Of a stretch of 64,000 nucleotides of DNA, positions 1 through 64,000 are shown piece by piece. The stretch's first letter is position 1. Every line of letters begins with the position of its first letter. The stretch is taken from positions 949 through 64,948 of the forward strand of contig PDQZ01000009.1 in the NCBI GenBank assembly GCA_002747955.1, written 5' to 3'. The notes below the pieces were generated by a model, which was not told where the DNA came from, did not search any database, and saw nothing but the letters and a program-made list of their open reading frames with translations. This DNA is from Candidatus Campbellbacteria bacterium. Its GTDB lineage: Bacteria > Patescibacteriota > Minisyncoccia > Phycocordibacterales > GCA-2747955. A program made the translations under genes and the position numbers.

Positions 1-311
1 AATTCAAAGAAGCAATTTTAAATCTTTTGAAAAAAGAAAATTATATTGCAGATTACAAAGTATTGAAAGGGGATGGGGTAAAGAAAAACATTAGAATTAC
101 TTTATCATACGATCAAAAAGGAAATTCAAAAATTACAGATGTAAAAAGAATTTCAAAACTTTCAAAAAGAGTTTATTACGGATACAAAGATATTTTACCT
201 GTAAAATATGGAAAAGGACTTTTAGTTCTTTCAACTCCAAAAGGTATTATTTCAGATAAACAAGCAAAAAAAGAAAAAATTGGTGGAGAAGCTTTGTTTA
301 AAGTTTGGTAG
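1..311 (+). CDS. rpsH: 30S ribosomal protein S8, 5'-truncated by window edge
   Basis: C-terminal S8-like sequence (..LSTPKGIISDKQAKKEKIGGEALFKVW); precedes L6/L18/S5 as in spc operon. Confidence 0.85.
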   Translation, partial: FKEAILNLLKKENYIADYKVLKGDGVKKNIRITLSYDQKGNSKITDVKRISKLSKRVYYGYKDILPVKYGKGLLVLSTPKGIISDKQAKKEKIGGEALFKVW

Positions 312-377
312 ATAAATATTATTAAAAACAAAAGTCATAACACTTTTTAAAAAGTGTGCAGACATAAAAAGAATAAA

Positions 378-914
378 ATGAGCAGATTAGGAAAAAAAGC
401 AATTGAAGTTCCAGAAAAAACAGAAGTAAACATTGAAGGAACAACAGTTACAGTTAAAGGACCTTTAGGAGAACTTACAAAAACTTTTAAAGACGTTGTA
501 ACTATTAAAAAAACAGATGAAGGAATTGATGTAAAACCAAAAGATGAAAAATCAATTTTTTCAAAAGCAATGTGGGGAACAGTTTCTTCACACATTAGAA
601 ACATGATTTCAGGTGTTAACCAGAAATTCAAAAAAGATTTAATCATCGAAGGTGTGGGATATAGAGCCGAAGTGAAAGGAAAAAATCTTGTTTTGAAAGT
701 TGGACTTTCACACGATGTTGAACTTGATATTCCAGAAGAACTTGATGTTGAGGTAAACAAAGACACAATCACAATACAAGGAATTGACAAAGAAAAAGTT
801 GGACTTTTTGCATCAAAAACAAGACTTGTTAAAAAACCTGAACCTTACAAAGGAAAAGGAATTAGATATTCTGATGAAGTTGTAAGAAGAAAGGAAGGAA
901 AGAAAACTGTATAA
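378..914 (+). CDS. rplF: 50S ribosomal protein L6
   Basis: MSRLGKKAIEVP..TVTVKGPLGEL.. typical L6 N-terminus; start chosen at ATG 378 inside the longer listed ORF. Confidence 0.9.
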   Translation: MSRLGKKAIEVPEKTEVNIEGTTVTVKGPLGELTKTFKDVVTIKKTDEGIDVKPKDEKSIFSKAMWGTVSSHIRNMISGVNQKFKKDLIIEGVGYRAEVKGKNLVLKVGLSHDVELDIPEELDVEVNKDTITIQGIDKEKVGLFASKTRLVKKPEPYKGKGIRYSDEVVRRKEGKKTV

Positions 915-926
915 TAAAAGAAAAAT

Positions 927-1271
927 ATGACTAATATAAAAGTAGAAAAAAAACAAAGAAGACACAAAAAAATTAGATCAAAAATTTCTGGAACAGAACA
1001 AAAACCAAGAGTTTCTGTTTGTAAATCAAATACAGGAATCTTTGTCCAATTTGTAGATGACAAATCTGCAAAAACTCTTCTTTCAGGATCAACAAAAAAA
1101 GTTGACGGAAAAACAAAAACAGAAAAATCAAAAAATCTAGGGCTTGCTTTAGGAAAAGAAGCAATGGATAAAAAAATCACAGAAGTAGTTTTTGACCGAG
1201 GTGGAAACCTTTACACAGGTAGAGTTCAAGCTATTGCAGATGGTTTAAGAGAAGCAGGACTTAAATTTTAA
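927..1271 (+). CDS. rplR: 50S ribosomal protein L18
   Basis: L18 signature ..FDRGGNLYTGRVQAIADGLREAGLKF; spc operon position. Confidence 0.9.
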   Translation: MTNIKVEKKQRRHKKIRSKISGTEQKPRVSVCKSNTGIFVQFVDDKSAKTLLSGSTKKVDGKTKTEKSKNLGLALGKEAMDKKITEVVFDRGGNLYTGRVQAIADGLREAGLKF

Positions 1272-1291
1272 TTACAAATATCATTTAAATT

Positions 1292-2212
1292 ATGACAGAA
1301 GATAAAAATAAAAATGAAAATCTAGAAAATCAAAATCTAGATCAAAAAACAGAACAGAACGATACTCCAAAAGAAAGCAAGGAGGAAAAAGTTGTTGAAA
1401 ACAAAGAAGAAGTAAAAACAACATCAGAAAACGAAAATAAAGAAGAAAAAACAAAAAGTTCTGATAAAAAAGATTTTAAAGGAAGAAAACCTTTTGATAA
1501 AAACAGAAGATTTAATAACAAAAGAGGTGGAAAATTCAGAAGACCATTTAGAAGAGAAAAACCAGAATTTGAACAAAAAATTCTTTCTCTAAGAAGAGTT
1601 ACTCGTGTTATGGCAGGAGGTAGAAGATTTTCTTTCTCAGTTGCAGTTGTTGTTGGAGATAAAAAAGGAAGAGTGGGAATTGGTTTAGGAAAATCAAACG
1701 ACACAACAATGGCTATTGATAAAGCTGTTAGAAATGCAAAGAAAAATATGGTTAGAATCAAACTTAACAAAGACGGTTCTATCCCATACGATGTTTCTGC
1801 AAAATACAAAGCCTCAGAAGTAAACATCAGACCTGTTAAAGGTAAAGGACTTGCTGCTGGTGGTGCTGTGCGTACTGTTTTGGAATACGCAGGTGTTAAA
1901 GAAGCAGGGGCAAAACTTTTGACAAGATCAAAAAATCATATTAACAACGCTTGGGCAACAATTATCGCTTTGGAACCATTTTCAGAAAAAGTTGAAGTAA
2001 GTTTGCAAAAAGAAGATAGAAGAAATCCAAGAGGAAGAAAAGGTGGAAGATTTAACAAAAAAGGAGGATTTAATAAAGGTGGTTTCAACAAAGGAAGAAA
2101 ACCTTTTGTTAAAAGAGAGGATAAACCTCAAGGTTCAGAAGCAAAACCTGAAACAACAGAAGTGAAAGAAAAAACTGAAGCTGAAACTGTTGAAAATAAT
2201 TCTAATAAATAA
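1292..2212 (+). CDS. rpsE: 30S ribosomal protein S5 with long low-complexity N- and C-terminal extensions
   Basis: Core RVTRVMAGGRRFSFSVAVVVGDKKGRVGIGLGKSND.. S5 domain; K/E-rich N-tail and RG/K-rich C-tail. Confidence 0.9.
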   Translation: MTEDKNKNENLENQNLDQKTEQNDTPKESKEEKVVENKEEVKTTSENENKEEKTKSSDKKDFKGRKPFDKNRRFNNKRGGKFRRPFRREKPEFEQKILSLRRVTRVMAGGRRFSFSVAVVVGDKKGRVGIGLGKSNDTTMAIDKAVRNAKKNMVRIKLNKDGSIPYDVSAKYKASEVNIRPVKGKGLAAGGAVRTVLEYAGVKEAGAKLLTRSKNHINNAWATIIALEPFSEKVEVSLQKEDRRNPRGRKGGRFNKKGGFNKGGFNKGRKPFVKREDKPQGSEAKPETTEVKEKTEAETVENNSNK

Positions 2213-2217
2213 GAACT

Positions 2218-2664
2218 ATGCAAATTAACGAATTGAAAAAAAATAGCCCAAACAAAAGCGCAAAAAGAGTTGGGCGAGGTGGTAAAAGAGGAAAAACTTC
2301 TGGAAAAGGTCACAAAGGACAAAAAGCAAGAACAGGAAACTCAACAAGACCACAAATGAGGGACATTATTAAAAAATTCCCTAAGTTAAGAGGGCAAGGA
2401 GTTCACGGAAATAAAAACCGAGAAATTCTTAACAAATATTTTGCAATCAACCTTTCTGAAATCGAAAAAGTTTTTGAAAATGGTGATGTTGTAAATCCAG
2501 AAACACTTAACCAAAAAGGACTTTTACCAAAACAAAAAGGAAAAATTGTAAGAGGGAAAATTTTAGGGAATGGAGAACTAACAAAGAAACTTACAATTGA
2601 AAATCTTTTAATATCTAAAACTGCACAAAAAAAAGTTGAAGATAATAAGGGAGAAGTAAAATAA
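2218..2664 (+). CDS. rplO: 50S ribosomal protein L15
   Basis: ..KRVGRGGKRGKTSGKGHKGQKAR.. L15 motif; follows S5 directly (no L30 gene between). Confidence 0.9.
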   Translation: MQINELKKNSPNKSAKRVGRGGKRGKTSGKGHKGQKARTGNSTRPQMRDIIKKFPKLRGQGVHGNKNREILNKYFAINLSEIEKVFENGDVVNPETLNQKGLLPKQKGKIVRGKILGNGELTKKLTIENLLISKTAQKKVEDNKGEVK

Positions 2665-2668
2665 AATT

Positions 2669-3952
2669 ATGAAAACACTTTTAAACAAAATAATATTTAT
2701 CTTTAAAGATCAAGTTTTGGCAAAAAGAGTTTTGTTCATATTCTTTATCTTTTTGATTTACAGAATGTTGGCAGCAATTCCAATTTCTGTTATCGACGGA
2801 AGTGCTTTAAAACAATTTTTTGAAACCAACCAATTTTTTGGTTTCGTAAACTTGTTTTCAGGAGGTGGACTGTCTTCACTTTCAATTGTGATGTTGGGTG
2901 TAATGCCTTATATTACAGCATCAATTATTATGCAAGTTATGACACTTGTTGTGCCAAAACTTAAAGAGATGCAACAAGAAGGGGGAGATGCAGGGCGAAA
3001 AAAGATCGCAAATATTTCAAGATATTTATCTTTACCAATTGCTGCTGTTCAATCTATTGGGTTTTTAGCACTTTTGCAACAAGGGGGAGCCTTGGGCCAT
3101 ATTACAACAGCTGACAAAGCATTTGCGCTTTTAATTGCAGTTGCAGGAACAGTTTTGTTAATGTGGCTTGGAGAACTTATCACAGAGTTTGGAATCGGAA
3201 ACGGACTTTCACTTATTATTTTTGCAGGTATTGTAGTTTCACTTCCTGGAACTGTAACACAGATTTATCAAACATTTGATATGTCAAACCTTGCAATGTA
3301 TATTGGAGTATTTGTGATTTTTGTTTTGATGGTTTATTCTATTGTTTATGTAACAGAAGCTGAACGACCAGTTGTGGTGCATCACGCAAAAGCATCAAGA
3401 GCAGGGCAAAAAGCACAAAAAATTGCATCAACAATTCCGATTAAACTTAATCAAGCAGGAGTTATTCCGATTATTTTTGCAGTTTCTCTGATTACTTTTC
3501 CATCAATGATCTTTTCATTTTTGCAAACAGTGTCAGGAGCAGCTGCGGGAGGTTGGCTTGAAAAAGCAGCTAACTTTTCACAAGATCCTTGGGCTTATGG
3601 AATAGTTTATTTCTTTTTAGTATTTTTCTTTACATACTTTTACACAGCTGTTACATTTGATCCTAAAAGAATGGCAGAAAACTTGGCAAAATCAGGAACT
3701 TACGTTCCAGGTGTAAGACCAGGAGAGGATACAGAAAAATACTTGGGGGATATTACAACCAGAGTTACATTTTTCGGAGGATTATTCTTAGCTGTGATTG
3801 CAATTTTGCCGATTGTAATTGCACAAATTACAGGAAATCAGTCACTTTCTGTTGGTGGAACATCAATTTTGATTGTTGTATCAGTAGCAATTGACTTGAT
3901 CAGAAAAATCAACGCTCAAATTTCTGTGAGAGAATATGTTCATTCTGTTTAA
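2669..3952 (+). CDS. secY: preprotein translocase SecY
   Basis: 10-TM protein, conserved SecY segments (..LGVMPYITASIIMQ.., ..GNGLSLIIFAGIV..); follows rplO. Confidence 0.9.
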   Translation: MKTLLNKIIFIFKDQVLAKRVLFIFFIFLIYRMLAAIPISVIDGSALKQFFETNQFFGFVNLFSGGGLSSLSIVMLGVMPYITASIIMQVMTLVVPKLKEMQQEGGDAGRKKIANISRYLSLPIAAVQSIGFLALLQQGGALGHITTADKAFALLIAVAGTVLLMWLGELITEFGIGNGLSLIIFAGIVVSLPGTVTQIYQTFDMSNLAMYIGVFVIFVLMVYSIVYVTEAERPVVVHHAKASRAGQKAQKIASTIPIKLNQAGVIPIIFAVSLITFPSMIFSFLQTVSGAAAGGWLEKAANFSQDPWAYGIVYFFLVFFFTYFYTAVTFDPKRMAENLAKSGTYVPGVRPGEDTEKYLGDITTRVTFFGGLFLAVIAILPIVIAQITGNQSLSVGGTSILIVVSVAIDLIRKINAQISVREYVHSV

Positions 3953-3998
3953 ACATAAAGAATGTAAAACAAAAATCAGAAAAAATAGAAGAAAAAAC

Positions 3999-4022
3999 AA
4001 AAAAGCCTTCGGCTTTTTTGTT
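3999..4022. terminator. rho-independent terminator hairpin after secY
   Basis: aaaaagccttcggcttttttg : GC stem, UUCG loop, T-run. Confidence 0.7.
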
Positions 4023-4450
4023 TTTTTTAAGTATTTAATGGTCCCCGAAAATTGCTTCGCAATTTTCGGGGAATTTTTAAAGAAAAGACCTGTTTAACCT
4101 TACTTTTTCCACATAGTTTTTTAAATTTTTTTGACAAAAAGAATAAAAACTGCTATTTTTAATATATGAGTAATTTAAAAACAAAACAAAATATTCTCTT
4201 TGTATTTGGGCACTGGTTTAAAAACTGGGGGAGTTTTGTTTTTAAAAAAAATCTATTTATGCAAAAAGTTTAAAGTCTAAAATAAAAAACTAAAAATAAA
4301 TAAATTTTGAAATTTAATAAAACAAAACTTCCCTGCGGGAAGTTTTGTTTTATTTAAATAGTATTTTGCTTTAAGATAAAATATATTTTTGTTTTAAAGG
4401 AAAATATTATTATTTTCCAAGTCGTTCTTTAAAAATTAAAAGGTGAAAAA

Positions 4451-4633
4451 ATGAAAGACCAAAAAGACCCAGAGATGGGAACAAAAGATGGGATTGTTCT
4501 TGAGGAAACACAAACTTTAAGAACAAGTGTTGAAACAGATACATCGGAAAATCAAAGTGAAGGAAATTTTGGGATAAGTTGTTCTGAACCCACCCCTTGT
4601 TTTGGAGCAGATGATTACGAAGGGCTTTTTTAA
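4451..4633 (+). CDS. small acidic hypothetical peptide (60 aa) with Cys-containing C-terminus
   Basis: RBS aaaggtgaaaaaATG; co-directional and 15 bp upstream of next gene; no recognisable domain. Confidence 0.4.
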   Translation: MKDQKDPEMGTKDGIVLEETQTLRTSVETDTSENQSEGNFGISCSEPTPCFGADDYEGLF

Positions 4634-4648
4634 GTCAAGGAGTTTAAA

Positions 4649-5401
4649 ATGGATATGAAAAAGTTTTACGTTAAGAAATCTTCCTGCCCACAAGAGCAAC
4701 TGTTTTGGAACAGAGAAAATGGACTTCATCTGGAAGTGGAAGAATATTTTCACAAAAAAGGGTACTTTATTCCAAGCTTTCTAAAAACAGAAAATCCAAA
4801 TGGAAGACTAAATGCTTTTTCTGTCAGGCATATTGCAACTTACAGAAACGAAGACAAAGCATTTTTAAATCTTGCAACTACAATGTTTGGTTTAAATCCA
4901 ATTTGGCTTGAGTATCAACAAGATAAATACACTCAGCATTCAAAGCCAAAAACTTCAAATTTGATTTTGAATACTGGCGGAGAAAGAAAGTTGAAAATTG
5001 CTTGCCCTGCAAAAAATGATGGAAAAAAGTTAAATCAAATCCAAACTAATTTTGGAAAAAGTTTAGTTGATTTCCATCACACTTTGTGGAGTTCTTTACC
5101 ACATTCTGGTATTCGCAAGAAATTTGATTTTTCAGATTTTTTAAAGCAGTTTGGAAGTGCTGAAGATTATTATTTTTATGATTTAGCGCTTTCTGTGGCT
5201 CATGGAGTTTTGTTCAAAGATTTTCACGGAGAGCACAAGCTTTCTTCAAAAGGTTCAAAAGAATTTACCAGAAAAATTGTTGAACCTGCTTTTGAAAAAG
5301 TTGTTAAAACTTTTGGAGTTTCTCCTGTTGTAGTACAGTTTTCATACCATCAAGGTTATGAAATTTATCCAAATTTGAAAATCCCAAAGTGTTTGCAATG
5401 A
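4649..5401 (+). CDS. hypothetical protein (250 aa)
   Basis: RBS aaggagtttaaaATG; long ORF with typical codon usage; no recognisable motif; terminator hairpin gtgcaaactcgtttgagtttgcac follows. Confidence 0.6.
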   Translation: MDMKKFYVKKSSCPQEQLFWNRENGLHLEVEEYFHKKGYFIPSFLKTENPNGRLNAFSVRHIATYRNEDKAFLNLATTMFGLNPIWLEYQQDKYTQHSKPKTSNLILNTGGERKLKIACPAKNDGKKLNQIQTNFGKSLVDFHHTLWSSLPHSGIRKKFDFSDFLKQFGSAEDYYFYDLALSVAHGVLFKDFHGEHKLSSKGSKEFTRKIVEPAFEKVVKTFGVSPVVVQFSYHQGYEIYPNLKIPKCLQ

Positions 5402-5512
5402 TTTTTTCACTTGTGCAAACTCGTTTGAGTTTGCACCTTTTTAAAGCAATAAAGTGTAAGTATTTTATTGTTTTTAGAGGTAAAATAAGTTACAATCAAT
5501 TAAATAAAAAAT

Positions 5513-6898
5513 ATGAAATTAAAATACAACAAAGAAAATCAAAAAGGTTTCAGAATGATAAATTTTTATCAAAAAGAAAATCAAAAAAAAGAAGATACGA
5601 AGAATGAGAAATTTTTAAACTTTAAAACAGAAAAGATTGAAAGCATAAGTGATCTAGTGCTTTCTGTAAGAGGCGCTGTTTTAAGAGCCAAAAGTCACAA
5701 ACAAGAAAAAATTTCTTTTAATTATTCACAAATTCAAAATTTTGAAATTAAAAATGTTTCAGAAAGTTTAAAGGCAAAACTTTTTGCTGAAAATATTTTA
5801 CTTTCTTGGTATAAATTTGATAAATACAAAACCAAAAAAGAAAATAGTTTAAAAGAAGTTTTAGTTTTTGGAGATTTTTTGAAAACAGAAAAAGAAGGTT
5901 TTAAAAAAGGACAGAAAACAGCCGAAGCTGTGAATTTTGCTCGAGATTTAGCAAATACTCCAGCAAATGATATGACGCCTGATGTTTTTGTTTCCGAAGT
6001 AAAAAAAGAATTTAAAGGAAACAAAAAAGTAAAAGTTAAAGTTTTAAACCAGTCAGATATTTTAAAAAAGAAAATGGGTCTTTTAGATGCAGTTTCAAAG
6101 GGAAGTCTAAACAAACCAAAACTTTTAGTTTTAGAATATTTTAATGCTAAAAATAAAAAAGAAAAACCAACAGTTTTAGTGGGAAAAGGAGTTTGTTATG
6201 ATACAGGCGGACTTTCTTTAAAACCCACAGACGGAATGGTTAATATGTCAAAAGATATGACAGGGGCAAGTGTTGTAGTTTCTGTTTTGAAAAATTTAAT
6301 TTCTTTAAATTTAAACAAAAATATTGTGGTTGTAACGCCACTTGTTGAAAATTCTGTTTCTGGAAATTCTTATAGACCAGGTGATATTTTAAAATCAATG
6401 TCTGGAATTACGGTTGAAGTTTTAAACACAGATGCTGAAGGTCGGTTGATTTTAGCTGACGCGATTACTTATGCTAAAAAGTATAAACCAAAAATGTTGC
6501 TTGATGTTGCCACTTTAACAGGAGCAGCCTTGATGGCAGTTGGGGAAAATGCAACAGTTTTTATTACTCAAAATGATGAACTTGAAAATACTTTAAGAGA
6601 GATTGGGCAGGAAACTTTCAACAGAGTTTGGAGACTTCCAAGTTGGGCAGTTTATGAAAAAAAGTTAAAAAGCAATTATGCAGATATTGTAAATACTGCT
6701 ACAACAAAATGGGGTGGAACAATTACAGCGGGAATGTTTTTGTATCAGTTTGTGAAAGATTATAAAAAAGATGAGCCAAAGTGGGTCCACTTTGACATGG
6801 CTCCAAGAATGGAAAGTGTTCCAGAAGATAGTTTAGAAAAAGGTTCAACTGGGGAGCCCGTGAGTTTGATTGTTGAATTTTTAAAGAAAAATGTTTAA
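5513..6898 (+). CDS. pepA: leucyl aminopeptidase, M17 family
   Basis: NTDAEGRLILADAITYA M17 active-site signature; ..VGKGVCYDTGG.. motif. Confidence 0.9.
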   Translation: MKLKYNKENQKGFRMINFYQKENQKKEDTKNEKFLNFKTEKIESISDLVLSVRGAVLRAKSHKQEKISFNYSQIQNFEIKNVSESLKAKLFAENILLSWYKFDKYKTKKENSLKEVLVFGDFLKTEKEGFKKGQKTAEAVNFARDLANTPANDMTPDVFVSEVKKEFKGNKKVKVKVLNQSDILKKKMGLLDAVSKGSLNKPKLLVLEYFNAKNKKEKPTVLVGKGVCYDTGGLSLKPTDGMVNMSKDMTGASVVVSVLKNLISLNLNKNIVVVTPLVENSVSGNSYRPGDILKSMSGITVEVLNTDAEGRLILADAITYAKKYKPKMLLDVATLTGAALMAVGENATVFITQNDELENTLREIGQETFNRVWRLPSWAVYEKKLKSNYADIVNTATTKWGGTITAGMFLYQFVKDYKKDEPKWVHFDMAPRMESVPEDSLEKGSTGEPVSLIVEFLKKNV

Positions 6899-6963
6899 GG
6901 GTTTTAAACTTTGAAAAACCTGAAAAAAGCTTCGCTTTTTTCAGGTTTTTGTTTTTTTTGGAA

Positions 6964-6992
6964 TTGACAAAATATGTAAAAAGATTTATAAT
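6964..6992 (+). promoter_or_regulatory. sigma70-like promoter (TTGACA-17bp-TATAAT) upstream of P-loop kinase gene
   Basis: ttgaca at 6964-6969, 17-bp spacer, tataat at 6987-6992; follows terminator 6905-6945. Confidence 0.5.
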
Positions 6993-7024
6993 AATGCAGG
7001 ATTATTTTATTAACTTAAATAAAA

Positions 7025-7450
7025 ATGGAGAAAAAAATGTATCCAAACAAAACGGTTTACATAATGCGTGGAGTGAGTGGGTCTGGAAAATCTCATGAAG
7101 CAAAAATGATGGCATTTACTTACAATGGTGTTGTTCATTCAACCGATGATTTTTTTGTTAAAAATGGAAAATATCAATTTGATAAAGAAAAATTAAAAGA
7201 AAATCATAAAAAGAACCAAAAGGCTTTTTTAAAAAGTCTTAAAATGGGTATCAGAGTGGTTATTTGCGATAACACAAACATTAAGCTTGACCATATGAAG
7301 CCATATGAAAAAATGGCTTTGACGCATGGTTATGACCTGGTGTATGTCACAATGCCACATCCAGACCCTGCTGTTGCTGCAAAAAATAACATACACAACG
7401 TTCCAGAATTTGTTATAAGAAAACAGATTGAGCAGTGGGAAAAAATGTAA
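7025..7450 (+). CDS. P-loop NTPase / putative polynucleotide-kinase-like kinase (AAA_33-like)
   Basis: Walker A GVSGSGKS near N-terminus, ..VVICDNTN.. Walker-B-like; alternative start ATG 7037 has GGAG 8 nt upstream. Confidence 0.6.
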   Translation: MEKKMYPNKTVYIMRGVSGSGKSHEAKMMAFTYNGVVHSTDDFFVKNGKYQFDKEKLKENHKKNQKAFLKSLKMGIRVVICDNTNIKLDHMKPYEKMALTHGYDLVYVTMPHPDPAVAAKNNIHNVPEFVIRKQIEQWEKM

Positions 7451-7630
7451 ATGAAAACAAAACGGGAACATGGAAGTTCTCGTTTTTTAAATTTTAAATT
7501 AAATTAAAATTGACATTATTTTTTAAAATGTTAAAATAATTTTAGGTTTTTATATATAAAAACAGCAGTTTTTTCCGAAAGGAAAAAACTGCTTATATAT
7601 AATTTTTCTTTAATCTAACAGGAGAAAGAG

Positions 7631-8224
7631 ATGGAAGGAATAGTTGATGTTATGAAAGTGATTGATCCAGTACAGAGATTGTACATCACAGGAACGGTAA
7701 CACAGGAGGTTACAGAAGCTTTTTTAGACACAATAAATAAAATGGAGGCAGATTATGGTAGCCCTGATTTAATTTTAGAGATTGATTCGATGGGTGGTAA
7801 TTGGGAAGATTGTAAGTCTATTTGTTGTACTATTGAAAAGTACAAGGGAAGAATTTTTGGTTTAGGAACTCTGAATTGCTCTTCTGCTGCTTTTTTTATT
7901 TTACAAAAATGTTTTTATAGGTCAGCTTATGAAAATTCAAAAATAGTTGTTCATGAAATTGCACTTTCAGGTATTCCAGAAAATAGGCTGACTGCAAGTG
8001 TTTTACAGAATCTTTCTTCTGGGAAAAGAAATGGATTGCATAAGAAGGTTGACGAAATTATTGCTTCACTTCAAAAAGATAATAAAAGAATTGCAAAATT
8101 TCTTTCTGAAAGAAGTGGGCTTTCAACCCAAGCAGTTCGGAATATGATGAGGTCCGAGCATTCTGTAGATCCGAAAAACCTTTTAGAAAAAGGGTTTTTG
8201 GATGAAATTGTTTATGCTTTTTAA
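7631..8224 (+). CDS. ClpP-family (S14) serine protease-like protein, divergent
   Basis: Collinear with ClpP: IDSMGG (cf INSPGG), NCSSAAFFIL (cf GQAASMGAFLL), VVHEIALSG (cf MIHQPLGG), C-terminal GFLDEIV. Confidence 0.5.
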   Translation: MEGIVDVMKVIDPVQRLYITGTVTQEVTEAFLDTINKMEADYGSPDLILEIDSMGGNWEDCKSICCTIEKYKGRIFGLGTLNCSSAAFFILQKCFYRSAYENSKIVVHEIALSGIPENRLTASVLQNLSSGKRNGLHKKVDEIIASLQKDNKRIAKFLSERSGLSTQAVRNMMRSEHSVDPKNLLEKGFLDEIVYAF

Positions 8225-8267
8225 AGCAGTGCCGCGCAAACGAAGTTTGCGCGGCTATATTTTAATC

Positions 8268-9023
8268 TTACTTTTTTATTTCTACAAATCTATATTTATC
8301 AAACTGGTCTTTTAAAAATTTAAATTCAGAATAATTTTTATTTTCCTGTAACATTTTTTGAATATCATCTTTTTGCTGTTGATCAAATTCAATATACATT
8401 TTTCCGTTTTCTTTTAAATATTTAAAACCTTGGTCAATTAGTTTTTCTATAAAATAGAGACCTTTATTTTTTGCAAAAAGAGCATTTGGATCTTCAAAAT
8501 TTAAAACCGATTTTTGAACTTTTTCTTTTTGATTTTGTGGAATATAAGGTGGGTTTGCAATAATTAAATTATATTTTTTATTTATATTTTCAAAAATATC
8601 AGAGCAAATGACTTCTGATTTGTTTTCAAAATCTTTGATATTTTCTTTTAAATTAATCTGAATTTGTTTTAAGTAGTTTTGATTGATTTCTGAAAAATGA
8701 ACTTTTGTTTTTGGACAATTTTTTAAAATAGAAACTCCAATACAACCAGAACCTGAAAAAATATCTAAAACATCAAGCTTTTCATTTTCTTTTTGATTTA
8801 TATTTTTAATAATTTCAGAAACTAGAAACTCAGTTTCGTCTCGGGGAATTAAAGGTTTGTAAGACAAATCAATTTTGCAGTTTAAAAATGGACGGTTTCC
8901 GATTAAAAAATCAAGAGGATAACCTTTTTTGAGTTTTTCTAAATCGGCCGAAAATGCTTCGCATTTTCGGCTTTTGTATTTCTCATCCAAAAGCCATTTT
9001 TCTTGTCTTTTTTCTAAATTCAT
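8268..9023 (-). CDS. prmC: release-factor glutamine N5-methyltransferase PrmC/HemK family
   Basis: SAM motif ..DIFSGSGCIGVSI.. and NPPY motif (IIANPPYI). Confidence 0.75.
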   Translation of the reverse strand: MNLEKRQEKWLLDEKYKSRKCEAFSADLEKLKKGYPLDFLIGNRPFLNCKIDLSYKPLIPRDETEFLVSEIIKNINQKENEKLDVLDIFSGSGCIGVSILKNCPKTKVHFSEINQNYLKQIQINLKENIKDFENKSEVICSDIFENINKKYNLIIANPPYIPQNQKEKVQKSVLNFEDPNALFAKNKGLYFIEKLIDQGFKYLKENGKMYIEFDQQQKDDIQKMLQENKNYSEFKFLKDQFDKYRFVEIKK

Positions 9024-9081
9024 TTTTATATTATATCAGAAAAAAAACTCCTTGCATTTTATATTATGCAAGGAAATTTAG

Positions 9082-9405
9082 TTAAACTTTTTCAGGAATC
9101 TCTTTTAATGTCTTGGACATTAACCAAGACATAACGGCCATCTTCTCTTCAGAGCTTAAGGTGCGAGTTTCATGCACCTTTTTAATAAAGCGAATTTGCC
9201 TTTTTTTTCTGAAAAAGTTTTTTTCTATAAAAAGGTCTCCCTTTATAACATTTTTGTTTTTTATAAGTTTTTTTACAAAAACAACCCAGGGGTTATTTAT
9301 GTAAAAAAACTCCTTAGGTACTTTATTTTTTAAACTGTGGATTGGAACAAAACCAAAGTTTATTTCAGTGCCCTCAAATAAAGGTTTGTTTTTTCTTTTC
9401 AACAT
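9082..9405 (-). CDS. hypothetical protein (108 aa)
   Basis: ORF with GGAGG RBS 5 nt upstream of ATG at 9405 (minus strand); basic protein, no known motif. Confidence 0.5.
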   Translation of the reverse strand: MLKRKNKPLFEGTEINFGFVPIHSLKNKVPKEFFYINNPWVVFVKKLIKNKNVIKGDLFIEKNFFRKKRQIRFIKKVHETRTLSSEEKMAVMSWLMSKTLKEIPEKV

Positions 9406-9542
9406 TTTTGCCTCCAATATCAAGATAAGTTCTTATTTCATTATATAATTTTTAAAATATAAGTCAATAATTTTCTTTACTTTTTGTTAAAAAAGGGTAT
9501 AATACTGCATAGTTTTTTAATTCACTAACATAGGAGAAAAAA

Positions 9543-10064
9543 ATGTTATTAACAAATTTTGAGATGGTAGATGGAGGGCTTTTAGACGAAAACATTCGTG
9601 AGAATGTTTTTGTTGATAAAAGTTACTCTATTTTTAGAGTAAACCTAAGCTCATCTTTTTTCTCAAACAGAAAATATGAAGCTTATGGTGACTGGAATTT
9701 TTGGTTGCAAAAAGACAGACTTGCACCAAATGGGGTTATGTGTAAACTTGGCTCTGGAGAAATTGAATTTTTTCAAGATGTTAACACCTACCATAATAAT
9801 TTGATTTACAGAGTCAAAGCAAAAAGATTTGGAAAAATAACGCAAAACAATAAATTTTCTCAAGTTAAATATCAAATGCAACTTGGAGAATATATTTATT
9901 TTTTCATTGTCTTTTCTCTGCCCGAATACATAAATTTTGATATTTATGATAAAAAGGGTAAAGTAATTGATTTTGTATGTCAAAAATACCAAAAACCACT
10001 AAGGCGTAAAACAAGTCTTGTGACTGAAAAAATATTTAGACACAGAACAAAACCTGCTTTTTAA
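9543..10064 (+). CDS. hypothetical protein, paralog A of a tandem pair
   Basis: Shares MLLTNF.., YGDW(N/D)FW, GSGEIEFF, VKYQ.QLGEY.YFFIVFSL with the ORF at 10267; RBS aggagaaaaaaATG. Confidence 0.7.
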   Translation: MLLTNFEMVDGGLLDENIRENVFVDKSYSIFRVNLSSSFFSNRKYEAYGDWNFWLQKDRLAPNGVMCKLGSGEIEFFQDVNTYHNNLIYRVKAKRFGKITQNNKFSQVKYQMQLGEYIYFFIVFSLPEYINFDIYDKKGKVIDFVCQKYQKPLRRKTSLVTEKIFRHRTKPAF

Positions 10065-10174
10065 AAGCAGGTTTTTTTAAAAGTATAAACACACACTAGT
10101 TCTTGGTTGGTTGTCTTTACTTCAAGTTTTTCTTTTGAAGCCTCGGGGCTATAAAAAAAATTTCTAAAATTCAT
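10061..10174 (-). pseudogene. duplicated promoter + 5' fragment of rsmE (first ~18 codons conserved), remnant 37-codon ORF
   Basis: About 76 bp at 10121-10196 nearly identical (few mismatches) to 50353-50428, which is the rsmE 5'UTR plus N-terminus; encodes MNFRNFFYSPEASKEKLE then diverges. Confidence 0.6.
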
Positions 10175-10266
10175 AAATACATTTTAGCATAAAACAAACA
10201 AATTTTCTTTACTTTTTTTCTAAAAACTATTAAATTTATGTTAAATTATTTCCAGGGGAGGAAAAA

Positions 10267-10740
10267 ATGTTATTAACAAATTTCAAAATTAAAAACGGTG
10301 GGTACTTACAAGGTAAATCAAGAGAGTATGTATATGTTGATGAAAAATACGCTCTTTTTAAGGTGGATCCACACGACCCTTCTCTTCACAAAGAAAAATA
10401 TGCTGCTTACGGAGATTGGGATTTCTGGGAGCATAGTGGCGGTATAATCACAAATGGGGTTATGCACAAAATTGGCTCTGGAGAAATTGAATTTTTTCCA
10501 GATACTAATTGTTATCATAATATTTTGATTTATAGAATCAAGGAAGAGGATTTCGGAAAAATAGTGGAAAATAATAAATATTCTCGAGTTAAATATCAAG
10601 TTCAACTTGGGGAGTATGTTTATTTTTTCATTGTCTTTTCTTTGTCTGACCATATAGATTTCTGTATTTATGATGAAAAGGGTAAGTTGGTTGATGCATT
10701 ATCTAAGAGATATAAAAAGCCACAAAAACGTAAAATTTAA
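10267..10740 (+). CDS. hypothetical protein, paralog B of a tandem pair
   Basis: Roughly half of residues identical to 9543..10064 with the same N-terminus and motifs; RBS gggaggaaaaaATG. Confidence 0.7.
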   Translation: MLLTNFKIKNGGYLQGKSREYVYVDEKYALFKVDPHDPSLHKEKYAAYGDWDFWEHSGGIITNGVMHKIGSGEIEFFPDTNCYHNILIYRIKEEDFGKIVENNKYSRVKYQVQLGEYVYFFIVFSLSDHIDFCIYDEKGKLVDALSKRYKKPQKRKI

Positions 10741-10812
10741 AAACAAACCAAAACCTGCTTGCAAGCAGGTTTTCTTTATTGGACCTTTAAAATATGGTAT
10801 AATACTTACATT

Positions 10813-13323
10813 ATGTTAAATTATATTAGAAATTTATTTGATGAAAATAAATCAATTTTGAAAAAAACTTATCCTATTGTAAAAAAGATAAATTCTTATG
10901 CAGATGAAATGAAAAATTTGTCTGATCAAGAACTTGAACAAAAAACTCAAGAATTCAAAAAAGCTTTAAAAGATGGTAAAACTTTGGACGACATTTTACC
11001 TGAAGCTTTTGCTGTGGTAAAAGAAGTTTCAACAAGAGCAACTGGACTTACTCCATACGACGTGCAGTTGATTGGTGGTATTTTGTTACATCAAGGAAGA
11101 ATTGCTGAGATGAAAACAGGTGAAGGTAAAACTTTGGTTGCTACACTTCCTACTTATTTAAACGCTTTGGAGGAAAAAGGAGCTCACATTGTAACTGTAA
11201 ACGACTATCTTTCAAGAAGAGATGCGGTTTGGGTAGGACAAATTTTTGCAAAACTTGGGCTTTCTGTCGGGGTGATAAACTCAGACAACCAATCTTATTT
11301 ATACGACCCAACTTACAGGGAACAGTTTGACGAAGCTCGTGATGAACTTGGATCTTTCAAAGTGGTTTATGAATTTCTAAAACCTTGTGATAGGAAAGAG
11401 GCTTACAAAGCAGACATTACTTACGGAACAAACTCAGAGTTTGGTTTTGACTATTTGAGAGACAACATCACAGCAGACAAAGAAGATTTAAGGCAAAGAG
11501 ATTTAAACTTTGCAATTGTCGATGAGATTGACTCAATTTTAATCGATGAAGCTCGTGTGCCGTTGATTATTTCAGCCGGAGCAAGTGAAAACCGACAAAT
11601 TTATATTACTTTTGCTGAAATTGCAAAACAGTTAAATGAAGGGGAAGATTTTGAAAAAGACGAAAAAACAAAATCAATTATTATTAAAGACAGCGGAATT
11701 GATAAAGCTGAAAAAGCACTTGGAATTGACAACTTGTATTCTGAAAAAGCAATGGTTTTGGTTGATCACTTAGAAACTGCTTTGAAAGCTAAAGCTTTGT
11801 ATAAAAAAGAAAAAGAATATGTTATCAAAAACGGTGAAGCGGTTATCGTTGATGAATTTACAGGAAGAATGCAAGACGGAAGACGATGGTCAGATGGTTT
11901 GCATCAAGCTATTGAAGCTAAAGAAGGGCTTGAGATTAAAGAAGAATCAAGAACTTTTGCATCTGTAACATACCAGAACTTCTTTAAGATGTATAAAAAA
12001 CTTTCAGGAATGACCGGAACTGCTGAAACATCAAAAGAAGAGTTTTTCAAAGTGTATCATTTAGATGTTGTGGTTGTGCCAACAAACAAACCTGTAACCC
12101 GAGTTGATAAAAAAGATTTGATTTTTGCAACCGAAAATGGAAAGTTTGAAGCTATTGCAAACAAAATTCAAGAGCTTTATGAAAAAGGGCAACCTGTTTT
12201 GGTCGGAACGGCTTCTGTTGAAAAATCAGAACTTCTTTCAGAATTTTTGGTTAAAAAAGGAATCAAACACACTATTTTGAATGCTAAAAACCACGAAAGT
12301 GAAGGAGAAATTATTGCAAACGCAGGTAAAAAATCAGCCGTAACGATTGCTACAAATATGGCAGGGCGTGGGGTTGATATTAAGCTTGGTGGAGCTCTTG
12401 CGTCTGAAGAGGAAAAGCAAGAAGTTCTGAAAAATGGAGGACTTTATATTTTAGGTACAGAAAGACACGAATCAAGAAGAATTGACAACCAGCTTCGAGG
12501 ACGTTCTGGACGTCAAGGGGATGTGGGAGAAACTCAATTTTATATTTCACTTGATGACCACTTAATGCGAGTTTTTGGAAATCAAGAATTTATGAAAAAA
12601 ATTCTTCTGAAAAAAGTTGAACTTGAAGGTGGGGAAGACAAACCGATTGAGTCAAAAATCATGTCTTCAAATGTTGAAAAAGCTCAGGAGAAAATTGAAG
12701 GATTTCATTTTGACGCCCGAAAACATGTTTTGGAATACGACGATGTTTTGGATGTTCAAAGAAAAGCTATTTACAAAAAAAGACGAGATATTTTACTTGC
12801 TGAAAACGAAGATATTTTTGAATTTTTTAAAAGTGAATTTAAAGATAACCAAGAATTTTTGGATCAAACAAATCAGAAAATTGAAAAATTGAATCGAGAT
12901 GACTTTTTGAACTTTATTAAAAAAGTTTATTTAACTTCAATTGATACAATTTGGGTGGAGCACTTAAACGTGATGGAACATTTAAAGTCAGCTGTTTCTT
13001 TGCAATCTTACGGGCAAAAAGATCCGGTAGTGGAATATAAAAAAGAAGCTAAAAAATATTTTGAAAATATTTTTGAAGATATTAAAGGAAATGTTTTGAA
13101 AAATATAAACGCTGTAGACCCAGATCAGATTTTGGCAAATTTGGAAAGACAAACAGAGATTGAAAGAAAAGCCAAAGAAGCAGTTAAAAATTCAGAAAGG
13201 GCAGAAGAAGGAAATAAAAAGAAAAAACCAATTGTAAAAAAGAATGAGGAGAAAATTGGGAGAAATGATAAGTGTCCATGCGGAAGTGGAAAGAAGTATA
13301 AGAACTGCTGTATGAAACACTAA
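10813..13323 (+). CDS. secA: preprotein translocase ATPase SecA
   Basis: DEAD-like motor motifs (..MKTGEGKTLVATLP.., ..DEIDSILIDEARVPLIIS..), C-terminal zinc finger CPCGSGKKYKNCC; start at ATG 10813 just after a tataat (tatggtataat). Confidence 0.9.
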   Translation: MLNYIRNLFDENKSILKKTYPIVKKINSYADEMKNLSDQELEQKTQEFKKALKDGKTLDDILPEAFAVVKEVSTRATGLTPYDVQLIGGILLHQGRIAEMKTGEGKTLVATLPTYLNALEEKGAHIVTVNDYLSRRDAVWVGQIFAKLGLSVGVINSDNQSYLYDPTYREQFDEARDELGSFKVVYEFLKPCDRKEAYKADITYGTNSEFGFDYLRDNITADKEDLRQRDLNFAIVDEIDSILIDEARVPLIISAGASENRQIYITFAEIAKQLNEGEDFEKDEKTKSIIIKDSGIDKAEKALGIDNLYSEKAMVLVDHLETALKAKALYKKEKEYVIKNGEAVIVDEFTGRMQDGRRWSDGLHQAIEAKEGLEIKEESRTFASVTYQNFFKMYKKLSGMTGTAETSKEEFFKVYHLDVVVVPTNKPVTRVDKKDLIFATENGKFEAIANKIQELYEKGQPVLVGTASVEKSELLSEFLVKKGIKHTILNAKNHESEGEIIANAGKKSAVTIATNMAGRGVDIKLGGALASEEEKQEVLKNGGLYILGTERHESRRIDNQLRGRSGRQGDVGETQFYISLDDHLMRVFGNQEFMKKILLKKVELEGGEDKPIESKIMSSNVEKAQEKIEGFHFDARKHVLEYDDVLDVQRKAIYKKRRDILLAENEDIFEFFKSEFKDNQEFLDQTNQKIEKLNRDDFLNFIKKVYLTSIDTIWVEHLNVMEHLKSAVSLQSYGQKDPVVEYKKEAKKYFENIFEDIKGNVLKNINAVDPDQILANLERQTEIERKAKEAVKNSERAEEGNKKKKPIVKKNEEKIGRNDKCPCGSGKKYKNCCMKH

Positions 13324-13760
13324 AAAACTTTAAAAACCAGCGGCTAACTTTGTCAGCTTCGCAAAAAAAATCCCTCACCGTACTGTTCGTACGGCTCGGG
13401 TTTTTTTTGTTCGCTTCCGCGTTATCCATCTGGTTTTTAAAGTTTTTACAAAATTTTAAAAATGAGCGACTAACTTCGTTGGCTTCATAAAATTATTTCT
13501 CAACGTACTTCAAGTACGTCTCAATAATTTTATTCGTCGCCTCGTTATTCATCTGGTTTTTAAAGTTTTTACAAAACTTGAAAAATTGGCAGATTGCTTT
13601 GTTGTCTTCATAAAAAAATTTCTCAACGTAATAACACATACGTATCCAAATTTTTTTACTCGACGCCTCGCACTCTACTCAATTTTTAAAGTTTTTACAA
13701 AACTTGAGAAATTGGTGAACCTCATCTAATTTTTAGCGCTTCATTGTGAAAGTAGAAAAT
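13324..13760. repeat. tandem array of a modular ~115-125 bp intergenic repeat (3 full units + partial 4th); each unit has a cgta..tacg hairpin followed by a T-run
   Basis: Units share the aaagtttttacaaaacttgaaaaat(t)g junction, agc..ctaactttgttggcttc, (c/t)tca(a/c)cgta-N5-9-tacg hairpin, tttttt, cg.cgcctcg; homologous arrays at 54738 and 58366. Confidence 0.8.
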
Positions 13761-13860
13761 AAAAAATTTTAAAAACAAAAAGCCAAATAACACTGCGCTT
13801 TATTTGGCTTTTTTTTGTATAATTTTCACTTGCTTTTTTATTTAAAAGTGTTATAATTAA

Positions 13861-13985
13861 AAAAGCTTGGGGGTGCACCTCTCTAAAACATCTATGTTTT
13901 CAGACAACACGACCCTTACTTGCACCTCCAAGCTTTTTGTCCACCACTTCTGTGAGTGGTTTTTTATTTTGAATTTTTTTAAAAA
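13861..13985 (+). ncRNA. candidate structured RNA / 5' leader upstream of ppa (long-loop hairpin plus terminator-like hairpin)
   Basis: aagcttgggggtgcac..45 nt with nested hairpin..gtgcacctccaagctt, then ccact-tctgtg-agtgg + T-run immediately before the ppa promoter/start. Confidence 0.25.
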
Positions 13986-14005
13986 TTTTGTATAATAATT
14001 GTGTT

Positions 14006-14530
14006 ATGAATTTATTACACGACATACCTGCAGGAAGTGCAGATGAAATGAATGTTATTATTGAAATTCCTAAATTTTCAAAAAACAAATACGAGATTGA
14101 TAAAGAAACTGGGCTTATTGCTTTGGACAGGGTAATGCACACAGCTCAAGATTATCCATTTGACTATGGTTTTGTACCACAAACACTTTACGATGATGGA
14201 GATGCTCTTGATGTTGTGGTTTTAACAACACACGCACTTGCACCTGGGATTTTGGTAAGATGTCGTCCAGTGGCTGTAATGGAAATGGTTGACGATGGAG
14301 AAGCTGACGATAAAGTTATTGCAGTTCCAGTTGATGACCCTCGTTTTGACGAAGTTCAAGATTTAGGAGATTTAAATACACACTTTTTAAAAGAAATGAA
14401 ACACTTTTTTGGAACTTACAAGAAAATCCAAAACAAAGAAGTTTCAGTGGGAGATTTCAAGAATGCACAAGAGGCAAAAGATGCATTTGAGAAGTCAGTT
14501 GCTATGTACAAAGAAGACAAAGAAAAATAA
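14006..14530 (+). CDS. ppa: inorganic pyrophosphatase
   Basis: ..DYPFDYGFVPQTLYDDGDALDVVVL.. family I PPase signature; ATG 14006 lies 9 bp after a tataat (possibly leaderless); the listed ORF used an upstream TTG. Confidence 0.9.
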   Translation: MNLLHDIPAGSADEMNVIIEIPKFSKNKYEIDKETGLIALDRVMHTAQDYPFDYGFVPQTLYDDGDALDVVVLTTHALAPGILVRCRPVAVMEMVDDGEADDKVIAVPVDDPRFDEVQDLGDLNTHFLKEMKHFFGTYKKIQNKEVSVGDFKNAQEAKDAFEKSVAMYKEDKEK

Positions 14531-14560
14531 AAAACTTGAAAAATTGGTGACTTGATTTGT
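14531..14560. repeat. partial copy of the modular repeat junction motif (aaaacttgaaaaattggtga)
   Basis: Matches unit-start motif of the 13324 array (acaaaacttgagaaattggtgaacc). Confidence 0.5.
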
Positions 14561-14662
14561 TAGTTTAATTTAGAAATGTTTTGTTTGTAAAAAAGATGCA
14601 AATTTGACTTCGTCAAATTTGCATCTTTTTGTTTTTTGTTTTCAAAATGTTAAAATGTCTTT

Positions 14663-16639
14663 ATGAAAAATATTAAAATAGAAAAATTATCAAAAAAAGA
14701 TTTAGAATTTTTAAAATGGAAGAAAAAAGATATTTTAGAAATTCCACAGCTCTATAAACAAAGTTTAGAAGAAGAACTTAAAAAAATCAAAAGTATTAAA
14801 AAAGAAGATAGAACTTTTCAAAATACAGTTCTAGCTTTAGATTATGCAGGGCAGAATTTTTCAGAAAAAATTTATCAAGTAAATTTACTTTTTAACTTAA
14901 GTGGCAATGCTGAAATTAGAAATGCAGCTTTTGAAGCTGAAATGAAAATTTCTGATATTTCAACTGCTTTGTTTTTAGATAAAAAACTTTATGAAGCACT
15001 TTTAGAATATAAATCTAAAAAAGAAAAATTAAACAAAATTGATCAAAAACTTTTAAATGAATCTATTAAAACTTTTAAAGATGCAGGTTTTGATTTGGAT
15101 CCCCAAAAGCAAAAAGAAGTAAAAAAACTTACTCAAAAAATCACAAAACTTTCTTCAAAGTTTATGAAAAATGTAAACGATTATCAAGATTATGTTATTT
15201 TGCCAAAAGACCAAACAGCTGGTCTTTCTGAAAACTATTTAAATACTCTGAAAAAAGATAAAAAAGGAAATTATATTGTAACACTTTCGTATGCTGATTT
15301 TGGAACTTTTGTTTTTAAATCTGAAAATGAAGAATTGAGAAAAAAACTTTTGGAAAAAAATGCTAAAAAAGGTGGAAGGCAAAATCTAAAAATTTTAAAT
15401 CAAATTTTAGATTTGAAAAAACAAAAAGCTAAAATTTTAGGTCATAAAAATCACGCTGAACATGCATTGGCAAATAAAATGGCAAAAAAACCTGAAATTG
15501 TAAATAAATTTTTGGATGATATTTACAAAAAAGTTAAAAAAGGTGCTTTAAAAGATGAAAAAGAACTTTTGGATTATAAAATTTCAAAAACAGGAAATAA
15601 AAAAGACAAACTTTACTTTTATGATGCTTCATTTTATGCAGATCAATTACAAAAAGAAAAATACAACATTGACGCAGAAGAAATAAGACAGTATTTTGTC
15701 TTAGATGATGTTTTGAAAAATATGTTTGATCTTTTTGGAAAGCTTTTTGATTTTAAAGTTGTAGAGAAAAAAACAAAACTTTGGCATAAAGATGCAAAAA
15801 TGTTTGCTCTACAAAGAAATAAAAAAGATATTGCTTATTTAGTTTTAGACTTATTTCCACGAGAAGGGAAATATGGACACGCTTGTATGACAAACTGGAA
15901 AGACGCTGGGTTAAGTTATGATGCTAAAACTTTTAAACTACCAATTACAGTTTTGATTTGTAATTTTAGAAAACCAACTAAAAAACTTCCGTCTTTATTA
16001 TCGCTTGGAGAAGTTGAAACTATTTTTCACGAGTTTGGACACGCACTTCATAATTCTTTAACAAAAGCTAAATATCCATCTTTTGTTGGAACAAATGTAA
16101 AATGGGATTTTGTCGAAACTCCATCACAGCTTTTGGAAAACTGGTTAAAAGAAGAAAAAGTTTTAAGAAAAATCACAAAGCATTACCAAACTGGAAAAAG
16201 AATGCCACAAAAAATGATTCAAAATATTTTAAATGCAGACAAATTTCAAAAAGCATCTTTTTATGCAAATCAATTATGTTACGGAATTATAGATATGATT
16301 TTACATACAAAAGGACATAAAAATCCAGAAAAACTTTTTTTAAAATTGAAAAAAGAAATTTCTTCTGTGAAGCCAACCAAAGAATCACTTTTTCCAGCAT
16401 CATTTGGGCATATTGTTGGTGGATATGATGCGGGGTACTATTCTTATTTATGGGCTGAAGTTTTTTCAGATGACATTTATTCTGAATTTAAAAAAGAAGG
16501 TATTTTTTCAAAAAAAGTTGGAAAAAGATATTTAAAAGAAATTTTAGAACAAGGTTCAGAGAGGGAAGAGACAGAAAGCATAAAAGAGTTTCTAAAAAGA
16601 AAGCCAAACAACAAAGCTTTTTTGAAAAAGTTAAAATAA
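14663..16639 (+). CDS. M3-family zinc oligopeptidase (oligopeptidase A/F-like)
   Basis: HEFGHALH zinc-binding HEXXH in M3 context (..TIFHEFGHALHNSL..); length 658 aa. Confidence 0.8.
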   Translation: MKNIKIEKLSKKDLEFLKWKKKDILEIPQLYKQSLEEELKKIKSIKKEDRTFQNTVLALDYAGQNFSEKIYQVNLLFNLSGNAEIRNAAFEAEMKISDISTALFLDKKLYEALLEYKSKKEKLNKIDQKLLNESIKTFKDAGFDLDPQKQKEVKKLTQKITKLSSKFMKNVNDYQDYVILPKDQTAGLSENYLNTLKKDKKGNYIVTLSYADFGTFVFKSENEELRKKLLEKNAKKGGRQNLKILNQILDLKKQKAKILGHKNHAEHALANKMAKKPEIVNKFLDDIYKKVKKGALKDEKELLDYKISKTGNKKDKLYFYDASFYADQLQKEKYNIDAEEIRQYFVLDDVLKNMFDLFGKLFDFKVVEKKTKLWHKDAKMFALQRNKKDIAYLVLDLFPREGKYGHACMTNWKDAGLSYDAKTFKLPITVLICNFRKPTKKLPSLLSLGEVETIFHEFGHALHNSLTKAKYPSFVGTNVKWDFVETPSQLLENWLKEEKVLRKITKHYQTGKRMPQKMIQNILNADKFQKASFYANQLCYGIIDMILHTKGHKNPEKLFLKLKKEISSVKPTKESLFPASFGHIVGGYDAGYYSYLWAEVFSDDIYSEFKKEGIFSKKVGKRYLKEILEQGSEREETESIKEFLKRKPNNKAFLKKLK

Positions 16640-16651
16640 TTATATAAAACA

Positions 16652-16708
16652 AAAAAGCCCATTTTCGCTCAATGTTTAATTTAAAAAAGGGCGAAAATGG
16701 GCTTTTTT
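16652..16708. repeat. 55-bp hairpin element (arms aaagcccattttcgc / gcgaaaatgggcttt), copy 1; bidirectional terminator-like
   Basis: Near-identical copies at 50454-50512 (opposite orientation) and 55047-55103. Confidence 0.75.
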
Positions 16709-16736
16709 GTTCTTAAATTTTTGTTATAATTTAAAT

Positions 16737-17807
16737 ATGATGGAAAAATTTATAAAACCAAGATCTGTTGAACAAAAAGAGGGAAAAACAGAAGAGGAAA
16801 TTTTAAATACAGTTTATGAGCTTCAGGAAAATGATGAAAAAAAATTTAGTGATTTTGCCTCTAAAACTGAGGTTTTGTATGGTAAAAAACCAGAAGATAT
16901 TTTTGCTTTAAATAAATTTTTTAAACAAAAAGAAATTCAAAAAGTAAAAAATGAAATAAATCCTTTAGAGTTTTCTTCTCAAAATGGAGGATTGTATGAT
17001 CCAAAATTAGTTAATGACCATTTAGAAATAGCAAGAAAAAGGAGAAAAAAATTTGACCAAATAGATAGGGCGAAAATAGAAAGTTTTATAGAACATAACC
17101 AAGTTAATTTAGCAAAAGAATTTTTTAAAAAACAACTTTTAGCCCAGTCCTTTGAAGACGTATTGCCTTGTTTGGTTAACAAGTATGCTTTGTTTGGTGA
17201 ACACACAAATGCTTACAAAACTTGTGATTATGATGATATGGAAAATGGAATTGATATGATTTTGGAGTATTCAGATGATAATAAAGATAAAAATGGAGTA
17301 ATAGCTAATTCTTATGCGGGTGTGGGGATTGATTTGTGTATTGGAAATACAGAAACAGTTGAATCAAAAGTAAATAATATCAGAAATAAACTTTGGAGAG
17401 ATGAAAGTTATAAAGTTGACTATTTTAAAAGCAAAAGTGGGTATATGGGAGGCTTAAATAATTTAGCTAGAGTTGTAGTTTCTGGAAGTACAAATACAGC
17501 CTTAATGCTTTCAGAAGCATATATGCACAATGAAAAAAATGGTACAAAAAGGGATATTCAAAACTATAGATTCATGACCCAGTCTCTTGAGGAAATTTTA
17601 CTTCAAATAAAATATTATAAGAAAGAGACAGATGATCAAAATATTTTAAACCAATATAACTTGATTCAACACAACACAGAGAAAGTTTTGGCACAAAGAA
17701 TTAAAAAAATGGGAGAAGAAAAATATTTACAATTAAGGCAAAGCTATGATAGAGGCTATTACGCTTTAAAAGATGCTTTAGAAGAATCTTACAATTCAGA
17801 AAATTAA
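16737..17807 (+). CDS. hypothetical protein (~356 aa)
   Basis: Long ORF; start at MMEKF (16737) preferred over the upstream in-frame start; no recognisable motif. Confidence 0.55.
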   Translation: MMEKFIKPRSVEQKEGKTEEEILNTVYELQENDEKKFSDFASKTEVLYGKKPEDIFALNKFFKQKEIQKVKNEINPLEFSSQNGGLYDPKLVNDHLEIARKRRKKFDQIDRAKIESFIEHNQVNLAKEFFKKQLLAQSFEDVLPCLVNKYALFGEHTNAYKTCDYDDMENGIDMILEYSDDNKDKNGVIANSYAGVGIDLCIGNTETVESKVNNIRNKLWRDESYKVDYFKSKSGYMGGLNNLARVVVSGSTNTALMLSEAYMHNEKNGTKRDIQNYRFMTQSLEEILLQIKYYKKETDDQNILNQYNLIQHNTEKVLAQRIKKMGEEKYLQLRQSYDRGYYALKDALEESYNSEN

Positions 17808-17891
17808 CTTTAAAAAGTTAGTTTTTTATAACTTGAAATTTATTTTTTATATATTACAATTAAAAAGGTTTCATTCATCTGGAGTAATAAA

Positions 17892-18257
17892 ATGAATTTA
17901 GGGCAGAGGGTTTTGGTTGTTGATTTACCTCCAAAAAAATCAACAAAAGGGTATTATGACTTTTCGCACGAAGTTTGTGTGTATACACTTTCTTGTGATA
18001 AAAAAAGTTATCAATTTTTGTTATGTTTTGAATTGTCAGATTTAAGACACGATGAATCTTTGGAGTATGTCAAAAACATTTTTGCTGAAGGAGATATGTT
18101 TGTCCCAAAGACTTGTGGAAAAGTTAGGTTTGACTTAAGAATCGAAGATAAACAAAAATTTATCTCCGTTCTTAAGAATTATTTTTCTGATATTATAAAT
18201 TCTGAAGAAAATTGTGAATTGCAAAAATTTTTTCAGAATCAAAAAGTTGCAGTTTAA
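17892..18257 (+). CDS. hypothetical protein (121 aa)
   Basis: ORF with RBS ggagtaataaaATG; no known motif. Confidence 0.5.
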   Translation: MNLGQRVLVVDLPPKKSTKGYYDFSHEVCVYTLSCDKKSYQFLLCFELSDLRHDESLEYVKNIFAEGDMFVPKTCGKVRFDLRIEDKQKFISVLKNYFSDIINSEENCELQKFFQNQKVAV

Positions 18258-18302
18258 AAAACAAAAAAGCAAAGCCTTGTGGTTTTGCTTTTTAATTTTA
18301 TT

Positions 18303-18791
18303 TTAAAATCTTTTGTTTTTTATTTCTCTTTGGGCATTTCTTAGGTCGTCTCGTTTTTTTAGACTTTCTCTTTTATCATGTTTCTTTTTCCCTTTGGCTA
18401 GAGCAAAGGAAAGTTTAATATTGTGGTTTAAAACAAAAAAGTTTAAAGGAATTAAAGTTAGTCTGTCTGCTTTTACTTTTTTTTGAAGTTTTTCAATTTC
18501 GTTTCGGTTTAGCAAAAGTTTTCTTTCTCGATAGGGGTCGTAGGAGTCGGGAGTGTTTTTTTCTTGATAGGGTGGAATAAAAAAGTTTTTTAAAAAAACT
18601 TCAGTTGTGCCTTTTTTGTTTAACTTTTTTCCTTTGTTGTCAGATTCTCTTAAAGTTACAAAAGAACCTCCAAAAGAACCTCCTTTGGTTTTAAGAGATT
18701 TTACTTCAAAGCCGTATAAAACAATTCCGGCTTCAAATTTATCCAAAATTTCGTAGTTAAATGTTGCTTTTTTGTTTTTAATAATAATCAT
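18303..18791 (-). CDS. smpB: SsrA-binding protein SmpB
   Basis: ..ATFNYEILDKFEAGIVLYGFEVKSLK.. SmpB N-terminal signature; start at MIIIKNKK (18791) downstream of a tataat. Confidence 0.85.
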   Translation of the reverse strand: MIIIKNKKATFNYEILDKFEAGIVLYGFEVKSLKTKGGSFGGSFVTLRESDNKGKKLNKKGTTEVFLKNFFIPPYQEKNTPDSYDPYRERKLLLNRNEIEKLQKKVKADRLTLIPLNFFVLNHNIKLSFALAKGKKKHDKRESLKKRDDLRNAQREIKNKRF

Positions 18792-18888
18792 GAAAATATT
18801 ATAACATTTTAAATATTTTAAAAAACTTGACATATATTTTTAGATTGGTAGAATATAGGAAGTTTAATAACCAAAATAGGAGAAAAAA

Positions 18889-19389
18889 ATGAACGTTTTT
18901 AAAACTGAAATTGTCGTTTATGACCACGATTTGGTGGTGGAAGTTACAAGCTTAAGACCCATGGGTGATGGGTTAAACCTTTTACAACCAAAGTCTTCAA
19001 ATTTTATTTTTAATTTGAAAATTCACATTAAAAGCAACAATGAAACTTTTTTAGCAAGGGTTTGGGCAAAGACACTTTTATCTGAAAGTTATTTGGATAA
19101 GTGGAGTAGTGAGATTTTAAAGGAAATTAATCCAATGTTGACTTCAATCATGATCCCAATGTTAAAAAACTATTTCCAATATCAGCTATTTGATCGGGTT
19201 TGTGAAAAAAATAAGGGGGGTGAAAAATTGACCGTAAAGGCTATTAAAAATATTGCCGATAGAATTGTTGATGAGATAATTCAAGAATTTGGTTTGGATG
19301 AAAATGTCTTCAAAAAAGTTTATAAACCTTTTTCAGTTGTGGCAATTCGGCCGCTTTTAAAAAGTTACGCGATTGATTATGAATATTAA
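18889..19389 (+). CDS. hypothetical protein (166 aa)
   Basis: RBS aggagaaaaaaATG; no known motif. Confidence 0.5.
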   Translation: MNVFKTEIVVYDHDLVVEVTSLRPMGDGLNLLQPKSSNFIFNLKIHIKSNNETFLARVWAKTLLSESYLDKWSSEILKEINPMLTSIMIPMLKNYFQYQLFDRVCEKNKGGEKLTVKAIKNIADRIVDEIIQEFGLDENVFKKVYKPFSVVAIRPLLKSYAIDYEY

Positions 19390-19446
19390 AAAATTAAAAA
19401 TAAAAACAGCCTCAAGCTTTTGCTTGAGGCTGTCTTTTTTTTTCTG

Positions 19447-19518
19447 CTCCACAGGTAGGGTTCGAACCTACGGCCAATCGATTAACAGTCGATTGCTCTA
19501 CCACTGAGCTACTGTGGA
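19447..19518 (-). tRNA. tRNA-Asn (anticodon GUU), CCA not encoded
   Basis: Minus-strand cloverleaf: acceptor TCCACAG/CTGTGGA, D arm GCTC-AGTGGTA-GAGC, anticodon stem ATCGA/TCGAT with loop CTGTTAA, T arm GTAGG-TTCGAAC-CCTAC, discriminator G. Confidence 0.85.
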
Positions 19519-19564
19519 ATATGACAAAAATTTTAACAAATTTTTTTTAAAAAAGCAAGTGTTT

Positions 19565-19873
19565 TTATTTAAAGAATTTATACAATTTCCATAAAAATTT
19601 AAAAATGAAAAACAACAAAAGAAAACTAAAAATATAGTTAAAAGGTGGTTTAAATAAAATAAAAATTACCAAGAAAATCAAACCAAAAAATATAAAAAAT
19701 GATGCTATGTAAGGCAGTAAGTATACAAAACCTTTTAAGAAAGCTTCTTTTTTTAATTCAGAAAATTTTTCTTCAGCATAATTTTTTGCATATTCTGTTT
19801 TTTTGTTTCGAGATTGCTTGTTGCTGCCTAAGTTTTCGGCTTTGATATATTCTTCGTTATTATTTTTATTCAT
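19565..19873 (-). CDS. small hypothetical membrane protein
   Basis: Charged N-terminus then two hydrophobic helices; start at MNKNNNEEY. Confidence 0.45.
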   Translation of the reverse strand: MNKNNNEEYIKAENLGSNKQSRNKKTEYAKNYAEEKFSELKKEAFLKGFVYLLPYIASFFIFFGLIFLVIFILFKPPFNYIFSFLLLFFIFKFLWKLYKFFK

Positions 19874-19964
19874 AAAAAAATTATAACATATTAAAAATAA
19901 AAAACCCATTTTATTTTTTGGAATGTGCTTTATTTTTTTATAAAAAAATATATAATATACTATT

Positions 19965-20531
19965 ATGTTAAATTACAATGAAATTAAAAGGGGGAAAGTG
20001 ATTGTTTTAAACGATGAACCATATAGAGTTTTAACATCAAATATTTCTAAAAAAAATAGAAACAAACCTCATAATCAAACAAAAATCAAATCAATTGCTT
20101 CTGGAAAAACACTTGAAAAAACTTTTCATGCTTCAGATAAGGTAAATGAAGCGGTTTTGGAAAGACAAGATATTAAGTATTTGTATATTAAGAAAAATGA
20201 AGTTTGGTTTTGTGTTGCTGATAACCCTAAAGATAGATTTTTTTTGGAACTTGAAGATGTCCAAGATCAAATTCAGTTTTTAAAACAAAATGATATTGTA
20301 ACAGGGCTTTATTTTAATGAAAAATTAATTGATTTGTCAATTCCGCCAAAAGTTGCTTTGAAAGTTAAAGAAGCTCCAGGAGCTGTAAAAGGAAATACTG
20401 CAACAGGTGCAACTAAAAAAATTGTTTTGGAAAATGGATTAGAAATACAAGCTCCACTTTTTGTGGAAGAAGGGGATACAGTTTTTGTAAATACAGAAAC
20501 AGCAACATATTCTGAAAGAAAAAAGGAGTAA
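19965..20531 (+). CDS. efp: translation elongation factor P
   Basis: EF-P-length protein with KOW-like N-terminus (..EIKRGKVIVLNDEPYRV..) and OB domains. Confidence 0.8.
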   Translation: MLNYNEIKRGKVIVLNDEPYRVLTSNISKKNRNKPHNQTKIKSIASGKTLEKTFHASDKVNEAVLERQDIKYLYIKKNEVWFCVADNPKDRFFLELEDVQDQIQFLKQNDIVTGLYFNEKLIDLSIPPKVALKVKEAPGAVKGNTATGATKKIVLENGLEIQAPLFVEEGDTVFVNTETATYSERKKE

Positions 20532-20537
20532 GTTTGG

Positions 20538-20629
20538 AAAAGCCCGAAATTTTTTGCCCTTGTTTTGCTTGTGACTTGTGACAGGCAAGGCCTGTCACAA
20601 GCAAAACAGGGGCAAAAAATTTCGGGCTT
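20538..20629. terminator. ~90-bp perfect-palindrome terminator after efp with gcccgaaatttttt arms and GGCAAGGCC core
   Basis: aagcccgaaattttttgccc..gtgacaggcaaggcctgtcac..gggcaaaaaatttcgggctt. Confidence 0.7.
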
Positions 20630-20656
20630 TTATTATCACTGTGCTATAATATAAAA

Positions 20657-21475
20657 ATGAATAATAAATTTCATCTTAAAGCCAAAAAGTCTTTGGGACA
20701 AAACTTTTTAAAAGACAAAAAAATAATTGATAAAATTATAAAGGCTGGAGAGTTGAAAAAAGGAGATATTGTTTTGGAAGTTGGTCCTGGAAAAGGACAT
20801 CTAACACAAAGACTTTTAGAAAATGATATTGTTCTTTTTGCTGTTGAAAAAGACAAAAGGCTTTATGATTTTTTAGAAGAAAAGTTTCAAAAGGAAATCA
20901 AAGAAAAAAAGTTTTTTTTAATCAAAGATGATGTTTTGAATTTGGATTTTGGAAATTTGGGTCTTAAAAATCAAAAATTTAAAATTATTGCAAATTTGCC
21001 ATATTATATAACAGGACTTTTTATTTCAAAAACTTTGGAAAATAAAATTGTTCCGTCTTTGATGGTTTTGCTTTTGCAGAAAGAAGTTGTAGAGCGGGTA
21101 ACAGACAGTGAGAAAAATAAAAAAGAAAATATTTTTTCTTTGTCTATAAAAGTTTTTGGAAAAGCAAAATATATTATAACTGTTTCAAAAAAACTTTTTA
21201 AACCTGTTCCTAAAATTGATTCGGCTGTTTTGCAAATCTCAGACATTTCAAAAGAAAATTTTAAAAAGAACAACATTACAGAGCAAGAGTTTTTCGAATT
21301 TATCAAAAGTGCTTTTTCAAACAAAAGAAAACAAATGTTGAAAAATTTATCTTTGAAATATAACAAAGAAAAACTTGTAAAAATTTTTGATCAGATGAAA
21401 ATTGATCAAAAAACCCGAGCCGAAGACTTGAATTTGGAAATTTTTTTGGAGATTTTAAAAAGATATTATGACTAA
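20657..21475 (+). CDS. rsmA: 16S rRNA (adenine1518/1519-N6)-dimethyltransferase RsmA/KsgA
   Basis: ..SLGQNFLKDKKIIDKI.. KsgA N-terminal signature, ..VLEVGPGKGHLT.. SAM motif. Confidence 0.85.
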   Translation: MNNKFHLKAKKSLGQNFLKDKKIIDKIIKAGELKKGDIVLEVGPGKGHLTQRLLENDIVLFAVEKDKRLYDFLEEKFQKEIKEKKFFLIKDDVLNLDFGNLGLKNQKFKIIANLPYYITGLFISKTLENKIVPSLMVLLLQKEVVERVTDSEKNKKENIFSLSIKVFGKAKYIITVSKKLFKPVPKIDSAVLQISDISKENFKKNNITEQEFFEFIKSAFSNKRKQMLKNLSLKYNKEKLVKIFDQMKIDQKTRAEDLNLEIFLEILKRYYD

Positions 21476-21526
21476 AAAGTGAATTTAAAAAGCAAAATCA
21501 GGCGAAGCCTGATTTTGCTTTTTAAA

Positions 21527-21913
21527 TTACGGTGATGTACCTTGTAAAATAGGAACATACCCATAACCAATAATACAAATATATGGACCGCAGGTTATCA
21601 TGCAGGGAACAAGTGCTGGTGCCAAAGTTCCTTTTCCCCATTGACCTGGGTGTGAAAAACCACCAAAGTTAGCAAAAGCACGACCTCTTGATTCAGGTGT
21701 TTGCATAATAGGCATTGGAATAGGGGGTGATAAAAAATAATTTACAGATCCGTAAGTGACAGGACAATACTGAAAACTTGTCACTGAACCACCGAAAAGC
21801 AAAAGAGATGCTGAAGTTTTAGTTTCTTTTAAATTTAAAGTAAAAAAGAAGATCAAAAGTAAAATAAAAACGATTGATTTTAAGAAAATATTATTTTTTA
21901 GGTTTAATATCAT
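21527..21913 (-). CDS. small secreted Cys/Gly/Pro-rich hypothetical protein
   Basis: N-terminal signal/TM; divergent to the surface-protein locus; visibly higher GC than its surroundings. Confidence 0.5.
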   Translation of the reverse strand: MILNLKNNIFLKSIVFILLLIFFFTLNLKETKTSASLLLFGGSVTSFQYCPVTYGSVNYFLSPPIPMPIMQTPESRGRAFANFGGFSHPGQWGKGTLAPALVPCMITCGPYICIIGYGYVPILQGTSP

Positions 21914-21952
21914 AAAAATATTGTAACATATTTTTTAATTATGTGATAGAAT

Positions 21953-23005
21953 ATGAATATGAAAAAAATTTTTAACTTTTTTAAAAAAAATTTTACAACG
22001 ATACTTTATATTTTAATTTTTTTAACTTTAATTTTTTTAATTTATAAAAACTTTACGAAAGTCAAGCAGTATCAAAAACTTGAAAAAATAAAAACAGATT
22101 ATCGGAATACTAAAAAACTTGAAAAAAAAGAAAGTGATGATACAGACAATGACGGGCTTTTGGATTGGCAAGAAATTATATATAAAACAGATATTGACAA
22201 CCCAGATTCTGATGGTGACGGTATAAATGATGGAGATGAAGTTAGGGATGGAACTAATCCCCTTTCTTTTAAAAATATAAAAAATGAAGAGATTGTGGTT
22301 GTTAAAGAAAGTGTTGAAAATATAGAAAAACAAATTGCAAAAAGAAGAAAAACTCAAAAGGAACAAGAAAATCAACAGTTTAAAATTAAAAAAATTAAAT
22401 TTAAATCAAATTTAACCCAAGAAGAAAAAGATCTTTTAGCAGGCTACGATCAAGAAAATATTTTAATTAAAAAAGACATGAATATTTTGGGAAAAGTTTT
22501 TTTAGAAAATACACATTCTGTAAATGCCACTGAAGAAAGTGAAAACATGTTTTTGTTGTTTAATAATTTACTTCCTTATTCTTATGAAAAATCACAAGAA
22601 ATTTTAAAAGAAAATAATAATTTAAAGTTCGCAGAACAATTACCGGCTTATAGGGAAGTTACCGAAAGTGAAATATCAAAAATGAAAGCAAAAGCTATGT
22701 ATTATAAAAAAATTTCTGAACTTTTAAAAGAAAAAGAAAGTCAGTTGGAGTCAAAATTTTTTAATCAATATTATTTAAGTTTTTACAATACTTATAAAAA
22801 TGTTTATGTTTATCAAAGCGAACTTTTGGATTTTTATAAAAATGGAGAGGGTGATTATGAAAAAATAATAGAAAAAATTAAAAAGTATACTCAAGCAGGG
22901 CTTGAAATGGCAGACACTTATGCTTCTGTTGATAGAATGATTGATACAAGAGAACTAAAAATCAGCCCAAATGAGCCAGCTTCTTATTTTGATTTGAAAG
23001 TGTAA
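21953..23005 (+). CDS. membrane-anchored protein with thrombospondin-type-3-like Ca-binding DxDxDG repeats (paralog 1)
   Basis: N-terminal TM; DTDNDGLLDWQEIIYKTDIDNPDSDGDGINDGDEVRDGTNP; paralogous to 23103..24056. Confidence 0.65.
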   Translation: MNMKKIFNFFKKNFTTILYILIFLTLIFLIYKNFTKVKQYQKLEKIKTDYRNTKKLEKKESDDTDNDGLLDWQEIIYKTDIDNPDSDGDGINDGDEVRDGTNPLSFKNIKNEEIVVVKESVENIEKQIAKRRKTQKEQENQQFKIKKIKFKSNLTQEEKDLLAGYDQENILIKKDMNILGKVFLENTHSVNATEESENMFLLFNNLLPYSYEKSQEILKENNNLKFAEQLPAYREVTESEISKMKAKAMYYKKISELLKEKESQLESKFFNQYYLSFYNTYKNVYVYQSELLDFYKNGEGDYEKIIEKIKKYTQAGLEMADTYASVDRMIDTRELKISPNEPASYFDLKV

Positions 23006-23102
23006 GATTAAGTTTGGCCCGAAAATAGCGAAGCTATTTTCGGGTTTGTTTTTTTAAAAAAACTTTGTGAAGAGACAAAAAAAGTGTTACAATGTCTAAT
23101 AT

Positions 23103-24056
23103 ATGAATAATAATTTTAAAAAATTTTTGCCTTCAAGAAAAGTGGTAGCTTTTGTGATAGTGCCATTGTTTTTTGTTGTTTTATTTATTTTGATAGAATC
23201 TTATTTTAAAAAAGGTGAAATAGAAAAAAAAGTTGCTAAAGAAAAACTTGAAAAATCAATTAAATATAATGTTTCAGAAAAAGATACAGATGACGATGGG
23301 CTTTTAGACTGGCAAGAAAGACTTTATAAAACAGATGTAAATAATCCTGATACGGATAATGACGGAGTTTTAGATGGAAAAGAAGTTAAAAAAGGAACAG
23401 ATCCGACAGACACATTTAATAGTAAAAAATCACAAAATGATGTTAAAAAAATTAATGAGGATACTGAAAAGCAAATTTTAAACAAAGAATTAAATGTGAC
23501 AGAAAAAGTTGCAAGAGAGCTGTTTATGAAAACAGTTGATATTAAGAAGGAAGGACTGAATAAAAATATAGGGGCTTTGAATTTTGCAGCTGAAGAGCTT
23601 TATGAAGAAAGTGATATTTTTAAAATAAGCAAAATTTTAACAGAAAAAGATTTAAAAATTTCAGAGTCTGAAAATTTATATGATTTTAAGCAAAAATTCA
23701 ATAAAGTTTTACTTAAAAGAAGTAAGGTGAGTAATTTAGAAGCAGAATGGGTTGCTGCTTACAAGTTTATAGTGGAAAAAAAGGATGAAGGTAAAGAAAG
23801 TTTAGAGAAAAATTTACACTTTTATATTGTAACCCAAAAAGAGTTGTTGAAGTTGGAAGTTCCTAACGATAAAATTTTTATTAAAGTTTATCTAGATTAT
23901 TTAAATTCTTATTTTTTCATTATTGAATACATAGAACAGGTTTTAAATTATAAAGAAGATCCACTTAAAGCACTAGCATTTTTTGAATCTTTTGATAAAA
24001 TAAATGATATAATTATTAAAAGAGGTAAAGAAGTATATAAATACTTAAATGATTAA
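23103..24056 (+). CDS. membrane-anchored protein with thrombospondin-type-3-like Ca-binding DxDxDG repeats (paralog 2)
   Basis: N-terminal TM; DTDDDGLLDWQERLYKTDVNNPDTDNDGVLDGKEVKKGTDP. Confidence 0.65.
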   Translation: MNNNFKKFLPSRKVVAFVIVPLFFVVLFILIESYFKKGEIEKKVAKEKLEKSIKYNVSEKDTDDDGLLDWQERLYKTDVNNPDTDNDGVLDGKEVKKGTDPTDTFNSKKSQNDVKKINEDTEKQILNKELNVTEKVARELFMKTVDIKKEGLNKNIGALNFAAEELYEESDIFKISKILTEKDLKISESENLYDFKQKFNKVLLKRSKVSNLEAEWVAAYKFIVEKKDEGKESLEKNLHFYIVTQKELLKLEVPNDKIFIKVYLDYLNSYFFIIEYIEQVLNYKEDPLKALAFFESFDKINDIIIKRGKEVYKYLND

Positions 24057-24064
24057 ATAAAATA

Positions 24065-26410
24065 ATGCAAAATAATATGAAACTTAGCTTCTCAAAAAAA
24101 ATATTTAAACTATTTATTTTTACAGTAACATTTATATTTCTAATGTTTCCTGTTTTTTTGGTAGATCAACAAGTAAGTATGTTAAGTGCGCAAACAAATA
24201 CTCAAACACAAAAACCAGAAACTTATAGAAACGATGGTTCAAGAGTTGATGGTAGGGGAAATGCAGGCTCTGATGTTTTAGGGGCTGCGGCTAGCTGTTT
24301 AGGTTCTGCTTTTGGAATGATTGCAAGTAGTATGGCAGCTAATACCATTTCTGTTCCATCATCAGACAAGCCAACAGAATCTTCTACAGGAATGAATGCA
24401 ATTAAAGACTGTATTTTAGATGGTGTAGCTAATGCTTTAAAAAGAACAGTTATCAGATCTTTGGTTTCAACGACTGTAAACTGGATCAATGGTGGTTTTG
24501 ATGGGAACCCCTACTATGGTAGAAACTTAGAAAAAGCTTTTAGAAGAACAGTTGATGATATTTTAGGGGAAGTTATTTATCAAAATGAAAATTTGAAATT
24601 TTTATGTTCAGAATTTGAATTTCCTATTAAAGTTGCTTTGCATTTACAATTTTCACAAGCTCAATTTCAAGAATTTGATTATACTCCAAAATGTAAAATA
24701 TCAGATGTGGCAGACAATATTGAAGGAGCTATTCAAGATGGAATAGATTATTATTCAAATATAGATAATTTTTTCAGTATTACAACAAATGGTTCTGATA
24801 ATGTGTACGAAGTGTACTTTAAAACCTCAGCAAGTATTCAAAAAGCAATTGAAAAAAGAAATGAAGACAAAGAAAGGGAGCAGAGTGTAAACAATGGATT
24901 TTTTGGAGAGAGAAGATGTTATGACGGAGGTGAGTATGATGGATCTTTGGAAAGAAGGGATATTTGTCCAATTACAACTCCCGGAAGAATTATGGCTGAA
25001 AGGCTTGCTTCTGCTACAAACACAGAAACAAATGAGCTTATTACAGCCGATGAATTTGATGAAATTATTGGAGCCATTTTAAATCAACTTTTCCAAAAAC
25101 TTCTTCAAAAAGATGGAATTCGAGGTATGTCACAAACAAGTTCAGAAACAGGCCGAACTGGTCTTGAGGATTATCAACAAACGGGTGATGAGATTGATAA
25201 TGAAGAGTATGGTGGACTGGTGGATGACTATGCCGATATGTCATTTAACCCAAGAGCACCAGAAATTATGATAAAAACGCTTGAGAGCATGATACAAACG
25301 CTTGATGATGCAATTGGAGTATTTAGGGATGCAAAAGCACAATGTTCATCAATTCCCCTGGGTAATTTGCGTAGTATGGGCAGTAGGCGATATCAAGAAT
25401 TTAGGCAAAGAACAATAGATAGTGGTTCGGTTGTTCAAAGCTGGTTAAATGAAGCTGAAGTTAAAAAAGGAAAATATGAAGAAAAATTAAGATTGGTTGG
25501 TGAATACAAGACACAATTTATAGAAATTTCTCAAAGAGTTAAAGATGCGAACATTGCAGAAAGAAATCAAATAATGGAAGAAGCCTCAAAAGATCCTATC
25601 GTTGCCTTCATTAATAGTGTTGGTAAAGTTGCAAGGGACAAAATTAATCTAGAAAGAGATCTTGATGAAAAAGTAAATGGTAAATATTCATATACAGGTT
25701 CTTCAACTCCTGTTAAAAAAGGTGGTGCTAATGGATACCGCCAATATTGTGTAAAGTTTGGACATACTTCAAGTTCTAGAAGTTGTAGCGACAGAGAAAC
25801 AATATGTTCTCCTAGTTTGTTGTTTAGCGAAATTACAAGTGACGGAGACCATTCTTTGAGAATTAGTTACGATCCTATTCCTGATATTGAAAATATAAAT
25901 AGTTCTGAATACGACTTAACATCAAGTACTGTTGGTAAATGTGTTTCAGCTGATAATCAACAGCGTGACTTTGGACAAGAAGAAGAACTATTTTTGACAA
26001 AAAAAGGGAATACTGTTTATGTTCACAAAAATGGTAAATGTGTTATCGGATCAATGTTTGTAGACCAAACATGTAATTTATCTTATGCAGACAGTGAAGT
26101 GTATTTGAATGCAAGTTCATTGGTTGATGATGAAAATACAAGACGAATTGTTATTAGTACAGAAGATGATTGTGATGGTGTTGAAGAAGAATTTTCTTGT
26201 ACCACAAAAGATGGAAAAGGGTATGAAGATGGACAAAGAATTGACACTTTATATACCTGCGATGATGAAGAGCAAAAGTGTTATTCATACAGAAGTGTAA
26301 GGTGTAGAGAAAAATCATTTGTTGCGTGTTCAGGAGATAGGAGTCTTTTTGGTGTTTATGCTGAGAAAAAGTATCAAAATGAAGAAAGGGGAAGTTGTGA
26401 AGGATTTTAA
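24065..26410 (+). CDS. large (781 aa) secreted/anchored protein with Cys-rich C-terminal region; compositionally atypical
   Basis: N-terminal hydrophobic segment; about 18 Cys concentrated in the last ~250 aa; GC-richer codons than neighbouring genes; no recognisable catalytic motif. Confidence 0.65.
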   Translation: MQNNMKLSFSKKIFKLFIFTVTFIFLMFPVFLVDQQVSMLSAQTNTQTQKPETYRNDGSRVDGRGNAGSDVLGAAASCLGSAFGMIASSMAANTISVPSSDKPTESSTGMNAIKDCILDGVANALKRTVIRSLVSTTVNWINGGFDGNPYYGRNLEKAFRRTVDDILGEVIYQNENLKFLCSEFEFPIKVALHLQFSQAQFQEFDYTPKCKISDVADNIEGAIQDGIDYYSNIDNFFSITTNGSDNVYEVYFKTSASIQKAIEKRNEDKEREQSVNNGFFGERRCYDGGEYDGSLERRDICPITTPGRIMAERLASATNTETNELITADEFDEIIGAILNQLFQKLLQKDGIRGMSQTSSETGRTGLEDYQQTGDEIDNEEYGGLVDDYADMSFNPRAPEIMIKTLESMIQTLDDAIGVFRDAKAQCSSIPLGNLRSMGSRRYQEFRQRTIDSGSVVQSWLNEAEVKKGKYEEKLRLVGEYKTQFIEISQRVKDANIAERNQIMEEASKDPIVAFINSVGKVARDKINLERDLDEKVNGKYSYTGSSTPVKKGGANGYRQYCVKFGHTSSSRSCSDRETICSPSLLFSEITSDGDHSLRISYDPIPDIENINSSEYDLTSSTVGKCVSADNQQRDFGQEEELFLTKKGNTVYVHKNGKCVIGSMFVDQTCNLSYADSEVYLNASSLVDDENTRRIVISTEDDCDGVEEEFSCTTKDGKGYEDGQRIDTLYTCDDEEQKCYSYRSVRCREKSFVACSGDRSLFGVYAEKKYQNEERGSCEGF

Positions 26411-26425
26411 TTAAAAATAAACAAT

Positions 26426-26932
26426 ATGTTAATATTTACAGAAGAACAAGTTAAAAATGCTTATGATAATTCAAGTGAAGTGATGAAATCTTTGTTACTT
26501 GAAAAGTGGGTTATTGAGGATGCAACTTTTTTGGGGAGAAAATACAAGTTAAGAATGGATAAGGTTGGAAACATGAATAAGTTGATTTCTTATGTTATGT
26601 TGAATTTGTTGCCAATGTCTCGTTTTGCAGAGTACTTGAAAAAAGAACTTTTACTTGATGATCAAACAACTCTTGCGTTGACAAAAGATTTGGATAAAAA
26701 TATTTTCCAAAAAATCAAACAAGAAGTGTTGTATTATAATAGTGAAAAAAAGAAAAAGACAGATGTTAAGTCTATTTTTGAAGAAAAACAAGAAATAAAA
26801 GAAGAAAAAGATCTAAAAGGGGAAGTTAGAGATTATGGTGATATTCTAGATTCAAAAAAACAAAAAGAGGGGGCTGGTAAAAAAGAAGATGAAGACACAC
26901 TTGATCCTTATAGAACTTTTATTGATGATTAA
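26426..26932 (+). CDS. hypothetical protein (168 aa), charged C-terminus
   Basis: ORF tightly following the 781-aa gene; no motif. Confidence 0.5.
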   Translation: MLIFTEEQVKNAYDNSSEVMKSLLLEKWVIEDATFLGRKYKLRMDKVGNMNKLISYVMLNLLPMSRFAEYLKKELLLDDQTTLALTKDLDKNIFQKIKQEVLYYNSEKKKKTDVKSIFEEKQEIKEEKDLKGEVRDYGDILDSKKQKEGAGKKEDEDTLDPYRTFIDD

Positions 26933-27045
26933 AAATGTAGAAAAAATGTTTAAAAAAGCAAGTTAAAAAACTTGCTTTTTTATTGTTTTTGTTTTAAAAT
27001 ATAGGGCACTGTATTAAGAATTAAATATAGTAAATAAAATATTTT

Positions 27046-27456
27046 ATGGCAACTATAAATCAATTAGTAAGAAAAAAAAGAAAGAAACAAGTAAAAAAAC
27101 CAAAATCTGTGGTTTTATCAAAAGGTTTTGATACTCTAAAAAACAAACCTACTGAATACTTTTCTCCTTTCAAAAGAGGTGTTTGTACAAAAGTTACAAC
27201 AAAAAACCCTAAAAAACCTAACTCAGCGGTTAGAAAAATCGCCAGAGTTAAATTAACAAATGGAATTGAAGTTACAGCTTATATTCCAGGTGAAAAACAT
27301 CAACTACAAGAGCACTCAGTTGTACTTGTACGTGGAGGAAGGGTAAAGGATATTGGTGTTAGATACACTGTTGTTAGAGGTAAACTTGATGCAACAGCTG
27401 TTGAAGGAAGAAAACAAGCAAGATCAAGATACGGAGCTAAAAAACCAAAAGAATAA
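27046..27456 (+). CDS. rpsL: 30S ribosomal protein S12
   Basis: [13 protein letters not shown].. and ..[10 protein letters not shown].. S12 signatures. Confidence 0.9.
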
Positions 27457-27467
27457 TAATTATAAAT

Positions 27468-27935
27468 ATGAGAAGACCTCACAAAAAAGTAGACAGAATT
27501 GTAGAAGACTTAAGGTACAATTCTAAGAAATTATCAAAGTTTATAAATTATGTAATGCTTGATGGTAAAAAATCAACAGCAACAAAAATAGTTTATGATG
27601 CTTTAGATATCATTAAAGAAAAAGAAAAAAGAGATCCAATTGAAGTTTTTGAAGAAGCATTGCAAAATGTTGGTCCAGAAATGGAAGTTAAATCAAGAAG
27701 AGTGGGAGGGGCAAACTACCAAGTTCCAATTCCAGTTTCTCAAGAAAGACAAACAGCACTTGCATTCAGATGGTTAATTAACTTTACAAGAGCTTCAAAA
27801 GGTAAAACTTTTGCAGAATTATTGGCAAATTTACTTATTGAATCATCAAAAGGTGAAGGACCAGCTGTGAAGAAAAAAGAAGATACACACAAAATGGCAG
27901 AAGCAAACAAGGCCTTTGCACACTTTGCATGGTAA
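27468..27935 (+). CDS. rpsG: 30S ribosomal protein S7
   Basis: S7 signature (..GGANYQVPIPVSQERQ..); follows rpsL; no fusA follows. Confidence 0.9.
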   Translation: MRRPHKKVDRIVEDLRYNSKKLSKFINYVMLDGKKSTATKIVYDALDIIKEKEKRDPIEVFEEALQNVGPEMEVKSRRVGGANYQVPIPVSQERQTALAFRWLINFTRASKGKTFAELLANLLIESSKGEGPAVKKKEDTHKMAEANKAFAHFAW

Positions 27936-27997
27936 ACTTATCTTTATAGAAAATAAAAACACCCAAAAAATAAGCGGTGTTTTTTTGTTTTACCAAG

Positions 27998-28024
27998 TAT
28001 TAACAGGCAAGGCTTATTAACGCT
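27998..28024. repeat. GGCAAGGC-core palindromic element (degenerate copy)
   Basis: tattaacaggcaaggcttattaacgct, cf 59168-59196 agcgttaacaggcaaggcctgttaacgct. Confidence 0.55.
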
Positions 28025-28257
28025 TGATTTTTGTATGAAAATGGTATATAATTATGTGTGAAGTTTTTAACTTCATATTTTTTTCATGGGAGTCCTTGAC
28101 CCGAGCATGCGCTCGGGTCTTTTTTGTGTTTGCACTATTTTTTAAAAAAGTTATAATATTGTGGAGGTTCACGTAATCTCCTTTTAGTGGTTGATTCTTT
28201 GCCCGAGTATACGCTCGGGCTTTTTTTATTTTTAAAATTTTTGTTATAATATGTTAA

Positions 28258-29583
28258 ATGAAAAAAATAATAAATATATCAAAAAACTTTTTTAAAAATC
28301 TAGGGCCTGCTTTTTTGGTTATTGCTTTGGGAATTGGATCAGGAGAGTTTATTTTGTGGCCTTTTTTGTCTGCAAACTATGGTTTTGGAATTTTATATGG
28401 TGCTTTGTTTGGAATTTTTTTGCAATTAGTTTTGTTAAATATTATTACTAAAAATACGATTTTTCTAAAAGATGATATTGTTTCTATTTTTAAAAAAGTT
28501 TTTAAATATTCGGGAGTTTTAATTATTTTTACAACTTTAATTGGTTTTGGCTGGCCTGCTTTTGCTGCTTTGTCGTCTGAACTTTTAACAAAAAGTTTGA
28601 ATTTATCTAAAAGCCTTACTTTTATTTTACCATTGTTTTTTGTCACTCTTGCAGGACTGATGTTGATTATTTCAAAAAACGCATATAAAAAACTTTTGTT
28701 TTTACAAAAAATCAATATTTCAATTTTATTTTTAATTTCAATTTTTCTTTTTATTTTTTATTTTGACTTTCAAGAATTTCTAAATTTATTTAAAGGATTT
28801 TTGGGTCTTGGAAATGATTATTATTTTTTACCTTTGGGAATTTCTTTAACTGTCTTTTTGTCAGCTATTGTGTATGCTGGAAGTGGAGGAAACTTGATTT
28901 TAGCAAATTCTTTTTATTTAAATCAAGAACTAAAAAATCAGGAAAATAAAAATATTGAAGAGAAAAATCTTTATCAAAAATATTTAAAACATAATTTTTA
29001 TTTTTTCTTTTTAGGTGGACTTTTGATTATTTCAATTTTGTCTTACATTTCTTATGTTTCTTTAAAAAGTGTGGATGTGGTTTTAAATAAAGATTTTTCA
29101 TTTTTAATTTTTGAATCACAAAAATTTACCCAAGACATTTCTGTTTGGGTTGGATTGGTGTTTTTGTTTTCAGGAGCTTTTGCTATTTTTGGTGTTCAAA
29201 TTGGAATTTATGATTTTTTAGGTAGATTGGTTAAAAATATTTATAAAAAAGAAAAAGAAAAACAAAATATAAATTTAAGTGACAAAAAACTAAAAAAAGT
29301 TTACAATATTTCAGTTTTTGCAATTGCTTTTTTTGGATTTCTGGTTTTGCTTTCAGGCTTTGACCAGCCAAAGTCGCTTATTACAACAGGAGCTATCATC
29401 AATGCACTTTCAATGGCCGTTTTGTCTTTACTTTTGTTTTTTGTAGAAATAAAACTTTTCCAAAAAATTTATAAAAAAGGTGATTTTTCAAAAACAAAGA
29501 TTTTGTTTTATAAATTTATAACTTTATTTATGTTTCTATTCTATTTTTCTTTTTTTGTTTATGTTGCAAGAGATTTGTTTTAG
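28258..29583 (+). CDS. polytopic membrane protein, NRAMP-like divalent-metal transporter (tentative)
   Basis: GPAFLVIALGIGSGEFILWPFLSANYGFGILYGALFGIFLQ resembles the NRAMP N-terminal motif (GPGFL..DPGN..Q.GA.FGY.LL); about 11 TM segments. Confidence 0.4.
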   Translation: MKKIINISKNFFKNLGPAFLVIALGIGSGEFILWPFLSANYGFGILYGALFGIFLQLVLLNIITKNTIFLKDDIVSIFKKVFKYSGVLIIFTTLIGFGWPAFAALSSELLTKSLNLSKSLTFILPLFFVTLAGLMLIISKNAYKKLLFLQKINISILFLISIFLFIFYFDFQEFLNLFKGFLGLGNDYYFLPLGISLTVFLSAIVYAGSGGNLILANSFYLNQELKNQENKNIEEKNLYQKYLKHNFYFFFLGGLLIISILSYISYVSLKSVDVVLNKDFSFLIFESQKFTQDISVWVGLVFLFSGAFAIFGVQIGIYDFLGRLVKNIYKKEKEKQNINLSDKKLKKVYNISVFAIAFFGFLVLLSGFDQPKSLITTGAIINALSMAVLSLLLFFVEIKLFQKIYKKGDFSKTKILFYKFITLFMFLFYFSFFVYVARDLF

Positions 29584-29698
29584 ATTTTAAAAGAATAGAA
29601 GGAACTAAAAAACAAATTTCATTCTCAATTTAACTAAAATGTGCACTTTGTGTGAATTTTTCTTGATTTTATTTTTAAAAGGTATACAATAAAAGTAT

Positions 29699-30106
29699 AT
29701 GAAACACGAAACAATAGAAAAAATCAAATCATTAATCAATGTTTTTGCAACAACAATTGGAATAATTATTATTGCAATTGGATCTGTGATGGTTTTAAAC
29801 TCAGTTCTAAAACTTTATGTTTTTGGGATAGAAACAGATTCTTATTTTGATGCTGAACAAGAATGTATAAATGATATTAAATTAGAAGATAAGCTGGGCC
29901 CATCAGGTGAAATATTAGAGATAAAATATGGTGAGATTAGAAAAACACAAGAGTACAAAGATTGTATTATAGCAAAAACAGAACAAGAAAAAAGAAGTTA
30001 CAAAAAAGAAAAAACAGATAATATGGCAGATGGAATTCCATTTATCATTGTTGGGCTTGCTATTTTGGTTATTTACAGAACAAGAAAAGAAAAAAAGAAA
30101 AATTAG
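29699..30106 (+). CDS. small hypothetical membrane protein (135 aa)
   Basis: Two hydrophobic segments (N- and C-terminal); no motif. Confidence 0.45.
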   Translation: MKHETIEKIKSLINVFATTIGIIIIAIGSVMVLNSVLKLYVFGIETDSYFDAEQECINDIKLEDKLGPSGEILEIKYGEIRKTQEYKDCIIAKTEQEKRSYKKEKTDNMADGIPFIIVGLAILVIYRTRKEKKKN

Positions 30107-30167
30107 TTTAGTTTAAAACACCATTTAACAAAGTTAAATGGTTTTTTTTTTAAATTCAAAAAATTTA

Positions 30168-30214
30168 AGGCAAGGCCTTGTTAAGGCAAGGTCTTAACAA
30201 GGCCTTGCCTTGAA
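30168..30214. repeat. nested palindrome built from caagg/ccttg units (GGCAAGGCC family)
   Basis: aaggcaaggccttgttaag-gcaaggt-cttaacaaggccttgcctt (19-bp arms). Confidence 0.7.
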
Positions 30215-30275
30215 TTTGGGAGATAAGGTATTTCAACTTTATGGAGTTTTTAAAGTTTTGTGATAAAATGTAAAT

Positions 30276-31406
30276 ATGAAAATAGTAATAACAGGAGGTG
30301 GAAGTGGGGGACATTTTTACCCTTTAATTTCAGTGGTTGATAAAGTTCGAGAAATTGCTGATGAAAAAAATATTTTGCAACCCAAAATTATCTACATGGC
30401 CACAGAGCCTTATGATGAAGATATTTTGTTTAAAAATGAAATTGATTTTGTAAAAATCTCAGCTGGAAAATTAAGAAGATCTGGTGGTTTTTTTGCAAAT
30501 ATTATTGATATGTTTAAAACTGGTTGGGGAGTTTTGGACACTTTGGTTCGAATGTTTCAAATTTATCCTGATGTTGTTTTTACAAACGGAGGATATGTTG
30601 CTTTTCCAGTTGTGGTTTCAGCAAGGATTTTAAGAATCCCAGTTGTTATTCACGTTTCAGACACAGTTCCTTCAAGAGTTTTACTTTACGCAGGAAAGTT
30701 TGCTGAAAAAATTTCAATTTGTTTTCAAGAAGCAGCATCTTACTTTCCAAAAGAAAAAACAGCTCAACTTGGAAACCCAATTCGTGATGAAATCAAGTTT
30801 AAACAAAAAGACGATGCACACTCTTTCTTTTCTTTGTCACCAGATTTAAAAACAATTTGGGTTTTGGGTGGATCACAAGGAAGTCAGATTATAAACGACA
30901 CAGTGGTTCAAGCTTTGCCTGACTTGTTAAGAAATTACCAGATCATTCATCAAACAGGAAAGAAAAATTATGATGAAGTTTATGGTTCATCAGGAGTTGT
31001 TTTGCTTGATAATCCACACAAAGACAGATACAAAATCTATCCATATATGGACGACTTGATGATGAAAAAAGCAGCAGGTTGTGCTGACTTGGTTTTGATG
31101 CGTTCAGGGGCAGGAAGTATTAACGAAATTGCAAACTGGGGACTTGCTTCTGTTTTAATTCCAATTTCAAAACAAGTTTCAAGAGACCAAGAATCAAACG
31201 CTTTTGCTTATGCGCGTTCGGGAGCGGGGATTGTGATTCGTCAGAAAAACTTAACTCCGAATATTTTAAAATTTGAAATTAACAGAATTTTCGAAGACAA
31301 GCTAATAGAAGACATGCAGAAAAACGCTAAAGAGTTTTTTATTCCAGATGCTGAAACAAAAATTGCAAATGCTTTGATTGATGTTTTGGTTTCTCATCAA
31401 AAATAG
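30276..31406 (+). CDS. murG: MurG-family glycosyltransferase (UDP-GlcNAc:lipid I GlcNAc transferase-like)
   Basis: MKIVITGGGSGGHFYPLISV.. (GT28 G-loop), overall MurG architecture. Confidence 0.75.
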   Translation: MKIVITGGGSGGHFYPLISVVDKVREIADEKNILQPKIIYMATEPYDEDILFKNEIDFVKISAGKLRRSGGFFANIIDMFKTGWGVLDTLVRMFQIYPDVVFTNGGYVAFPVVVSARILRIPVVIHVSDTVPSRVLLYAGKFAEKISICFQEAASYFPKEKTAQLGNPIRDEIKFKQKDDAHSFFSLSPDLKTIWVLGGSQGSQIINDTVVQALPDLLRNYQIIHQTGKKNYDEVYGSSGVVLLDNPHKDRYKIYPYMDDLMMKKAAGCADLVLMRSGAGSINEIANWGLASVLIPISKQVSRDQESNAFAYARSGAGIVIRQKNLTPNILKFEINRIFEDKLIEDMQKNAKEFFIPDAETKIANALIDVLVSHQK

Positions 31407-31423
31407 TTTTAAAATTTTATTTT

Positions 31424-31744
31424 ATGTCAAAAAAATTTCAGAAAAAGAAAGAGGATTTTATTTGTCAAAACTGCGGGGCCGAAAATTTTGGAAATGGATA
31501 TACAAATCATTGTTCAGAATGTTTTTTTTCAAAACATGTTGATTTGAATGTCGGAGACAGGTTAAACGAATGCGGTGGTTTGATGGAAGTTTCAGATTAC
31601 AAAGTTGTAAAAGGGAAATATATTTTGACACATAAGTGTTTGAAGTGTGGTCAAAAAGTAAATGACAAATTCAGAGAGGGAGTAGATAATTTTGATAATT
31701 TTTTAGAAATTGTTCAAAAAATAAATAGTAAAAAAGAAATTTAA
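31424..31744 (+). CDS. zinc-ribbon hypothetical protein
   Basis: Two CxxC pairs (CQNCG..CSEC and CLKCG). Confidence 0.5.
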   Translation: MSKKFQKKKEDFICQNCGAENFGNGYTNHCSECFFSKHVDLNVGDRLNECGGLMEVSDYKVVKGKYILTHKCLKCGQKVNDKFREGVDNFDNFLEIVQKINSKKEI

Positions 31745-31753
31745 TTTATAAAA

Positions 31754-32302
31754 ATGTATCAAGTTTACCAAACAAAAGCTTTTATTTTAAAATCAGAAAC
31801 ACAAAAAGAACAAGATCAGAAAGTTCTTGTCTTTTCTTTTGAATTTGGTTTGGTTTGGGTCAATGTAAGTTCATCTAAAAAAGACGGTTCGAAAATGAGA
31901 AATTTTTTGCAGAATTTTACTTTTGCTGATTTGTATTTAGTGGTTGGAAAAGGTGGTTTTCGTTTAACAGGCGGACAGTTTCTGGAGAATTTTTATTACG
32001 CTTTTAAATACAACAAAGAAGAAAAAATTAGAATTGTTCAAAATATTTTTAACTTAATTTCTAAAAATTTGATTTCACAGCATCCTGAAAAAGAAATTTT
32101 CAGTTTATTTGAAAAGTTTGTTTTTGAAATTAAAGATTTGAAAGATTTAAAAAGTGTAAAAGAAAAAGAGCTTATTTTTTTGGCAAACTTTTTGTTTCAA
32201 CTTGGGTATTTTGAAGAAAAGTATATTTTAAAAGATAATTTTTCAAAACAAGATTTTGAACTTTTGCAAAAAAAGGTAAATGAAGTTTTTAGGAATATGT
32301 AG
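31754..32302 (+). CDS. hypothetical protein; weak RecO-like N-terminal pattern
   Basis: OB-like N-terminus (..KAFILKSETQKEQDQKVLVFSFEFGLVWV..); assignment tentative. Confidence 0.3.
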   Translation: MYQVYQTKAFILKSETQKEQDQKVLVFSFEFGLVWVNVSSSKKDGSKMRNFLQNFTFADLYLVVGKGGFRLTGGQFLENFYYAFKYNKEEKIRIVQNIFNLISKNLISQHPEKEIFSLFEKFVFEIKDLKDLKSVKEKELIFLANFLFQLGYFEEKYILKDNFSKQDFELLQKKVNEVFRNM

Positions 32303-32326
32303 GAAAACGAAAACCAAGCCCGAAAT

Positions 32327-32404
32327 TTTGAAAAAGTTTTTGGAAAAAGTTGAAAGGCTTGTGCCTTTCAACTTTTTCCAAAAACTTTTTCAAAATTTCG
32401 GGTT
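32327..32404. terminator. long nested-palindrome terminator (gcccgaaattttg..tttttggaaaaa.. family)
   Basis: agcccgaaattttgaaaaagtttttggaaaaagttgaaaggcttgtgcctttcaactttttccaaaaactttttcaaaatttcgggt; related element at 40264-40350. Confidence 0.7.
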
Positions 32405-32498
32405 TGTTTTCAAAACCAAAAACTTGCTAAATTGTCAAGTATATTGTAAAATATACTAGGAAATCATTTAAAATTTTTTTAACAAAAGGGAGAAAAAA

Positions 32499-32912
32499 AT
32501 GAGTAGGTTAGGTGGAAAAAAACCAGTAAGAAAAGATTTTTCTGAGTGTAGAACCCTGGAGGAGTTAATTTCTTTCATTAGTGAAAGAGGGTACAGAATT
32601 TTATCAGCTCAAAATGTATCTGACAAAAAAAGAAAGGTTGTATTTATAATAGATTCCGAAGTCTTTTATACTATTATAAACATCGAAGACAATAAAGAAA
32701 AGGAGGTTAAAACAGGTGAAAAGAAAAGCATAATAGGTCAAATTCTTGAAATAGGCAGACCTATTTCTGAAAAAACTAAAAAAGACAACGAAGGTGGATA
32801 TAAAAAGACAATCACTTTTCGGAAAAAAGACGGAGGTGGATTGTTCAAGTTGAGTTTTGTTGCAAAGCCGGAGGTGGAGAATGAAGGAACTTTTGCAAAA
32901 AATTATTTTTGA
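32499..32912 (+). CDS. hypothetical protein (137 aa)
   Basis: RBS gggagaaaaaaATG; no motif. Confidence 0.5.
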   Translation: MSRLGGKKPVRKDFSECRTLEELISFISERGYRILSAQNVSDKKRKVVFIIDSEVFYTIINIEDNKEKEVKTGEKKSIIGQILEIGRPISEKTKKDNEGGYKKTITFRKKDGGGLFKLSFVAKPEVENEGTFAKNYF

Positions 32913-33280
32913 ATTTAAAAAATTTTTTTTGATAATGAAAGGGTATCAGTACACCTTTTCATTTAAGACAGAAAAAAATGGAAGAAGGATGGTGGTATTT
33001 TGCTTTGAAAAAGAAAGGTACCTTTATCCAAAAAATTTCTCTTATAATAGAACATCGTTACTTTCCGTTAGAAGAAAAACAAAAAAATTATACTTATTTG
33101 TATAATCTTTTAGGGACAGAAGCAACTTGTTTGCTTCTGTTTTATTTTTTGTGATTGGTCCCCAGAAATTTGGCTGTGTGGTTTTGTGTGCTAAATTTCT
33201 GGGGAAATTAAGTATTGTAAAAAAAATAAAATATTTTATAATATCAAAGCTTTTTTAACCAAACAAAATGGAGAATATAA

Positions 33281-33454
33281 ATGAGCAAAAAAATTGTTGT
33301 TGATGGCGTTGCAACTAAAACCGATTTTGACAATTGGTTCGAATATGATAGAAGCCAAAGAGATGGTTTTTATCAGCTGGGAAATGGTAAGGTGAGAGTA
33401 TACTACTCTTGTTTTAGAACAGGCAATCGTTTTCATCAAGATTTAAAACAATAA
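33281..33454 (+). CDS. small ORF (57 aa) not in the provided ORF track
   Basis: GGAG 8 nt upstream of ATG 33281; MSKKIVVDGVATKTDFDNWFEYDRSQRDGFYQLGNGKVRVYYSCFRTGNRFHQDLKQ; followed by hairpin cggcggaaaa..ttttccgcc + T-run. Confidence 0.45.
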   Translation: MSKKIVVDGVATKTDFDNWFEYDRSQRDGFYQLGNGKVRVYYSCFRTGNRFHQDLKQ

Positions 33455-33785
33455 CTTTTTGGTTATTGTTCGGCGGAAAATTTTAAAATTTTAATTTTCA
33501 AATTTTTCCGCCTTTTTTATTATTCCTTATATTAAAACTGGTGTTTAAAAACTGTTTAGAAATAAGAGCTTCAAATTGACTTGAAGTTTAAAATTTGTTA
33601 AAATATCAGTTACAATTTTACTTATTAATAATTTTATTTCGAATAAAATTTTTTAATTTTCAGTAATTTATTATATAAAGTAAAACTGTATTTAGTCATT
33701 GACTAAATTAGTTAAAATAGGAAAAAACCTATTTTTAATTTGCAAATTATTATTAAAAATAAATTAAATTTAAAAGAAAAATAAA

Positions 33786-34976
33786 ATGTCAGAATTTGAT
33801 AGAAATAAACCACATATGAATGTGGGAACACTGGGTCACGTTGACCACGGTAAAACTACACTTACAGCTGCTATCTTGAACTCACTTCACTTAGCAGGTG
33901 AAAATGTAACATTAAAAAACATCGATGATATCGATAATGCTCCAGAAGAAAAGGAAAGAGGAATTACAATTGCTCTTTCTCACAACGAGTATGAAACTGC
34001 AAACAGACACTATGCACACATTGATGCTCCAGGTCACGCAGACTACATTAAAAACATGATTACTGGTGCTGCACAAATGGATGGATCAATCTTGGTTGTT
34101 GCTGCAACAGACGGTCTTATGCCACAAACAAGAGAACACATTCTTTTGGCAAAACAAGTTGGTGTGCCAAAAATGATTGTATTTCTAAACAAAATGGATA
34201 TGGTAGATGATCCAGATATGGTTGAATTAGTTGAAGAAGAAATTAAAGAAACTCTAGACCAATACGGATTTGATGCAGAAGGAACACCATTTATCAAAGG
34301 TTCAGCTCTAAAAGCAGCAGAAGCAACAGATGTGAATGACGAATGGGTACAAAAAGTTCTAGAACTTACAAATGCAATGGACACATGGTTTGATATTCCA
34401 GAAAGAGATCTTGATGGAGACTTCCTAATGCCTATTGAAGACATCTTCTCAATCGAAGGTAGAGGAACAGTAGCAACAGGAAAAATCGAAAGAGGTAAAG
34501 TTGTTGTTGGAGAAGAAATCGAAATTGTTGGTATTAAAGACACAACAAAAACAACAGTTACAGGAGTTGAAATGTTTAACAAACAACTTCAAGAAGGACA
34601 TGCGGGAGACAACGCTGGTATTTTGTTAAGAGGAACTAAAAAAGAAGACATCACAAGAGGTCAAGTTCTTGCAAAACCAGGATCAATTACTCCACACACA
34701 GAATTCGAAGCTGAAGTTTATGTTTTGAAAAAAGAAGAAGGTGGAAGACATACTCCATTCTTTACAGGTTACAAACCACAGTTTTACGTTAGAACAACAG
34801 ACGTAACAGGAGAAGTTACTCTAAACGAAGGTGTTGAAATGGTTATGCCAGGAGATACAGCAACATTTAAAGTAAAACTACACACTCCAATTGCTATTGA
34901 AGATAAAATGAAATTTACTTTGAGAGAAGGAGGTAGAACTGTTGGTGCTGGAGTTGTAACAAAAATTATTGGATAA
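33786..34976 (+). CDS. tuf: translation elongation factor Tu
   Basis: [39 protein letters not shown] motifs. Confidence 0.95.
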
Positions 34977-34987
34977 TAAAACTTACA

Positions 34988-35323
34988 ATGACAGAAGCAA
35001 AAACAAAAAAGAAAGATTCATCAATTTTAAGAATTATTGTTTCTGCTTTCGAGGCAAAAATGCTTGATAAATCTATCAAAGAGATTTTAGCTCAAACAGA
35101 TAGATTAGAAGCTGAAGTAAAAGGTCCTGTACCACTTCCAACAAAACAAAAAAAATGGACAGTGAACAGATCATCTTTTATTTATGAAGCTTCAAAGGAA
35201 CAATACGAAATGAAAGTTCACAGAAGATTGATAGATATAGTGAATCCATCAGATAAAGTTATTCAAGCTTTATCATCACTTGCACTTCCAACAGGAGTGA
35301 ACGTTGATGTAAAAATGGTATAA
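34988..35323 (+). CDS. rpsJ: 30S ribosomal protein S10
   Basis: ..RIIVSAFEAKMLDKSIKEI.. S10 signature; directly after tuf. Confidence 0.9.
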   Translation: MTEAKTKKKDSSILRIIVSAFEAKMLDKSIKEILAQTDRLEAEVKGPVPLPTKQKKWTVNRSSFIYEASKEQYEMKVHRRLIDIVNPSDKVIQALSSLALPTGVNVDVKMV

Positions 35324-35489
35324 ACATATCAATATTCATAGAGTTTACAAGTTAGCTTGTAGACTCTATTGAGTATTTATATACTCGAATTTAAAATTTT
35401 GAATTTAAAATCTAACTTTGCCAAAGACAAAGCAATAGTGCAGACCAATATTTTTAATTTAAAAACAAGTCTGTTAATTTAAGAAAAAT

Positions 35490-36101
35490 ATGAACAAATT
35501 TATTTTAGGTCAAAAAGACAGAATGACACAAATTTTCGATGAAGAAGGAAAAGTTGTGCCAACAACAGTTATAAACATTGCTGAAAATGTTGTAACACAA
35601 ACAAAAACAGAACAAAATGACGGTTACAATTCTGTTCAATTAGCAACAGGAGAAAAGAAAGAAAAAAACTTAACAAAAGCTCAAAAAGGACATTTAGGAA
35701 AAGCTTTCAGATTCGTAAAAGAATTTAGATTAAAAGAAGAACCTGAATTGAAAAAAGGAGATGTTGTTACTTTGGAAGGTTTTGAAGTAGGAGATAAAAT
35801 TACAATTTCTTCTGTTTCAAAAGGAAAAGGTTTCCAAGGTGGTGTTAAAAGATACAATTTCTCAGGAGGTAGAAGATCACATGGTAACAAGCATGCTGAA
35901 AGAGAAGTAGGATCAATTGGTGCTGGAACAACTCCCGGAAGAGTTTGGAAAGGTAAAAAAATGCCCGGAAGAATGGGATCAGACAGAATTACTGTTAAAA
36001 ACTTGAAAATTGTTAAAATTGACAATGAAAATAACAGAATTTTTGTGAAAGGAGCAGTGGCTGGTAAAGCTGGTGACCTTGTAGAAATCGTAAAAAACTA
36101 A
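35490..36101 (+). CDS. rplC: 50S ribosomal protein L3
   Basis: ..KGKGFQGGVKRYNFSGG.. L3 signature. Confidence 0.9.
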   Translation: MNKFILGQKDRMTQIFDEEGKVVPTTVINIAENVVTQTKTEQNDGYNSVQLATGEKKEKNLTKAQKGHLGKAFRFVKEFRLKEEPELKKGDVVTLEGFEVGDKITISSVSKGKGFQGGVKRYNFSGGRRSHGNKHAEREVGSIGAGTTPGRVWKGKKMPGRMGSDRITVKNLKIVKIDNENNRIFVKGAVAGKAGDLVEIVKN

Positions 36102-36102
36102 A

Positions 36103-36158
36103 AAACAAAAACCGCAAAATTTGACAAACACAAAAACGCAGTCAAATTTTGCGGTTTT
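36103..36158. terminator. long hairpin terminator after rplC
   Basis: aaaaaccgcaaaatttgac..gtcaaattttgcggttttt. Confidence 0.7.
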
Positions 36159-36294
36159 TAACTTAAAAAACTCCAACACCAAGCTTTTAAAAACTTTTCC
36201 ACATCTATATTTTTAAAGCATTTATATAAAAACTTAATTTTGATATAATATTTGTATAAATATAGCAATATATTTTAATTAAATAAAAACAAAT

Positions 36295-36693
36295 ATGAAA
36301 AAAACATTTTTAGCAACAGCTATTTTAGCTATTGCACCAGCAATAACATTTGCTGCACAACAAAATAATGATACTCTTTTTACAAAAGCAACAGGTTGGA
36401 TAAGTACTTTAAACGTGATTTTGTTCTCAGTGGTGGTCCTTGCGTTTACAACTGGAGTTGCTCTTTACGTTTTTGATAAAGAAAAAAATCCAGAAAAACT
36501 AAAATCAAGAATTTTGTGGCCTTTAGTTGCTGTTATTGTTTTGGCTTCTTTGTGGGGGATAGTAAAGTTGGTTCAAACTACTATATTTGGTTCAGGAAAT
36601 CAAAACAATGCTGGTGATATTACAGCTCCAGCATTGCCAGGAGCGGGGACATCAACATCAACACAAACACAAAACATAGGTCCACAAATATAG
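36295..36693 (+). CDS. small secreted membrane protein; signal peptide + two TM helices (VirB2/TrbC-pilin-like topology, tentative)
   Basis: MKKTFLATAILAIAPAITFA|AQQ signal peptide, two hydrophobic helices, Gly/Thr/Ser-rich tail; inserted between rplC and rplD. Confidence 0.5.
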   Translation: MKKTFLATAILAIAPAITFAAQQNNDTLFTKATGWISTLNVILFSVVVLAFTTGVALYVFDKEKNPEKLKSRILWPLVAVIVLASLWGIVKLVQTTIFGSGNQNNAGDITAPALPGAGTSTSTQTQNIGPQI

Positions 36694-36750
36694 AATATAT
36701 TTACAAAAAACCGCCAAGCAAAAGGTGGTTTTTTAAATCATAAGAAAAAA

Positions 36751-36798
36751 CAAGGCCTTGCCTTAACAAGGCCTTGCCTTGTTAAGGCAAGGCCTTAA
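36751..36798. repeat. nested palindrome of the GGCAAGGCC family
   Basis: caaggccttgccttaacaaggccttgccttgttaaggcaaggcctta (18-bp arms, loop ccttg). Confidence 0.7.
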
Positions 36799-37031
36799 AT
36801 AATTTCTTATAAAATGTGTTTTTATTTTATTATTAGAGGAAGGGTTTATAAAAAATATTAAAAAACCAAAAGTAGAAAAAACTGGGTGGTTGTGTTTGTT
36901 TTTTCTGCTTTTTTGTTGAAGCTGTTTATTTGATGCAATGGTACATTTCTTGACTTTATTTAATATATATTGTATTATGTATATGGTTTTCTATAAACCA
37001 TTTTTTTAGTTAAACTCGATAGGAGAAAAAA

Positions 37032-37397
37032 ATGAAAAAATTTTTATTTTTGCAATTAGTTTTTTTGGCAAGCATCGTTAAAGCAGGGCTTGCCCCCATG
37101 CCAGAATTTAAGCTGGGTCAAGAAAACATGAGCTTCGTTAAAGTTTGGCTTAAACGAAACTTAAATTGTAAAAAAGAAATGCTTGATGATTTTGGATATA
37201 AGTATATGGGGCAAGCTTATATCAAACAAGATGGTGAGTGGAGGCACTCATTTTTAATATATGTCCCTGATTGCATAAAGTTAACACCGTTTTTTATTGG
37301 AGAAAAAAACTTGGTGTTAATTAAAAACGGAGATTCGCCCGAAAATTTTCAAGACGAAAATTTTCGGAAAATATATAATCAAAAAATGAAAAAATAA
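37032..37397 (+). CDS. secreted hypothetical protein (121 aa)
   Basis: RBS aggagaaaaaaATG; signal peptide MKKFLFLQLVFLASIVKA. Confidence 0.5.
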   Translation: MKKFLFLQLVFLASIVKAGLAPMPEFKLGQENMSFVKVWLKRNLNCKKEMLDDFGYKYMGQAYIKQDGEWRHSFLIYVPDCIKLTPFFIGEKNLVLIKNGDSPENFQDENFRKIYNQKMKK

Positions 37398-37676
37398 AGT
37401 TCATATATTAGCTTTGTGACAGGCTTTGTCTGTCACTTTTTTTATTAAAAAATTTTTGGCATTTTGAGTTTTTTATGTTATAATACAAGGAAATTTTGAG
37501 AGAATTTTTAAAAGTTTTTAGATAGTTTGCCCGAAAAAAAGCGAAGCTTTTTTTCGGGGGAACAATTTTGAAAGTTTTTAATTTTCAAAAAAAGTTTGGC
37601 ATCTTTTTAAAAAAATGTCTCGGAGAAATCCCATTATCAATGACCGAAATTAAGTAAGTCAATAATAAAATTTATT

Positions 37677-38342
37677 ATGAAAATAAAAGTTTACGATATT
37701 AAAGGTAAAGAAAAAGAAGAAATTTCATTACCAAAAGAAATATTTGGTTTGGAACTGAACAACGATTTAGTTCACCAAACAGCAGTGTCAATGATGTCAA
37801 ATCAAAGACAAGTCATCGCTTCTACAAAAGGAAGAGGGGAAGTTTCAGGAGGTGGAAAAAAACCTTGGAAACAAAAAGGAACAGGTAGAGCAAGACACGG
37901 ATCTTCAAGATCACCAATTTGGAGAGGCGGAGGAATCACATTTGGTCCTACAAATCAAAGAAATTTTGACAAAAAAATTAACAAAAAAGCAAAAACAAAA
38001 GCATTGTTCCAAGTTTTGTCACAAAAACTAAAAAACAATCAAATTATTTTTGTTGATCAAATTTCTTTTGATGCTCCAAAAACAAAACAAGCAGTTGAAA
38101 TGTTAAAAGATTTATCAAAAATCAAAGGTTTTGAAGACATTTTAACTAAAAGCAAAAATTCTGCATTGATTACAAACACAGAATTAAACCCAAACAATCT
38201 AAAATCTTTTGCAAACTTGAAAAATGTAGCAACAGATGAGTTAAGAAAATTAAATATTTTGGATTTATTAAAATATAAATATTTAATCATCTCAAACCCA
38301 AAAGAAACTTTGGAAATATTAGAAAGTAAATTAAACAAATAA
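37677..38342 (+). CDS. rplD: 50S ribosomal protein L4
   Basis: ..KPWKQKGTGRARHGSSRSPIWRGGGITFGP.. L4 signature. Confidence 0.9.
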   Translation: MKIKVYDIKGKEKEEISLPKEIFGLELNNDLVHQTAVSMMSNQRQVIASTKGRGEVSGGGKKPWKQKGTGRARHGSSRSPIWRGGGITFGPTNQRNFDKKINKKAKTKALFQVLSQKLKNNQIIFVDQISFDAPKTKQAVEMLKDLSKIKGFEDILTKSKNSALITNTELNPNNLKSFANLKNVATDELRKLNILDLLKYKYLIISNPKETLEILESKLNK

Positions 38343-38344
38343 TT

Positions 38345-38647
38345 ATGACAGAAGAAAAAAAAGTAAATATCCCTGTTTTAAAAAATGTGATTAAAAAACC
38401 ACATTTAACAGAAAAAGCAACTTTATTGTCAGAAAAAAATGTTTATGTTTTCGAAGTTGAAAAAAGTGCTAACAAAACAGAAGTTAAAAAAGAAATCGAA
38501 AGAATTTACAAAGTAAAACCTGTTAAAGTAAATATTGCTGTTACAGGAGACGAAAAAGTATTTGTAAGAGGAAAATGGGGGGTTAAAAGAGGAATTAAAA
38601 AAGCTTATGTTTACCTCAAAAAAGGAGACAAAATAAGCGTTATCTAA
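38345..38647 (+). CDS. rplW: 50S ribosomal protein L23
   Basis: Size, basic composition and position between rplD and rplB; ..KPHLTEKATLLSEKNVYVFEV.. Confidence 0.85.
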   Translation: MTEEKKVNIPVLKNVIKKPHLTEKATLLSEKNVYVFEVEKSANKTEVKKEIERIYKVKPVKVNIAVTGDEKVFVRGKWGVKRGIKKAYVYLKKGDKISVI

Positions 38648-38699
38648 AATTATAAATTAAATTATAGGTGATAAAACACCTGATAAGTAAAATAAAATT

Positions 38700-39548
38700 A
38701 TGGCAATTAGAAAATTAAAACCAACAAGTAACGGTGTAAGAAATATGTCAGTTGTTAAATACAAGGAATTTTTGACAACAAACAAACCTTACAAACCGTT
38801 AATGAAAGGTACAAAAAACACAGGTGCAAGAAACGCACACGGAAGAATCACAACTCGTTTCAGAGGTGGAGGAAACAAAAGACTTTTTAGAACTATTGAC
38901 TTTAAGTTTGACAAAAGAGATATTCCTGCAAAAATCGAAACTGTAGAATATGATCCATTCAGATCAGCATTTATTTCTCTTGTTTTATACAAAGATGGAG
39001 AAAGAAGATATATTTTGTCACCAAAAGGTGCAAAGGTAGGAGACGAATTTGTTGTATCAGAAAATGCAGACATTAAAAGAGGAAACAGAGTAAAGCTTGA
39101 AAACATTCCAGTTGGTACATTTGTATTTAATGTTGAAATCAAAGAAAACGGTGGAGCAAAACTTGCTCGTTCAGCAGGTTCTGCTGTTGAAGTTTCAGCT
39201 TTAGATGGAGAATATGTAAACTTGAAAATGCCTTCAGGAGAAGTTAGAAAAGTTTCAAAAAATGCATATGCAACAATTGGTGAAGCTTCAAACTCTGATC
39301 ATAAACTTGTAAATATCGGTAAAGCAGGTAGAGCAAGAAAAATGAGAAGAAGACCAAAAGTTAGAGGTTCTGCTATGAACCCAGTTGATCACCCATATGG
39401 TGGTGGTGAAGGAAAAGCTGGTGTTGGTAGAAGAAGACTTGTTACAAAGTGGGGAAAGCCTGCTGGAAAAGGTCAAAAAACAAGAACACCAAAGAAATAC
39501 TCAAATTCACTTATTGTTAGAAAAAGAAATTTTAAAAAAAGAAAATAA
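38700..39548 (+). CDS. rplB: 50S ribosomal protein L2
   Basis: ..NPVDHPYGGGEGK.. L2 signature. Confidence 0.9.
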   Translation: MAIRKLKPTSNGVRNMSVVKYKEFLTTNKPYKPLMKGTKNTGARNAHGRITTRFRGGGNKRLFRTIDFKFDKRDIPAKIETVEYDPFRSAFISLVLYKDGERRYILSPKGAKVGDEFVVSENADIKRGNRVKLENIPVGTFVFNVEIKENGGAKLARSAGSAVEVSALDGEYVNLKMPSGEVRKVSKNAYATIGEASNSDHKLVNIGKAGRARKMRRRPKVRGSAMNPVDHPYGGGEGKAGVGRRRLVTKWGKPAGKGQKTRTPKKYSNSLIVRKRNFKKRK

Positions 39549-39665
39549 AAAAATAAAACAAAAACTGCCGAAAGCAGTTTTTGTTTTATTTTTGTGTTAA
39601 GCAAATTTGTTTTTTTAAAAAAAATAATTTCTTTTTTCTTTTTTTATTTTTGTTATAATACTACT

Positions 39666-40253
39666 ATGGAAACAAAAAAAACAATAATTTTTATAGGAAA
39701 TTCAGGTTGTGGTAAGGGAACCCAGGCTGAAATTTTAGAAAAAAGAATTAAAGAAAAAGGGGAAAAAGTTTTGCATATAGAGCTTGGTGATGAGTTTAGA
39801 AATTTTTTATCAATGACCACAGACACTTCAAGAAAAGCTCTTGAAATTTCTCAAACAGGACAGTTGCAACCAGAGTTTTTAGCCATTCACTTATGGTCAA
39901 AAATTTTAAATCTGTATTATGGAAAAGATAAGTTTTTGATTTTAGACGGAACTCCCAGAACTTTAAGAGAGGCATATATTTTAGACGGAGCTCTAAAATT
40001 TTATGGAGTAGAAAACCCAATTGTTTTGTATATTGAAACAAAAAGAGAAACAGCAAAAGAAAGGATGCTTTCGAGAAAAAGAAAAGATGACACAGAAGAA
40101 AAAATCGAAAACAGACTAAACTGGTTCGGAAGGGATACTGAAAAAGCAATTGACTTTTTTATCAATGATTCATATTACGATTTTTTCAAAATCAACGGAG
40201 AGGGAAGTATTGAAGAAATAGAAAAAGAAATTGAAGAGAAAATTAAATTTTAA
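39666..40253 (+). CDS. adk: adenylate kinase
   Basis: P-loop GNSGCGKGTQAE (cf GPPGAGKGTQA), NMP-binding and LID-like segments; start at METKK (39666). Confidence 0.8.
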   Translation: METKKTIIFIGNSGCGKGTQAEILEKRIKEKGEKVLHIELGDEFRNFLSMTTDTSRKALEISQTGQLQPEFLAIHLWSKILNLYYGKDKFLILDGTPRTLREAYILDGALKFYGVENPIVLYIETKRETAKERMLSRKRKDDTEEKIENRLNWFGRDTEKAIDFFINDSYYDFFKINGEGSIEEIEKEIEEKIKF

Positions 40254-40263
40254 AAAAAAAAAT

Positions 40264-40350
40264 CTGCCCGAAATTTTGAATAGAATTTTTGGAAAAAAAG
40301 AAGTCTTCGACTTCCTTTTTTCCAAAAATTCTATTCAAAATTTCGGGCAG
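40264..40350. terminator. long nested-palindrome terminator (gcccgaaattttgaa..tttttggaaaaa.. family)
   Basis: tgcccgaaattttgaatagaatttttggaaaaaaagaagtcttcgacttccttttttccaaaaattctattcaaaatttcgggcag. Confidence 0.7.
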
Positions 40351-40428
40351 TTTTTTCTTTTTCTATTTTCTGATTTTGCCAGCACCAAACATTGAATTTA
40401 ATATTTATTTTGTTATTATTATGTTAAT

Positions 40429-40956
40429 ATGAAATTTTTAAACCCAAAAGAAGTTGTTTCACAAATTCATTTATCAGTAGGTTCTGATGTGATTGATTTT
40501 GGTTTTGGTTCTGGGGCTTTTTTAGAGCTTATCTTAAATCAAATTGGTCTGGAAGGAAACTTATATGCTTATGAACTTGACGAAAACTTTATTCAAAAGT
40601 TAGAAAGTGATTTTAAACAAAAAGGAACAAAAAATATTTTCTTTTCTAAAATTAATTTAGAAAATGAACAAACAGAACTGAAAGATGAATCTGTTGATTT
40701 TGTTTTAATTTCTTCTGTTTTGTTTATGTTAGAAAACAAAAAAAATATTATTAATGAAACTTATAGAATTTTAAAGAAAAATGGTCGAGTTTTAATCATT
40801 GACTGGAAAGAATCTTTTAAAAATATTGGTCCTTTTGAAAAAAATGTTTTCTCAGAGGAAAAAACAAAAATGCTTTTAAAAGAATCTCCTTTTGAATTTG
40901 AAAGAAACATTGATGTGGGGGATTATCATTATGGGTTAATTTATAGAAAAAAATAA
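40429..40956 (+). CDS. class I SAM-dependent methyltransferase
   Basis: Motif I VIDFGFGSGAFL; 175 aa Rossmann-fold size. Confidence 0.6.
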   Translation: MKFLNPKEVVSQIHLSVGSDVIDFGFGSGAFLELILNQIGLEGNLYAYELDENFIQKLESDFKQKGTKNIFFSKINLENEQTELKDESVDFVLISSVLFMLENKKNIINETYRILKKNGRVLIIDWKESFKNIGPFEKNVFSEEKTKMLLKESPFEFERNIDVGDYHYGLIYRKK

Positions 40957-40957
40957 T

Positions 40958-42259
40958 ATGAAAAATTTAAGTGTATTTCAAATGGTTGTAATGGGTATTT
41001 TCAGCGCTTCGGCTGTTATTGGTTTTATCTTTTTTACAATCTACGAACCAACAAACAGAGGGCAAGAAAAAGTTAAAATTGGAGAAATTCAAATTTGGGG
41101 AACGGTAGATTCTTCTATAATGGAAAATATGTTAAATAAATTAAAAAATCTAAATTCTGATTACAAAGGCGTGTACTATGTTCAAAAAGATAAAGATAAT
41201 TTCAAAATAGATTTATTAGAAGCAATCGCCTCTGGCAATTCTCCAGATTTATTTTTAATTTCTCAAAGCACTTTATTTGAGAATCAAAACAAAATATCTA
41301 AAATCCCTTACTCATATATGTCAGCTAGATATTTCAAAGATACCTATTTAGATGTTTTTTCAATTTTTGATTCTAAAGACGGTTTTTACGCAATGCCTTT
41401 TATGGTTGATCCTATGGTGATGTATTATAACAAAACCATGTTTAACTCAGCTGGAATTGCTTTGCCACCAAAAGAGTGGAAAGATTTTGTAAAAATGGCT
41501 CCAAGCTTAACAAAAAAAGAAAGTGATGGAACAATTTTAAAGTCAGCAACAGCTTTTGGGGAAACAATCAACGTTGCAAACTTAAAACAAATAATTTCAA
41601 CTTTCCTTTTGCAAACTGGTAATCAAATAGTTACTTACGATAAAGACGGAAAACTAGTTTCTGATAAAAGTTTTTCTGGTAAAGGCAAATCAGTTGCTGG
41701 GTTGATTTTTTTCAACGAGTTTTCAAATCAGTTAAGTAAAATTTACTCTTGGAACAGGACTCTGCCTAATTCAAAAGATTATTTTATTGCAGGAAATTTA
41801 GCAACCTACTTTGGTTTTGTTTCTGAAATTGCTAATCTACAAAAGAAAAATCCAAACTTAAACTTTGATGTGGCAGAAATTCCTTCAACTTCAGAAACCT
41901 TTGACAAAACTGTTTTTGCAAATGTTTGGGGATTTGCGATTTTAAAAAACAGTCAAAATAAAATGGGTGCATACAAAACAGCACAACACTTGTCTGGACC
42001 AGAAATCCAAAAAAGTTTATCAAAACTTACATATTTACCATCAGTTAGAAAAGACCTGTCAGCAGAAACAGCAGATGATCCTTATATGGATATATTTAAA
42101 AAAGAGGCAATATATGCAAAAACTTGGGTAGATCCTTCAGAAGAACAAACAAATCAGATTTTTAAATATATGGTAAATTCCATAAAATCAGGTAATCAAA
42201 GCCCGTCAGGTGCTTTAAGCGAGGCTTATCAAGAAATCGAATATTTATTAAATAATTAG
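40958..42259 (+). CDS. extracellular solute-binding protein (ABC-transporter SBP family 1-like), membrane-anchored
   Basis: N-terminal TM anchor, ~430 aa with SBP-like composition; assignment by overall pattern only. Confidence 0.4.
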   Translation: MKNLSVFQMVVMGIFSASAVIGFIFFTIYEPTNRGQEKVKIGEIQIWGTVDSSIMENMLNKLKNLNSDYKGVYYVQKDKDNFKIDLLEAIASGNSPDLFLISQSTLFENQNKISKIPYSYMSARYFKDTYLDVFSIFDSKDGFYAMPFMVDPMVMYYNKTMFNSAGIALPPKEWKDFVKMAPSLTKKESDGTILKSATAFGETINVANLKQIISTFLLQTGNQIVTYDKDGKLVSDKSFSGKGKSVAGLIFFNEFSNQLSKIYSWNRTLPNSKDYFIAGNLATYFGFVSEIANLQKKNPNLNFDVAEIPSTSETFDKTVFANVWGFAILKNSQNKMGAYKTAQHLSGPEIQKSLSKLTYLPSVRKDLSAETADDPYMDIFKKEAIYAKTWVDPSEEQTNQIFKYMVNSIKSGNQSPSGALSEAYQEIEYLLNN

Positions 42260-42261
42260 TT

Positions 42262-44244
42262 ATGTTAAAAGACAAAAAAGAAAAAGAAAATAAAATTATT
42301 ATTAAAAGAGAAGAAAAAAGAGGAAATAAAAAAAACAATAAAAAAAATAAAAAACCAACAGATAAATTATTTGGACAAATTTTAAATATTGTTTTAATAA
42401 TTTTACTTGTAATTTTTGTAACATCTTTTTTAAATAAAGAAGATAAAGAACAGAAAATTTCCATTTCTGAAATTTCAACAAAAGTTAAAAGTGGGGAAGT
42501 GAAAGAAATTTTAGTTGAGCTTAACGATTTGAAAGTTAAAACTGAAGATGATAAAGTTTTAAAAGGAAAAAAAGAAACTGAAAGTTCGTTGTCTGAAACT
42601 TTAAAAAACTTTGGAGTAACAGACGAACAAATTGTAAAAGCAAATATTAAAGTTCAAAATCCAACAAGTTTTGGATACTATTTAGTAAAATTTTCTCCAT
42701 TTTTATTTCCATTTTTGTTAATCGGACTTTTGATTTACTTTATGACAAGGGGAGCTAAGGCCGGAGCAATGCAAGCTTTTTCTTTTGGAGATTCTCGGGC
42801 AAAGTTTATTGATCCTGATGATAAAAAAAACAGAACCACATTTAAAGATATTGCAGGTGCCAAAGAAGCTAAAGCTGAGCTTATGGAAGTTGTTGACTTT
42901 TTAAAATTTCCTAAAAAATATTTAGATATTGGAGCTGAAATTCCAAAAGGTGTTTTGATGATGGGAGCACCTGGAACAGGAAAAACCTTACTTGCCAAAG
43001 CTGTGGCTGGGGAAGCTAAAGTTCCATTTTATTCAGTTTCAGGTTCTGAATTTGTTGAAATGTTTGTGGGAGTGGGAGCATCAAGAGTAAGAGACTTGTT
43101 TAAAATGGCTAAAAAATCTGCACCATCGATAATTTTTATTGACGAAATTGACGCTATTGGTCGCGTGCGTGGTGGTGGAACAGGTGGAGGAAATGATGAA
43201 AGAGAACAAACTTTAAACCAAATTTTGGTTGAAATGGACGGATTTGATAACGATCAAAAAGTAATTGTAATGGGGGCAACAAACAGACCAGAAGTTTTAG
43301 ATCCAGCACTTTTGCGTCCAGGACGTTTTGACAGAAGAGTAACAATTGACCTTCCTGATAAAGAAGATAGGGAAAAGATTTTGGAAATTCATGGAAGAAA
43401 AAAACCGTATGCCGAAGATGTGAACCTAAAAGTGATTGCTGAAAGAACACCAGGATTTTCAGGAGCGGATTTGTACTCTTTGATGAACGAAGGGGCAATT
43501 TTAGCTGCATCAGAAAATAGAAAAAAAGTTTCTCAATACGACTTGATAAGATCAATTGAAAAAGTTTTGTTGGGGCCAGAAAGAAAATCTCACATTTTAT
43601 CTGAAAATGAAAAAATCAGAACAGCCTATCATGAAGTAGGGCATGCACTTGTTTCATCACTTCTTGATTATGCAAATCCTGTTCATAAAGTTTCAATTAT
43701 TTCTCGTGGACGAGCAGCGGGTTATACACTTCACTTGCCGTTTGATGATAAAAAGATGAATACTAAAAATGATTTTCTAGCAGACATTGCCACAACACTT
43801 GGGGGTTATGCTGCTGAGAAAATGATTTTTGGAGATGTAACAACAGGCCCGTCAAATGACTTGCAAGTAGCCACAAAAACAGCGCGAGACATGGTAACAA
43901 AATACGGAATGTCAGATGCAGTTGGAGTTTTGGCTCTTGAAGATCAATATGGTGGAACTTTGAGAGGTTCAGGAGATGGAGTGAAAGGTTCAAACTATTC
44001 AGGAGAAACAGCTCAGTTGATCGATAAAGAAGTTAAAAGAATAATGAAAGAGCAAATGGATGTGGCTGAAAAAGTTTTGAAAGAAAATATGGAGGCTTTT
44101 GAAAATATTTCTCAAGAACTTATTGAAAGAGAGACTTTAGAAAGACCGGATTATGAAGCGCTTTTGAAGAAAAATGGAATTAGAGTGCAGACCAAAGAAG
44201 ATGCAGAAAATCTTTTTTTAAAGAATTTTAAAAAGAAAAAATAA
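42262..44244 (+). CDS. ftsH: ATP-dependent zinc metalloprotease FtsH
   Basis: AAA Walker [19 protein letters not shown], Walker [10 protein letters not shown], zinc site HEVGHAL. Confidence 0.95.
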
Positions 44245-44559
44245 AATTATTTTTTCTTTTTTTCTTGATAAAAAAAGAAACAAACCAGAGCACGCTTTCA
44301 AATAAAAACCAAAATCAGCGTGCTCGGAACTGCTTTAAATCAAGACCTTGAAATTTTTTACCTAAAATTTAAAGTAAAAATCTAAAATTTTGCAACTCGC
44401 TTCGCTCAAACAGACAAAATTTCTTAACGATTTTTACTTTAAATTTCTTTACGGTAAAAAATTAACGGTCGTTTCCACACAAAACATAATTTTGCGTAAG
44501 CAAAATTATGTTTTTTTGTGGTTTTTGGTTATCCACATTTGGTTTAAAAATATCTTGTA

Positions 44560-44707
44560 TTTTAGAATAGAAAAGATATAATAAGTATACTAACTCGATG
44601 AAGTGCTTGCACTGATTTGAGTTAGTAATGGAAAAACCAAGCTTTGCTTGGTTTTTCCATTTTAAATTTAAAAATATAATCCCCCGCCGACGAAGTCGGC
44701 GGGGGAA
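44560..44707 (+). ncRNA. candidate small structured RNA in the ftsH-GH20 intergenic region (tataat followed by three consecutive hairpins)
   Basis: gatataat; tactaactc..gagttagta; atggaaaaaccaagc-ttt-gcttggtttttccat; cccccgccgacgaagtcggcggggg. Confidence 0.25.
44681..44705. repeat. GC-rich hairpin CGCCGACGAAGTCGGCG family, copy 1
   Basis: cccccgccgacgaagtcggcggggg; related copies at 61296 and 62064. Confidence 0.75.
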
Positions 44708-44757
44708 TTTAAATATTTTATTAATCATTTTAAAACATTAAAATTTATGTTATATTT

Positions 44758-46089
44758 ATGCATATGAAAAAAATAATTTTAACATTAGTAATATTGTCAA
44801 CTTTTTTTGGAGCTAGTGGAATTTCTGCTCAAAATTTAAAAATTCAACAATCAAATTTTTTATTATTAAATAATTTACAAAATTTAAAAGTTCAAAATTT
44901 AAACCAAGCACAATTGGACAGATTAAAAATAATTCTTGAAAACTTTTTAAATATTTTATTAAAACAAAAAGTCGAAATTAAAAATACAAATAAAGATAGA
45001 TTTAAAATTAGATGTTGCCAGACTAAAAAAAATAAAAGTAAAAAAGACATAAAAGAAAATAGGCAAAAAGTTTATCAATTTGGAATCAATCTTGATGTTG
45101 CTCGCAGATTTTACACTCCAGATGAGATTAAAAAATACATAGATTTAGTTTCAACTTATGATAAATCTTTCTTGCAGCTCCATTTGTCAGACGATCAAAA
45201 TGCAGCTTTAGAATCAGAATTTTTAAACCAAACTGTGGCAAATGCAACTGTTGATCAAAACGGAATTTACACAAACCCAAATACCCAAAAACAATTTTTA
45301 AGTAAAGACCAAATCAGAGAACTGATAAATTACGCCAAAACAAAAAATATAGAGCTTATTCCAGAAATCGACATGCCGGCACATGCAAAAGGATTTTTAG
45401 ATTTAGCAAAAATCAAGTTTGGGCAAGCATTTGTTGACAATATTTCAGACGGATATTTTCAAGGTGAACTTAATATTTCAAAACAAGAAGCTTTAGACTT
45501 TTCAAAAAGCATTTACACAGAATACGCAGAACTTTTTAAAGATTTGAAATACTTCCATATGGGGGCAGACGAAGTCTTTTCAGCAAATAAAGCTGACAAG
45601 TTAAGTTATATTCAAAACACTTCAAACTTTTTAAAATCAAAAGGTTTTAAAGTCAGAATGTGGAATGATTTGATTTTAAAAGAAAACCTTTCTGAAATTT
45701 CAAAAGATATTCAAGTTACTTATTGGAGTTTTGATGGAGATGCTCAAGATCCAAACGATATTGAAGAAAGGAGAAAAAACAGAGCATCAGTTCCTGATTT
45801 ACAAAAGAATGGTTTTGAAGTTCTAATTTACAATTCATACTATTTGTTCTTTGTTCCTTCAAGTTCAAATTTCAATCAGCACGATATAGAATATATGCAA
45901 AATGATTTAAAAGACAATTGGAGTTTGAAAAAGTGGGACAGTAACAATGATGTTGAATTAGAAAATTTAAAAGGGATAATCGGAGCTGCTCATTCAATTT
46001 GGAATGAAAACTCAGATTCAATTTTAAAAAACGATATTTACGAAGTTTCTGAAGGTGTATTTGGAATTCTAAAAAATAAAGGGGAGTAG
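44758..46089 (+). CDS. secreted GH20-family beta-N-acetylhexosaminidase-like protein
   Basis: Signal peptide; ..INLDVARRFYTPDEIKKYIDLVSTYDKSFLQLHLSDDQ.. and FHMGADEV (cf GH20 H-x-G-G-D-E). Confidence 0.7.
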   Translation: MHMKKIILTLVILSTFFGASGISAQNLKIQQSNFLLLNNLQNLKVQNLNQAQLDRLKIILENFLNILLKQKVEIKNTNKDRFKIRCCQTKKNKSKKDIKENRQKVYQFGINLDVARRFYTPDEIKKYIDLVSTYDKSFLQLHLSDDQNAALESEFLNQTVANATVDQNGIYTNPNTQKQFLSKDQIRELINYAKTKNIELIPEIDMPAHAKGFLDLAKIKFGQAFVDNISDGYFQGELNISKQEALDFSKSIYTEYAELFKDLKYFHMGADEVFSANKADKLSYIQNTSNFLKSKGFKVRMWNDLILKENLSEISKDIQVTYWSFDGDAQDPNDIEERRKNRASVPDLQKNGFEVLIYNSYYLFFVPSSSNFNQHDIEYMQNDLKDNWSLKKWDSNNDVELENLKGIIGAAHSIWNENSDSILKNDIYEVSEGVFGILKNKGE

Positions 46090-46223
46090 AAAATAAAGCA
46101 CGAAATTTTAAAAAAGAAAAAAACAAGCGAAGCTTGTTTTTTCTTTTTTAAAATTTCGTGCTTTATTTCCATACTCCATTTTTTCATTGACTTTTTTCGT
46201 TTTTAAATGTATGATTAGTTTAT

Positions 46224-46532
46224 ATGGGAATTTTCGAAAAATTAACAGGTAAAAAATCTAATACCTGTGAAATACCAAAAGGTGGAAAAGAAAACCAAAG
46301 TCAGAAATTAGAAGAAAAATTGGTTGACACAAGTTATGGTCCAGTTGTGGAACAAGTTGAAGATCCAGTCTTAAACCAACAAGAATCAGACTGGTTTGCT
46401 TCATTGTCAGCTGAACAGTTAGAAGACTTTGGTTTTAACTCAAACGGTGTTGAGCTTGACCATGGTTCAATGGTTGGGCAAATCAAAGAAGCTTATAAAT
46501 CAGTTAACAATACAGAAGGCAGCCTAGAATAA
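46224..46532 (+). CDS. acidic hypothetical protein (102 aa)
   Basis: ORF only; no motif. Confidence 0.4.
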   Translation: MGIFEKLTGKKSNTCEIPKGGKENQSQKLEEKLVDTSYGPVVEQVEDPVLNQQESDWFASLSAEQLEDFGFNSNGVELDHGSMVGQIKEAYKSVNNTEGSLE

Positions 46533-46592
46533 ACACCAGTTTCAAAAACGGTGTTTTTTTGTTTTTTAGCTTTTAAATGTTAAAATGTTTTT

Positions 46593-47336
46593 ATGACAAA
46601 AAAAGATAATATTTTTAAGAATTTAATTTTTCTTGATACTGAAACAACAGGGGTTGAAAAAGACGATCGGCTTTTTCAACTTGCTTATGTTTTTGAAGAT
46701 AAGAAAGTCGACGAACTTTTTAATCCTCAAAAAGATATTTGCATTGAAGCATCAGAAACAACAGGTTATGTAACCAAAGATGTAAAAGGCAAAGAAGTTT
46801 TTGAAAATTCAAAAGCATATCAAGAACTTCAAAAACTTTTGGAAAATAGAGAAAATATTTTAGTGGCTCACAATGCAAAATTTGATATTAGGATGCTTGA
46901 GAATGAAAATCTAAAAGTGCCAAGATTTATTGATACTTTAAAAGTGGCTCAAAAGCTTGATACAGCTTGTTTTTTTGGGGCATATCGATTGCAGTATTTA
47001 CGATACGCAATGGAGCTTGAGGTTGAAAATGCACAAGCCCATGATGCTTTGGGTGACGTTTTGGTTTTACAAGAGCTTTTTCAAAGGCTTTATTTGAAAA
47101 TGGAAAAACAGTTTCAAAACAGAGAAGCAATTTTAGAAGAAATGATCAAAATTTCTTCTGAACCAGTTTTAATTAAAAAATTTGTTTTTGGGAAATACAA
47201 AGGTTTAACAGTCGAAGACGTGGCAAAACAGGACCAAGGATATTTAGAATGGCTTTTAAATGAAAAAGAAAAACAAAAAGCCGAAGGGGATGTTGATGAA
47301 GACTGGATTTATACTTTAAATTATTATTTAAAATAA
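46593..47336 (+). CDS. DnaQ-like 3'-5' exonuclease (DEDDh)
   Basis: Exo I IFLDTETTG, Exo II VAHNAKFDIRML, Exo III HDALGDV. Confidence 0.8.
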   Translation: MTKKDNIFKNLIFLDTETTGVEKDDRLFQLAYVFEDKKVDELFNPQKDICIEASETTGYVTKDVKGKEVFENSKAYQELQKLLENRENILVAHNAKFDIRMLENENLKVPRFIDTLKVAQKLDTACFFGAYRLQYLRYAMELEVENAQAHDALGDVLVLQELFQRLYLKMEKQFQNREAILEEMIKISSEPVLIKKFVFGKYKGLTVEDVAKQDQGYLEWLLNEKEKQKAEGDVDEDWIYTLNYYLK

Positions 47337-47394
47337 GTACTTAAAAAACAAATTTACATTTGTTTTTTTGCTTTTTTTTTGATAAAATGATTTT

Positions 47395-49665
47395 ATGAAA
47401 AAAATAATATATTCAATAATAGCTATAACAGGATTGGTTTTCCCAAGCTTGACTTTTGCTGATGTAGACTTTACCTTAAATCAATCAGATGTCTTTTCAG
47501 GTTCAGCTATAAATACACTTGTGGGAACTTTTTCAGACTCTAGTTTATTTTACTCTCTTGAGGGTGAATCAGGTGGAGAAGATAATTCAAAGTTTACAAT
47601 AGTTAATGATGAATTAAGATTAAATTTTATCCCAGATTTTGATAATCCAACAGATGCGGGCGACACAGCGGGGGATAATACTTATGCAATAAGTGTAAAA
47701 GGGAGAGTGGGGACTTCAACAGGGGATAAAAAAATAAAAAATTTTATTGTTACTGTTGTTCAATCTCCAGACACAACACCGCCTGTAATTAATACTATTC
47801 TTGATTCATCTTACGACATAACAATTAACCCACCATACTTTTCTATACCAACTGTAACCTGTACTGATGACGTTGATGGAGCTGTAACTCCAACAGTAAC
47901 TGAAAATGTAAACACAGCGGTATTGGGAAGTTATACAGTAACTTATAACTGTACAGACGCAGCGGGTAATTCAGCTGTTCCAAGAACAATCATTATAAAC
48001 ATTGTTCCTGAAAACAGTTTAAGTCTAGAAATAGATGTTCCTTTGCAAGTTCTAAAATCAGGCATGCCGACAGGGTATGCAGTTTCAAGCATCACCACTT
48101 TAAATGTTCCATCAGGAGAAACTCCAATATATTCTTTAGTCTCAGGAGTAGGAGACGAAGATAATTCATTTTTCACAATAGATCAAAATTTGTTGAAAAT
48201 TAACTTTAACCCAGATTATGATTCACCTGGAGATGATAATTCAGACAATGCATATCAAATTAGAATCCAATCACAAGTTGGAACTTCAACTGTTCAAAAA
48301 AGTTTTGCGATTCAAGTTGTGCCTGAGAATATTATTTTAGATGATAAATATAAATGTAAAGGATATGGTTGGTCAGAAGGGGCAGGTTGGGTTAGTTTGA
48401 ACTGTAACAACACAGCTTCTTGTTCTATTTCTGATTATGGCGTAAATGTTGAAACGGGAGGGGCTTTATCAGGATACGCTTGGTCACCAAATGTTTCTTG
48501 GTTAGATATTGCTCCAGGTGCACCATACAGTACAGCTAGATTTGTTTCAAACAATCTTGAAGGAGAATCTGTTTTCACAACAGGGCTAAGAAGAGATGAT
48601 GATGGTTGGAATGGACTTTTAAAATACAGAGGAAGCAATGGGGGAGCAACATCAAATAGAGCTTATGGTGTTTCAAGAACACCAGGTGGAAATTTACACG
48701 GATTTGCTTGGTCTGATAATGTTATTGGGTGGCTTGGATTTCCAAGTGCAGGAAAAGCTTATTGTTCAAATATGTTAATTTCATTCACAACTGAAAGTGA
48801 AAATGGTTTAACACCGCAAACAAAAGTTGGGCTTGGAGAAAACTTAGTTTTAAAGTGGAAAACAGAAGGGGCTACATCATGTAAAGCTTTAAATGGTGGT
48901 GCTACAAACTGGACAGATGACCCAGTTAAATCAGTTTCAGTTTCAGGAGAATGGCAAACACACACAGTTTCAGGACTTGTTGAAAATACAAACTTTACTT
49001 TAGAATGTGATGACGGAACAGGTAATAAAGAATTAAGAAATCTATACGTATTTGTAAGACCTCCTGAACCAGAAATTAATTTCTGGGCAACAGATACAAA
49101 TATTCCCTACAATACAAAGGCTGAGTTAAATTGGAATGTAAAATATGCAGCAGACTGTAAAGCTTATGGTTCTTGGGCTGGAAACAAAGATTCAACAGCC
49201 GGTGACCATCAAGAACAAGTTGGCCCTTTAAAAGATTTTCCAAATTATACTTTCATTCTAACTTGTAGATCAAACAATCAAGCAGAGTACGGAACCCAAA
49301 CCTGGTCAGAAGAAGTTACTGTTGACGTTGCTAAACTTGAAGTATCAATTACACCAACAAGAAATCCGATTCCATTTAATTACCCAATAGAATTAAAATT
49401 AGAATCTGAATTTTCTACACAATGTCAAAGTCAGTTTGACTATATTTCTGGACAAAACCCTTTAAATCCAGTTCCAGCATCAGATGCATTTACAAAAACT
49501 TGGTATAATACAAACAATGATTATCTAAGAGTTTGGAGGTCAGAAGATGTTAAAGAGTCTTCAAAATATAAGTTTACTTTTGAATGTAATGGAGAATTTG
49601 GTCAATACATAAAAAGAGAGTTGAACTTAAAGGTTGGAAATGTTCCTATTTACATTGAAGATTAG
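47395..49665 (+). CDS. large secreted surface protein with cadherin-like repeats and an Ig-like (DUF5011/HYR-like) domain
   Basis: Signal peptide; two repeated modules (..FTIVNDELRLNFIPDFDNPTDAGD..NTYAISVKGRVGTST / ..FTIDQNLLKINFNPDYDSPGDDNSDNAYQIRIQSQVGTST); TCTDDVDGAVTPTVTENVNTAVLGSYTVTYNCTDAAGNS. Confidence 0.65.
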   Translation: MKKIIYSIIAITGLVFPSLTFADVDFTLNQSDVFSGSAINTLVGTFSDSSLFYSLEGESGGEDNSKFTIVNDELRLNFIPDFDNPTDAGDTAGDNTYAISVKGRVGTSTGDKKIKNFIVTVVQSPDTTPPVINTILDSSYDITINPPYFSIPTVTCTDDVDGAVTPTVTENVNTAVLGSYTVTYNCTDAAGNSAVPRTIIINIVPENSLSLEIDVPLQVLKSGMPTGYAVSSITTLNVPSGETPIYSLVSGVGDEDNSFFTIDQNLLKINFNPDYDSPGDDNSDNAYQIRIQSQVGTSTVQKSFAIQVVPENIILDDKYKCKGYGWSEGAGWVSLNCNNTASCSISDYGVNVETGGALSGYAWSPNVSWLDIAPGAPYSTARFVSNNLEGESVFTTGLRRDDDGWNGLLKYRGSNGGATSNRAYGVSRTPGGNLHGFAWSDNVIGWLGFPSAGKAYCSNMLISFTTESENGLTPQTKVGLGENLVLKWKTEGATSCKALNGGATNWTDDPVKSVSVSGEWQTHTVSGLVENTNFTLECDDGTGNKELRNLYVFVRPPEPEINFWATDTNIPYNTKAELNWNVKYAADCKAYGSWAGNKDSTAGDHQEQVGPLKDFPNYTFILTCRSNNQAEYGTQTWSEEVTVDVAKLEVSITPTRNPIPFNYPIELKLESEFSTQCQSQFDYISGQNPLNPVPASDAFTKTWYNTNNDYLRVWRSEDVKESSKYKFTFECNGEFGQYIKRELNLKVGNVPIYIED

Positions 49666-49722
49666 AAAATAAAAACGCACTAAATTTTAGTGTGTTTTTT
49701 GTTAAAACCAAATTTAAAATAT

Positions 49723-50406
49723 TTACAATAAAATTTTTGAACATAAGCACAAAGCTGCATTTTCAGCTTTTAAAACATTGGATGTTTTAAAAGATAAAAT
49801 CTTTTCTTTTTCAAAAAGTTTCATTTCTCTTTCAGACAAACCACCTTCAGGCCCTATAACACAAGCTTTGATATTCTTTATATCAATTTCATTTATATTT
49901 TGACCACCAAAATTTAAAACAAAAGAGTTTGGATTTTCTTTTAAAAAATCATCTAAACTGTTTTTAAAATCAAGTTTCATTAAACTTCCTCTGCCACATT
50001 GCTCACAAGAGTTGATTAAAATTTTTTGAAGTTTTTCTTTTTTTAGCTTAAAACTTTTTTGACTCAAATCAGAATATATAAAGGTGATTTTTTCAACTCC
50101 TGTTTGGTTTAAGTATGGCAAAACTTCTTTGATGCTTTTCGGATCAATGATACAAAAACCTAAATGAAAATTATTTTGATTTTCATTTTTAACTTCTTCT
50201 CTGCTTTCCAAAACTAAAAAAGCTTTTTTGTTTTGAACACTTTGGATTTTGTAAGAATAATCAAAGTCATCTTTCAGATTTTTTAAAATCACAATATCAT
50301 TCTCTTTTTGCCTTCTTGATTTTACTAAGTGATTAAAAAGGTCATTTTTAATTTCAAGTTTTTCTTTTGAAGCGTCGGGACTGTAAAAAAAATTTCTAAA
50401 ATTCAT
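49723..50406 (-). CDS. rsmE: 16S rRNA (uracil1498-N3)-methyltransferase RsmE
   Basis: C-terminal SPOUT motif VIGPEGGLSEREM (cf IGPEGGF.E.E). Confidence 0.7.
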   Translation of the reverse strand: MNFRNFFYSPDASKEKLEIKNDLFNHLVKSRRQKENDIVILKNLKDDFDYSYKIQSVQNKKAFLVLESREEVKNENQNNFHLGFCIIDPKSIKEVLPYLNQTGVEKITFIYSDLSQKSFKLKKEKLQKILINSCEQCGRGSLMKLDFKNSLDDFLKENPNSFVLNFGGQNINEIDIKNIKACVIGPEGGLSEREMKLFEKEKILSFKTSNVLKAENAALCLCSKILL

Positions 50407-50453
50407 AAATATATTTTAACATAAAATCATTAAAATTTTAGCATATGAAAAAT

Positions 50454-50512
50454 AAAAGCCCATTTTCGCCCTTTTTAAATTAAATATTGAACGAAAATGG
50501 GCTTTTATTTTT
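50454..50512. repeat. 55-bp gcccattttcgc hairpin element, copy 2 (reverse orientation)
   Basis: aaaagcccattttcgccctttttaaattaaatattgaacgaaaatgggctttt is near-identical to the reverse complement of 16652-16708. Confidence 0.75.
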
Positions 50513-50538
50513 TCTTTAAATTTTGGTATAATGAAATC

Positions 50539-51063
50539 ATGAAAATAACAATTTCAGGACTTGGTGGAGTAGGCAAGGGAACAACATCAAAAATTTTAAA
50601 AGATCAAATAAATTATCAGTTTTTATCATCAGGAGATTTTTTCAGGCAAATGGCAAAAGAAAAAAATATGACAGCTTACGAATTTGAAAAAGTTGTTGAG
50701 AAAAATCCTGAAATAGATTTGCAAATTGATCAAAGGCAAAAAAAATTTGGAAAAGAAAACGACAACTTTATTTTTGATTCAAGGCTTGGGTATTTTTTTA
50801 TTCCAGACTCATTTAAAATCAAACTTATTTGTAATGAAGACACTAGACTTAAAAGGCTTCAAAAAAGAGATGGGGGAACAATAAAAGATATTCAAAAAAA
50901 AGAAGAAGAGAGATTAAAAAATGTTAAACAAAGGTATTTAAAACTTTATGGAATAGAAGATTTTTTAAATGATAAAAACTTTGATTTGATTGTGGATACT
51001 GAGAATAAAACTCCAAAAGAAGTTTCAGATGAGATTTTAGAAAATATTAAAAATTTGGTATAA
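50539..51063 (+). CDS. cmk: cytidylate kinase-like P-loop kinase
   Basis: MKITISGLGGVGKGT P-loop; ~175 aa NMP-kinase size. Confidence 0.55.
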   Translation: MKITISGLGGVGKGTTSKILKDQINYQFLSSGDFFRQMAKEKNMTAYEFEKVVEKNPEIDLQIDQRQKKFGKENDNFIFDSRLGYFFIPDSFKIKLICNEDTRLKRLQKRDGGTIKDIQKKEEERLKNVKQRYLKLYGIEDFLNDKNFDLIVDTENKTPKEVSDEILENIKNLV

Positions 51064-51088
51064 TTATAAAACATTAATTTAAATAAAT

Positions 51089-51628
51089 ATGGCAGGACAT
51101 AATAAATGGTCAAAGATTAAACACAAAAAAGCAGTAACAGATTCTGCAAAATCAAAAGTATATTCAAGGTACAATAAAATGATTCAAATTGCAATTAAAA
51201 ATGCAAACGGTGATCCAAATGCAACATCTGTTTTAAATGTTATAAATGCTGCGAAAGCTGAAAATGTTCCAAAAGACAATATTGAAAGAGCGATTAAAAA
51301 AGCAACAAGTTCAGATGCGCAAGCTTTAACTGAAGTTTTATATGAAGGGTATGGTCCAGCAGGAGTTGGGATGCTTATAAAAGCAGTAACAGACAATACC
51401 AATAGAACCGTAACTGAAGTTAAAACAATTTTTACGAAAAATGGAGGCTCTTTTGCATCAACAGGTGCAGTTTCTTGGGCTTTTTCTAAAAATCAAGAAG
51501 GTGACTGGGTTCCAAATGAAGGAACAGAAATAAAACTTTCAGAAGAAGACGAAGAAAAACTTGAAAATTTGATTGAACTTTTTCAAGATAACGATGATAT
51601 TGTGGGTGTTTACGTAAATGCAGCTTAA
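51089..51628 (+). CDS. yebC: YebC/PmpR-family probable transcriptional regulator (short form)
   Basis: MAGHNKWSKIKHKKAVTD.. matches the MAGHSKWANIKHRK signature. Confidence 0.75.
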   Translation: MAGHNKWSKIKHKKAVTDSAKSKVYSRYNKMIQIAIKNANGDPNATSVLNVINAAKAENVPKDNIERAIKKATSSDAQALTEVLYEGYGPAGVGMLIKAVTDNTNRTVTEVKTIFTKNGGSFASTGAVSWAFSKNQEGDWVPNEGTEIKLSEEDEEKLENLIELFQDNDDIVGVYVNAA

Positions 51629-51671
51629 AAAAGATTGATTTTATAATAAAATAAGGTATAATATAAAAATT

Positions 51672-52319
51672 ATGATGAAATTAGAAGCAAAAACAAGAAA
51701 TTCAGGGCAAAAATTTGATAAAATGAAAGATATTTTAGCAGTTGTTTATGGACCTGAAATTAAAGAAAACTTAAATCTAGTTCTAAATTATAATGATTTT
51801 GTAAAAGTATTTGAAGAAAGCGGATACTCAACAATTATAAATTTAGTTGTAGACGGTGAAGAACACGATGTTTTGGTAAAAGAAGTTCAAATTGATCCAA
51901 AAGAAGATGTATACAGTCATGTTGACTTTTATGCAATTGTTAGAGGACAAGAGCTTGAAGTTATGGTCTCTTTGGAATTTACAGGAGAGTCAGAAGCTGT
52001 AAAACAAGGGGCTGTTATGAATACTGCTTTAACAGAAGTTGAAATAAAAGCAATGCCAAGAGATTTGCCATCAGAACTTATTGTTGACTTATCAAAGCTT
52101 AAAAATGTTGGAGATACAATTAGACTCGAAGATATTGAACTTCCAGAAGGAGTTTCATTTGTAAGTGAGGATCTTGAAATGACAATCGCATCTGTTTCTG
52201 AAGCCGTTACAGCAGAACAAGAAGAAGAAGCACAAGCAGAAGGGCCTGAATTTGAAACAGAACAAGAAGAAGAAGCACAAGAAGGTGAAGAAAAAACAGA
52301 AGAAAAAACAGAAGAATAA
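51672..52319 (+). CDS. rplY: 50S ribosomal protein L25/Ctc with acidic C-terminal tail
   Basis: L25 N-domain (..LEAKTRNSGQKF..LAVVYGPE..) plus Ctc-like extension and E/Q-rich tail. Confidence 0.75.
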   Translation: MMKLEAKTRNSGQKFDKMKDILAVVYGPEIKENLNLVLNYNDFVKVFEESGYSTIINLVVDGEEHDVLVKEVQIDPKEDVYSHVDFYAIVRGQELEVMVSLEFTGESEAVKQGAVMNTALTEVEIKAMPRDLPSELIVDLSKLKNVGDTIRLEDIELPEGVSFVSEDLEMTIASVSEAVTAEQEEEAQAEGPEFETEQEEEAQEGEEKTEEKTEE

Positions 52320-52406
52320 TTTTGAAAAAACAATCAATTTTAAAATTGATGTTTTTTTATAAAAAATATATTTTGTAAAGTTTTTTTAAAATGTTAAAAT
52401 TAAAAA

Positions 52407-53108
52407 GTGAAAAGAAAAAAAACAAATGATGTTGTACCTGCAATTTTAGAAAAAAATTTTTCTAAAATTGAAGAAAAAATTAAAAAAGTAAACAATTTAA
52501 CAAAAAATGTTCAGGTTGATATCTGTGATGGAAAATTCGTAAAATCAAAAACTTTTGCTTCTGCTGGATGTGAAGAATCTTTTTTAAGATTAAGAAAAAT
52601 TTCTAAAAATACAAATTTAGAACTTGATGTGATGGTAAACTTGGATATGAAAATTAAAGGTCGATTTGAAAAATGGTTAAACTCAATTTCAAAAGCAAAA
52701 CCCGCAAGAGTTATTTTCCATCTTGACTCTACAAAAAGATGGGATGAGGTTTTTGACTTTTTCAAAAAGAAAGAAAATAAGAATATAAAAATTGGTTTAG
52801 GAATTAAAATTCAAAACAAGCAAAAAGAAATTAATAAGTTGTTGCAAAAATATAAATTTGATTATGTTCAATTTATGGGAATTGAAAAAATTGGTTTTGG
52901 TGGACAAAAAATTTCACCAAAAGTTTACACTAAAATTAAAAATTTTGTAAAAAAATATCCGCAAATGTATATTCAAGTTGACGGGGGAGTGAAAATAGAA
53001 AACGCTTCAAAACTTAAAAAAGCAGGAGTTTGCTCTTTTGCCGCAGGTTCTGGAATTTATAAATCTGAAAATATTAAAAAAAGAATTTCCGAGTTTAAAA
53101 AAGTTTAA
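52407..53108 (+). CDS. rpe: ribulose-phosphate 3-epimerase-like protein (GTG start)
   Basis: ..VVPAILEKNFSKIEE..VQVDICDGKFV..QVDGGV.. TIM-barrel RPE-like pattern. Confidence 0.5.
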   Translation: MKRKKTNDVVPAILEKNFSKIEEKIKKVNNLTKNVQVDICDGKFVKSKTFASAGCEESFLRLRKISKNTNLELDVMVNLDMKIKGRFEKWLNSISKAKPARVIFHLDSTKRWDEVFDFFKKKENKNIKIGLGIKIQNKQKEINKLLQKYKFDYVQFMGIEKIGFGGQKISPKVYTKIKNFVKKYPQMYIQVDGGVKIENASKLKKAGVCSFAAGSGIYKSENIKKRISEFKKV

Positions 53109-53665
53109 TGAAAAAATCAGTTATTTTAGACAATCAAGAAGTTTTTTATACAGAAGAAAAGTCAAGCAGACTTAAAAATATAAAAATTGTTTTTAAATCT
53201 CAAAACGAACTTCAAATCAAAAGACCTAAAAAACTTTTATTTTTTAATGCTCAAAAATTTATTTTAAAAAATAAAACTTTGATTTTAAAAAAATTACAAA
53301 AGTTAAAACAGCAAAATTTACAGAAAGTTTCTTTAAGTCAAAAAGAATTTCAAAAAAGAAAAGATGATTTTTTAAAGAAAGCCGAAGAAAAGGTGGAATA
53401 CTTCAACTCTTTTTACAATTTTAAATACAACAAAATCACAATTAAAAACCAAAAAACAAAATGGGGTTCTTGTTCATCAAAAGGAAATTTAAATTTTAAT
53501 TACAGAATTTTTCTGCTTGATCAAAAAATTTTAAATTACGTTATCGTTCACGAGCTTTGTCATTTAGATCAAATGAATCACTCAAAAAAATTTTGGAATC
53601 TGGTTGAGCAAACAATCCCTGATTATAAAGAAACTAAAAAGTTAATGCAAAAATATATTTTTTAG
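53108..53665 (+). CDS. YgjP/DUF45-family metal-dependent hydrolase
   Basis: C-terminal HEXXH (VIVHELCHLDQMNHSKKFW). Confidence 0.6.
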   Translation: MKKSVILDNQEVFYTEEKSSRLKNIKIVFKSQNELQIKRPKKLLFFNAQKFILKNKTLILKKLQKLKQQNLQKVSLSQKEFQKRKDDFLKKAEEKVEYFNSFYNFKYNKITIKNQKTKWGSCSSKGNLNFNYRIFLLDQKILNYVIVHELCHLDQMNHSKKFWNLVEQTIPDYKETKKLMQKYIF

Positions 53666-53690
53666 TTTAAAAAATAAATATGATATAATT

Positions 53691-54737
53691 TTGTTTATGT
53701 TTAAGAAAAAAAAGAAAAATATTTGGCAAAAGTTGAAGTACAAAAAACCCGAAGGGTTTTTTGTGCTAGCTCCCATGGCCGACGTAACCGACAATCCTTT
53801 TCGAAAAATTATAAATCAAATCGGAAAACCTGATTTGTTTTACACAGAATTTGGGGCAACAGACGGGCTTGCTTCTGAAAAAGGGTATAAAAGAATTAAA
53901 ACTCAAATTTTTAATTTTGAAAAGAATCAAAAACCAATCATCGCTCAGATTTTTGGTGGAAAACCCGAAAATTACAAAGAAGTTGCAAAAAAAGTTGCAA
54001 ATATGGGTTTTGATGGAATTGATTTAAATACAGGTTGCCCTCAAAAAAACATTTTAAAACAAAAATCAGGTTCTGAACTGATCAAAGAAGAAAACTGGGA
54101 CCTGGTGCGACAAATTATTCAAAACATTAAAAAAGGAATAAAAGAAAGCAAAAACCAAATTCCATTTTCCTTAAAAACAAGAATTGGTTTTAATCAATAC
54201 AACAAAGAATGGATAAAATTTTTGTTAGAACAAAAACTTGATGCTTTGATTATTCACTTGCGAACTAAAAAAGAAATGTCAAAAGTTCAGGCTCACTGGG
54301 AGCTTGCTAAAGAACTTACAGAGCTTAAAAACAAAATTTCTCCCAACACAGTTTTGATTTTCAATGGAGATATAAAATCTAAAAAAGAAGGTTTTCAGAA
54401 ACTTAAAGAAAATGGTGCAGACGGAATTATGATTGGTCGAGGAATTTTTGAAAATCCAACTTTATTTAGAGACCAAGATTTTTCGAAAAAAAGTGTTCAA
54501 GAAAAAACAAAAATAATGTTAAAACACGCAAAATATTTTGAAAAAGAGTTTGGAAAAACTTTTAAAAACAAAATTTTGTTTGGTGGACGAATAAAACCAT
54601 TTGCTTTGATGAAAAAGTTTTTCAAAATTTACATAAACGGTTTTGATGGAGCAAAAGAATTTAGAGAACATTTAATGAAAGCAAATAGTTTAAAAGAAGT
54701 TGAACAAGTAGTTAAAAACCATCTGAAAAAACTTTAA
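53691..54737 (+). CDS. tRNA-dihydrouridine synthase
   Basis: ..FVLAPMADVTDNPFRKI.. Dus N-terminal signature, TIM-barrel length. Confidence 0.85.
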   Translation: MFMFKKKKKNIWQKLKYKKPEGFFVLAPMADVTDNPFRKIINQIGKPDLFYTEFGATDGLASEKGYKRIKTQIFNFEKNQKPIIAQIFGGKPENYKEVAKKVANMGFDGIDLNTGCPQKNILKQKSGSELIKEENWDLVRQIIQNIKKGIKESKNQIPFSLKTRIGFNQYNKEWIKFLLEQKLDALIIHLRTKKEMSKVQAHWELAKELTELKNKISPNTVLIFNGDIKSKKEGFQKLKENGADGIMIGRGIFENPTLFRDQDFSKKSVQEKTKIMLKHAKYFEKEFGKTFKNKILFGGRIKPFALMKKFFKIYINGFDGAKEFREHLMKANSLKEVEQVVKNHLKKL

Positions 54738-54975
54738 AAATGAGCACATAACTTTGTTGGCTTCGTGTAAAAATATTTTCAACGTACTTCAAGTACGTCT
54801 CAAATATTTTTCACTCGCCGCCTCGTTATGTATCTCATTTTTAAATTTTTTAAAAAAACTTGAAAAATAAGTTTCTAACTTTGTCAATCGCACACAAAAA
54901 ACCTCTCACCGTAATGCCCATACGACTCGAGGATTTTTTGTTTGTTTCCGCGTTATATATCTTATTTTTTAAGTT
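54738..54975. repeat. modular ~115-125 bp intergenic repeat, 2 tandem units (same family as the 13324 and 58366 arrays)
   Basis: Unit 1 carries tcaacgtacttcaagtacgtctcaa, identical to the 13324 array unit 2 and the 58366 array unit 1; unit 2 carries cctctcaccgtaatgcccatacgactcgagg + T-run. Confidence 0.8.
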
Positions 54976-54992
54976 TTTAAATAAGAAACATT

Positions 54993-55030
54993 GAGATAGG
55001 CCTTGCCTTGAGATAGGCAAGGCCTATCTC
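54993..55030. repeat. GGCAAGGCC-family palindrome
   Basis: gagataggccttgcc-ttgagata-ggcaaggcctatctc. Confidence 0.7.
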
Positions 55031-55046
55031 AGATCTGTCTCAAATG

Positions 55047-55103
55047 AAAAAGCCCATTTTCGCTCAACTTTAATTTTAAGAAGTGCGAAAATGGGCTTTT
55101 TTA
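55047..55103. repeat. 55-bp gcccattttcgc hairpin element, copy 3
   Basis: aaaaagcccattttcgctcaactttaattttaagaagtgcgaaaatgggctttttt; near-identical to 16652-16708. Confidence 0.75.
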
Positions 55104-55133
55104 TTTCAGCACAAAAATGTTATAATAATTTTA

Positions 55134-56021
55134 ATGGTTTATATTTCAAAAAAAAGAAGAAAATATTTAATTGAAAAAAAAATTAAAAAGTTTTTTTTCA
55201 AATTTCTTGTACCCATAATTTCACTTTTTATTTTAACTATTTTCTTACACAATGCACAGTTTATGAAAATTAAAAATTTCAACATTGTAGGAAATAAATA
55301 TGTTTCAAAAGAAGATATTCAAAATCAATTCGACACAATTTTACAAGAAAAATATTTTGGAATTTACAACAAGAACAATTTTATCTTTTATCCTGAAAGT
55401 CAAATGGAAAAAGTGCTTTTGGAAAATCAAAAAAGAATTAAAAACATCGATATTTCTTATCAAAATTTAAGAAAAATAAAAATCGAAATTGAAGAAAAAG
55501 ATCCAAAATATTTATTTTGCTTTGAAAAAGAAAAGTGCAATTTCACAGAATACAACGGTAAAATTTTCACCCCCTTCAATCAAGAAAAAACCGAAATCAA
55601 AAGAGGTGATTTTGTTGTTTTCCAAGATTTATTTTTAGGATATGTTAACCAAGATGAAACAGAGGTTTTACGAGACTTTCAAAATTATAACCAAGTTTAC
55701 ACACCTTCTTTATTTGAAAAAGTAACCACACTTTTAAAAGCTTTTGAAAACTACAACTTAAGCATTAAAAAAGTCATCAGGAACAAAGACGGAAATTTTG
55801 TTTTGTACACAAAAAGCAACAAAAAAATTTTAATTAAATACAACCAAGATTTTGAAAAAATTATCCCAACTTTAAAAACATTATCTCAAAAGAAAATATT
55901 CAGAGTAGACAAATTCGAAAAAGATTTTAACTCAGATTTGATTTATGTTGATTTAACATATCAAGATTACATTTTTTATTGTCAAAAAGGAGAGGTTTGT
56001 CAGAACAATTATGTTTATTAA
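55134..56021 (+). CDS. FtsQ/DivIB-like cell-division protein (POTRA-like), tentative
   Basis: N-terminal TM then ..FMKIKNFNIVGNKYVSKEDI.. POTRA-like pattern; start moved to ATG 55134 (after tgttataat) because the listed start lies inside a terminator hairpin. Confidence 0.4.
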   Translation: MVYISKKRRKYLIEKKIKKFFFKFLVPIISLFILTIFLHNAQFMKIKNFNIVGNKYVSKEDIQNQFDTILQEKYFGIYNKNNFIFYPESQMEKVLLENQKRIKNIDISYQNLRKIKIEIEEKDPKYLFCFEKEKCNFTEYNGKIFTPFNQEKTEIKRGDFVVFQDLFLGYVNQDETEVLRDFQNYNQVYTPSLFEKVTTLLKAFENYNLSIKKVIRNKDGNFVLYTKSNKKILIKYNQDFEKIIPTLKTLSQKKIFRVDKFEKDFNSDLIYVDLTYQDYIFYCQKGEVCQNNYVY

Positions 56022-56076
56022 AATATTTTAAAAAGTGAAAATATATGTTAAAATATGGAAGTATTTAACTAAATAA

Positions 56077-56346
<270 letters not shown>

Positions 56347-56364
56347 TAACAAAAAACAATAATC

Positions 56365-56808
56365 ATGCAAGAAATAATAAATTCATTCGGACTTGATTGG
56401 AAAATTTTTACAGCAGAAATTGTAAACTTTATTATTATTTTGTTTATACTTTACTATTTTTTATTTAGAAAAGTTTTTGCAAATTTAGAAAAAAGGCAAG
56501 AAATAATAAAAAAAGGAGTTGAAAAAGGAGAGGAAGCAGAAAAGATTGTAAACGATGCTGAAAAGAAAGCAGATGATATTTTGGCAGATTCAAGGCTTGA
56601 TGCAAACGACAGAGTAAAAGAAAGTATGCAAAAAGCAAAAGATAAAGAAGCTGAAATTTTAAAAGAAGCTGAAACTTTAAAATCACAGATTTTAGAAAGA
56701 GCAGAAAAAGCAGGGGAAAAAAGAAAAGAAGATATTCTGAAAAATATAGACAAAGATATTGCAAAGTTAGCGGTTTTAGGAGCTGAAAAAGTTTTATCTG
56801 AGAAATAA
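56365..56808 (+). CDS. atpF: F0F1 ATP synthase subunit b
   Basis: N-terminal TM plus long charged coiled coil; directly after atpE. Confidence 0.75.
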   Translation: MQEIINSFGLDWKIFTAEIVNFIIILFILYYFLFRKVFANLEKRQEIIKKGVEKGEEAEKIVNDAEKKADDILADSRLDANDRVKESMQKAKDKEAEILKEAETLKSQILERAEKAGEKRKEDILKNIDKDIAKLAVLGAEKVLSEK

Positions 56809-56866
56809 AAACACAAAAGTTTGAGCACTTTGGTGTTTTTTATTTGTTTGTGTTTTTTCAAAAAAT

Positions 56867-57055
56867 ATGTTATTTTATACAAAATATACAAATATGTTAA
56901 AAAAAAGAGATAAAAAGAAATTCTATATAATGGTTGGAGTTTTTATCATTATAATTGTTTCAACAATCACTTTTAGATCTTTTATCAAAGATGCCTTTGT
57001 ACACGACCCTAGTTTAAAAAAAGATTTAAAAAATAAAGCCCAAATATCAGAATAA
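56867..57055 (+). CDS. small hypothetical TM peptide (62 aa)
   Basis: ORF with a single TM; weak support. Confidence 0.3.
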   Translation: MLFYTKYTNMLKKRDKKKFYIMVGVFIIIIVSTITFRSFIKDAFVHDPSLKKDLKNKAQISE

Positions 57056-57140
57056 TTTTAAAATAAGTTGTCAACGGCTTTTTCACAGTCGTTTTTTATT
57101 TTGCTTTACAAAATTTATTTTAGTGATATAATAAGTTATT

Positions 57141-57650
57141 ATGAGTAAAAAAAATACAATATTGTTAATAATCATTTTGATTATAGTAGTTTGGTTTATC
57201 GGAGCGATTTACTATTTCACATGTAATGTGCAAGGGTACTGTGGTTCAAAACCAGTTTCTAAATACCAAAAAAGCAACAGATATTACGAATACGACAACA
57301 GAGATGATGAATATCAAGAAAGAAGTGTAAGGAACGTAAGAAGAGTTGAAACAAGAAAAAAAGTAACTAAAAAATATACTTGTTCAGCATACTTAAAAGG
57401 ATTTATCAAATATGGTTCTAGAAATTCTGTATCAGAAACAGCAAAACTTGAAAAGTTTTTACAAGATCATCTAGGGGCTGATGTGGAGCTTGATGGATAT
57501 TATTCTAAAACAGACAGAGATTATGTAAAACAAATTCAAGAAGAAAACGGACAAGAACCAGACGGGGTTGTAGGAAAAGATACAAGAGAAGTGATAAATA
57601 AAATTTATTGTAAAGCAAAAGTCAAGGAGTATAAAGAAAAAAATAATTAA
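57141..57650 (+). CDS. membrane-anchored protein with peptidoglycan-binding (PG_binding_1-like) domain
   Basis: N-terminal TM; ..LEKFLQDHLGADVELDGYYSKTDRDYVKQIQEENGQEPDGVVGKDTREVI.. Confidence 0.5.
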   Translation: MSKKNTILLIIILIIVVWFIGAIYYFTCNVQGYCGSKPVSKYQKSNRYYEYDNRDDEYQERSVRNVRRVETRKKVTKKYTCSAYLKGFIKYGSRNSVSETAKLEKFLQDHLGADVELDGYYSKTDRDYVKQIQEENGQEPDGVVGKDTREVINKIYCKAKVKEYKEKNN

Positions 57651-57660
57651 AATATAAAAT

Positions 57661-58365
57661 ATGAGAGAAATTCTAGTAAATAAAAGTGGAGAAAGTGTAG
57701 TTTTTGAAATCTTTGTTTTGATGTTCGTGTCGTTTATTTTAGGTTATGTTGTCAGATTGGTATATGAAAAATTCTTTTTATATGAACAAGTAAATGATGA
57801 CTTTTACGACGATATAGAAGACAAATACATTAAAGATGATTTGACAAATTCATATAACCAACAAGGACTTGATAATTTTGACCAAAACATTGAAAATGTT
57901 GATTTTTCAGATTCAAAAAAAAATCATTTTGAAACAAAATCAAACAAAGAAAACATAAATCAACAAGAAAATAATCAAGAAAAAGAAAAAACAGATTATC
58001 AAAGCTATATTTCTCTTGATAAATCACAAAATCAAGAAATTATAAACAGTAACAATATTGAAGAAATTAAACAAAGTGTGGTAAAAAGCACATTGTCTCC
58101 TTATTCTGAAATAGAAATGCAGGACTTAAAAATCGTAGACGGAGTTGGTCCTAAAATTGAACTTTTGTTAAAAAGAAATGGAATTGAAAACTTAAAAGTT
58201 CTTTCTGAAACTTCTCTTGAAAGATTAAATCAAATTCTAGATACAGCAGGTGATAAATACGCTTTTCATAACCCAGCTTCATGGGCAGAACAAGCAGAAC
58301 TTGCTTTAAAGGGGAATTTGAATGAGTTAAGCGAATTTCAAGACTATATATCAGCAAAAAAATAA
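57661..58365 (+). CDS. membrane-anchored protein with C-terminal helix-hairpin-helix motif
   Basis: N-terminal TM, acidic/Q-N-rich linker, ..DLKIVDGVGPKIELLLKRNGIENLKVLSETSLERL.. HhH-like. Confidence 0.5.
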   Translation: MREILVNKSGESVVFEIFVLMFVSFILGYVVRLVYEKFFLYEQVNDDFYDDIEDKYIKDDLTNSYNQQGLDNFDQNIENVDFSDSKKNHFETKSNKENINQQENNQEKEKTDYQSYISLDKSQNQEIINSNNIEEIKQSVVKSTLSPYSEIEMQDLKIVDGVGPKIELLLKRNGIENLKVLSETSLERLNQILDTAGDKYAFHNPASWAEQAELALKGNLNELSEFQDYISAKK

Positions 58366-58615
58366 AGAAAAAAACGTTAAAAATTAGTTCATAATTTTGT
58401 TGACTTCGTAAAAAATATTTTCAACGTACTTCAAGTACGTCTCAAATATTTTTCACTCGTCGCCTCATTATGAATCTAATTTTTAACGTTTTTTAGGTTG
58501 CAAAAATCTTTGTTGACTGCACAAAAATACCCTCACCGTAATAACGCATACGACTCGGGTATTTTTTATTTGTCGCCTCGATTTTTATCTAATTTCTGCT
58601 ATTTTTTAAATTGTA
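58366..58615. repeat. modular ~115-125 bp intergenic repeat, 2 tandem units (same family)
   Basis: Unit 1 ..ttttcaacgtacttcaagtacgtctcaaatatttttcactcgtcgcctc..; unit 2 ..ccctcaccgtaataacgcatacgactcgggtatttttt.. Confidence 0.8.
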
Positions 58616-58813
58616 TTTTTTTTTAATAAACGCAATTTTGACGAAGCCAAAATTGCGTTTATTTTTGTGTTAAAACAAAAAAGCACCATTATACTTATAC
58701 ACTTTTTGCTTTTCTAACCTATTGATAGTTTTTATTTTTTTGATATTATATTTTTAAGGAGCTTTTGTTCCAAAAAAGGCTCCGGTTATTATTAAATTTA
58801 AAATATTCAAAAA

Positions 58814-59080
58814 ATGGAAAGTAAGACAGATGTGGAATTTCTGGAAATGATTGTAAAACAAATCGTTCAAAATCCTGATGATGTAAAAGTCGAAAGGGTA
58901 GTGGATGAAATGGGAGTACTTCTAACACTTAAGGTTCACAAAGACGATATGTCACAAGTGATCGGAAAAAGCGGTAGAACTGCTTCTGCAATCAGAACTC
59001 TATTGAGAGTTGTTGGAATGAAAAACAATTCAAGAGTAAATTTAAAAATAGACGAGCCGGAAGGTGGAATGAGAGAATAA
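58814..59080 (+). CDS. KH-domain RNA-binding protein (KhpA/UPF0109-like)
   Basis: ..VIGKSGRTASAIRTLL.. KH GXXG motif; 88 aa. Confidence 0.7.
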   Translation: MESKTDVEFLEMIVKQIVQNPDDVKVERVVDEMGVLLTLKVHKDDMSQVIGKSGRTASAIRTLLRVVGMKNNSRVNLKIDEPEGGMRE

Positions 59081-59167
59081 AAATTTTAAATTATAATATA
59101 CAAAAAACTTTGATAAAAACAAAAACCGCTTCGCGGTTTTTGTTTTTTTATTTTTTATTCTTAACCA

Positions 59168-59196
59168 GCGTTAACAGGCAAGGCCTGTTAACGCTT
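59168..59196. repeat. GGCAAGGCC-family palindrome
   Basis: agcgttaacaggc-aa-ggcctgttaacgct just after terminator aaaaaccgcttcgcggttttt. Confidence 0.7.
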
Positions 59197-59308
59197 ATTT
59201 TTGTTTGTGAATAAATGCGTGTAAATAATTTGTATTATTATTATTATATAATTTATAAAGCTTTCTTATAGTAAGAAAGTTTTTGTAAACCTAACATAGG
59301 AGCATAAA

Positions 59309-59482
59309 ATGTGTAAAATAAGACCGCCGTCTGGGGGCCCAGACATAAGGGAGCAAAACGAAATAAGATCAATCTGGGGTGGAAACCCTCCAACCGTGAT
59401 CTGGCATCCTGGGTTTCGAGATTAATAATCTCGTTAATTTTTTACAACTTTCACAGCACCAGAGCAATCTGGTGCCTTTTTT
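59309..59482 (+). ncRNA. candidate structured RNA / regulatory leader upstream of gatCA, ending in an intrinsic terminator
   Basis: Locally GC-rich (gtctgggggcccagac, gggtggaaaccc GNRA hairpin, cgagattaataatctcg), then gcaccagagcaatctggtgc + T6; the embedded 38-codon ORF uses GC-rich codons atypical for this genome. Confidence 0.35.
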
Positions 59483-59520
59483 AATATAAAATAAATTTAA
59501 ATTATGATATAATACAAAAT

Positions 59521-59811
59521 ATGACACAAGAAATTACAAAAGAAATTGTTCAAAAAACAGCTGATTTGTCAAAAATTCATTTAACTCAAGATGAAATTGT
59601 AAAAATTACAGATTCATTCGGTCCCATTTTTGAAATGATCGACACAATCAATGAAGTTGATATTACAGACGATATTCAAAGAAACTTTACAAACACAAAC
59701 ACTTTCAGGAACGATGTAGAAGACCAAAAAACAAACTTTAACAACAAAGAGGTAATTGCAGAATTTCCAGACTCACAAGATGATTATTTAAAAACTAAAA
59801 AAATTTTATAA
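59521..59811 (+). CDS. gatC: Glu/Asp-tRNA(Gln/Asn) amidotransferase subunit C
   Basis: 96 aa; ..LSKIHLTQDEIVKITDSFGPIFEMIDTINEVD.. GatC pattern; directly upstream of gatA. Confidence 0.75.
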   Translation: MTQEITKEIVQKTADLSKIHLTQDEIVKITDSFGPIFEMIDTINEVDITDDIQRNFTNTNTFRNDVEDQKTNFNNKEVIAEFPDSQDDYLKTKKIL

Positions 59812-59815
59812 GCTT

Positions 59816-61240
59816 ATGAATATAGATTTAAAAAACTTAGATATTCCAAAAATATCTCAAATGCTTCAAAGCAAAGAACTCACAGTTAAAGAACTTACAG
59901 ATTTTTGCTTGGAAAATATCAAAGCAAAAAACGAAGAGCTAAATGTTTTTCTTTTTGTTTTTGAAAACATAGATGAGCAAGTAGAAAATGCAGAAAAAAT
60001 GTTCGCTGAAGGAAAACAAACTGTTTTAACAGGTATTCCCGTTGCAGTAAAAGCAAATATTTTAATTCAAGGGCAAAATGCAAACGCTGGGTCAAAAATT
60101 TTAGAAAAATACAAAGCAACATACGATGCAACAGTAATTGAAAAACTTAAAGAACAAGGGGCAATTTTTCTGGGTTATTTAAACCAAGACGAATTTGCTT
60201 GCGGGGGATCAACTGAAAACTCAGCTTTTGGAGTTACAAAAAATCCACTTGATACAACAAGGGTTCCAGGAGGATCTTCTGGAGGAACAGCAGCAGCTGT
60301 GGCGGCCGATATGTGTGTTTACGCACTTGGAACAGACACAGGAGGGTCTGTTAGACAGCCAGCAGCCTTTTGTGGGCTTGTGGGAGTTAAACCAACTTAC
60401 GGACGAGTTTCAAGACACGGAGCCGTAGCAATGGGTTCTTCACTTGACCAGATTTGTCCTATCACAAGAAATATCAAAGACTCTGAAATTGTTTTAGATG
60501 CTATTTCTGGAAAAGACAGTTTTGATATGACAACAATTTCTAAAGACAACTTTTTAGAAAAAGAAGTAAAACTTAGCAAGAAAATTGCTGTTCCGTTTTC
60601 ATTTATCAACCAAATCAAAGATCAAAAAGTTTTAGATAACTTTAACCAATCTTTAGAAATTTTAAAACAAAAAGGTTATGAAGTTGAAGATATAAATTTA
60701 GATATCTTTAAATATGCTTTGCCGATTTACTATGTTTTGATGCCGGCTGAACTTTCTTCAAACTTGGCTCGATATGACGGGATCAGGTACGGAAACAAAA
60801 AAGAAGGACAAAATTTGCAAGAAGAATATGTAAATACAAAATCAAGCGGTTTTGGAGAAGAAATTAAAAGAAGAATTATTTTAGGAACTTATGTTTTGTC
60901 TGCTGGATATGAAAACCAGTATTACAACAAAGCAAACGCGTTAAGGGAACAGATTAAAGCTGAATTTAAAAAAGTAATTGATAAATACGATGCAGTTTTA
61001 ATGCCAACAACACCGTCTTATGCTTTTAAACTTGGACAAAATAAAAACGATCCGATTGAAATGTACTTATCAGATATTTTTACAGTAACAGCAAATATTA
61101 TCGGAAATCCTGCTTTGTCTGTTCCGTCAGGAATGGTCCAAACAGAAGAGGGAAATAAAATGCCACTTTCTTTGCAGATTTTAACTGATTTTGGTGAAGA
61201 AAAAAAAGCTTATAAAATTGCAGAAGATTTTTTGAGTTAA
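59816..61240 (+). CDS. gatA: Glu/Asp-tRNA amidotransferase subunit A (amidase signature family)
   Basis: Amidase signature ..GGSSGGTAAAVAADMCVYALGTDTGGSVRQPAAFCGLVGVKPTYGRVSR.. Confidence 0.9.
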   Translation: MNIDLKNLDIPKISQMLQSKELTVKELTDFCLENIKAKNEELNVFLFVFENIDEQVENAEKMFAEGKQTVLTGIPVAVKANILIQGQNANAGSKILEKYKATYDATVIEKLKEQGAIFLGYLNQDEFACGGSTENSAFGVTKNPLDTTRVPGGSSGGTAAAVAADMCVYALGTDTGGSVRQPAAFCGLVGVKPTYGRVSRHGAVAMGSSLDQICPITRNIKDSEIVLDAISGKDSFDMTTISKDNFLEKEVKLSKKIAVPFSFINQIKDQKVLDNFNQSLEILKQKGYEVEDINLDIFKYALPIYYVLMPAELSSNLARYDGIRYGNKKEGQNLQEEYVNTKSSGFGEEIKRRIILGTYVLSAGYENQYYNKANALREQIKAEFKKVIDKYDAVLMPTTPSYAFKLGQNKNDPIEMYLSDIFTVTANIIGNPALSVPSGMVQTEEGNKMPLSLQILTDFGEEKKAYKIAEDFLS

Positions 61241-61295
61241 AAAAGTTGAGGAGAAAATACAAAGTGTAATTTTAAGATAATTAAAGATGTAAAAG

Positions 61296-61321
61296 CCCCT
61301 CGCCGACTTCGTCGGCGAGGG
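61296..61321. repeat. GC-rich hairpin CGCCGACTTCGTCGGCG (copy 2, loop in inverted orientation); terminator-like
   Basis: aaaagcccctcgccgacttcgtcggcgagggtttttc. Confidence 0.75.
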
Positions 61322-61369
61322 TTTTTCTATGTTGCAGTATTATGCAATATATGATAAAATTAAAAAAAC

Positions 61370-61705
61370 ATGGAAAGGCAAATAATAAAATACAAAAAAT
61401 ACTTTGATAAGTTTTATGAAAAGTTGGAACACGATGAGAAAATTGAAATCAGGGAAGGTTTATATCTTTTAGCTTACGGAAAAGAACTTGAAAAGAAAAA
61501 TCTTATCAAAAGAATGAAAAACGGAGATGGGATTTATGAATTAAGGTTAAAAACAGAAAAAAGTATTTTTAGAGTTTTTTATTTCTATGACGGCCAAAAA
61601 ATTGTTGTTTTATTTCAAGGAATGAAAAAGAAAGATAAAAAAAGACAACAAAAAGAATTACAAAAAGCAATTAAGTTAAAAAAAGAATATTTAAGTGATA
61701 AATAA
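61370..61705 (+). CDS. RelE/ParE-superfamily toxin of the HigB / phage Gp49-like type
   Basis: ..DGIYELRLKTEKSIFRVFYFYDGQKIVVLFQGMKKKDKKRQQKELQKAIKLKKEY matches the Gp49-like addiction-module killer pattern. Confidence 0.65.
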   Translation: MERQIIKYKKYFDKFYEKLEHDEKIEIREGLYLLAYGKELEKKNLIKRMKNGDGIYELRLKTEKSIFRVFYFYDGQKIVVLFQGMKKKDKKRQQKELQKAIKLKKEYLSDK

Positions 61706-61709
61706 AATT

Positions 61710-62033
61710 ATGAATAAAAAAAAAGAAAAAGATTTAAACCAATATCCAGTTGGGAAAAATTGTTACGATTTAACACCAATTTTAGATAAAGAGTTTGGTA
61801 AACCTGGGACAAAAAGAGCAGAAAAGAGTTTGGAGAGAATTTTTAAAGAATACAGAGCAAGAGATTTGAAAGAAAAAAGACAAGAAGCTAAAAAAACTCA
61901 ACAAGAAGTTGCAGATATTTTAGGAAAAGATGTAACATATATCTCAAAAATTGAAAGCGGAAAAATGTCACCTTCAGTTGATGTATTTTATAAATATGTT
62001 CAGGCAATTGGAAAAAGAGTAGAAATAGTTTAG
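61710..62033 (+). CDS. XRE-family HTH antitoxin (HigA-like)
   Basis: ..LKEKRQEAKKTQQEVADILGKDVTYISKIESGKMSPSVDVFYKYVQAIG.. canonical XRE HTH; overlaps or abuts the toxin gene (alternative GTG start 61695). Confidence 0.65.
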   Translation: MNKKKEKDLNQYPVGKNCYDLTPILDKEFGKPGTKRAEKSLERIFKEYRARDLKEKRQEAKKTQQEVADILGKDVTYISKIESGKMSPSVDVFYKYVQAIGKRVEIV

Positions 62034-62063
62034 AGTTTTGCTTTTTTGAAACAAAACAAAAAA

Positions 62064-62089
62064 CCCTCGCCGACGAAGTCGGCGAGGGG
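62064..62089. repeat. GC-rich hairpin CGCCGACGAAGTCGGCG (copy 3); bidirectional terminator-like
   Basis: aaaaaaccctcgccgacgaagtcggcgaggggtttttc. Confidence 0.75.
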
Positions 62090-62296
62090 TTTTTCTAAAA
62101 TAACGAGCATAAAAAAGGATAAAACCTTGCTTAACGGTCCAGATTTTTACTTTTTTTTAATTTTTACTTTTTTTGTATTTTTTATACACAGCCAGAAAAA
62201 AAGCCTTATTTTTAAAGGCTTTTTTTACCTGTGTTTTACTTGTGTATATTTAAAAAATGTGTTATTATTATTTTATTACTTTTTAAAGAAAAAAAT

Positions 62297-63349
62297 ATGA
62301 AAATTGAAAATGTATCAAAGATAACTGAAAAAATTCTAGAAAATCTTCCAGAAAGATCAAAGGAGGTTTTGGAAAAAAGATTTGGACTTATCGAAGGTAA
62401 ACCAAGACAAACTCTTGACTCTATTGGTCAGAGTTATGGAATTACTAGAGAAAGAATCAGGCAAATTGAAAATTCAGCTAAAAAACTAATTTTAGAAACT
62501 GAAAAACTAACTTCTCATACTCAACAGGCGGTTGATGAATTGAAAAAAACTATTGACAGTTATGGTGGTATCATTGGAGAAAAAGAGCTTTTGGAAAAGT
62601 TTACAACAAATCAAGATGTTCAAGATCATATTCACTTTATTTTAAACTTATCAGAACCATTTTTTGAAGTTAAAAAACAAGAATATAAAGACAAAGTTTG
62701 GTATACACAAAAAGAGTCTTTTGAAGCTTTTGAAAAATCACTAAAAAAACTTTATCAAGATTTATCAACAGACGAAGTTTTGACTGAAAAAGAAATTTTA
62801 GATAGATTTTCTGAAAAACTAAGTCACTATACAGACAACAAAAAGATTTTGAAAATTGATACAGTTAAAAGACTTATTGGTTTGTCTAAAAAAATTGGTT
62901 CAAATGAACTTGGTCAATGGGGTGATACAAAATCAAGAAATATTTCAACAAAAGGTGTGAAAGACTGTGCTTATTTGATTCTAAATGAAGAAGGACACCC
63001 AATGCACTTTACAGAAATTACAAATGAAATTGCTGAAAGATTTCACAGAAATGTAAATACAGCTACAGTTCACAACGAACTTATCAAAGATAAAAGATTT
63101 ATTCTAATTGGGCGAGGAAAATACGGTCTAACAGAATGGAATAAATATAGTGGGGGAACAGTTGCTGAAGTTATTGCTGATATTTTGAAAAAATCTAAAA
63201 AAGCTTTGACAAAAGAAGAAATTGTTAAAAAAGTTTTAGAGAAAAAAGAAGTTAGAAAACAAACTATTCTAATCAATCTTTCAAACAAAAAATTCAAAAA
63301 AACAAAAGACGGAAGATACACTTTAAACAAAATCACAACAAAGAAATAA
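62297..63349 (+). CDS. protein with N-terminal sigma-70 region-4-like HTH, remainder unknown
   Basis: ..[49 protein letters not shown].. resembles sigma70 region 4; start at MKIENV (62297). Confidence 0.55.
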
Positions 63350-63464
63350 AAACAACAATCAAGCAAAAAGCTTTGTTGTTTTTTATTTATTGAAATAGTT
63401 TTGAAAAGTTGTATAATTAAGTAAAGTCTAAAAGACTTTATTATAAATAATTTTAATATTAAAT

Positions 63465-64000
63465 ATGGATTATATAAATCAAATTACAAACTCTTTAGTG
63501 GAAAACACAAATACTTTTGTTTCTGTTTTGGGTGAATACTTTTTTAAAGTATTGCTAGCAGTTATTGTTGTATTTGTAGGTTACATTATCGCAGGAGTTT
63601 TAAAAACAATTGTTAAAAAAGCTGTAAAAGCTGTAAAACTAGATAGCTTTTTAAGAGATTTAGATTTTGACAAATCTTTAGAAAAAGCAGGGATGAAATT
63701 AAACTCAGGAAAATTTTTAGGAGAACTTGTTAAATGGGTTGTATTTTTAATTTTCTTTGTTGTAGCTGTAAACATTTTAGAACTTACAGTTGTAACAGCA
63801 TTTCTTTACTCAGTTTTAGAAACAATTGGAAATATTGTTATTGCAATTATCATTTTTGTTGCAGCAGTTTATGCCGCAAGATTTGTAAAAACAATAGCAT
63901 CTTCAGTTGCAAAAGCAGTTAATGTAGAATCAGACAAGTTAGTTGGAAACATTGCAGCATTTGTAATTTACTTAATGGCTGGTATTACAATTTTAGGACT
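63465..64000 (+). CDS. polytopic membrane protein with conserved-TM-helix repeats (MscS-N-terminus-like), 3'-truncated by window edge
   Basis: Open frame from ATG 63465 to the window end with alternating hydrophobic helices; the two short listed ORFs here are out of frame or antisense. Confidence 0.5.
   Translation, partial: MDYINQITNSLVENTNTFVSVLGEYFFKVLLAVIVVFVGYIIAGVLKTIVKKAVKAVKLDSFLRDLDFDKSLEKAGMKLNSGKFLGELVKWVVFLIFFVVAVNILELTVVTAFLYSVLETIGNIVIAIIIFVAAVYAARFVKTIASSVAKAVNVESDKLVGNIAAFVIYLMAGITILG

Follow-up and report, generated by a model that had tools for sequence, protein, structure and literature searches.

Five genes of a Candidatus Campbellbacteria locus: a probable, previously undescribed part of a type IV secretion system at the envelope or in host contact

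Five genes lie between KsgA and rpsL in a 64,000-nucleotide stretch of DNA (the window) from a Candidatus Campbellbacteria bacterium. A preliminary description made from the sequence presented them as a cell-surface locus of possibly foreign origin, lacking any recognisable secretion-system signature. Here we ask whether these genes are native to the genome, what their products are, and whether they form a free-standing surface module or belong to a larger machinery. Since their counterparts stand directly ahead of type IV secretion system (T4SS) machinery in most related CPR/Patescibacteria, the most likely reading of the five genes is an envelope or host-contact part of a T4SS, as yet undescribed. 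What is known is the Patescibacteria T4SS; what is uncharacterised is a Patescibacteria-specific accessory module, here detached from the core.

Organisation and composition of the locus

The five ORFs of the preliminary description were confirmed, coordinates and strands included (Table 1). The KsgA gene is on the + strand, ends at 21475 and faces the 3' end of p128; rpsL (27046) is the next gene after p168. Terminator-like sites in the region numbered 11, against 1.8 expected from shuffles. The hairpin behind p350 and the promoter-like site that follows it suggest that p350 is transcribed apart from p317-p781-p168, and the hairpin downstream of p168 closes the latter unit ahead of rpsL. As previously described, p128, p350, p317 and p781 each have one N-terminal hydrophobic segment; the highly charged p168 (D+E 20.8%, K+R 19.1%) lacks such a segment.

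Table 1. Features of the locus, numbered from the first nucleotide of the window
Feature	Nucleotides	Strand	Residues	Description
Terminator-like hairpin	21483..21528	.		Bidirectional; 20-pair stem and T-run; between KsgA and p128 3' end
p128	21527..21913	-		Small Gly/Pro/Cys-rich protein, N-terminal signal or anchor
p350	21953..23005	+		Bitopic TM protein, paralog A; two TSP3-type loops, helical C-terminal domain
p350 loops	22136-22264		~62-104	Two TSP3-type putative Ca-binding loops
Terminator-like hairpin	23016..23046	+		14-pair stem (6 GC) and T-run; immediately 3' of p350
Promoter-like site	23065-23093			Between p350 hairpin and p317
p317	23103..24056	+		Bitopic TM protein, paralog B; TSP3 loops and all-helical bundle
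p317 TM helix			12-56	AF2 model
p317 loops	23277-23411		~59-103	TSP3 putative Ca-binding loops
p317 bundle			119-316	All-helical; AF2 model
p781	24065..26410	+		Large anchored protein, Cys-rich C-terminal region
p781 N-terminus			~12-37	Signal or anchor
p781 second hydrophobic segment	24275-24325		71-87	Gly/Ala-rich
p781 N-domain	24377-25120		105-352	Conserved; 5 conserved Cys
p781 helical bundle	25160-25678		366-538	Long
p781 C-terminal region	25748-26407		562-781	Cys-rich, beta-containing; 13 Cys
p168	26426..26932	+		Soluble, highly charged, cl5 family
Terminator-like hairpin	26951..26982	.		Bidirectional; 14-pair stem, T-runs on both strands

The "visibly GC-richer codons" earlier ascribed to p781 and p128 were taken to suggest horizontal acquisition. 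Total GC does exceed the gene mean by about 1.1 sd (p781 0.337, z 1.07; p128 0.341, z 1.18), and in a synonymous-codon test p781 deviates as the 7th of 67 genes (z 4.0), both of which would fit a compositionally foreign island. However, GC3 is ordinary or below average (0.182, z -0.42, for p781 and 0.209, z +0.20, for p128; window mean 0.200, sd 0.045). The excess resides at codon position 2 (GC2 0.387 and 0.434, respectively), so that amino-acid content is behind the extra GC. Moreover, p128 ranks 61st of 67 in the amino-acid-independent synonymous-codon test (z -0.56), the deviation of p781 is in the range of SecA, SecY, EF-Tu and ribosomal protein genes, and synteny of the locus, flanked by KsgA and housekeeping genes, extends throughout the phylum. 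We therefore count horizontal acquisition, an extremely improbable origin on these data, as refuted; the five genes are native to the genome.

Protein families encoded by the locus

The paralogy proposed for p350 and p317 was borne out (30% identity over 296 aa, E 4e-20), as were their TSP3-like repeats: with 43.0 and 27.5 bits, respectively, both exceed the gathering cutoff of 25 for Pfam PF18884 (TSP3_bac), p350 with two such stretches in the Pfam scan. The HMM of their family (cl0), for which about 45 full-length members were found, matches p350 at 3.4e-22 and p317 at 1.1e-36. Across the family the loop residues D61, D63, D65, G66, D69, W70 and E72 vary little or not at all, and from this DxDxDGxxDxxE pattern we predict that the loops bind Ca. 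Loops of this type that pass the PF18884 cutoff are what p350 and p317 have in common with the bacterial TSP3 repeats of OmpA-family proteins, MtsD and CglD. However, the many matches to OmpA-type proteins involve the repeats only, the NCBIfam matches to MtsD and CglD are weak and confined to the repeat region, and p350 and p317 have no OmpA, beta-barrel or gliding-motility domain. In contrast to these proteins, they carry only two loops, which stand right behind a single TM helix and ahead of a helical bundle specific to the family. Coiled coils had been expected after the repeats, but AF2 instead gave a confident all-helical bundle for p317 (mean pLDDT 85.2). This fold, which had no match in the PDB by Foldseek at E<=0.001, indicates that p317 is not NTF2/VirB8-like.

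The N-domain of p781 (residues ~105-352) defines an unannotated family with 4,526 representatives of 50%-identity clusters at E<=1e-3, of which 1,342 reach E<=1e-30; the domain was absent from all PLSDB plasmids in a tblastn search. Its motifs are WINGGF, FLCS, TTN, GFF..C, CPITTPG and ADEFDEIIGA. AF2 modelled the N-domain with moderate confidence (pLDDT about 40-80) and most of residues ~390-560 with pLDDT >90 (mean for the protein 64.8). The C-terminus is Cys-rich as had been described, with 13 of the 20 cysteines, rather than about 18, in the last 250 residues. C-terminal domains vary within the family, being of F5/8 type C in 14/64 members and surface Ig-like in 5/64. The second hydrophobic segment makes the predicted topology of the family ambiguous. 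Signal or anchor segments, conserved cysteines and the lectin and Ig domains of relatives agree with the extracytoplasmic nature proposed earlier, and make a surface or adhesion role plausible.

The remaining two proteins also belong to families. p168 is matched by the cl5 HMM (6.5e-13) and carries a C-terminal DPYR motif; DPY[RK] occurs within the last 25 aa of 31/62 cl5 members. p128 is Cys/Gly/Pro-rich as described (10.2% G, 9.4% P, 4 Cys). It found no match but itself in a word-based search and is matched by the cl11 HMM built from related loci (7.9e-11), cl11 being related to cl18 (hhalign probability 95%). Genes of this cl11/cl18 family are divergent and upstream of the TSP3 gene, an upstream position found in 16/61 loci. 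Against Pfam, p128 had no match at E<=1, and representatives of cl11 and cl18 had none at E<=0.01, VirB2 pilin models included. We rejected a VirB2-like pilin, in which two hydrophobic helices would follow a long signal peptide, as the identity of p128, there being no match to PF04956 or PF18895 and the mature part being Gly/Pro-rich, not helical-hydrophobic. None of the five genes is an orphan; the p781 N-domain, the TSP3-family C-domain, p168 and p128 are unexplained by Pfam, NCBIfam or PDB sequence and fold.

Synteny with T4SS genes in relatives

Synteny across Patescibacteria, a check put forward with the preliminary description, proved to be conserved. The order in 80 Patescibacteria loci is KsgA, (small Cys/Gly/Pro protein), TSP3 protein(s), p781 family, VirB6-like, p168 family, PrgI/VirB3, TrsD-like and VirB4. 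In 67/68 loci the p781-family gene is preceded by a TSP3-family gene, in 59/64 related loci it is followed by a VirB6-like gene, and cl5, which in relatives lies between the VirB6-like gene and PrgI, is downstream in 54/61. Median gaps are 3 nt from TSP3 to the p781 family, 6 nt from there to VirB6-like, 6 nt from VirB6-like to cl5, 3 nt from PrgI to TrsD-like and 5 nt from TrsD-like to VirB4, and such operon-like gaps recur across many differently named lineages. The identities of the neighbours were set by Pfam together with pCF10 and pSK41 controls. PrgI of related loci passes the Pfam cutoff, VirB4 matches P-loop_TraG (1.4e-26), PrgJ (7e-55) and TrsE (3e-46), and the best partners among pCF10/pSK41 proteins are TrsD for cl6, TrsC/PrgI for cl7 and TrsL/PrgH for cl4.

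The absence of a recognisable secretion-system signature, as stated earlier, holds within the window, where no HMM match was found for VirB6-like (cl4), PrgI (cl7), TrsD-like (cl6), VirB4 (cl9, E<=0.1) or M23, no T4CP was detected, and Pfam scans of large ORFs show no VirB4. It does not hold for relatives, whose loci run on into the VirB6-like, PrgI/VirB3, TrsD-like and VirB4 genes. The succession there of a p781-family gene and VirB6-like to VirB4 genes places the locus in the published Patescibacteria T4SS neighbourhood (PMC12102498) rather than making it free-standing. In the part of Table S1 of that study available to us, which covers four Campbellbacteria genomes of 17 mentions, all four are scored VirB4-positive.

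An adjacent VirB6-like gene is missing from five loci, namely the window and its four closest relatives (L001, L002, L003 and L005), in all of which the paired TSP3 genes and the p781 homolog persist; two of them, the window and L001, also retain cl5. The TSP3-TSP3-large gene order is kept in L001 and in distant homologs (P0002 and P0003, 27-30% identity). That these five loci still keep the module indicates that it may work without the core. Such retention, the core-free window and the published Saccharibacteria T4SS cluster tables, which list no thrombospondin-annotated protein, would suit a surface, adhesion or envelope module that is autonomous and functions without the T4SS genes, having them as neighbours only through an ancestral order in the vicinity of KsgA and the origin. 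We consider this unlikely, given that gaps of 3-6 nt join TSP3, p781-family, VirB6-like and cl5 genes in many lineages and that the window keeps cl5, which normally lies between two T4SS genes. The gene order near KsgA could nevertheless be in part an ancestral chromosomal arrangement. On balance we favour, as somewhat probable, a locus that is the Patescibacteria-specific envelope half of a monoderm-type (MPF-FATA-like) T4SS cluster, split from the VirB6/VirB3/TrsD/VirB4 core in the Campbellbacteria-like lineage.

Proposed role and comparison with known secretion systems

As such an envelope half, the module might physically associate with a T4SS as follows. The bitopic p350 and p317 would hold putative Ca-binding TSP3 loops just outside the membrane, bearing a helical ectodomain. 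p781, anchored at its N-terminus, would form a stalk from its disulfide-containing helical N-domain and its helical bundle (50+-residue helices), and may thereby present to the host surface or cell wall a lineage-variable distal domain; in the window this would be a Cys-rich module, and in relatives a discoidin lectin or an Ig-like domain. p168 could be a cytoplasmic acidic partner with its conserved C-terminal DPYR motif, and p128 a small secreted accessory protein.

An association with the T4SS would also be compatible with p781 and the TSP3 proteins being structural wall-spanning or scaffold parts, functional analogues of the missing VirB8/VirB10 or a VirB5-like tip, and not adhesins. VirB8 homologs are mostly missing or undetectable in Patescibacteria (PMC12102498). 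Proteins of both families are bitopic and anchored at the N-terminus, what is conserved in the p781 family is the membrane-proximal N-domain, and Pfam matches were obtained to TrbI (VirB10-type) in 1/64 p781-family members and to DUF4141 in two. Yet p317 is all-helical rather than NTF2-like, searches revealed no relationship with PrgL, TrsH or any other VirB8-like protein, and C-termini that vary and include lectin and Ig domains are typically those of binding proteins, which makes scaffold parts a distinctly improbable interpretation.

Going further than the envelope half we favour, the TSP3, p781 and cl5 families (with the small Cys/Gly/Pro protein) could be a hitherto unrecognised host-contact apparatus of the Paceibacteria-type T4SS, with the p781 family supplying the adhesin or tip that is missing; we offer this tentatively, as a rather doubtful extension. 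Were it true, the apparatus would replace the pilin arrays and VirB8-like parts of Saccharibacteria. The p781 family would carry lectin, Ig or Cys-rich heads that diversify rapidly on a conserved Cys-stabilised helical stalk, and might use its hydrophobic Gly/Ala-rich segment to enter a partner membrane. In the Campbellbacteria-like sublineage the apparatus would be genetically, perhaps functionally, independent of the VirB4 core.

A T4SS is essential for epibiotic growth of a Saccharibacterium (Wang et al. 2023, PMC10633639), and an MPF-FATA-like T4SS has been described from Patescibacteria, with KsgA near virB4 and no adhesin found (Quinonero-Coronel et al. 2025, PMC12102498). The neighbourhood in relatives of our locus is alike, comprising KsgA, VirB6-like, PrgI/VirB3, TrsD-like, VirB4 and a LysM-M23 hydrolase, with the window's four gene families directly upstream of or inside that cluster; in the window itself the core genes are neither adjacent nor within 64 kb. 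The text of PMC12102498 and its supplementary text, as far as available to us, contain no mention of thrombospondin, TSP3 or PF18884, and the T4SS components named there do not include the TSP3-anchored, p781 or p168 (cl5) families or the small Cys/Gly/Pro protein. Instead, the Saccharibacteria cluster under study there has arrays of VirB2-like pilins together with an NTF2-like protein.

Among classical components, VirB5, VirB8 and VirB10 are bitopic or secreted envelope proteins encoded beside VirB6 and VirB4, with the helical VirB5 acting at the contact tip. Searches by sequence and by fold (Foldseek) revealed no similarity of the module proteins to these or to any other known T4SS component or adhesin. 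A VirB8-like identity (PrgL, TraM, TcpC) was rejected for p317, which has no NTF2-like alpha+beta ectodomain and no PrgL/TrsH profile similarity. When compared with all pCF10 Prg and pSK41 Trs proteins by hmmsearch and hhalign, the four family profiles gave only noise; we accordingly rejected a PrgA/PrgB/PrgC or pIP501 TraO-type adhesin or exclusion protein, p781 having no LPXTG-like motif. p781 differs from the pCF10 surface proteins in its N-terminal anchor and the lack of this sorting signal. Its position is nonetheless analogous to that of PrgA, PrgB and PrgC of Enterococcus pCF10, large surface proteins encoded upstream of PrgH-PrgI-PrgJ (VirB6-VirB3-VirB4), and its predicted elongated helical stalk with a distal domain presumably recalls the structure of PrgA.

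The five genes and their base composition

All five ORFs claimed in the preliminary description were present in the window at the positions it had assigned them (Table), lying between the pairs EF-P/KsgA and rpsL/rpsG, within wider surroundings of housekeeping genes (SecA, pyrophosphatase, M3 peptidase, SmpB, MurG). The proteins are named here by their length in amino acids. A single strong N-terminal hydrophobic segment was found in each of p128, p350, p317 and p781, in agreement with the membrane anchors earlier attributed to p781 and to the two proteins with thrombospondin type 3-like (TSP3) repeats, while p168 proved very charged, as described, and had no hydrophobic segment. Both TSP3 proteins passed the curated Pfam TSP3_bac cutoff of 25 bits (43.0 for p350, 27.5 for p317) and they are indeed paralogs, with 30% identity over 296 residues (E 4e-20). 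p781 contains 20 Cys, 13 of them within its last 250 residues, so its description as Cys-rich at the C-terminus stands and the earlier count of about 18 in that region was too high. Terminator-like hairpins were strongly enriched (11 observed, 1.8 expected) and likely bound three transcription units, namely p128 alone, p350 alone and p317-p781-p168, with a terminator separating p168 from rpsL. The first TSP3 gene diverges from the small Cys/Gly/Pro gene, and between their start codons lie only 39 bp in the window and 46 bp in two related loci, L003 and L005; such distances cannot accommodate a pair of conventional promoters with leaders, suggesting overlapping promoters or leaderless transcripts. 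We found no paralogs of this gene set (the module) elsewhere in the 64-kb window. Another large protein, of 756 aa and with unusually high GC2 (0.433), matched a bacterial surface Ig-like domain near the cutoff (26 bits versus 27) and is probably a further surface protein, with no sequence relationship to p781.

Positions of genes and sequence features in the window and in related loci
Feature	Sequence	Position	Strand	Locus tag
p128, small Cys/Gly/Pro protein	Window	21527-21913	minus	CSB11_01875
Divergent start-codon interval	Window	21913-21953		
p350, TSP3 protein	Window	21953-23005	plus	
p317, TSP3 protein	Window	23103-24056	plus	CSB11_01885
p781	Window	24065-26410	plus	CSB11_01890
p781 N-terminal anchor	Window	24065-24142		
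p781 second hydrophobic segment, residues 71-87	Window	24275-24325		
p168	Window	26426-26932	plus	
p168 C-terminal LDPYRTFIDD	Window	26900-26932		
756-aa protein	Window	47395-49665		
Genes with in-frame TGA	L001 (ENA ERZ25069786 ctg48643)	6089-13938		
Overlapping Ala/Arg/Pro-rich ORFs	L002 (7-kb Logan contig)	3700-6983	both	
Divergent start-codon interval	L003	3391-3438		
Divergent start-codon interval	L005	2344-2391		
1,060-1,124-aa protein	L003	7507-10881		
1,060-1,124-aa protein	L005	6493-9675		

It had been proposed that p781 and p128 use GC-richer codons than their neighbours, possibly through horizontal acquisition. Against a reference of 67 window genes (mean GC 0.297, sd 0.037; mean GC3 0.200, sd 0.045) the two genes do show a modest GC excess (0.337 and 0.341, respectively), but it sits at the second codon position (GC2 0.387 and 0.434) and is thus due to their content of Gly, Ala, Ser, Cys, Pro and Arg rather than to codon choice; GC3 is 0.182 for p781 (z -0.42) and 0.209 for p128 (z +0.20). 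When the 67 genes were ranked by a G-test of synonymous codon usage with simulated expectations, p128 came 61st (z -0.56) and p781 seventh (z 4.0), in a range common to the genes for SecA, SecY, EF-Tu, SmpB and ribosomal proteins and with no upward shift in GC3. The claim of GC-richer codons therefore fails. Since neither GC1/2/3 nor the G-test gave evidence of foreign origin, we rejected atypical codon usage and horizontal transfer as explanations, and a horizontally acquired island appears very improbable.

Locus families and their synteny with secretion genes

We scanned one genome per GTDB species for related loci and confirmed at least 370, of which the best 80 were analysed by calling ORFs (table 11), clustering them and building HMMs; taxon names are those of the database records. 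Ten loci had no intact anchor ORF under table 11, and at least one relative (L001) recodes UGA. All of these best 80 loci were labelled Patescibacteria except for one probably misbinned contig, L013 (JBLHQB010000004.1), which is labelled Patiriisocius sp. (Flavobacteriaceae) yet shows the full Patescibacteria order of M23, UvrD, KsgA, TSP3, p781 family and VirB6-like gene onward. The database protein P0189, also labelled Flavobacteriaceae, may be a similar case.

A word-indexed search had left p128 an orphan, a status ruled out by the HMM of a small Cys/Gly/Pro family from the related loci (cl11), which hits p128 at 7.9e-11; cl11 is in turn homologous to a second such family, cl18 (hhalign probability 95%). 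The TSP3-family HMM matched p317 at 1e-36 and p350 at 3e-22, and p168 matched the locus-derived cl5 HMM at 6.5e-13. By these profile matches, the window's own p317, p350, p168 and p128 are members of the locus-derived families. A short conserved C-terminal motif, DPY[RK]E-P-[ILV], is present in 31 of 62 cl5 members, with LDPYRTFIDD in p168, and could be a docking or secretion signal. Several other cl5 members end in a PRWG/RWS-type motif.

The consensus gene order begins with a ComM-like gene, a LysM-M23 hydrolase gene on the opposite strand, UvrD, KsgA and, optionally, the small Cys/Gly/Pro gene, again on the opposite strand. KsgA is followed by one or two TSP3 genes with a TM segment, the p781 family and a polytopic VirB6/TrbL-like protein of ∼730 aa, and then by the acidic cl5 protein (∼200 aa), PrgI/VirB3, a TrsD-like protein (∼210 aa) and VirB4. 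Synteny, counted only over loci with enough flanking sequence, is conserved across Patescibacteria: a TSP3 gene lies upstream of the p781 family in 67/68 loci (two paralogs in 12/68), with a VirB6-like gene downstream in 59/64 and a cl5 gene in 54/61, and the small Cys protein is found upstream in 16/61. Median gaps are 3 nt from TSP3 to the p781 family, 6 nt from there to the VirB6-like gene, 6 nt on to cl5, 57 nt from cl5 to PrgI, 3 nt from PrgI to the TrsD-like gene and 5 nt from the latter to VirB4, an operon-like arrangement. In an independent identification of the neighbours, PrgI passed its Pfam cutoff, VirB4 matched P-loop_TraG at 1.4e-26, the hydrolase matched M23 and LysM, and the VirB6-like protein gave a weak TrbL match. 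On the prototype type IV secretion system (T4SS) plasmids pCF10 (Prg proteins) and pSK41 (Trs proteins), the VirB4 family hit PrgJ (7e-55) and TrsE (3e-46), and the best partners of the TrsD-like, PrgI and VirB6-like families were TrsD, TrsC/PrgI and TrsL/PrgH, respectively. With these positive controls working, the module families showed no similarity to any Prg or Trs protein, and homology to them was rejected.

The p781 family and predicted structures

A word-indexed search with p781 returned three hits, the distant ones having a conserved N-terminal domain in common. That p781 is a near-orphan was ruled out by an exhaustive HMMER search with the N-domain alignment, which found 4,526 representatives (50%-identity clusters) at E<=1e-3, part of which may be inflated through the coiled/helical region of the profile, and 1,342 at E<=1e-30, which like the top 150 matches rest on the N-domain; matches were centred on profile positions ∼30-350. 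Within the N-domain (residues ∼105-352 of p781) five Cys are conserved, along with the motifs WINxGFxGxP, FLCSPF, CTLS, TTxPxNNPYG, GxGFxS..C, C...TPG and LADEFDEIIGAL. The domain had no match in Pfam, NCBIfam or PDB sequences, and tblastn against plasmids and phages found nothing. Beyond it, members are variable and 180-800 residues longer, with F5/8-type-C (discoidin) lectin domains in 14/64 and bacterial surface Ig-like domains in 5/64, most others being unannotated C-terminally. Scans did not locate the family's DUF4141 and TrbI matches in the N-domains or in the ten longest members, which places them in the variable regions of other members.

The public annotation of p781 (P0001, 755 aa) begins at Met27 and so loses the N-terminal anchor (KK plus a hydrophobic stretch). 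In the 781-aa form the start codon is 8 nt past the p317 stop; this start agrees with the anchored N-termini of homologs and with the median gap of 3 nt seen across the family. Small residues (Gly, Ala and Ser) are abundant in a second hydrophobic segment, which follows the signal/anchor in p781 and in most family members (for example VLGAAASCLGSAFGMIA and AAGGIAGCAVAGVAIGA), often with a conserved Cys inside it, and exceeds a KD17 of 1.2 in 39/63. More than one membrane topology is thus conceivable for the family; the segment might be a second TM pass, a helix that is re-entrant or inserts into a partner, or a fusion-peptide-like element.

Structures were predicted from alignments of database homologs. 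In the p317 model (40 sequences, mean pLDDT 85.2) a long TM helix and the two TSP3 loops are accompanied by a bundle that is entirely helical and whose pLDDT exceeds 90 over residues 190-316, and a Foldseek search of the PDB returned nothing below E 1. This predicted fold argues against the TSP3 proteins being the NTF2-type VirB8 seemingly missing from Patescibacteria T4SS, a candidacy that we rejected. In the p781 model (64 sequences, mean pLDDT 64.8) the long helices 366-393, 398-428, 440-494 and 497-538 form a bundle predicted with very high confidence; the other parts are a helical N-domain (pLDDT about 40-80), disordered linkers and a Cys-rich, beta-containing C-terminal region (pLDDT 63-81 over ∼700-760). 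A putative anchored stalk and variable lectin/Ig heads make the p781 family a concrete candidate for host recognition. The second rival to our reading of the locus keeps the T4SS link and casts the module as part of a scaffold or channel rather than as an adhesin; we consider this distinctly unlikely.

The module without its core, and comparison with known systems

HMMs for VirB6-like, PrgI, TrsD-like, VirB4 and M23 proteins had no match anywhere within the 64-kb window, and no T4CP was found there. The earlier statement that no secretion-system signature is recognisable thus holds inside the window but not for the 59 of 64 loci that have a VirB6-like gene downstream. Besides the window, only L001, L002, L003 and L005 among the loci analysed had no adjacent VirB6-like gene; these are its closest relatives, and each has two TSP3 paralogs. 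L001 has the order KsgA, TSP3, TSP3, split p781 homolog, cl5 gene, rpsL and rpsG, with a TrwB/TraG-like T4CP four genes upstream of KsgA, and L002 has TSP3, TSP3 and p781 homolog. It follows that this sublineage has either lost the core or had its module separated from it. In L003 and L005, both Pacebacteria-labelled, the p781 homolog is followed by an acidic protein of ∼100 aa and then by a mostly hydrophilic one of 1,060-1,124 aa with a central Gly-rich hydrophobic stretch, which matched none of the locus HMMs (VirB6-like, cl5, TrsD-like, PrgI, VirB4, M23, TSP3, small Cys). Past the module, L002 carries Ala/Arg/Pro-rich ORFs overlapping on both strands, suggesting GC-rich DNA, and its assembly may be chimeric.

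L001 is a close relative of the window, with a very similar S12. Between them, 8 of its genes hold 12 in-frame TGA codons, and neither TAA nor TAG occurs in frame. Aligned to the window, which uses translation table 11, TGA falls on Trp at 4/9 positions (among them the W conserved family-wide in LLDWQE and in VNWINGGF) and on Gly at 0/9, and TGG occurs 3 times versus 13 for TGA (12 in-frame and at least one terminal stop). From these sequence comparisons L001 apparently translates UGA as Trp (code 4-like), in contrast to Gly in Gracilibacteria and Absconditabacteria.

In the best-supported reading, which we hold to be probable, the locus represents the accessory, extracytoplasmic half of the Patescibacteria T4SS cluster. 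Its main rival, an autonomous surface module merely co-located with the T4SS, draws on the detached arrangement in the window, but the 3-6-nt gene coupling in other loci and the placement of cl5 between two T4SS genes speak against it, and we think it unlikely. In comparison with the published inventories, the four families are uncharacterised accessory components of Paceibacteria-type clusters. If the T4SS reading is right, the architecture would make p781 a stalk carrying a variable binding head, the TSP3 proteins its Ca-stabilised membrane-proximal partners and p168 a cytoplasmic partner with a C-terminal DPY[RK] motif. The TSP3 proteins, membrane-proximal and predicted to bind Ca, offer a directly testable biochemical handle, and the window's lineage, with its detached arrangement, provides a natural test of whether the module functions independently of the ATPase core. 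To our knowledge, the Patescibacteria T4SS is the first T4SS demonstrated to be essential for its owner's growth.

Our literature search found no paper tying Patescibacteria T4SS to thrombospondin repeats. Quinonero-Coronel et al. 2025 described these systems as MPF-FATA-like, with an inventory of VirB4, TrsD, VirB3/PrgI, VirB6, VirB1-like hydrolases and VirB2-like pilins, and noted that VirB1-like hydrolases (M23/LysM) are associated with virB4 in Paceibacteria and that KsgA is close to virB4 (PMC12102498). They detected no adhesins such as PrgB and found VirB8 mostly undetectable, and their Table S1 scores at least four Campbellbacteria genomes as VirB4-positive; thrombospondin, TSP3 and PF18884 are unmentioned in the main text and text supplements (PMC12102498). 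Our data extend that inventory by four families that are conserved, lack annotation and are linked in operon-like fashion to VirB6, VirB3 and VirB4; one has thousands of members. Epibiotic growth of a Saccharibacterium was shown by Wang et al. 2023 to require the T4SS cluster SEML1_0006-0019 (PMC10633639). Annotated in the tables for this cluster are lysozyme, VirB4, PrgI, VirB6-like proteins, an NTF2-like protein and pilins; a thrombospondin-type protein is not among them (PMC10633639).

Follow-up and report, generated by a model that had tools for sequence, protein, structure and literature searches.

The locus examined here is a chromosomal HigBA type II toxin–antitoxin (TA) operon that probably reached its present position as an old insertion; its flanking GC-rich hairpins are probably intrinsic terminators of a lineage-wide family. 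It lies in a 64-kb window, i.e., the whole stretch of DNA analyzed, from the Paceibacteria-class ‘Candidatus Campbellbacteria’, a small, AT-rich CPR bacterium with a genome of ~29% GC. A Pfam scan of 66 ORFs in this window found the TA pair to be the sole classic accessory module, as the initial annotation had proposed, the other ORFs being housekeeping or family-less; no transposase, integrase, recombinase or RAYT gene was detected among them. The surroundings of the pair in this ultra-small CPR genome are almost purely housekeeping genes, and the pair represents one catalogued case of addiction/defence genes persisting in reduced genomes. It is already annotated by NCBI, with the toxin named RelE, and is a divergent and unsurprising member of the HigBA type. 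Of greater interest is a side result, namely that a single specific GC-rich palindrome serves the Paceibacteria again and again as a terminator, at many unrelated sites. The features are listed in Table 1.

Table 1. Coordinates of the TA operon, its flanking hairpins and related features in the window
Feature	Position	Strand	Remark
Third copy of the hairpin family, TCCCCCGCCGAC-GAA-GTCGGCGGGGGA	44680–44706		12-bp stem, −26.6 kcal/mol
Left 36-nt arm: A-tract, GC hairpin 1, TTTTT	61291–61326	+	putative gatC-gatA terminator
Predicted TA promoter and operator	61332–61360	+	read from the sequence; function predicted
HigB-type toxin, Gp49/PF05973, RelE/ParE superfamily	61370–61705	+	111 aa
HigA-type antitoxin, C-terminal XRE helix-turn-helix with N-terminal extension	61710–62033	+	107 aa
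Right 36-nt arm: A-tract, GC hairpin 2, G + TTTTT	62059–62094	+	putative TA terminator
AT-rich terminator-like hairpin	62196–62226	+	−19.3 kcal/mol, z = −5.6

The toxin scores 50.3 bits on the Pfam family PF05973 (Gp49; cut-off 23.9) over profile positions 4–90 of 90, and the antitoxin matches HTH_3 with 54.6 bits, likewise over the cut-off. Together with the HigB profile and fold matches given below, these scores confirm the earlier assignment of the pair as a Gp49 toxin and an XRE-HTH antitoxin. The TIGR02683/HI1419-type ‘addiction module killer’ with its downstream HTH antidote has the same architecture; however, the end-to-end match of the toxin to NCBIfam TIGR02683 reaches 33.5 bits, under the curated cut-off of 62.85, and the antitoxin gave no match to TIGR02684, the partner model, so that the module, as judged from its sequence, is a divergent branch. 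An exhaustive search found the closest toxin relatives to be 40–47% identical, with none above 47%, and a word-indexed search returned the toxin itself alone.

The toxin family profile A1 retrieved HigB of S. pneumoniae from the PDB (6af3_A, E = 9e-7), as well as M. tuberculosis HigB1. An AlphaFold (AF2) model of the toxin (pLDDT 86.4, pTM 0.79) was compared with the PDB using Foldseek, and the top matches were HigB 6af4_A, 7nbu_Y and 7awk and HigB2 5ja8_E; YoeB and RelE came next. The TM scores were 0.57–0.73 and the E-values modest (about 1e-3); the modelled toxin has a RelE-like fold. Residues E57, R59, R68 and K87 align with E66, R68, R73 and K92 of S. pneumoniae HigB, which are the catalytic residues of that enzyme, and its catalytically important Phe, F90, corresponds to Met85 here (PMC7984235). 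The invariant K87 also aligns with K95 of M. tuberculosis HigB1, the residue mutated in the inactive K95A structures, suggesting ribosome-dependent mRNA cleavage. By analogy, the toxin is probably a ribosome-dependent mRNA endonuclease of the RelE fold.

Among known systems, S. pneumoniae HigBA (6AF3/6AF4; PMC7984235) is the best profile match and the best fold match (TM 0.68), and it shares the toxin-first order, the RelE fold with a C-terminal helix, the XRE-HTH antitoxin, the four catalytic residues and palindromes in the promoter region. It is unlike the Campbellbacteria pair in sequence (identity of about 18–20%) and in the F90 position, and the latter pair is further set apart by a Lys-rich toxin (23% K), a CPR host and an apparently leaderless promoter. 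HigB1 of M. tuberculosis (Rv1955; 7AWK, and 7NBU for the ribosome-bound form) and HigB2 of V. cholerae (5JA8) have the same fold, with a TM score of 0.73 to 7awk. However, M. tuberculosis HigB1 belongs to a TAC system of three genes that includes a SecB-like chaperone; no chaperone gene is present here, and sequence similarity is low. The antitoxin has weak PDB matches to S. pneumoniae HigA (6af3_B, the cognate chain of the toxin match) and to M. tuberculosis HigA2 (7ewc).

The toxin gene comes first, and the antitoxin follows 4 nt downstream with ATG 61710, the start that NCBI annotates for an identical 107-aa protein. The initial annotation described the genes as overlapping, in contradiction to its own coordinates; they overlap solely if the GTG at 61695 is the antitoxin start. 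An exact-protein look-up of the toxin and of both antitoxin start variants in public assemblies found none on record. Upstream of the toxin, a predicted weak −35 element, TTGCAG (61332–61337), overlaps the inverted repeat TTGCA-N6-TGCAA (61332–61347), and an extended −10 element, TGATAAAAT, is found at 61352–61360. The toxin ATG lies only 9 nt further, suggesting that the TA mRNA is leaderless or nearly so, and the extended −10 promoter would thus drive such a transcript with the toxin first. We infer from the homology of the pair that the first gene product is toxic and that HigA would neutralise it by direct binding, while repressing the operon at the inverted repeat that overlaps the −35 region.

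Hairpin 1, CCCTCGCCGAC-TTC-GTCGGCGAGGG (61297–61321), and hairpin 2, CCCTCGCCGAC-GAA-GTCGGCGAGGG (62064–62088), each consist of a perfect 11-bp stem with a 3-nt loop (TTC and GAA, respectively) closed by a C–G pair, which corrects the loops cttcg and gaag assigned earlier. Predicted RNA folding energies of the two hairpins were −25.2 and −24.6 kcal/mol, with z-scores of −6.1 and −7.3, and the window contains the hairpin arm 6 times, where shuffled sequence would give 0.02 occurrences. Hairpin 1 is located 56 nt after the gatA stop, with 48 nt between its end and the toxin ATG, and hairpin 2 lies 30 nt past the antitoxin stop; the pair is indeed bracketed within 75 bp, as had been claimed. The claim of opposite orientation also holds, since aligning the 36-nt arms as an inverted repeat gives 35/36 complementary positions, versus 30/36 identities as a direct repeat, showing that the loop is flipped and that the extra C/G lies on the opposite side. 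The arms enclose 732 bp, the whole unit at 61291–62094 measures 804 bp, and no comparably close pair of hairpins with the same sequence was found elsewhere in the window.

Both hairpins were called by a terminator scan (A-tract, 11-bp GC stem, T5 run), and hairpin 2 additionally has a T-run on the minus strand and would therefore be bidirectional. A stable GC stem-loop followed by a U-tract, 3′ of a stop codon, is present in each case, which supports their assignment as putative intrinsic terminators. Rfam gave no gathering-score match at any hairpin or intergenic region, and the sub-threshold matches were hairpin artefacts. In vivo, hairpin 1 would end the gatCA transcript and block read-through into the toxin gene, and hairpin 2 would end the TA transcript and shield the downstream gene. 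Each of the two local copies has its closest relative in the other, and their 35/36 similarity would most likely stem from an inverted duplication at the locus, from gene conversion or from the arrival of one copy with the insertion. In their A-tract, GC stem, short loop, T-tract and position 30–56 nt after a stop codon, the hairpins resemble bidirectional intrinsic terminators, the sequences of which, however, are normally not conserved between unrelated genes or genera, whereas this core is conserved.

The third copy, which the initial annotation placed at 44681–44705, is present with slightly different bounds (Table 1) and deviates from the flanking hairpins by a paired T→C/A→G change. Within the ftsH–GH20 intergenic region, it is preceded by two other terminator-like hairpins; lacking a T-tract on the plus strand, it does not qualify as a canonical terminator. 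Dozens of palindromes with perfect stems, loops of CGAAG or CTTCG and A/T tracts follow unrelated genes in the window, where GCGAAGC occurs 10 times versus 1 expected. A perfect palindrome with a C-GAA-G or C-TTC-G loop and A/T tracts is the usual terminator design of this genome.

The hairpin core, CC[C/T]CGCCGAC-N3-GTCGGCG[G/A]GG, also turned up in other Paceibacteria when GTDB and metagenomes were scanned, at 7–43 bp past genes that include secF, rplL, dnaE and L25; among the matches listed for a looser pattern in the GTDB scan, most are chance matches in high-GC sequence, and that scan is used qualitatively. In metagenome contigs below 42% GC, all 16 matches carried the family stem, with 0 for three control stems of equal composition, whereas in contigs above 55% GC the family stem (19) and the control stems (22) occurred at similar numbers. 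Some other members, including those in L065, L026 and L042, have no U-tract and, like the copy at 44680, do not qualify as canonical terminators. The exact 25-mer hairpin had no match in the JGI metagenomes, indicating that the organism is absent from that collection. Elsewhere the core occurs singly and in the terminator position after housekeeping genes, and no pairs around cargo were seen. The initial annotation had reasoned that a generic terminator shared by many unrelated genes would speak against its own reading of the hairpins, and at the level of the lineage this is what the core proves to be. These observations support the view that the hairpins belong to a shared terminator family rather than marking a mobile cassette, and that they share their sequence because both belong to a GC-rich palindrome family found after unrelated housekeeping genes.

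Termination alone is insufficient to explain the choice of one specific GC core. Low-GC contigs lack the equally stable control stems, which implies either copying or a sequence-specific function of the core. The core recurs at no fewer than 12 non-homologous sites across the lineage, with a resemblance to REP (repetitive extragenic palindrome) elements. The REP/BIME elements known from enterobacteria and pseudomonads are likewise short, GC-rich and palindromic; they are extragenic, recur at many non-homologous sites, often where genes end, and can serve as terminators or mRNA stabilisers. The Campbellbacteria hairpins are like them in being short GC-rich extragenic palindromes repeated at non-homologous sites, both within and across genomes. 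They are unlike REP/BIME elements in their perfect stems, their A/T-tract flanks and their low copy number (3 in 64 kb), and neither a RAYT gene in the window nor a GTAG/CTAC motif beside the hairpins was seen; a literature search turned up no relevant work on REP-type elements in Patescibacteria. That the core is a mobile REP-like palindrome seeding terminators, or the binding site of a lineage-specific factor, is an idea to which we assign a low probability. If the core were mobile, two inverted copies could capture and move DNA, and the TA operon would be the first hairpin-bounded composite cassette. If the terminators were copied or the core were recognised by a factor, this would bear on the insulation of transcription units and the spread of non-coding elements in streamlined genomes. 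In Neisseria, inverted pairs of DNA-uptake sequences (DUS) form terminators. A DUS reading was rejected here, since the hairpin arm never occurs alone, i.e., outside the three hairpins in the window, or inside genes.

In L209, the homologous TA module closest to this one, the genes are arranged in the same order, with 47% toxin and 64% antitoxin identity. Its TGATAAAAT box is conserved, and an inverted repeat is present at the matching position. Its 3′ terminator is AT-rich and different, and no GC hairpin is present there or within 40 nt upstream of the promoter. In the closest GatA relative (67% identity), gatC-gatA is followed after 118 bp by a sigma-r4/HARE-HTH gene, with neither a TA pair nor a GC hairpin, and in a second relative (L125) the surroundings differ, gatA being followed by a tRNA gene. 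Of the empty-site alleles that the initial annotation had suggested looking for, none was found at strain level, the nearest GatA being only 67% identical, a distance at which loss and gain of the TA pair are not separable with certainty. The AT-rich hairpin downstream lies 107 nt past hairpin 2, with no intervening ORF or promoter, and may represent the ancestral gatA terminator, stranded by the insertion. Based on this arrangement, the TA module appears to have inserted long ago between gatA and the sigma-r4/HARE-HTH gene. In the look-up of public assemblies, only the flanking genes were recovered, on Logan contigs that break at both hairpins; these breaks result from the 31-mer that the hairpins share in a k = 31 graph, and they provide no evidence for or against an empty site or an inversion.

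The initial annotation offered two readings of the hairpins, shared strong terminators, which the above results support, and a mobile mini-cassette, which is left unsupported by the L209 module with no such GC hairpin on its 3′ side or within 40 nt upstream of its promoter, the lack of a recombinase gene in the window and the lack of a second toxin copy. In its explicit form, the latter would treat the 804-bp unit as a non-autonomous MITE- or REPIN-like element with 36-bp terminal inverted repeats (TIRs), mobilised in trans by a transposase or RAYT, with the TA operon as cargo. The nearly perfect inverted arms do resemble TIRs and surround exactly one accessory operon, the nearest GatA relative is without the TA pair, an orphan terminator lies downstream, and the presence of the core, but not of the controls, at many non-homologous sites fits a copy-and-paste spread of the hairpin. 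However, the unit has no second copy in the sequences searched, no target-site duplication is recognisable, and no transposase, integrase or RAYT gene is found in the 64 kb, leaving the inverted repeats as the only hallmark of a MITE or IS. In addition, the hairpins elsewhere are solitary and in the terminator position rather than flanking cargo, and the composition of the TA pair is host-like, although a compositional test for recent transfer is uninformative in such a case. Such an element is therefore considered improbable.

A further reading, that the repeats are recombination sites of an inverton that flips the TA operon, draws on an enclosed length typical of invertons and on the Logan breaks at both repeats. 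The breaks are uninformative for the reason given above, no invertase or tyrosine recombinase is present nearby, and the hairpin is solitary at many other sites. Moreover, the operon has its own promoter and both arms would terminate bidirectionally, so that a flip would change nothing, and this reading is very unlikely. The palindromes on both sides of the operon could instead be operators or looping sites of HigA rather than terminators, as HigA proteins bind palindromes (PMC7984235). This is still harder to credit, as the core is found after other genes, among them secF, rplL and dnaE, in genomes and loci that have no such TA pair, one copy lies at 44680, far from the operon, and the inverted repeat overlapping the −35 element is better placed and has a positional counterpart in L209, where the GC hairpin is missing. 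The last alternative, an integron gene cassette bounded by attC sites, has a negligible probability. TA cassettes are common in chromosomal integrons, and imperfect palindromes flank such cassettes. The hairpins here, however, are short and perfect, have no R″/R′ core sites (GTTRRRY) or extrahelical bases and are inverted rather than direct, and there is neither an IntI gene nor a cassette array. The perfect 11-bp palindromes, their inversion and the missing integrase effectively refute an attC reading at the sequence level.

No relatives of the antitoxin were found in viral contigs, for which the toxin alignment was too divergent to allow a locus search, and the hairpin was found in 5 high-GC viral contigs only. 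Besides the antitoxin of L209, a homologue with 58% identity was recovered, which comes from Campbellbacteria (P0273).

The toxin–antitoxin (TA) pair is an ordinary HigBA-type module, as the initial annotation had recognised, and existing annotation has it as RelE plus a regulator. The toxin scores 50.3 bits against its Pfam family (cut-off 23.9), while its match to the narrower TIGR02683 model falls below threshold, and an exhaustive search returned 466 relatives at E <= 1e-3, the best with 47% identity. A family profile made from 38 members (A1) matched HigB toxins with solved structures, those of S. pneumoniae (6af3_A, E = 9e-7) and M. tuberculosis (HigB1), and the top PDB matches of an AlphaFold model of the toxin (pLDDT 86) are HigB structures, followed by YoeB and RelE. 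The residues in the S. pneumoniae HigB active site, E66, R68, R73 and K92 (PMC7984235), correspond to E57, R59, R68 and K87 of the toxin, whereas F90 is replaced by Met. K87 is the invariant Lys of the family and aligns with the residue that is altered in the inactive K95A structures of HigB1. Weak PDB matches of the antitoxin include S. pneumoniae HigA, which is the chain paired with the best toxin match, and M. tuberculosis HigA2. The two genes, previously described as overlapping, are separated by a 4-nt gap with the antitoxin ATG at 61710, which is also the NCBI start.

The nearest homologous module lies on a 1-kb Logan contig, L209, in the same gene order (toxin 47%, antitoxin 64% identity). 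Both loci possess an extended −10 box, TGATAAAAT (within window 61352-61372 and L209 61-80), as well as an inverted repeat located at −35, which in the window is TTGCA-N6-TGCAA (61332-61347); these are likely the promoter and a candidate HigA operator. The toxin ATG lies 9 nt past the −10 box in the window, and 9-17 nt across the two loci, with no Shine-Dalgarno sequence, suggesting a leaderless or near-leaderless TA mRNA.

The hairpins on either side of the TA are exact and have loops of 3 nt, rather than the cttcg and gaag first assigned. Their 36-nt arms including the A and T tracts (61291-61326 and 62059-62094) are complementary at 35/36 positions as an inverted repeat vs. identical at 30/36 as a direct repeat, confirming that the reported opposite orientation is real. 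Hairpin 1 folds with −25.2 kcal/mol (z −6.1 vs. shuffled sequence) and hairpin 2 with −24.6 kcal/mol (z −7.3). Hairpin 1 lies 56 nt after the gatA stop and hairpin 2 30 nt after the antitoxin stop, each followed by T5, so that both have the position and build of predicted intrinsic terminators. The hairpin arm occurs six times in the window vs. 0.02 expected. Copy 3, found as reported near 44.7 kb, carries a paired T->C / A->G stem change relative to the other copies and lacks a + strand T-tract. It is one of four hairpins in the 513-bp ftsH-GH20 intergenic region (44245-44757), which has a promoter-like stretch ahead of a terminator (44627-44661). No credible ORF and no above-threshold Rfam match were found in this region, which may encode a small RNA.

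Coordinates of the TA genes, the hairpins and related palindromes
Feature	Coordinates	Strand	Description
HigB-type toxin	61370-61705	+	111 aa, Pfam Gp49/PF05973
HigA-type antitoxin	61710-62033	+	107 aa, C-terminal XRE helix-turn-helix, HTH_3 54.6 bits
Hairpin 1	61297-61321	+	CCCTCGCCGAC-TTC-GTCGGCGAGGG
Hairpin 2	62064-62088	+	stem as hairpin 1, loop GAA
Copy 3	44680-44706		12-bp stem, loop GAA
AT-rich terminator-like hairpin	62196-62226		107 nt 3′ of hairpin 2, ahead of HARE-HTH promoter region
GCGAAGC/GCTTCGC examples	4054, 6929, 8956, 21502, 23028, 37541, 46127, 59128		
AGGCAAGGCCT family	20583, 28005, 30167-30211, 36752-36796, 54992-55031, 59167-59195		
Other GC-palindrome families	L026 4293-4323, 6994-7030; L186 3973-4000, 9966-10002; L148 1079-1164		on other Paceibacteria contigs

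A census of perfect hairpins showed that the usual terminator of the window is a perfect palindrome with a C-GAA-G or C-TTC-G triloop and A/T-tract flanks. The GCGAAGC/GCTTCGC mini-hairpin motif occurs 10 times vs. 1 expected and forms the apex of many terminators, suggesting that these triloops are the standard terminator loop of the genome. The TA hairpins share this design and are its most GC-rich examples in the window, where 3/4 strongly GC-rich hairpins carry their stem. Other repeated palindromes also form families in the window; a second family, with the core AGGCAAGGCCT, has 11 matches vs. 0.29 expected, including two 45-nt perfect palindromes, and every member lies directly 3′ of a housekeeping gene (e.g., EF-P, S7, Dus, KhpA); thus, hairpins of one family bracket housekeeping blocks too. 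An 84-nt perfect palindrome (32319-32402; 40-bp stem, −61 kcal/mol) was also observed 3′ of a RecO-like gene. Long perfect palindromes are normally unstable in bacterial chromosomes, and 84 nt is unusually long.

A GTDB scan with CCYCGCCGAC-N3-GTCGGCGRGG gave, among the matches listed, mostly high-GC chance matches, plus about nine low-GC loci, of which the GTDB records list five as Paceibacteria or Paceibacterota. Chance matches were told from the true family by a JGI metagenome scan with two stem positions per arm left open and same-composition stems as internal controls. On contigs below 42% GC, the target stem accounted for 16/16 matches and the three complementary control stems for none, vs. 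19 target and 22 control matches above 55% GC. Several low-GC JGI matches come from orthologous positions, yet with the GTDB matches and the window included they still stand for at least 12 non-homologous family sites. The hairpin lies 7-43 bp 3′ of the stops of secF, rplL, dnaE (convergent pair), L25, a DksA-like gene, a 606-aa secreted protein (before tsaE) and a 228-aa membrane protein. In most of these cases the loop is UUU when read in the direction of the gene before it, and no TA or mobile-element genes were seen at the gene-end sites examined. Around a constant GC core, the palindrome's outermost 5 bp vary by site (AAATG, AAGAG, AAAGC and others). At the orthologous site after rplL, L162 (846-882) has the family hairpin and L186 (11366-11402) an unrelated GC hairpin, CCGCAGGC-GAA-GCCTGCGG; the putative terminator has been replaced there, with the flanks including the downstream promoter conserved.

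Because its sites follow unrelated genes, the family hairpin is, as judged from sequence and position, a lineage-typical terminator element that is not specific to the TA cassette, and it is somewhat REP-element-like. Members without a U-tract are copy 3 and those on L065, L026 and L042. In the Paceibacteria MAG contig L065 (3050-3360), the hairpin sits inside a unit of ~80 bp that recurs at a spacing of 240 bp upstream of rpiB, with two further GC palindromes, ATTCCCGCGAAGGCGGGAAT and CCCCTGCCTTCGCAGGGG, in between; lacking U-tracts, these copies are not terminators. Further Paceibacteria contigs have small sets of recurring GC-rich perfect palindromes of their own, e.g., CCCCGCCCC-TTC-GGGGCGGGG; the repetition of GC hairpins in AT-rich intergenic DNA thus seems to be typical of the lineage in general. 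The point worth pursuing is the reuse of one specific GC-rich core at many unrelated Paceibacteria sites.

The initial annotation had offered two readings of the flanking hairpins, marks of a mobile cassette or shared terminators. The second is retained, since the core follows unrelated genes across Paceibacteria, and its generic use at the lineage level argues against the first. A transposable unit of TA plus hairpins is improbable: neither a second copy nor a target-site duplication was found, no recombinase is present among the 66 ORFs scanned, and the hairpin is solitary at other sites. Logan contigs do end exactly at hairpins 1 and 2, for which the 31-mer shared by the arms is alone enough, as it breaks a k = 31 assembly graph. 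In L209, the downstream neighbour is different, as is the terminator, which is AT-rich, and no GC hairpin lies within 40 nt upstream of the promoter, suggesting that the module changes contexts without these hairpins. Under the terminator reading, two copies of a lineage-wide hairpin would insulate the HigBA module.

As for its history, the closest GatA relative, at locus L123, is just 67% identical, leaving no strain-level relatives for comparison. There, 118 bp separate gatC-gatA from the sigma-region-4/HARE-HTH gene that comes next, and neither a TA nor a GC hairpin is present. In the window, nothing between hairpin 2 and the AT-rich hairpin needs termination, and the latter is read as a stranded ancestral gatA terminator. 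The host-like base composition of the TA suggests an old insertion or a similar donor. The identical inverted copies could have arisen by a local inverted duplication or template switch that supplied a post-insertion terminator, by gene conversion between neighbouring family members, or through one or both of them being co-inserted.

The window (~29.5% GC) encodes almost wholly housekeeping genes on the + strand, including ribosomal proteins, SecY, SecA, EF-Tu, EF-P, SmpB, FtsH and GatCA. Its sequence is also found in the Logan assembly of SRR6011893, and NCBI lists identical GatA, toxin and antitoxin proteins for 'Candidatus Campbellbacteria bacterium', encoded by a contig of 101,496 bp. In the gene 3′ of the TA (62297-63349), a sigma-70 region 4 domain is joined to a HARE-HTH domain like that of RNA polymerase delta; the matching region in L123 is called as three short ORFs.
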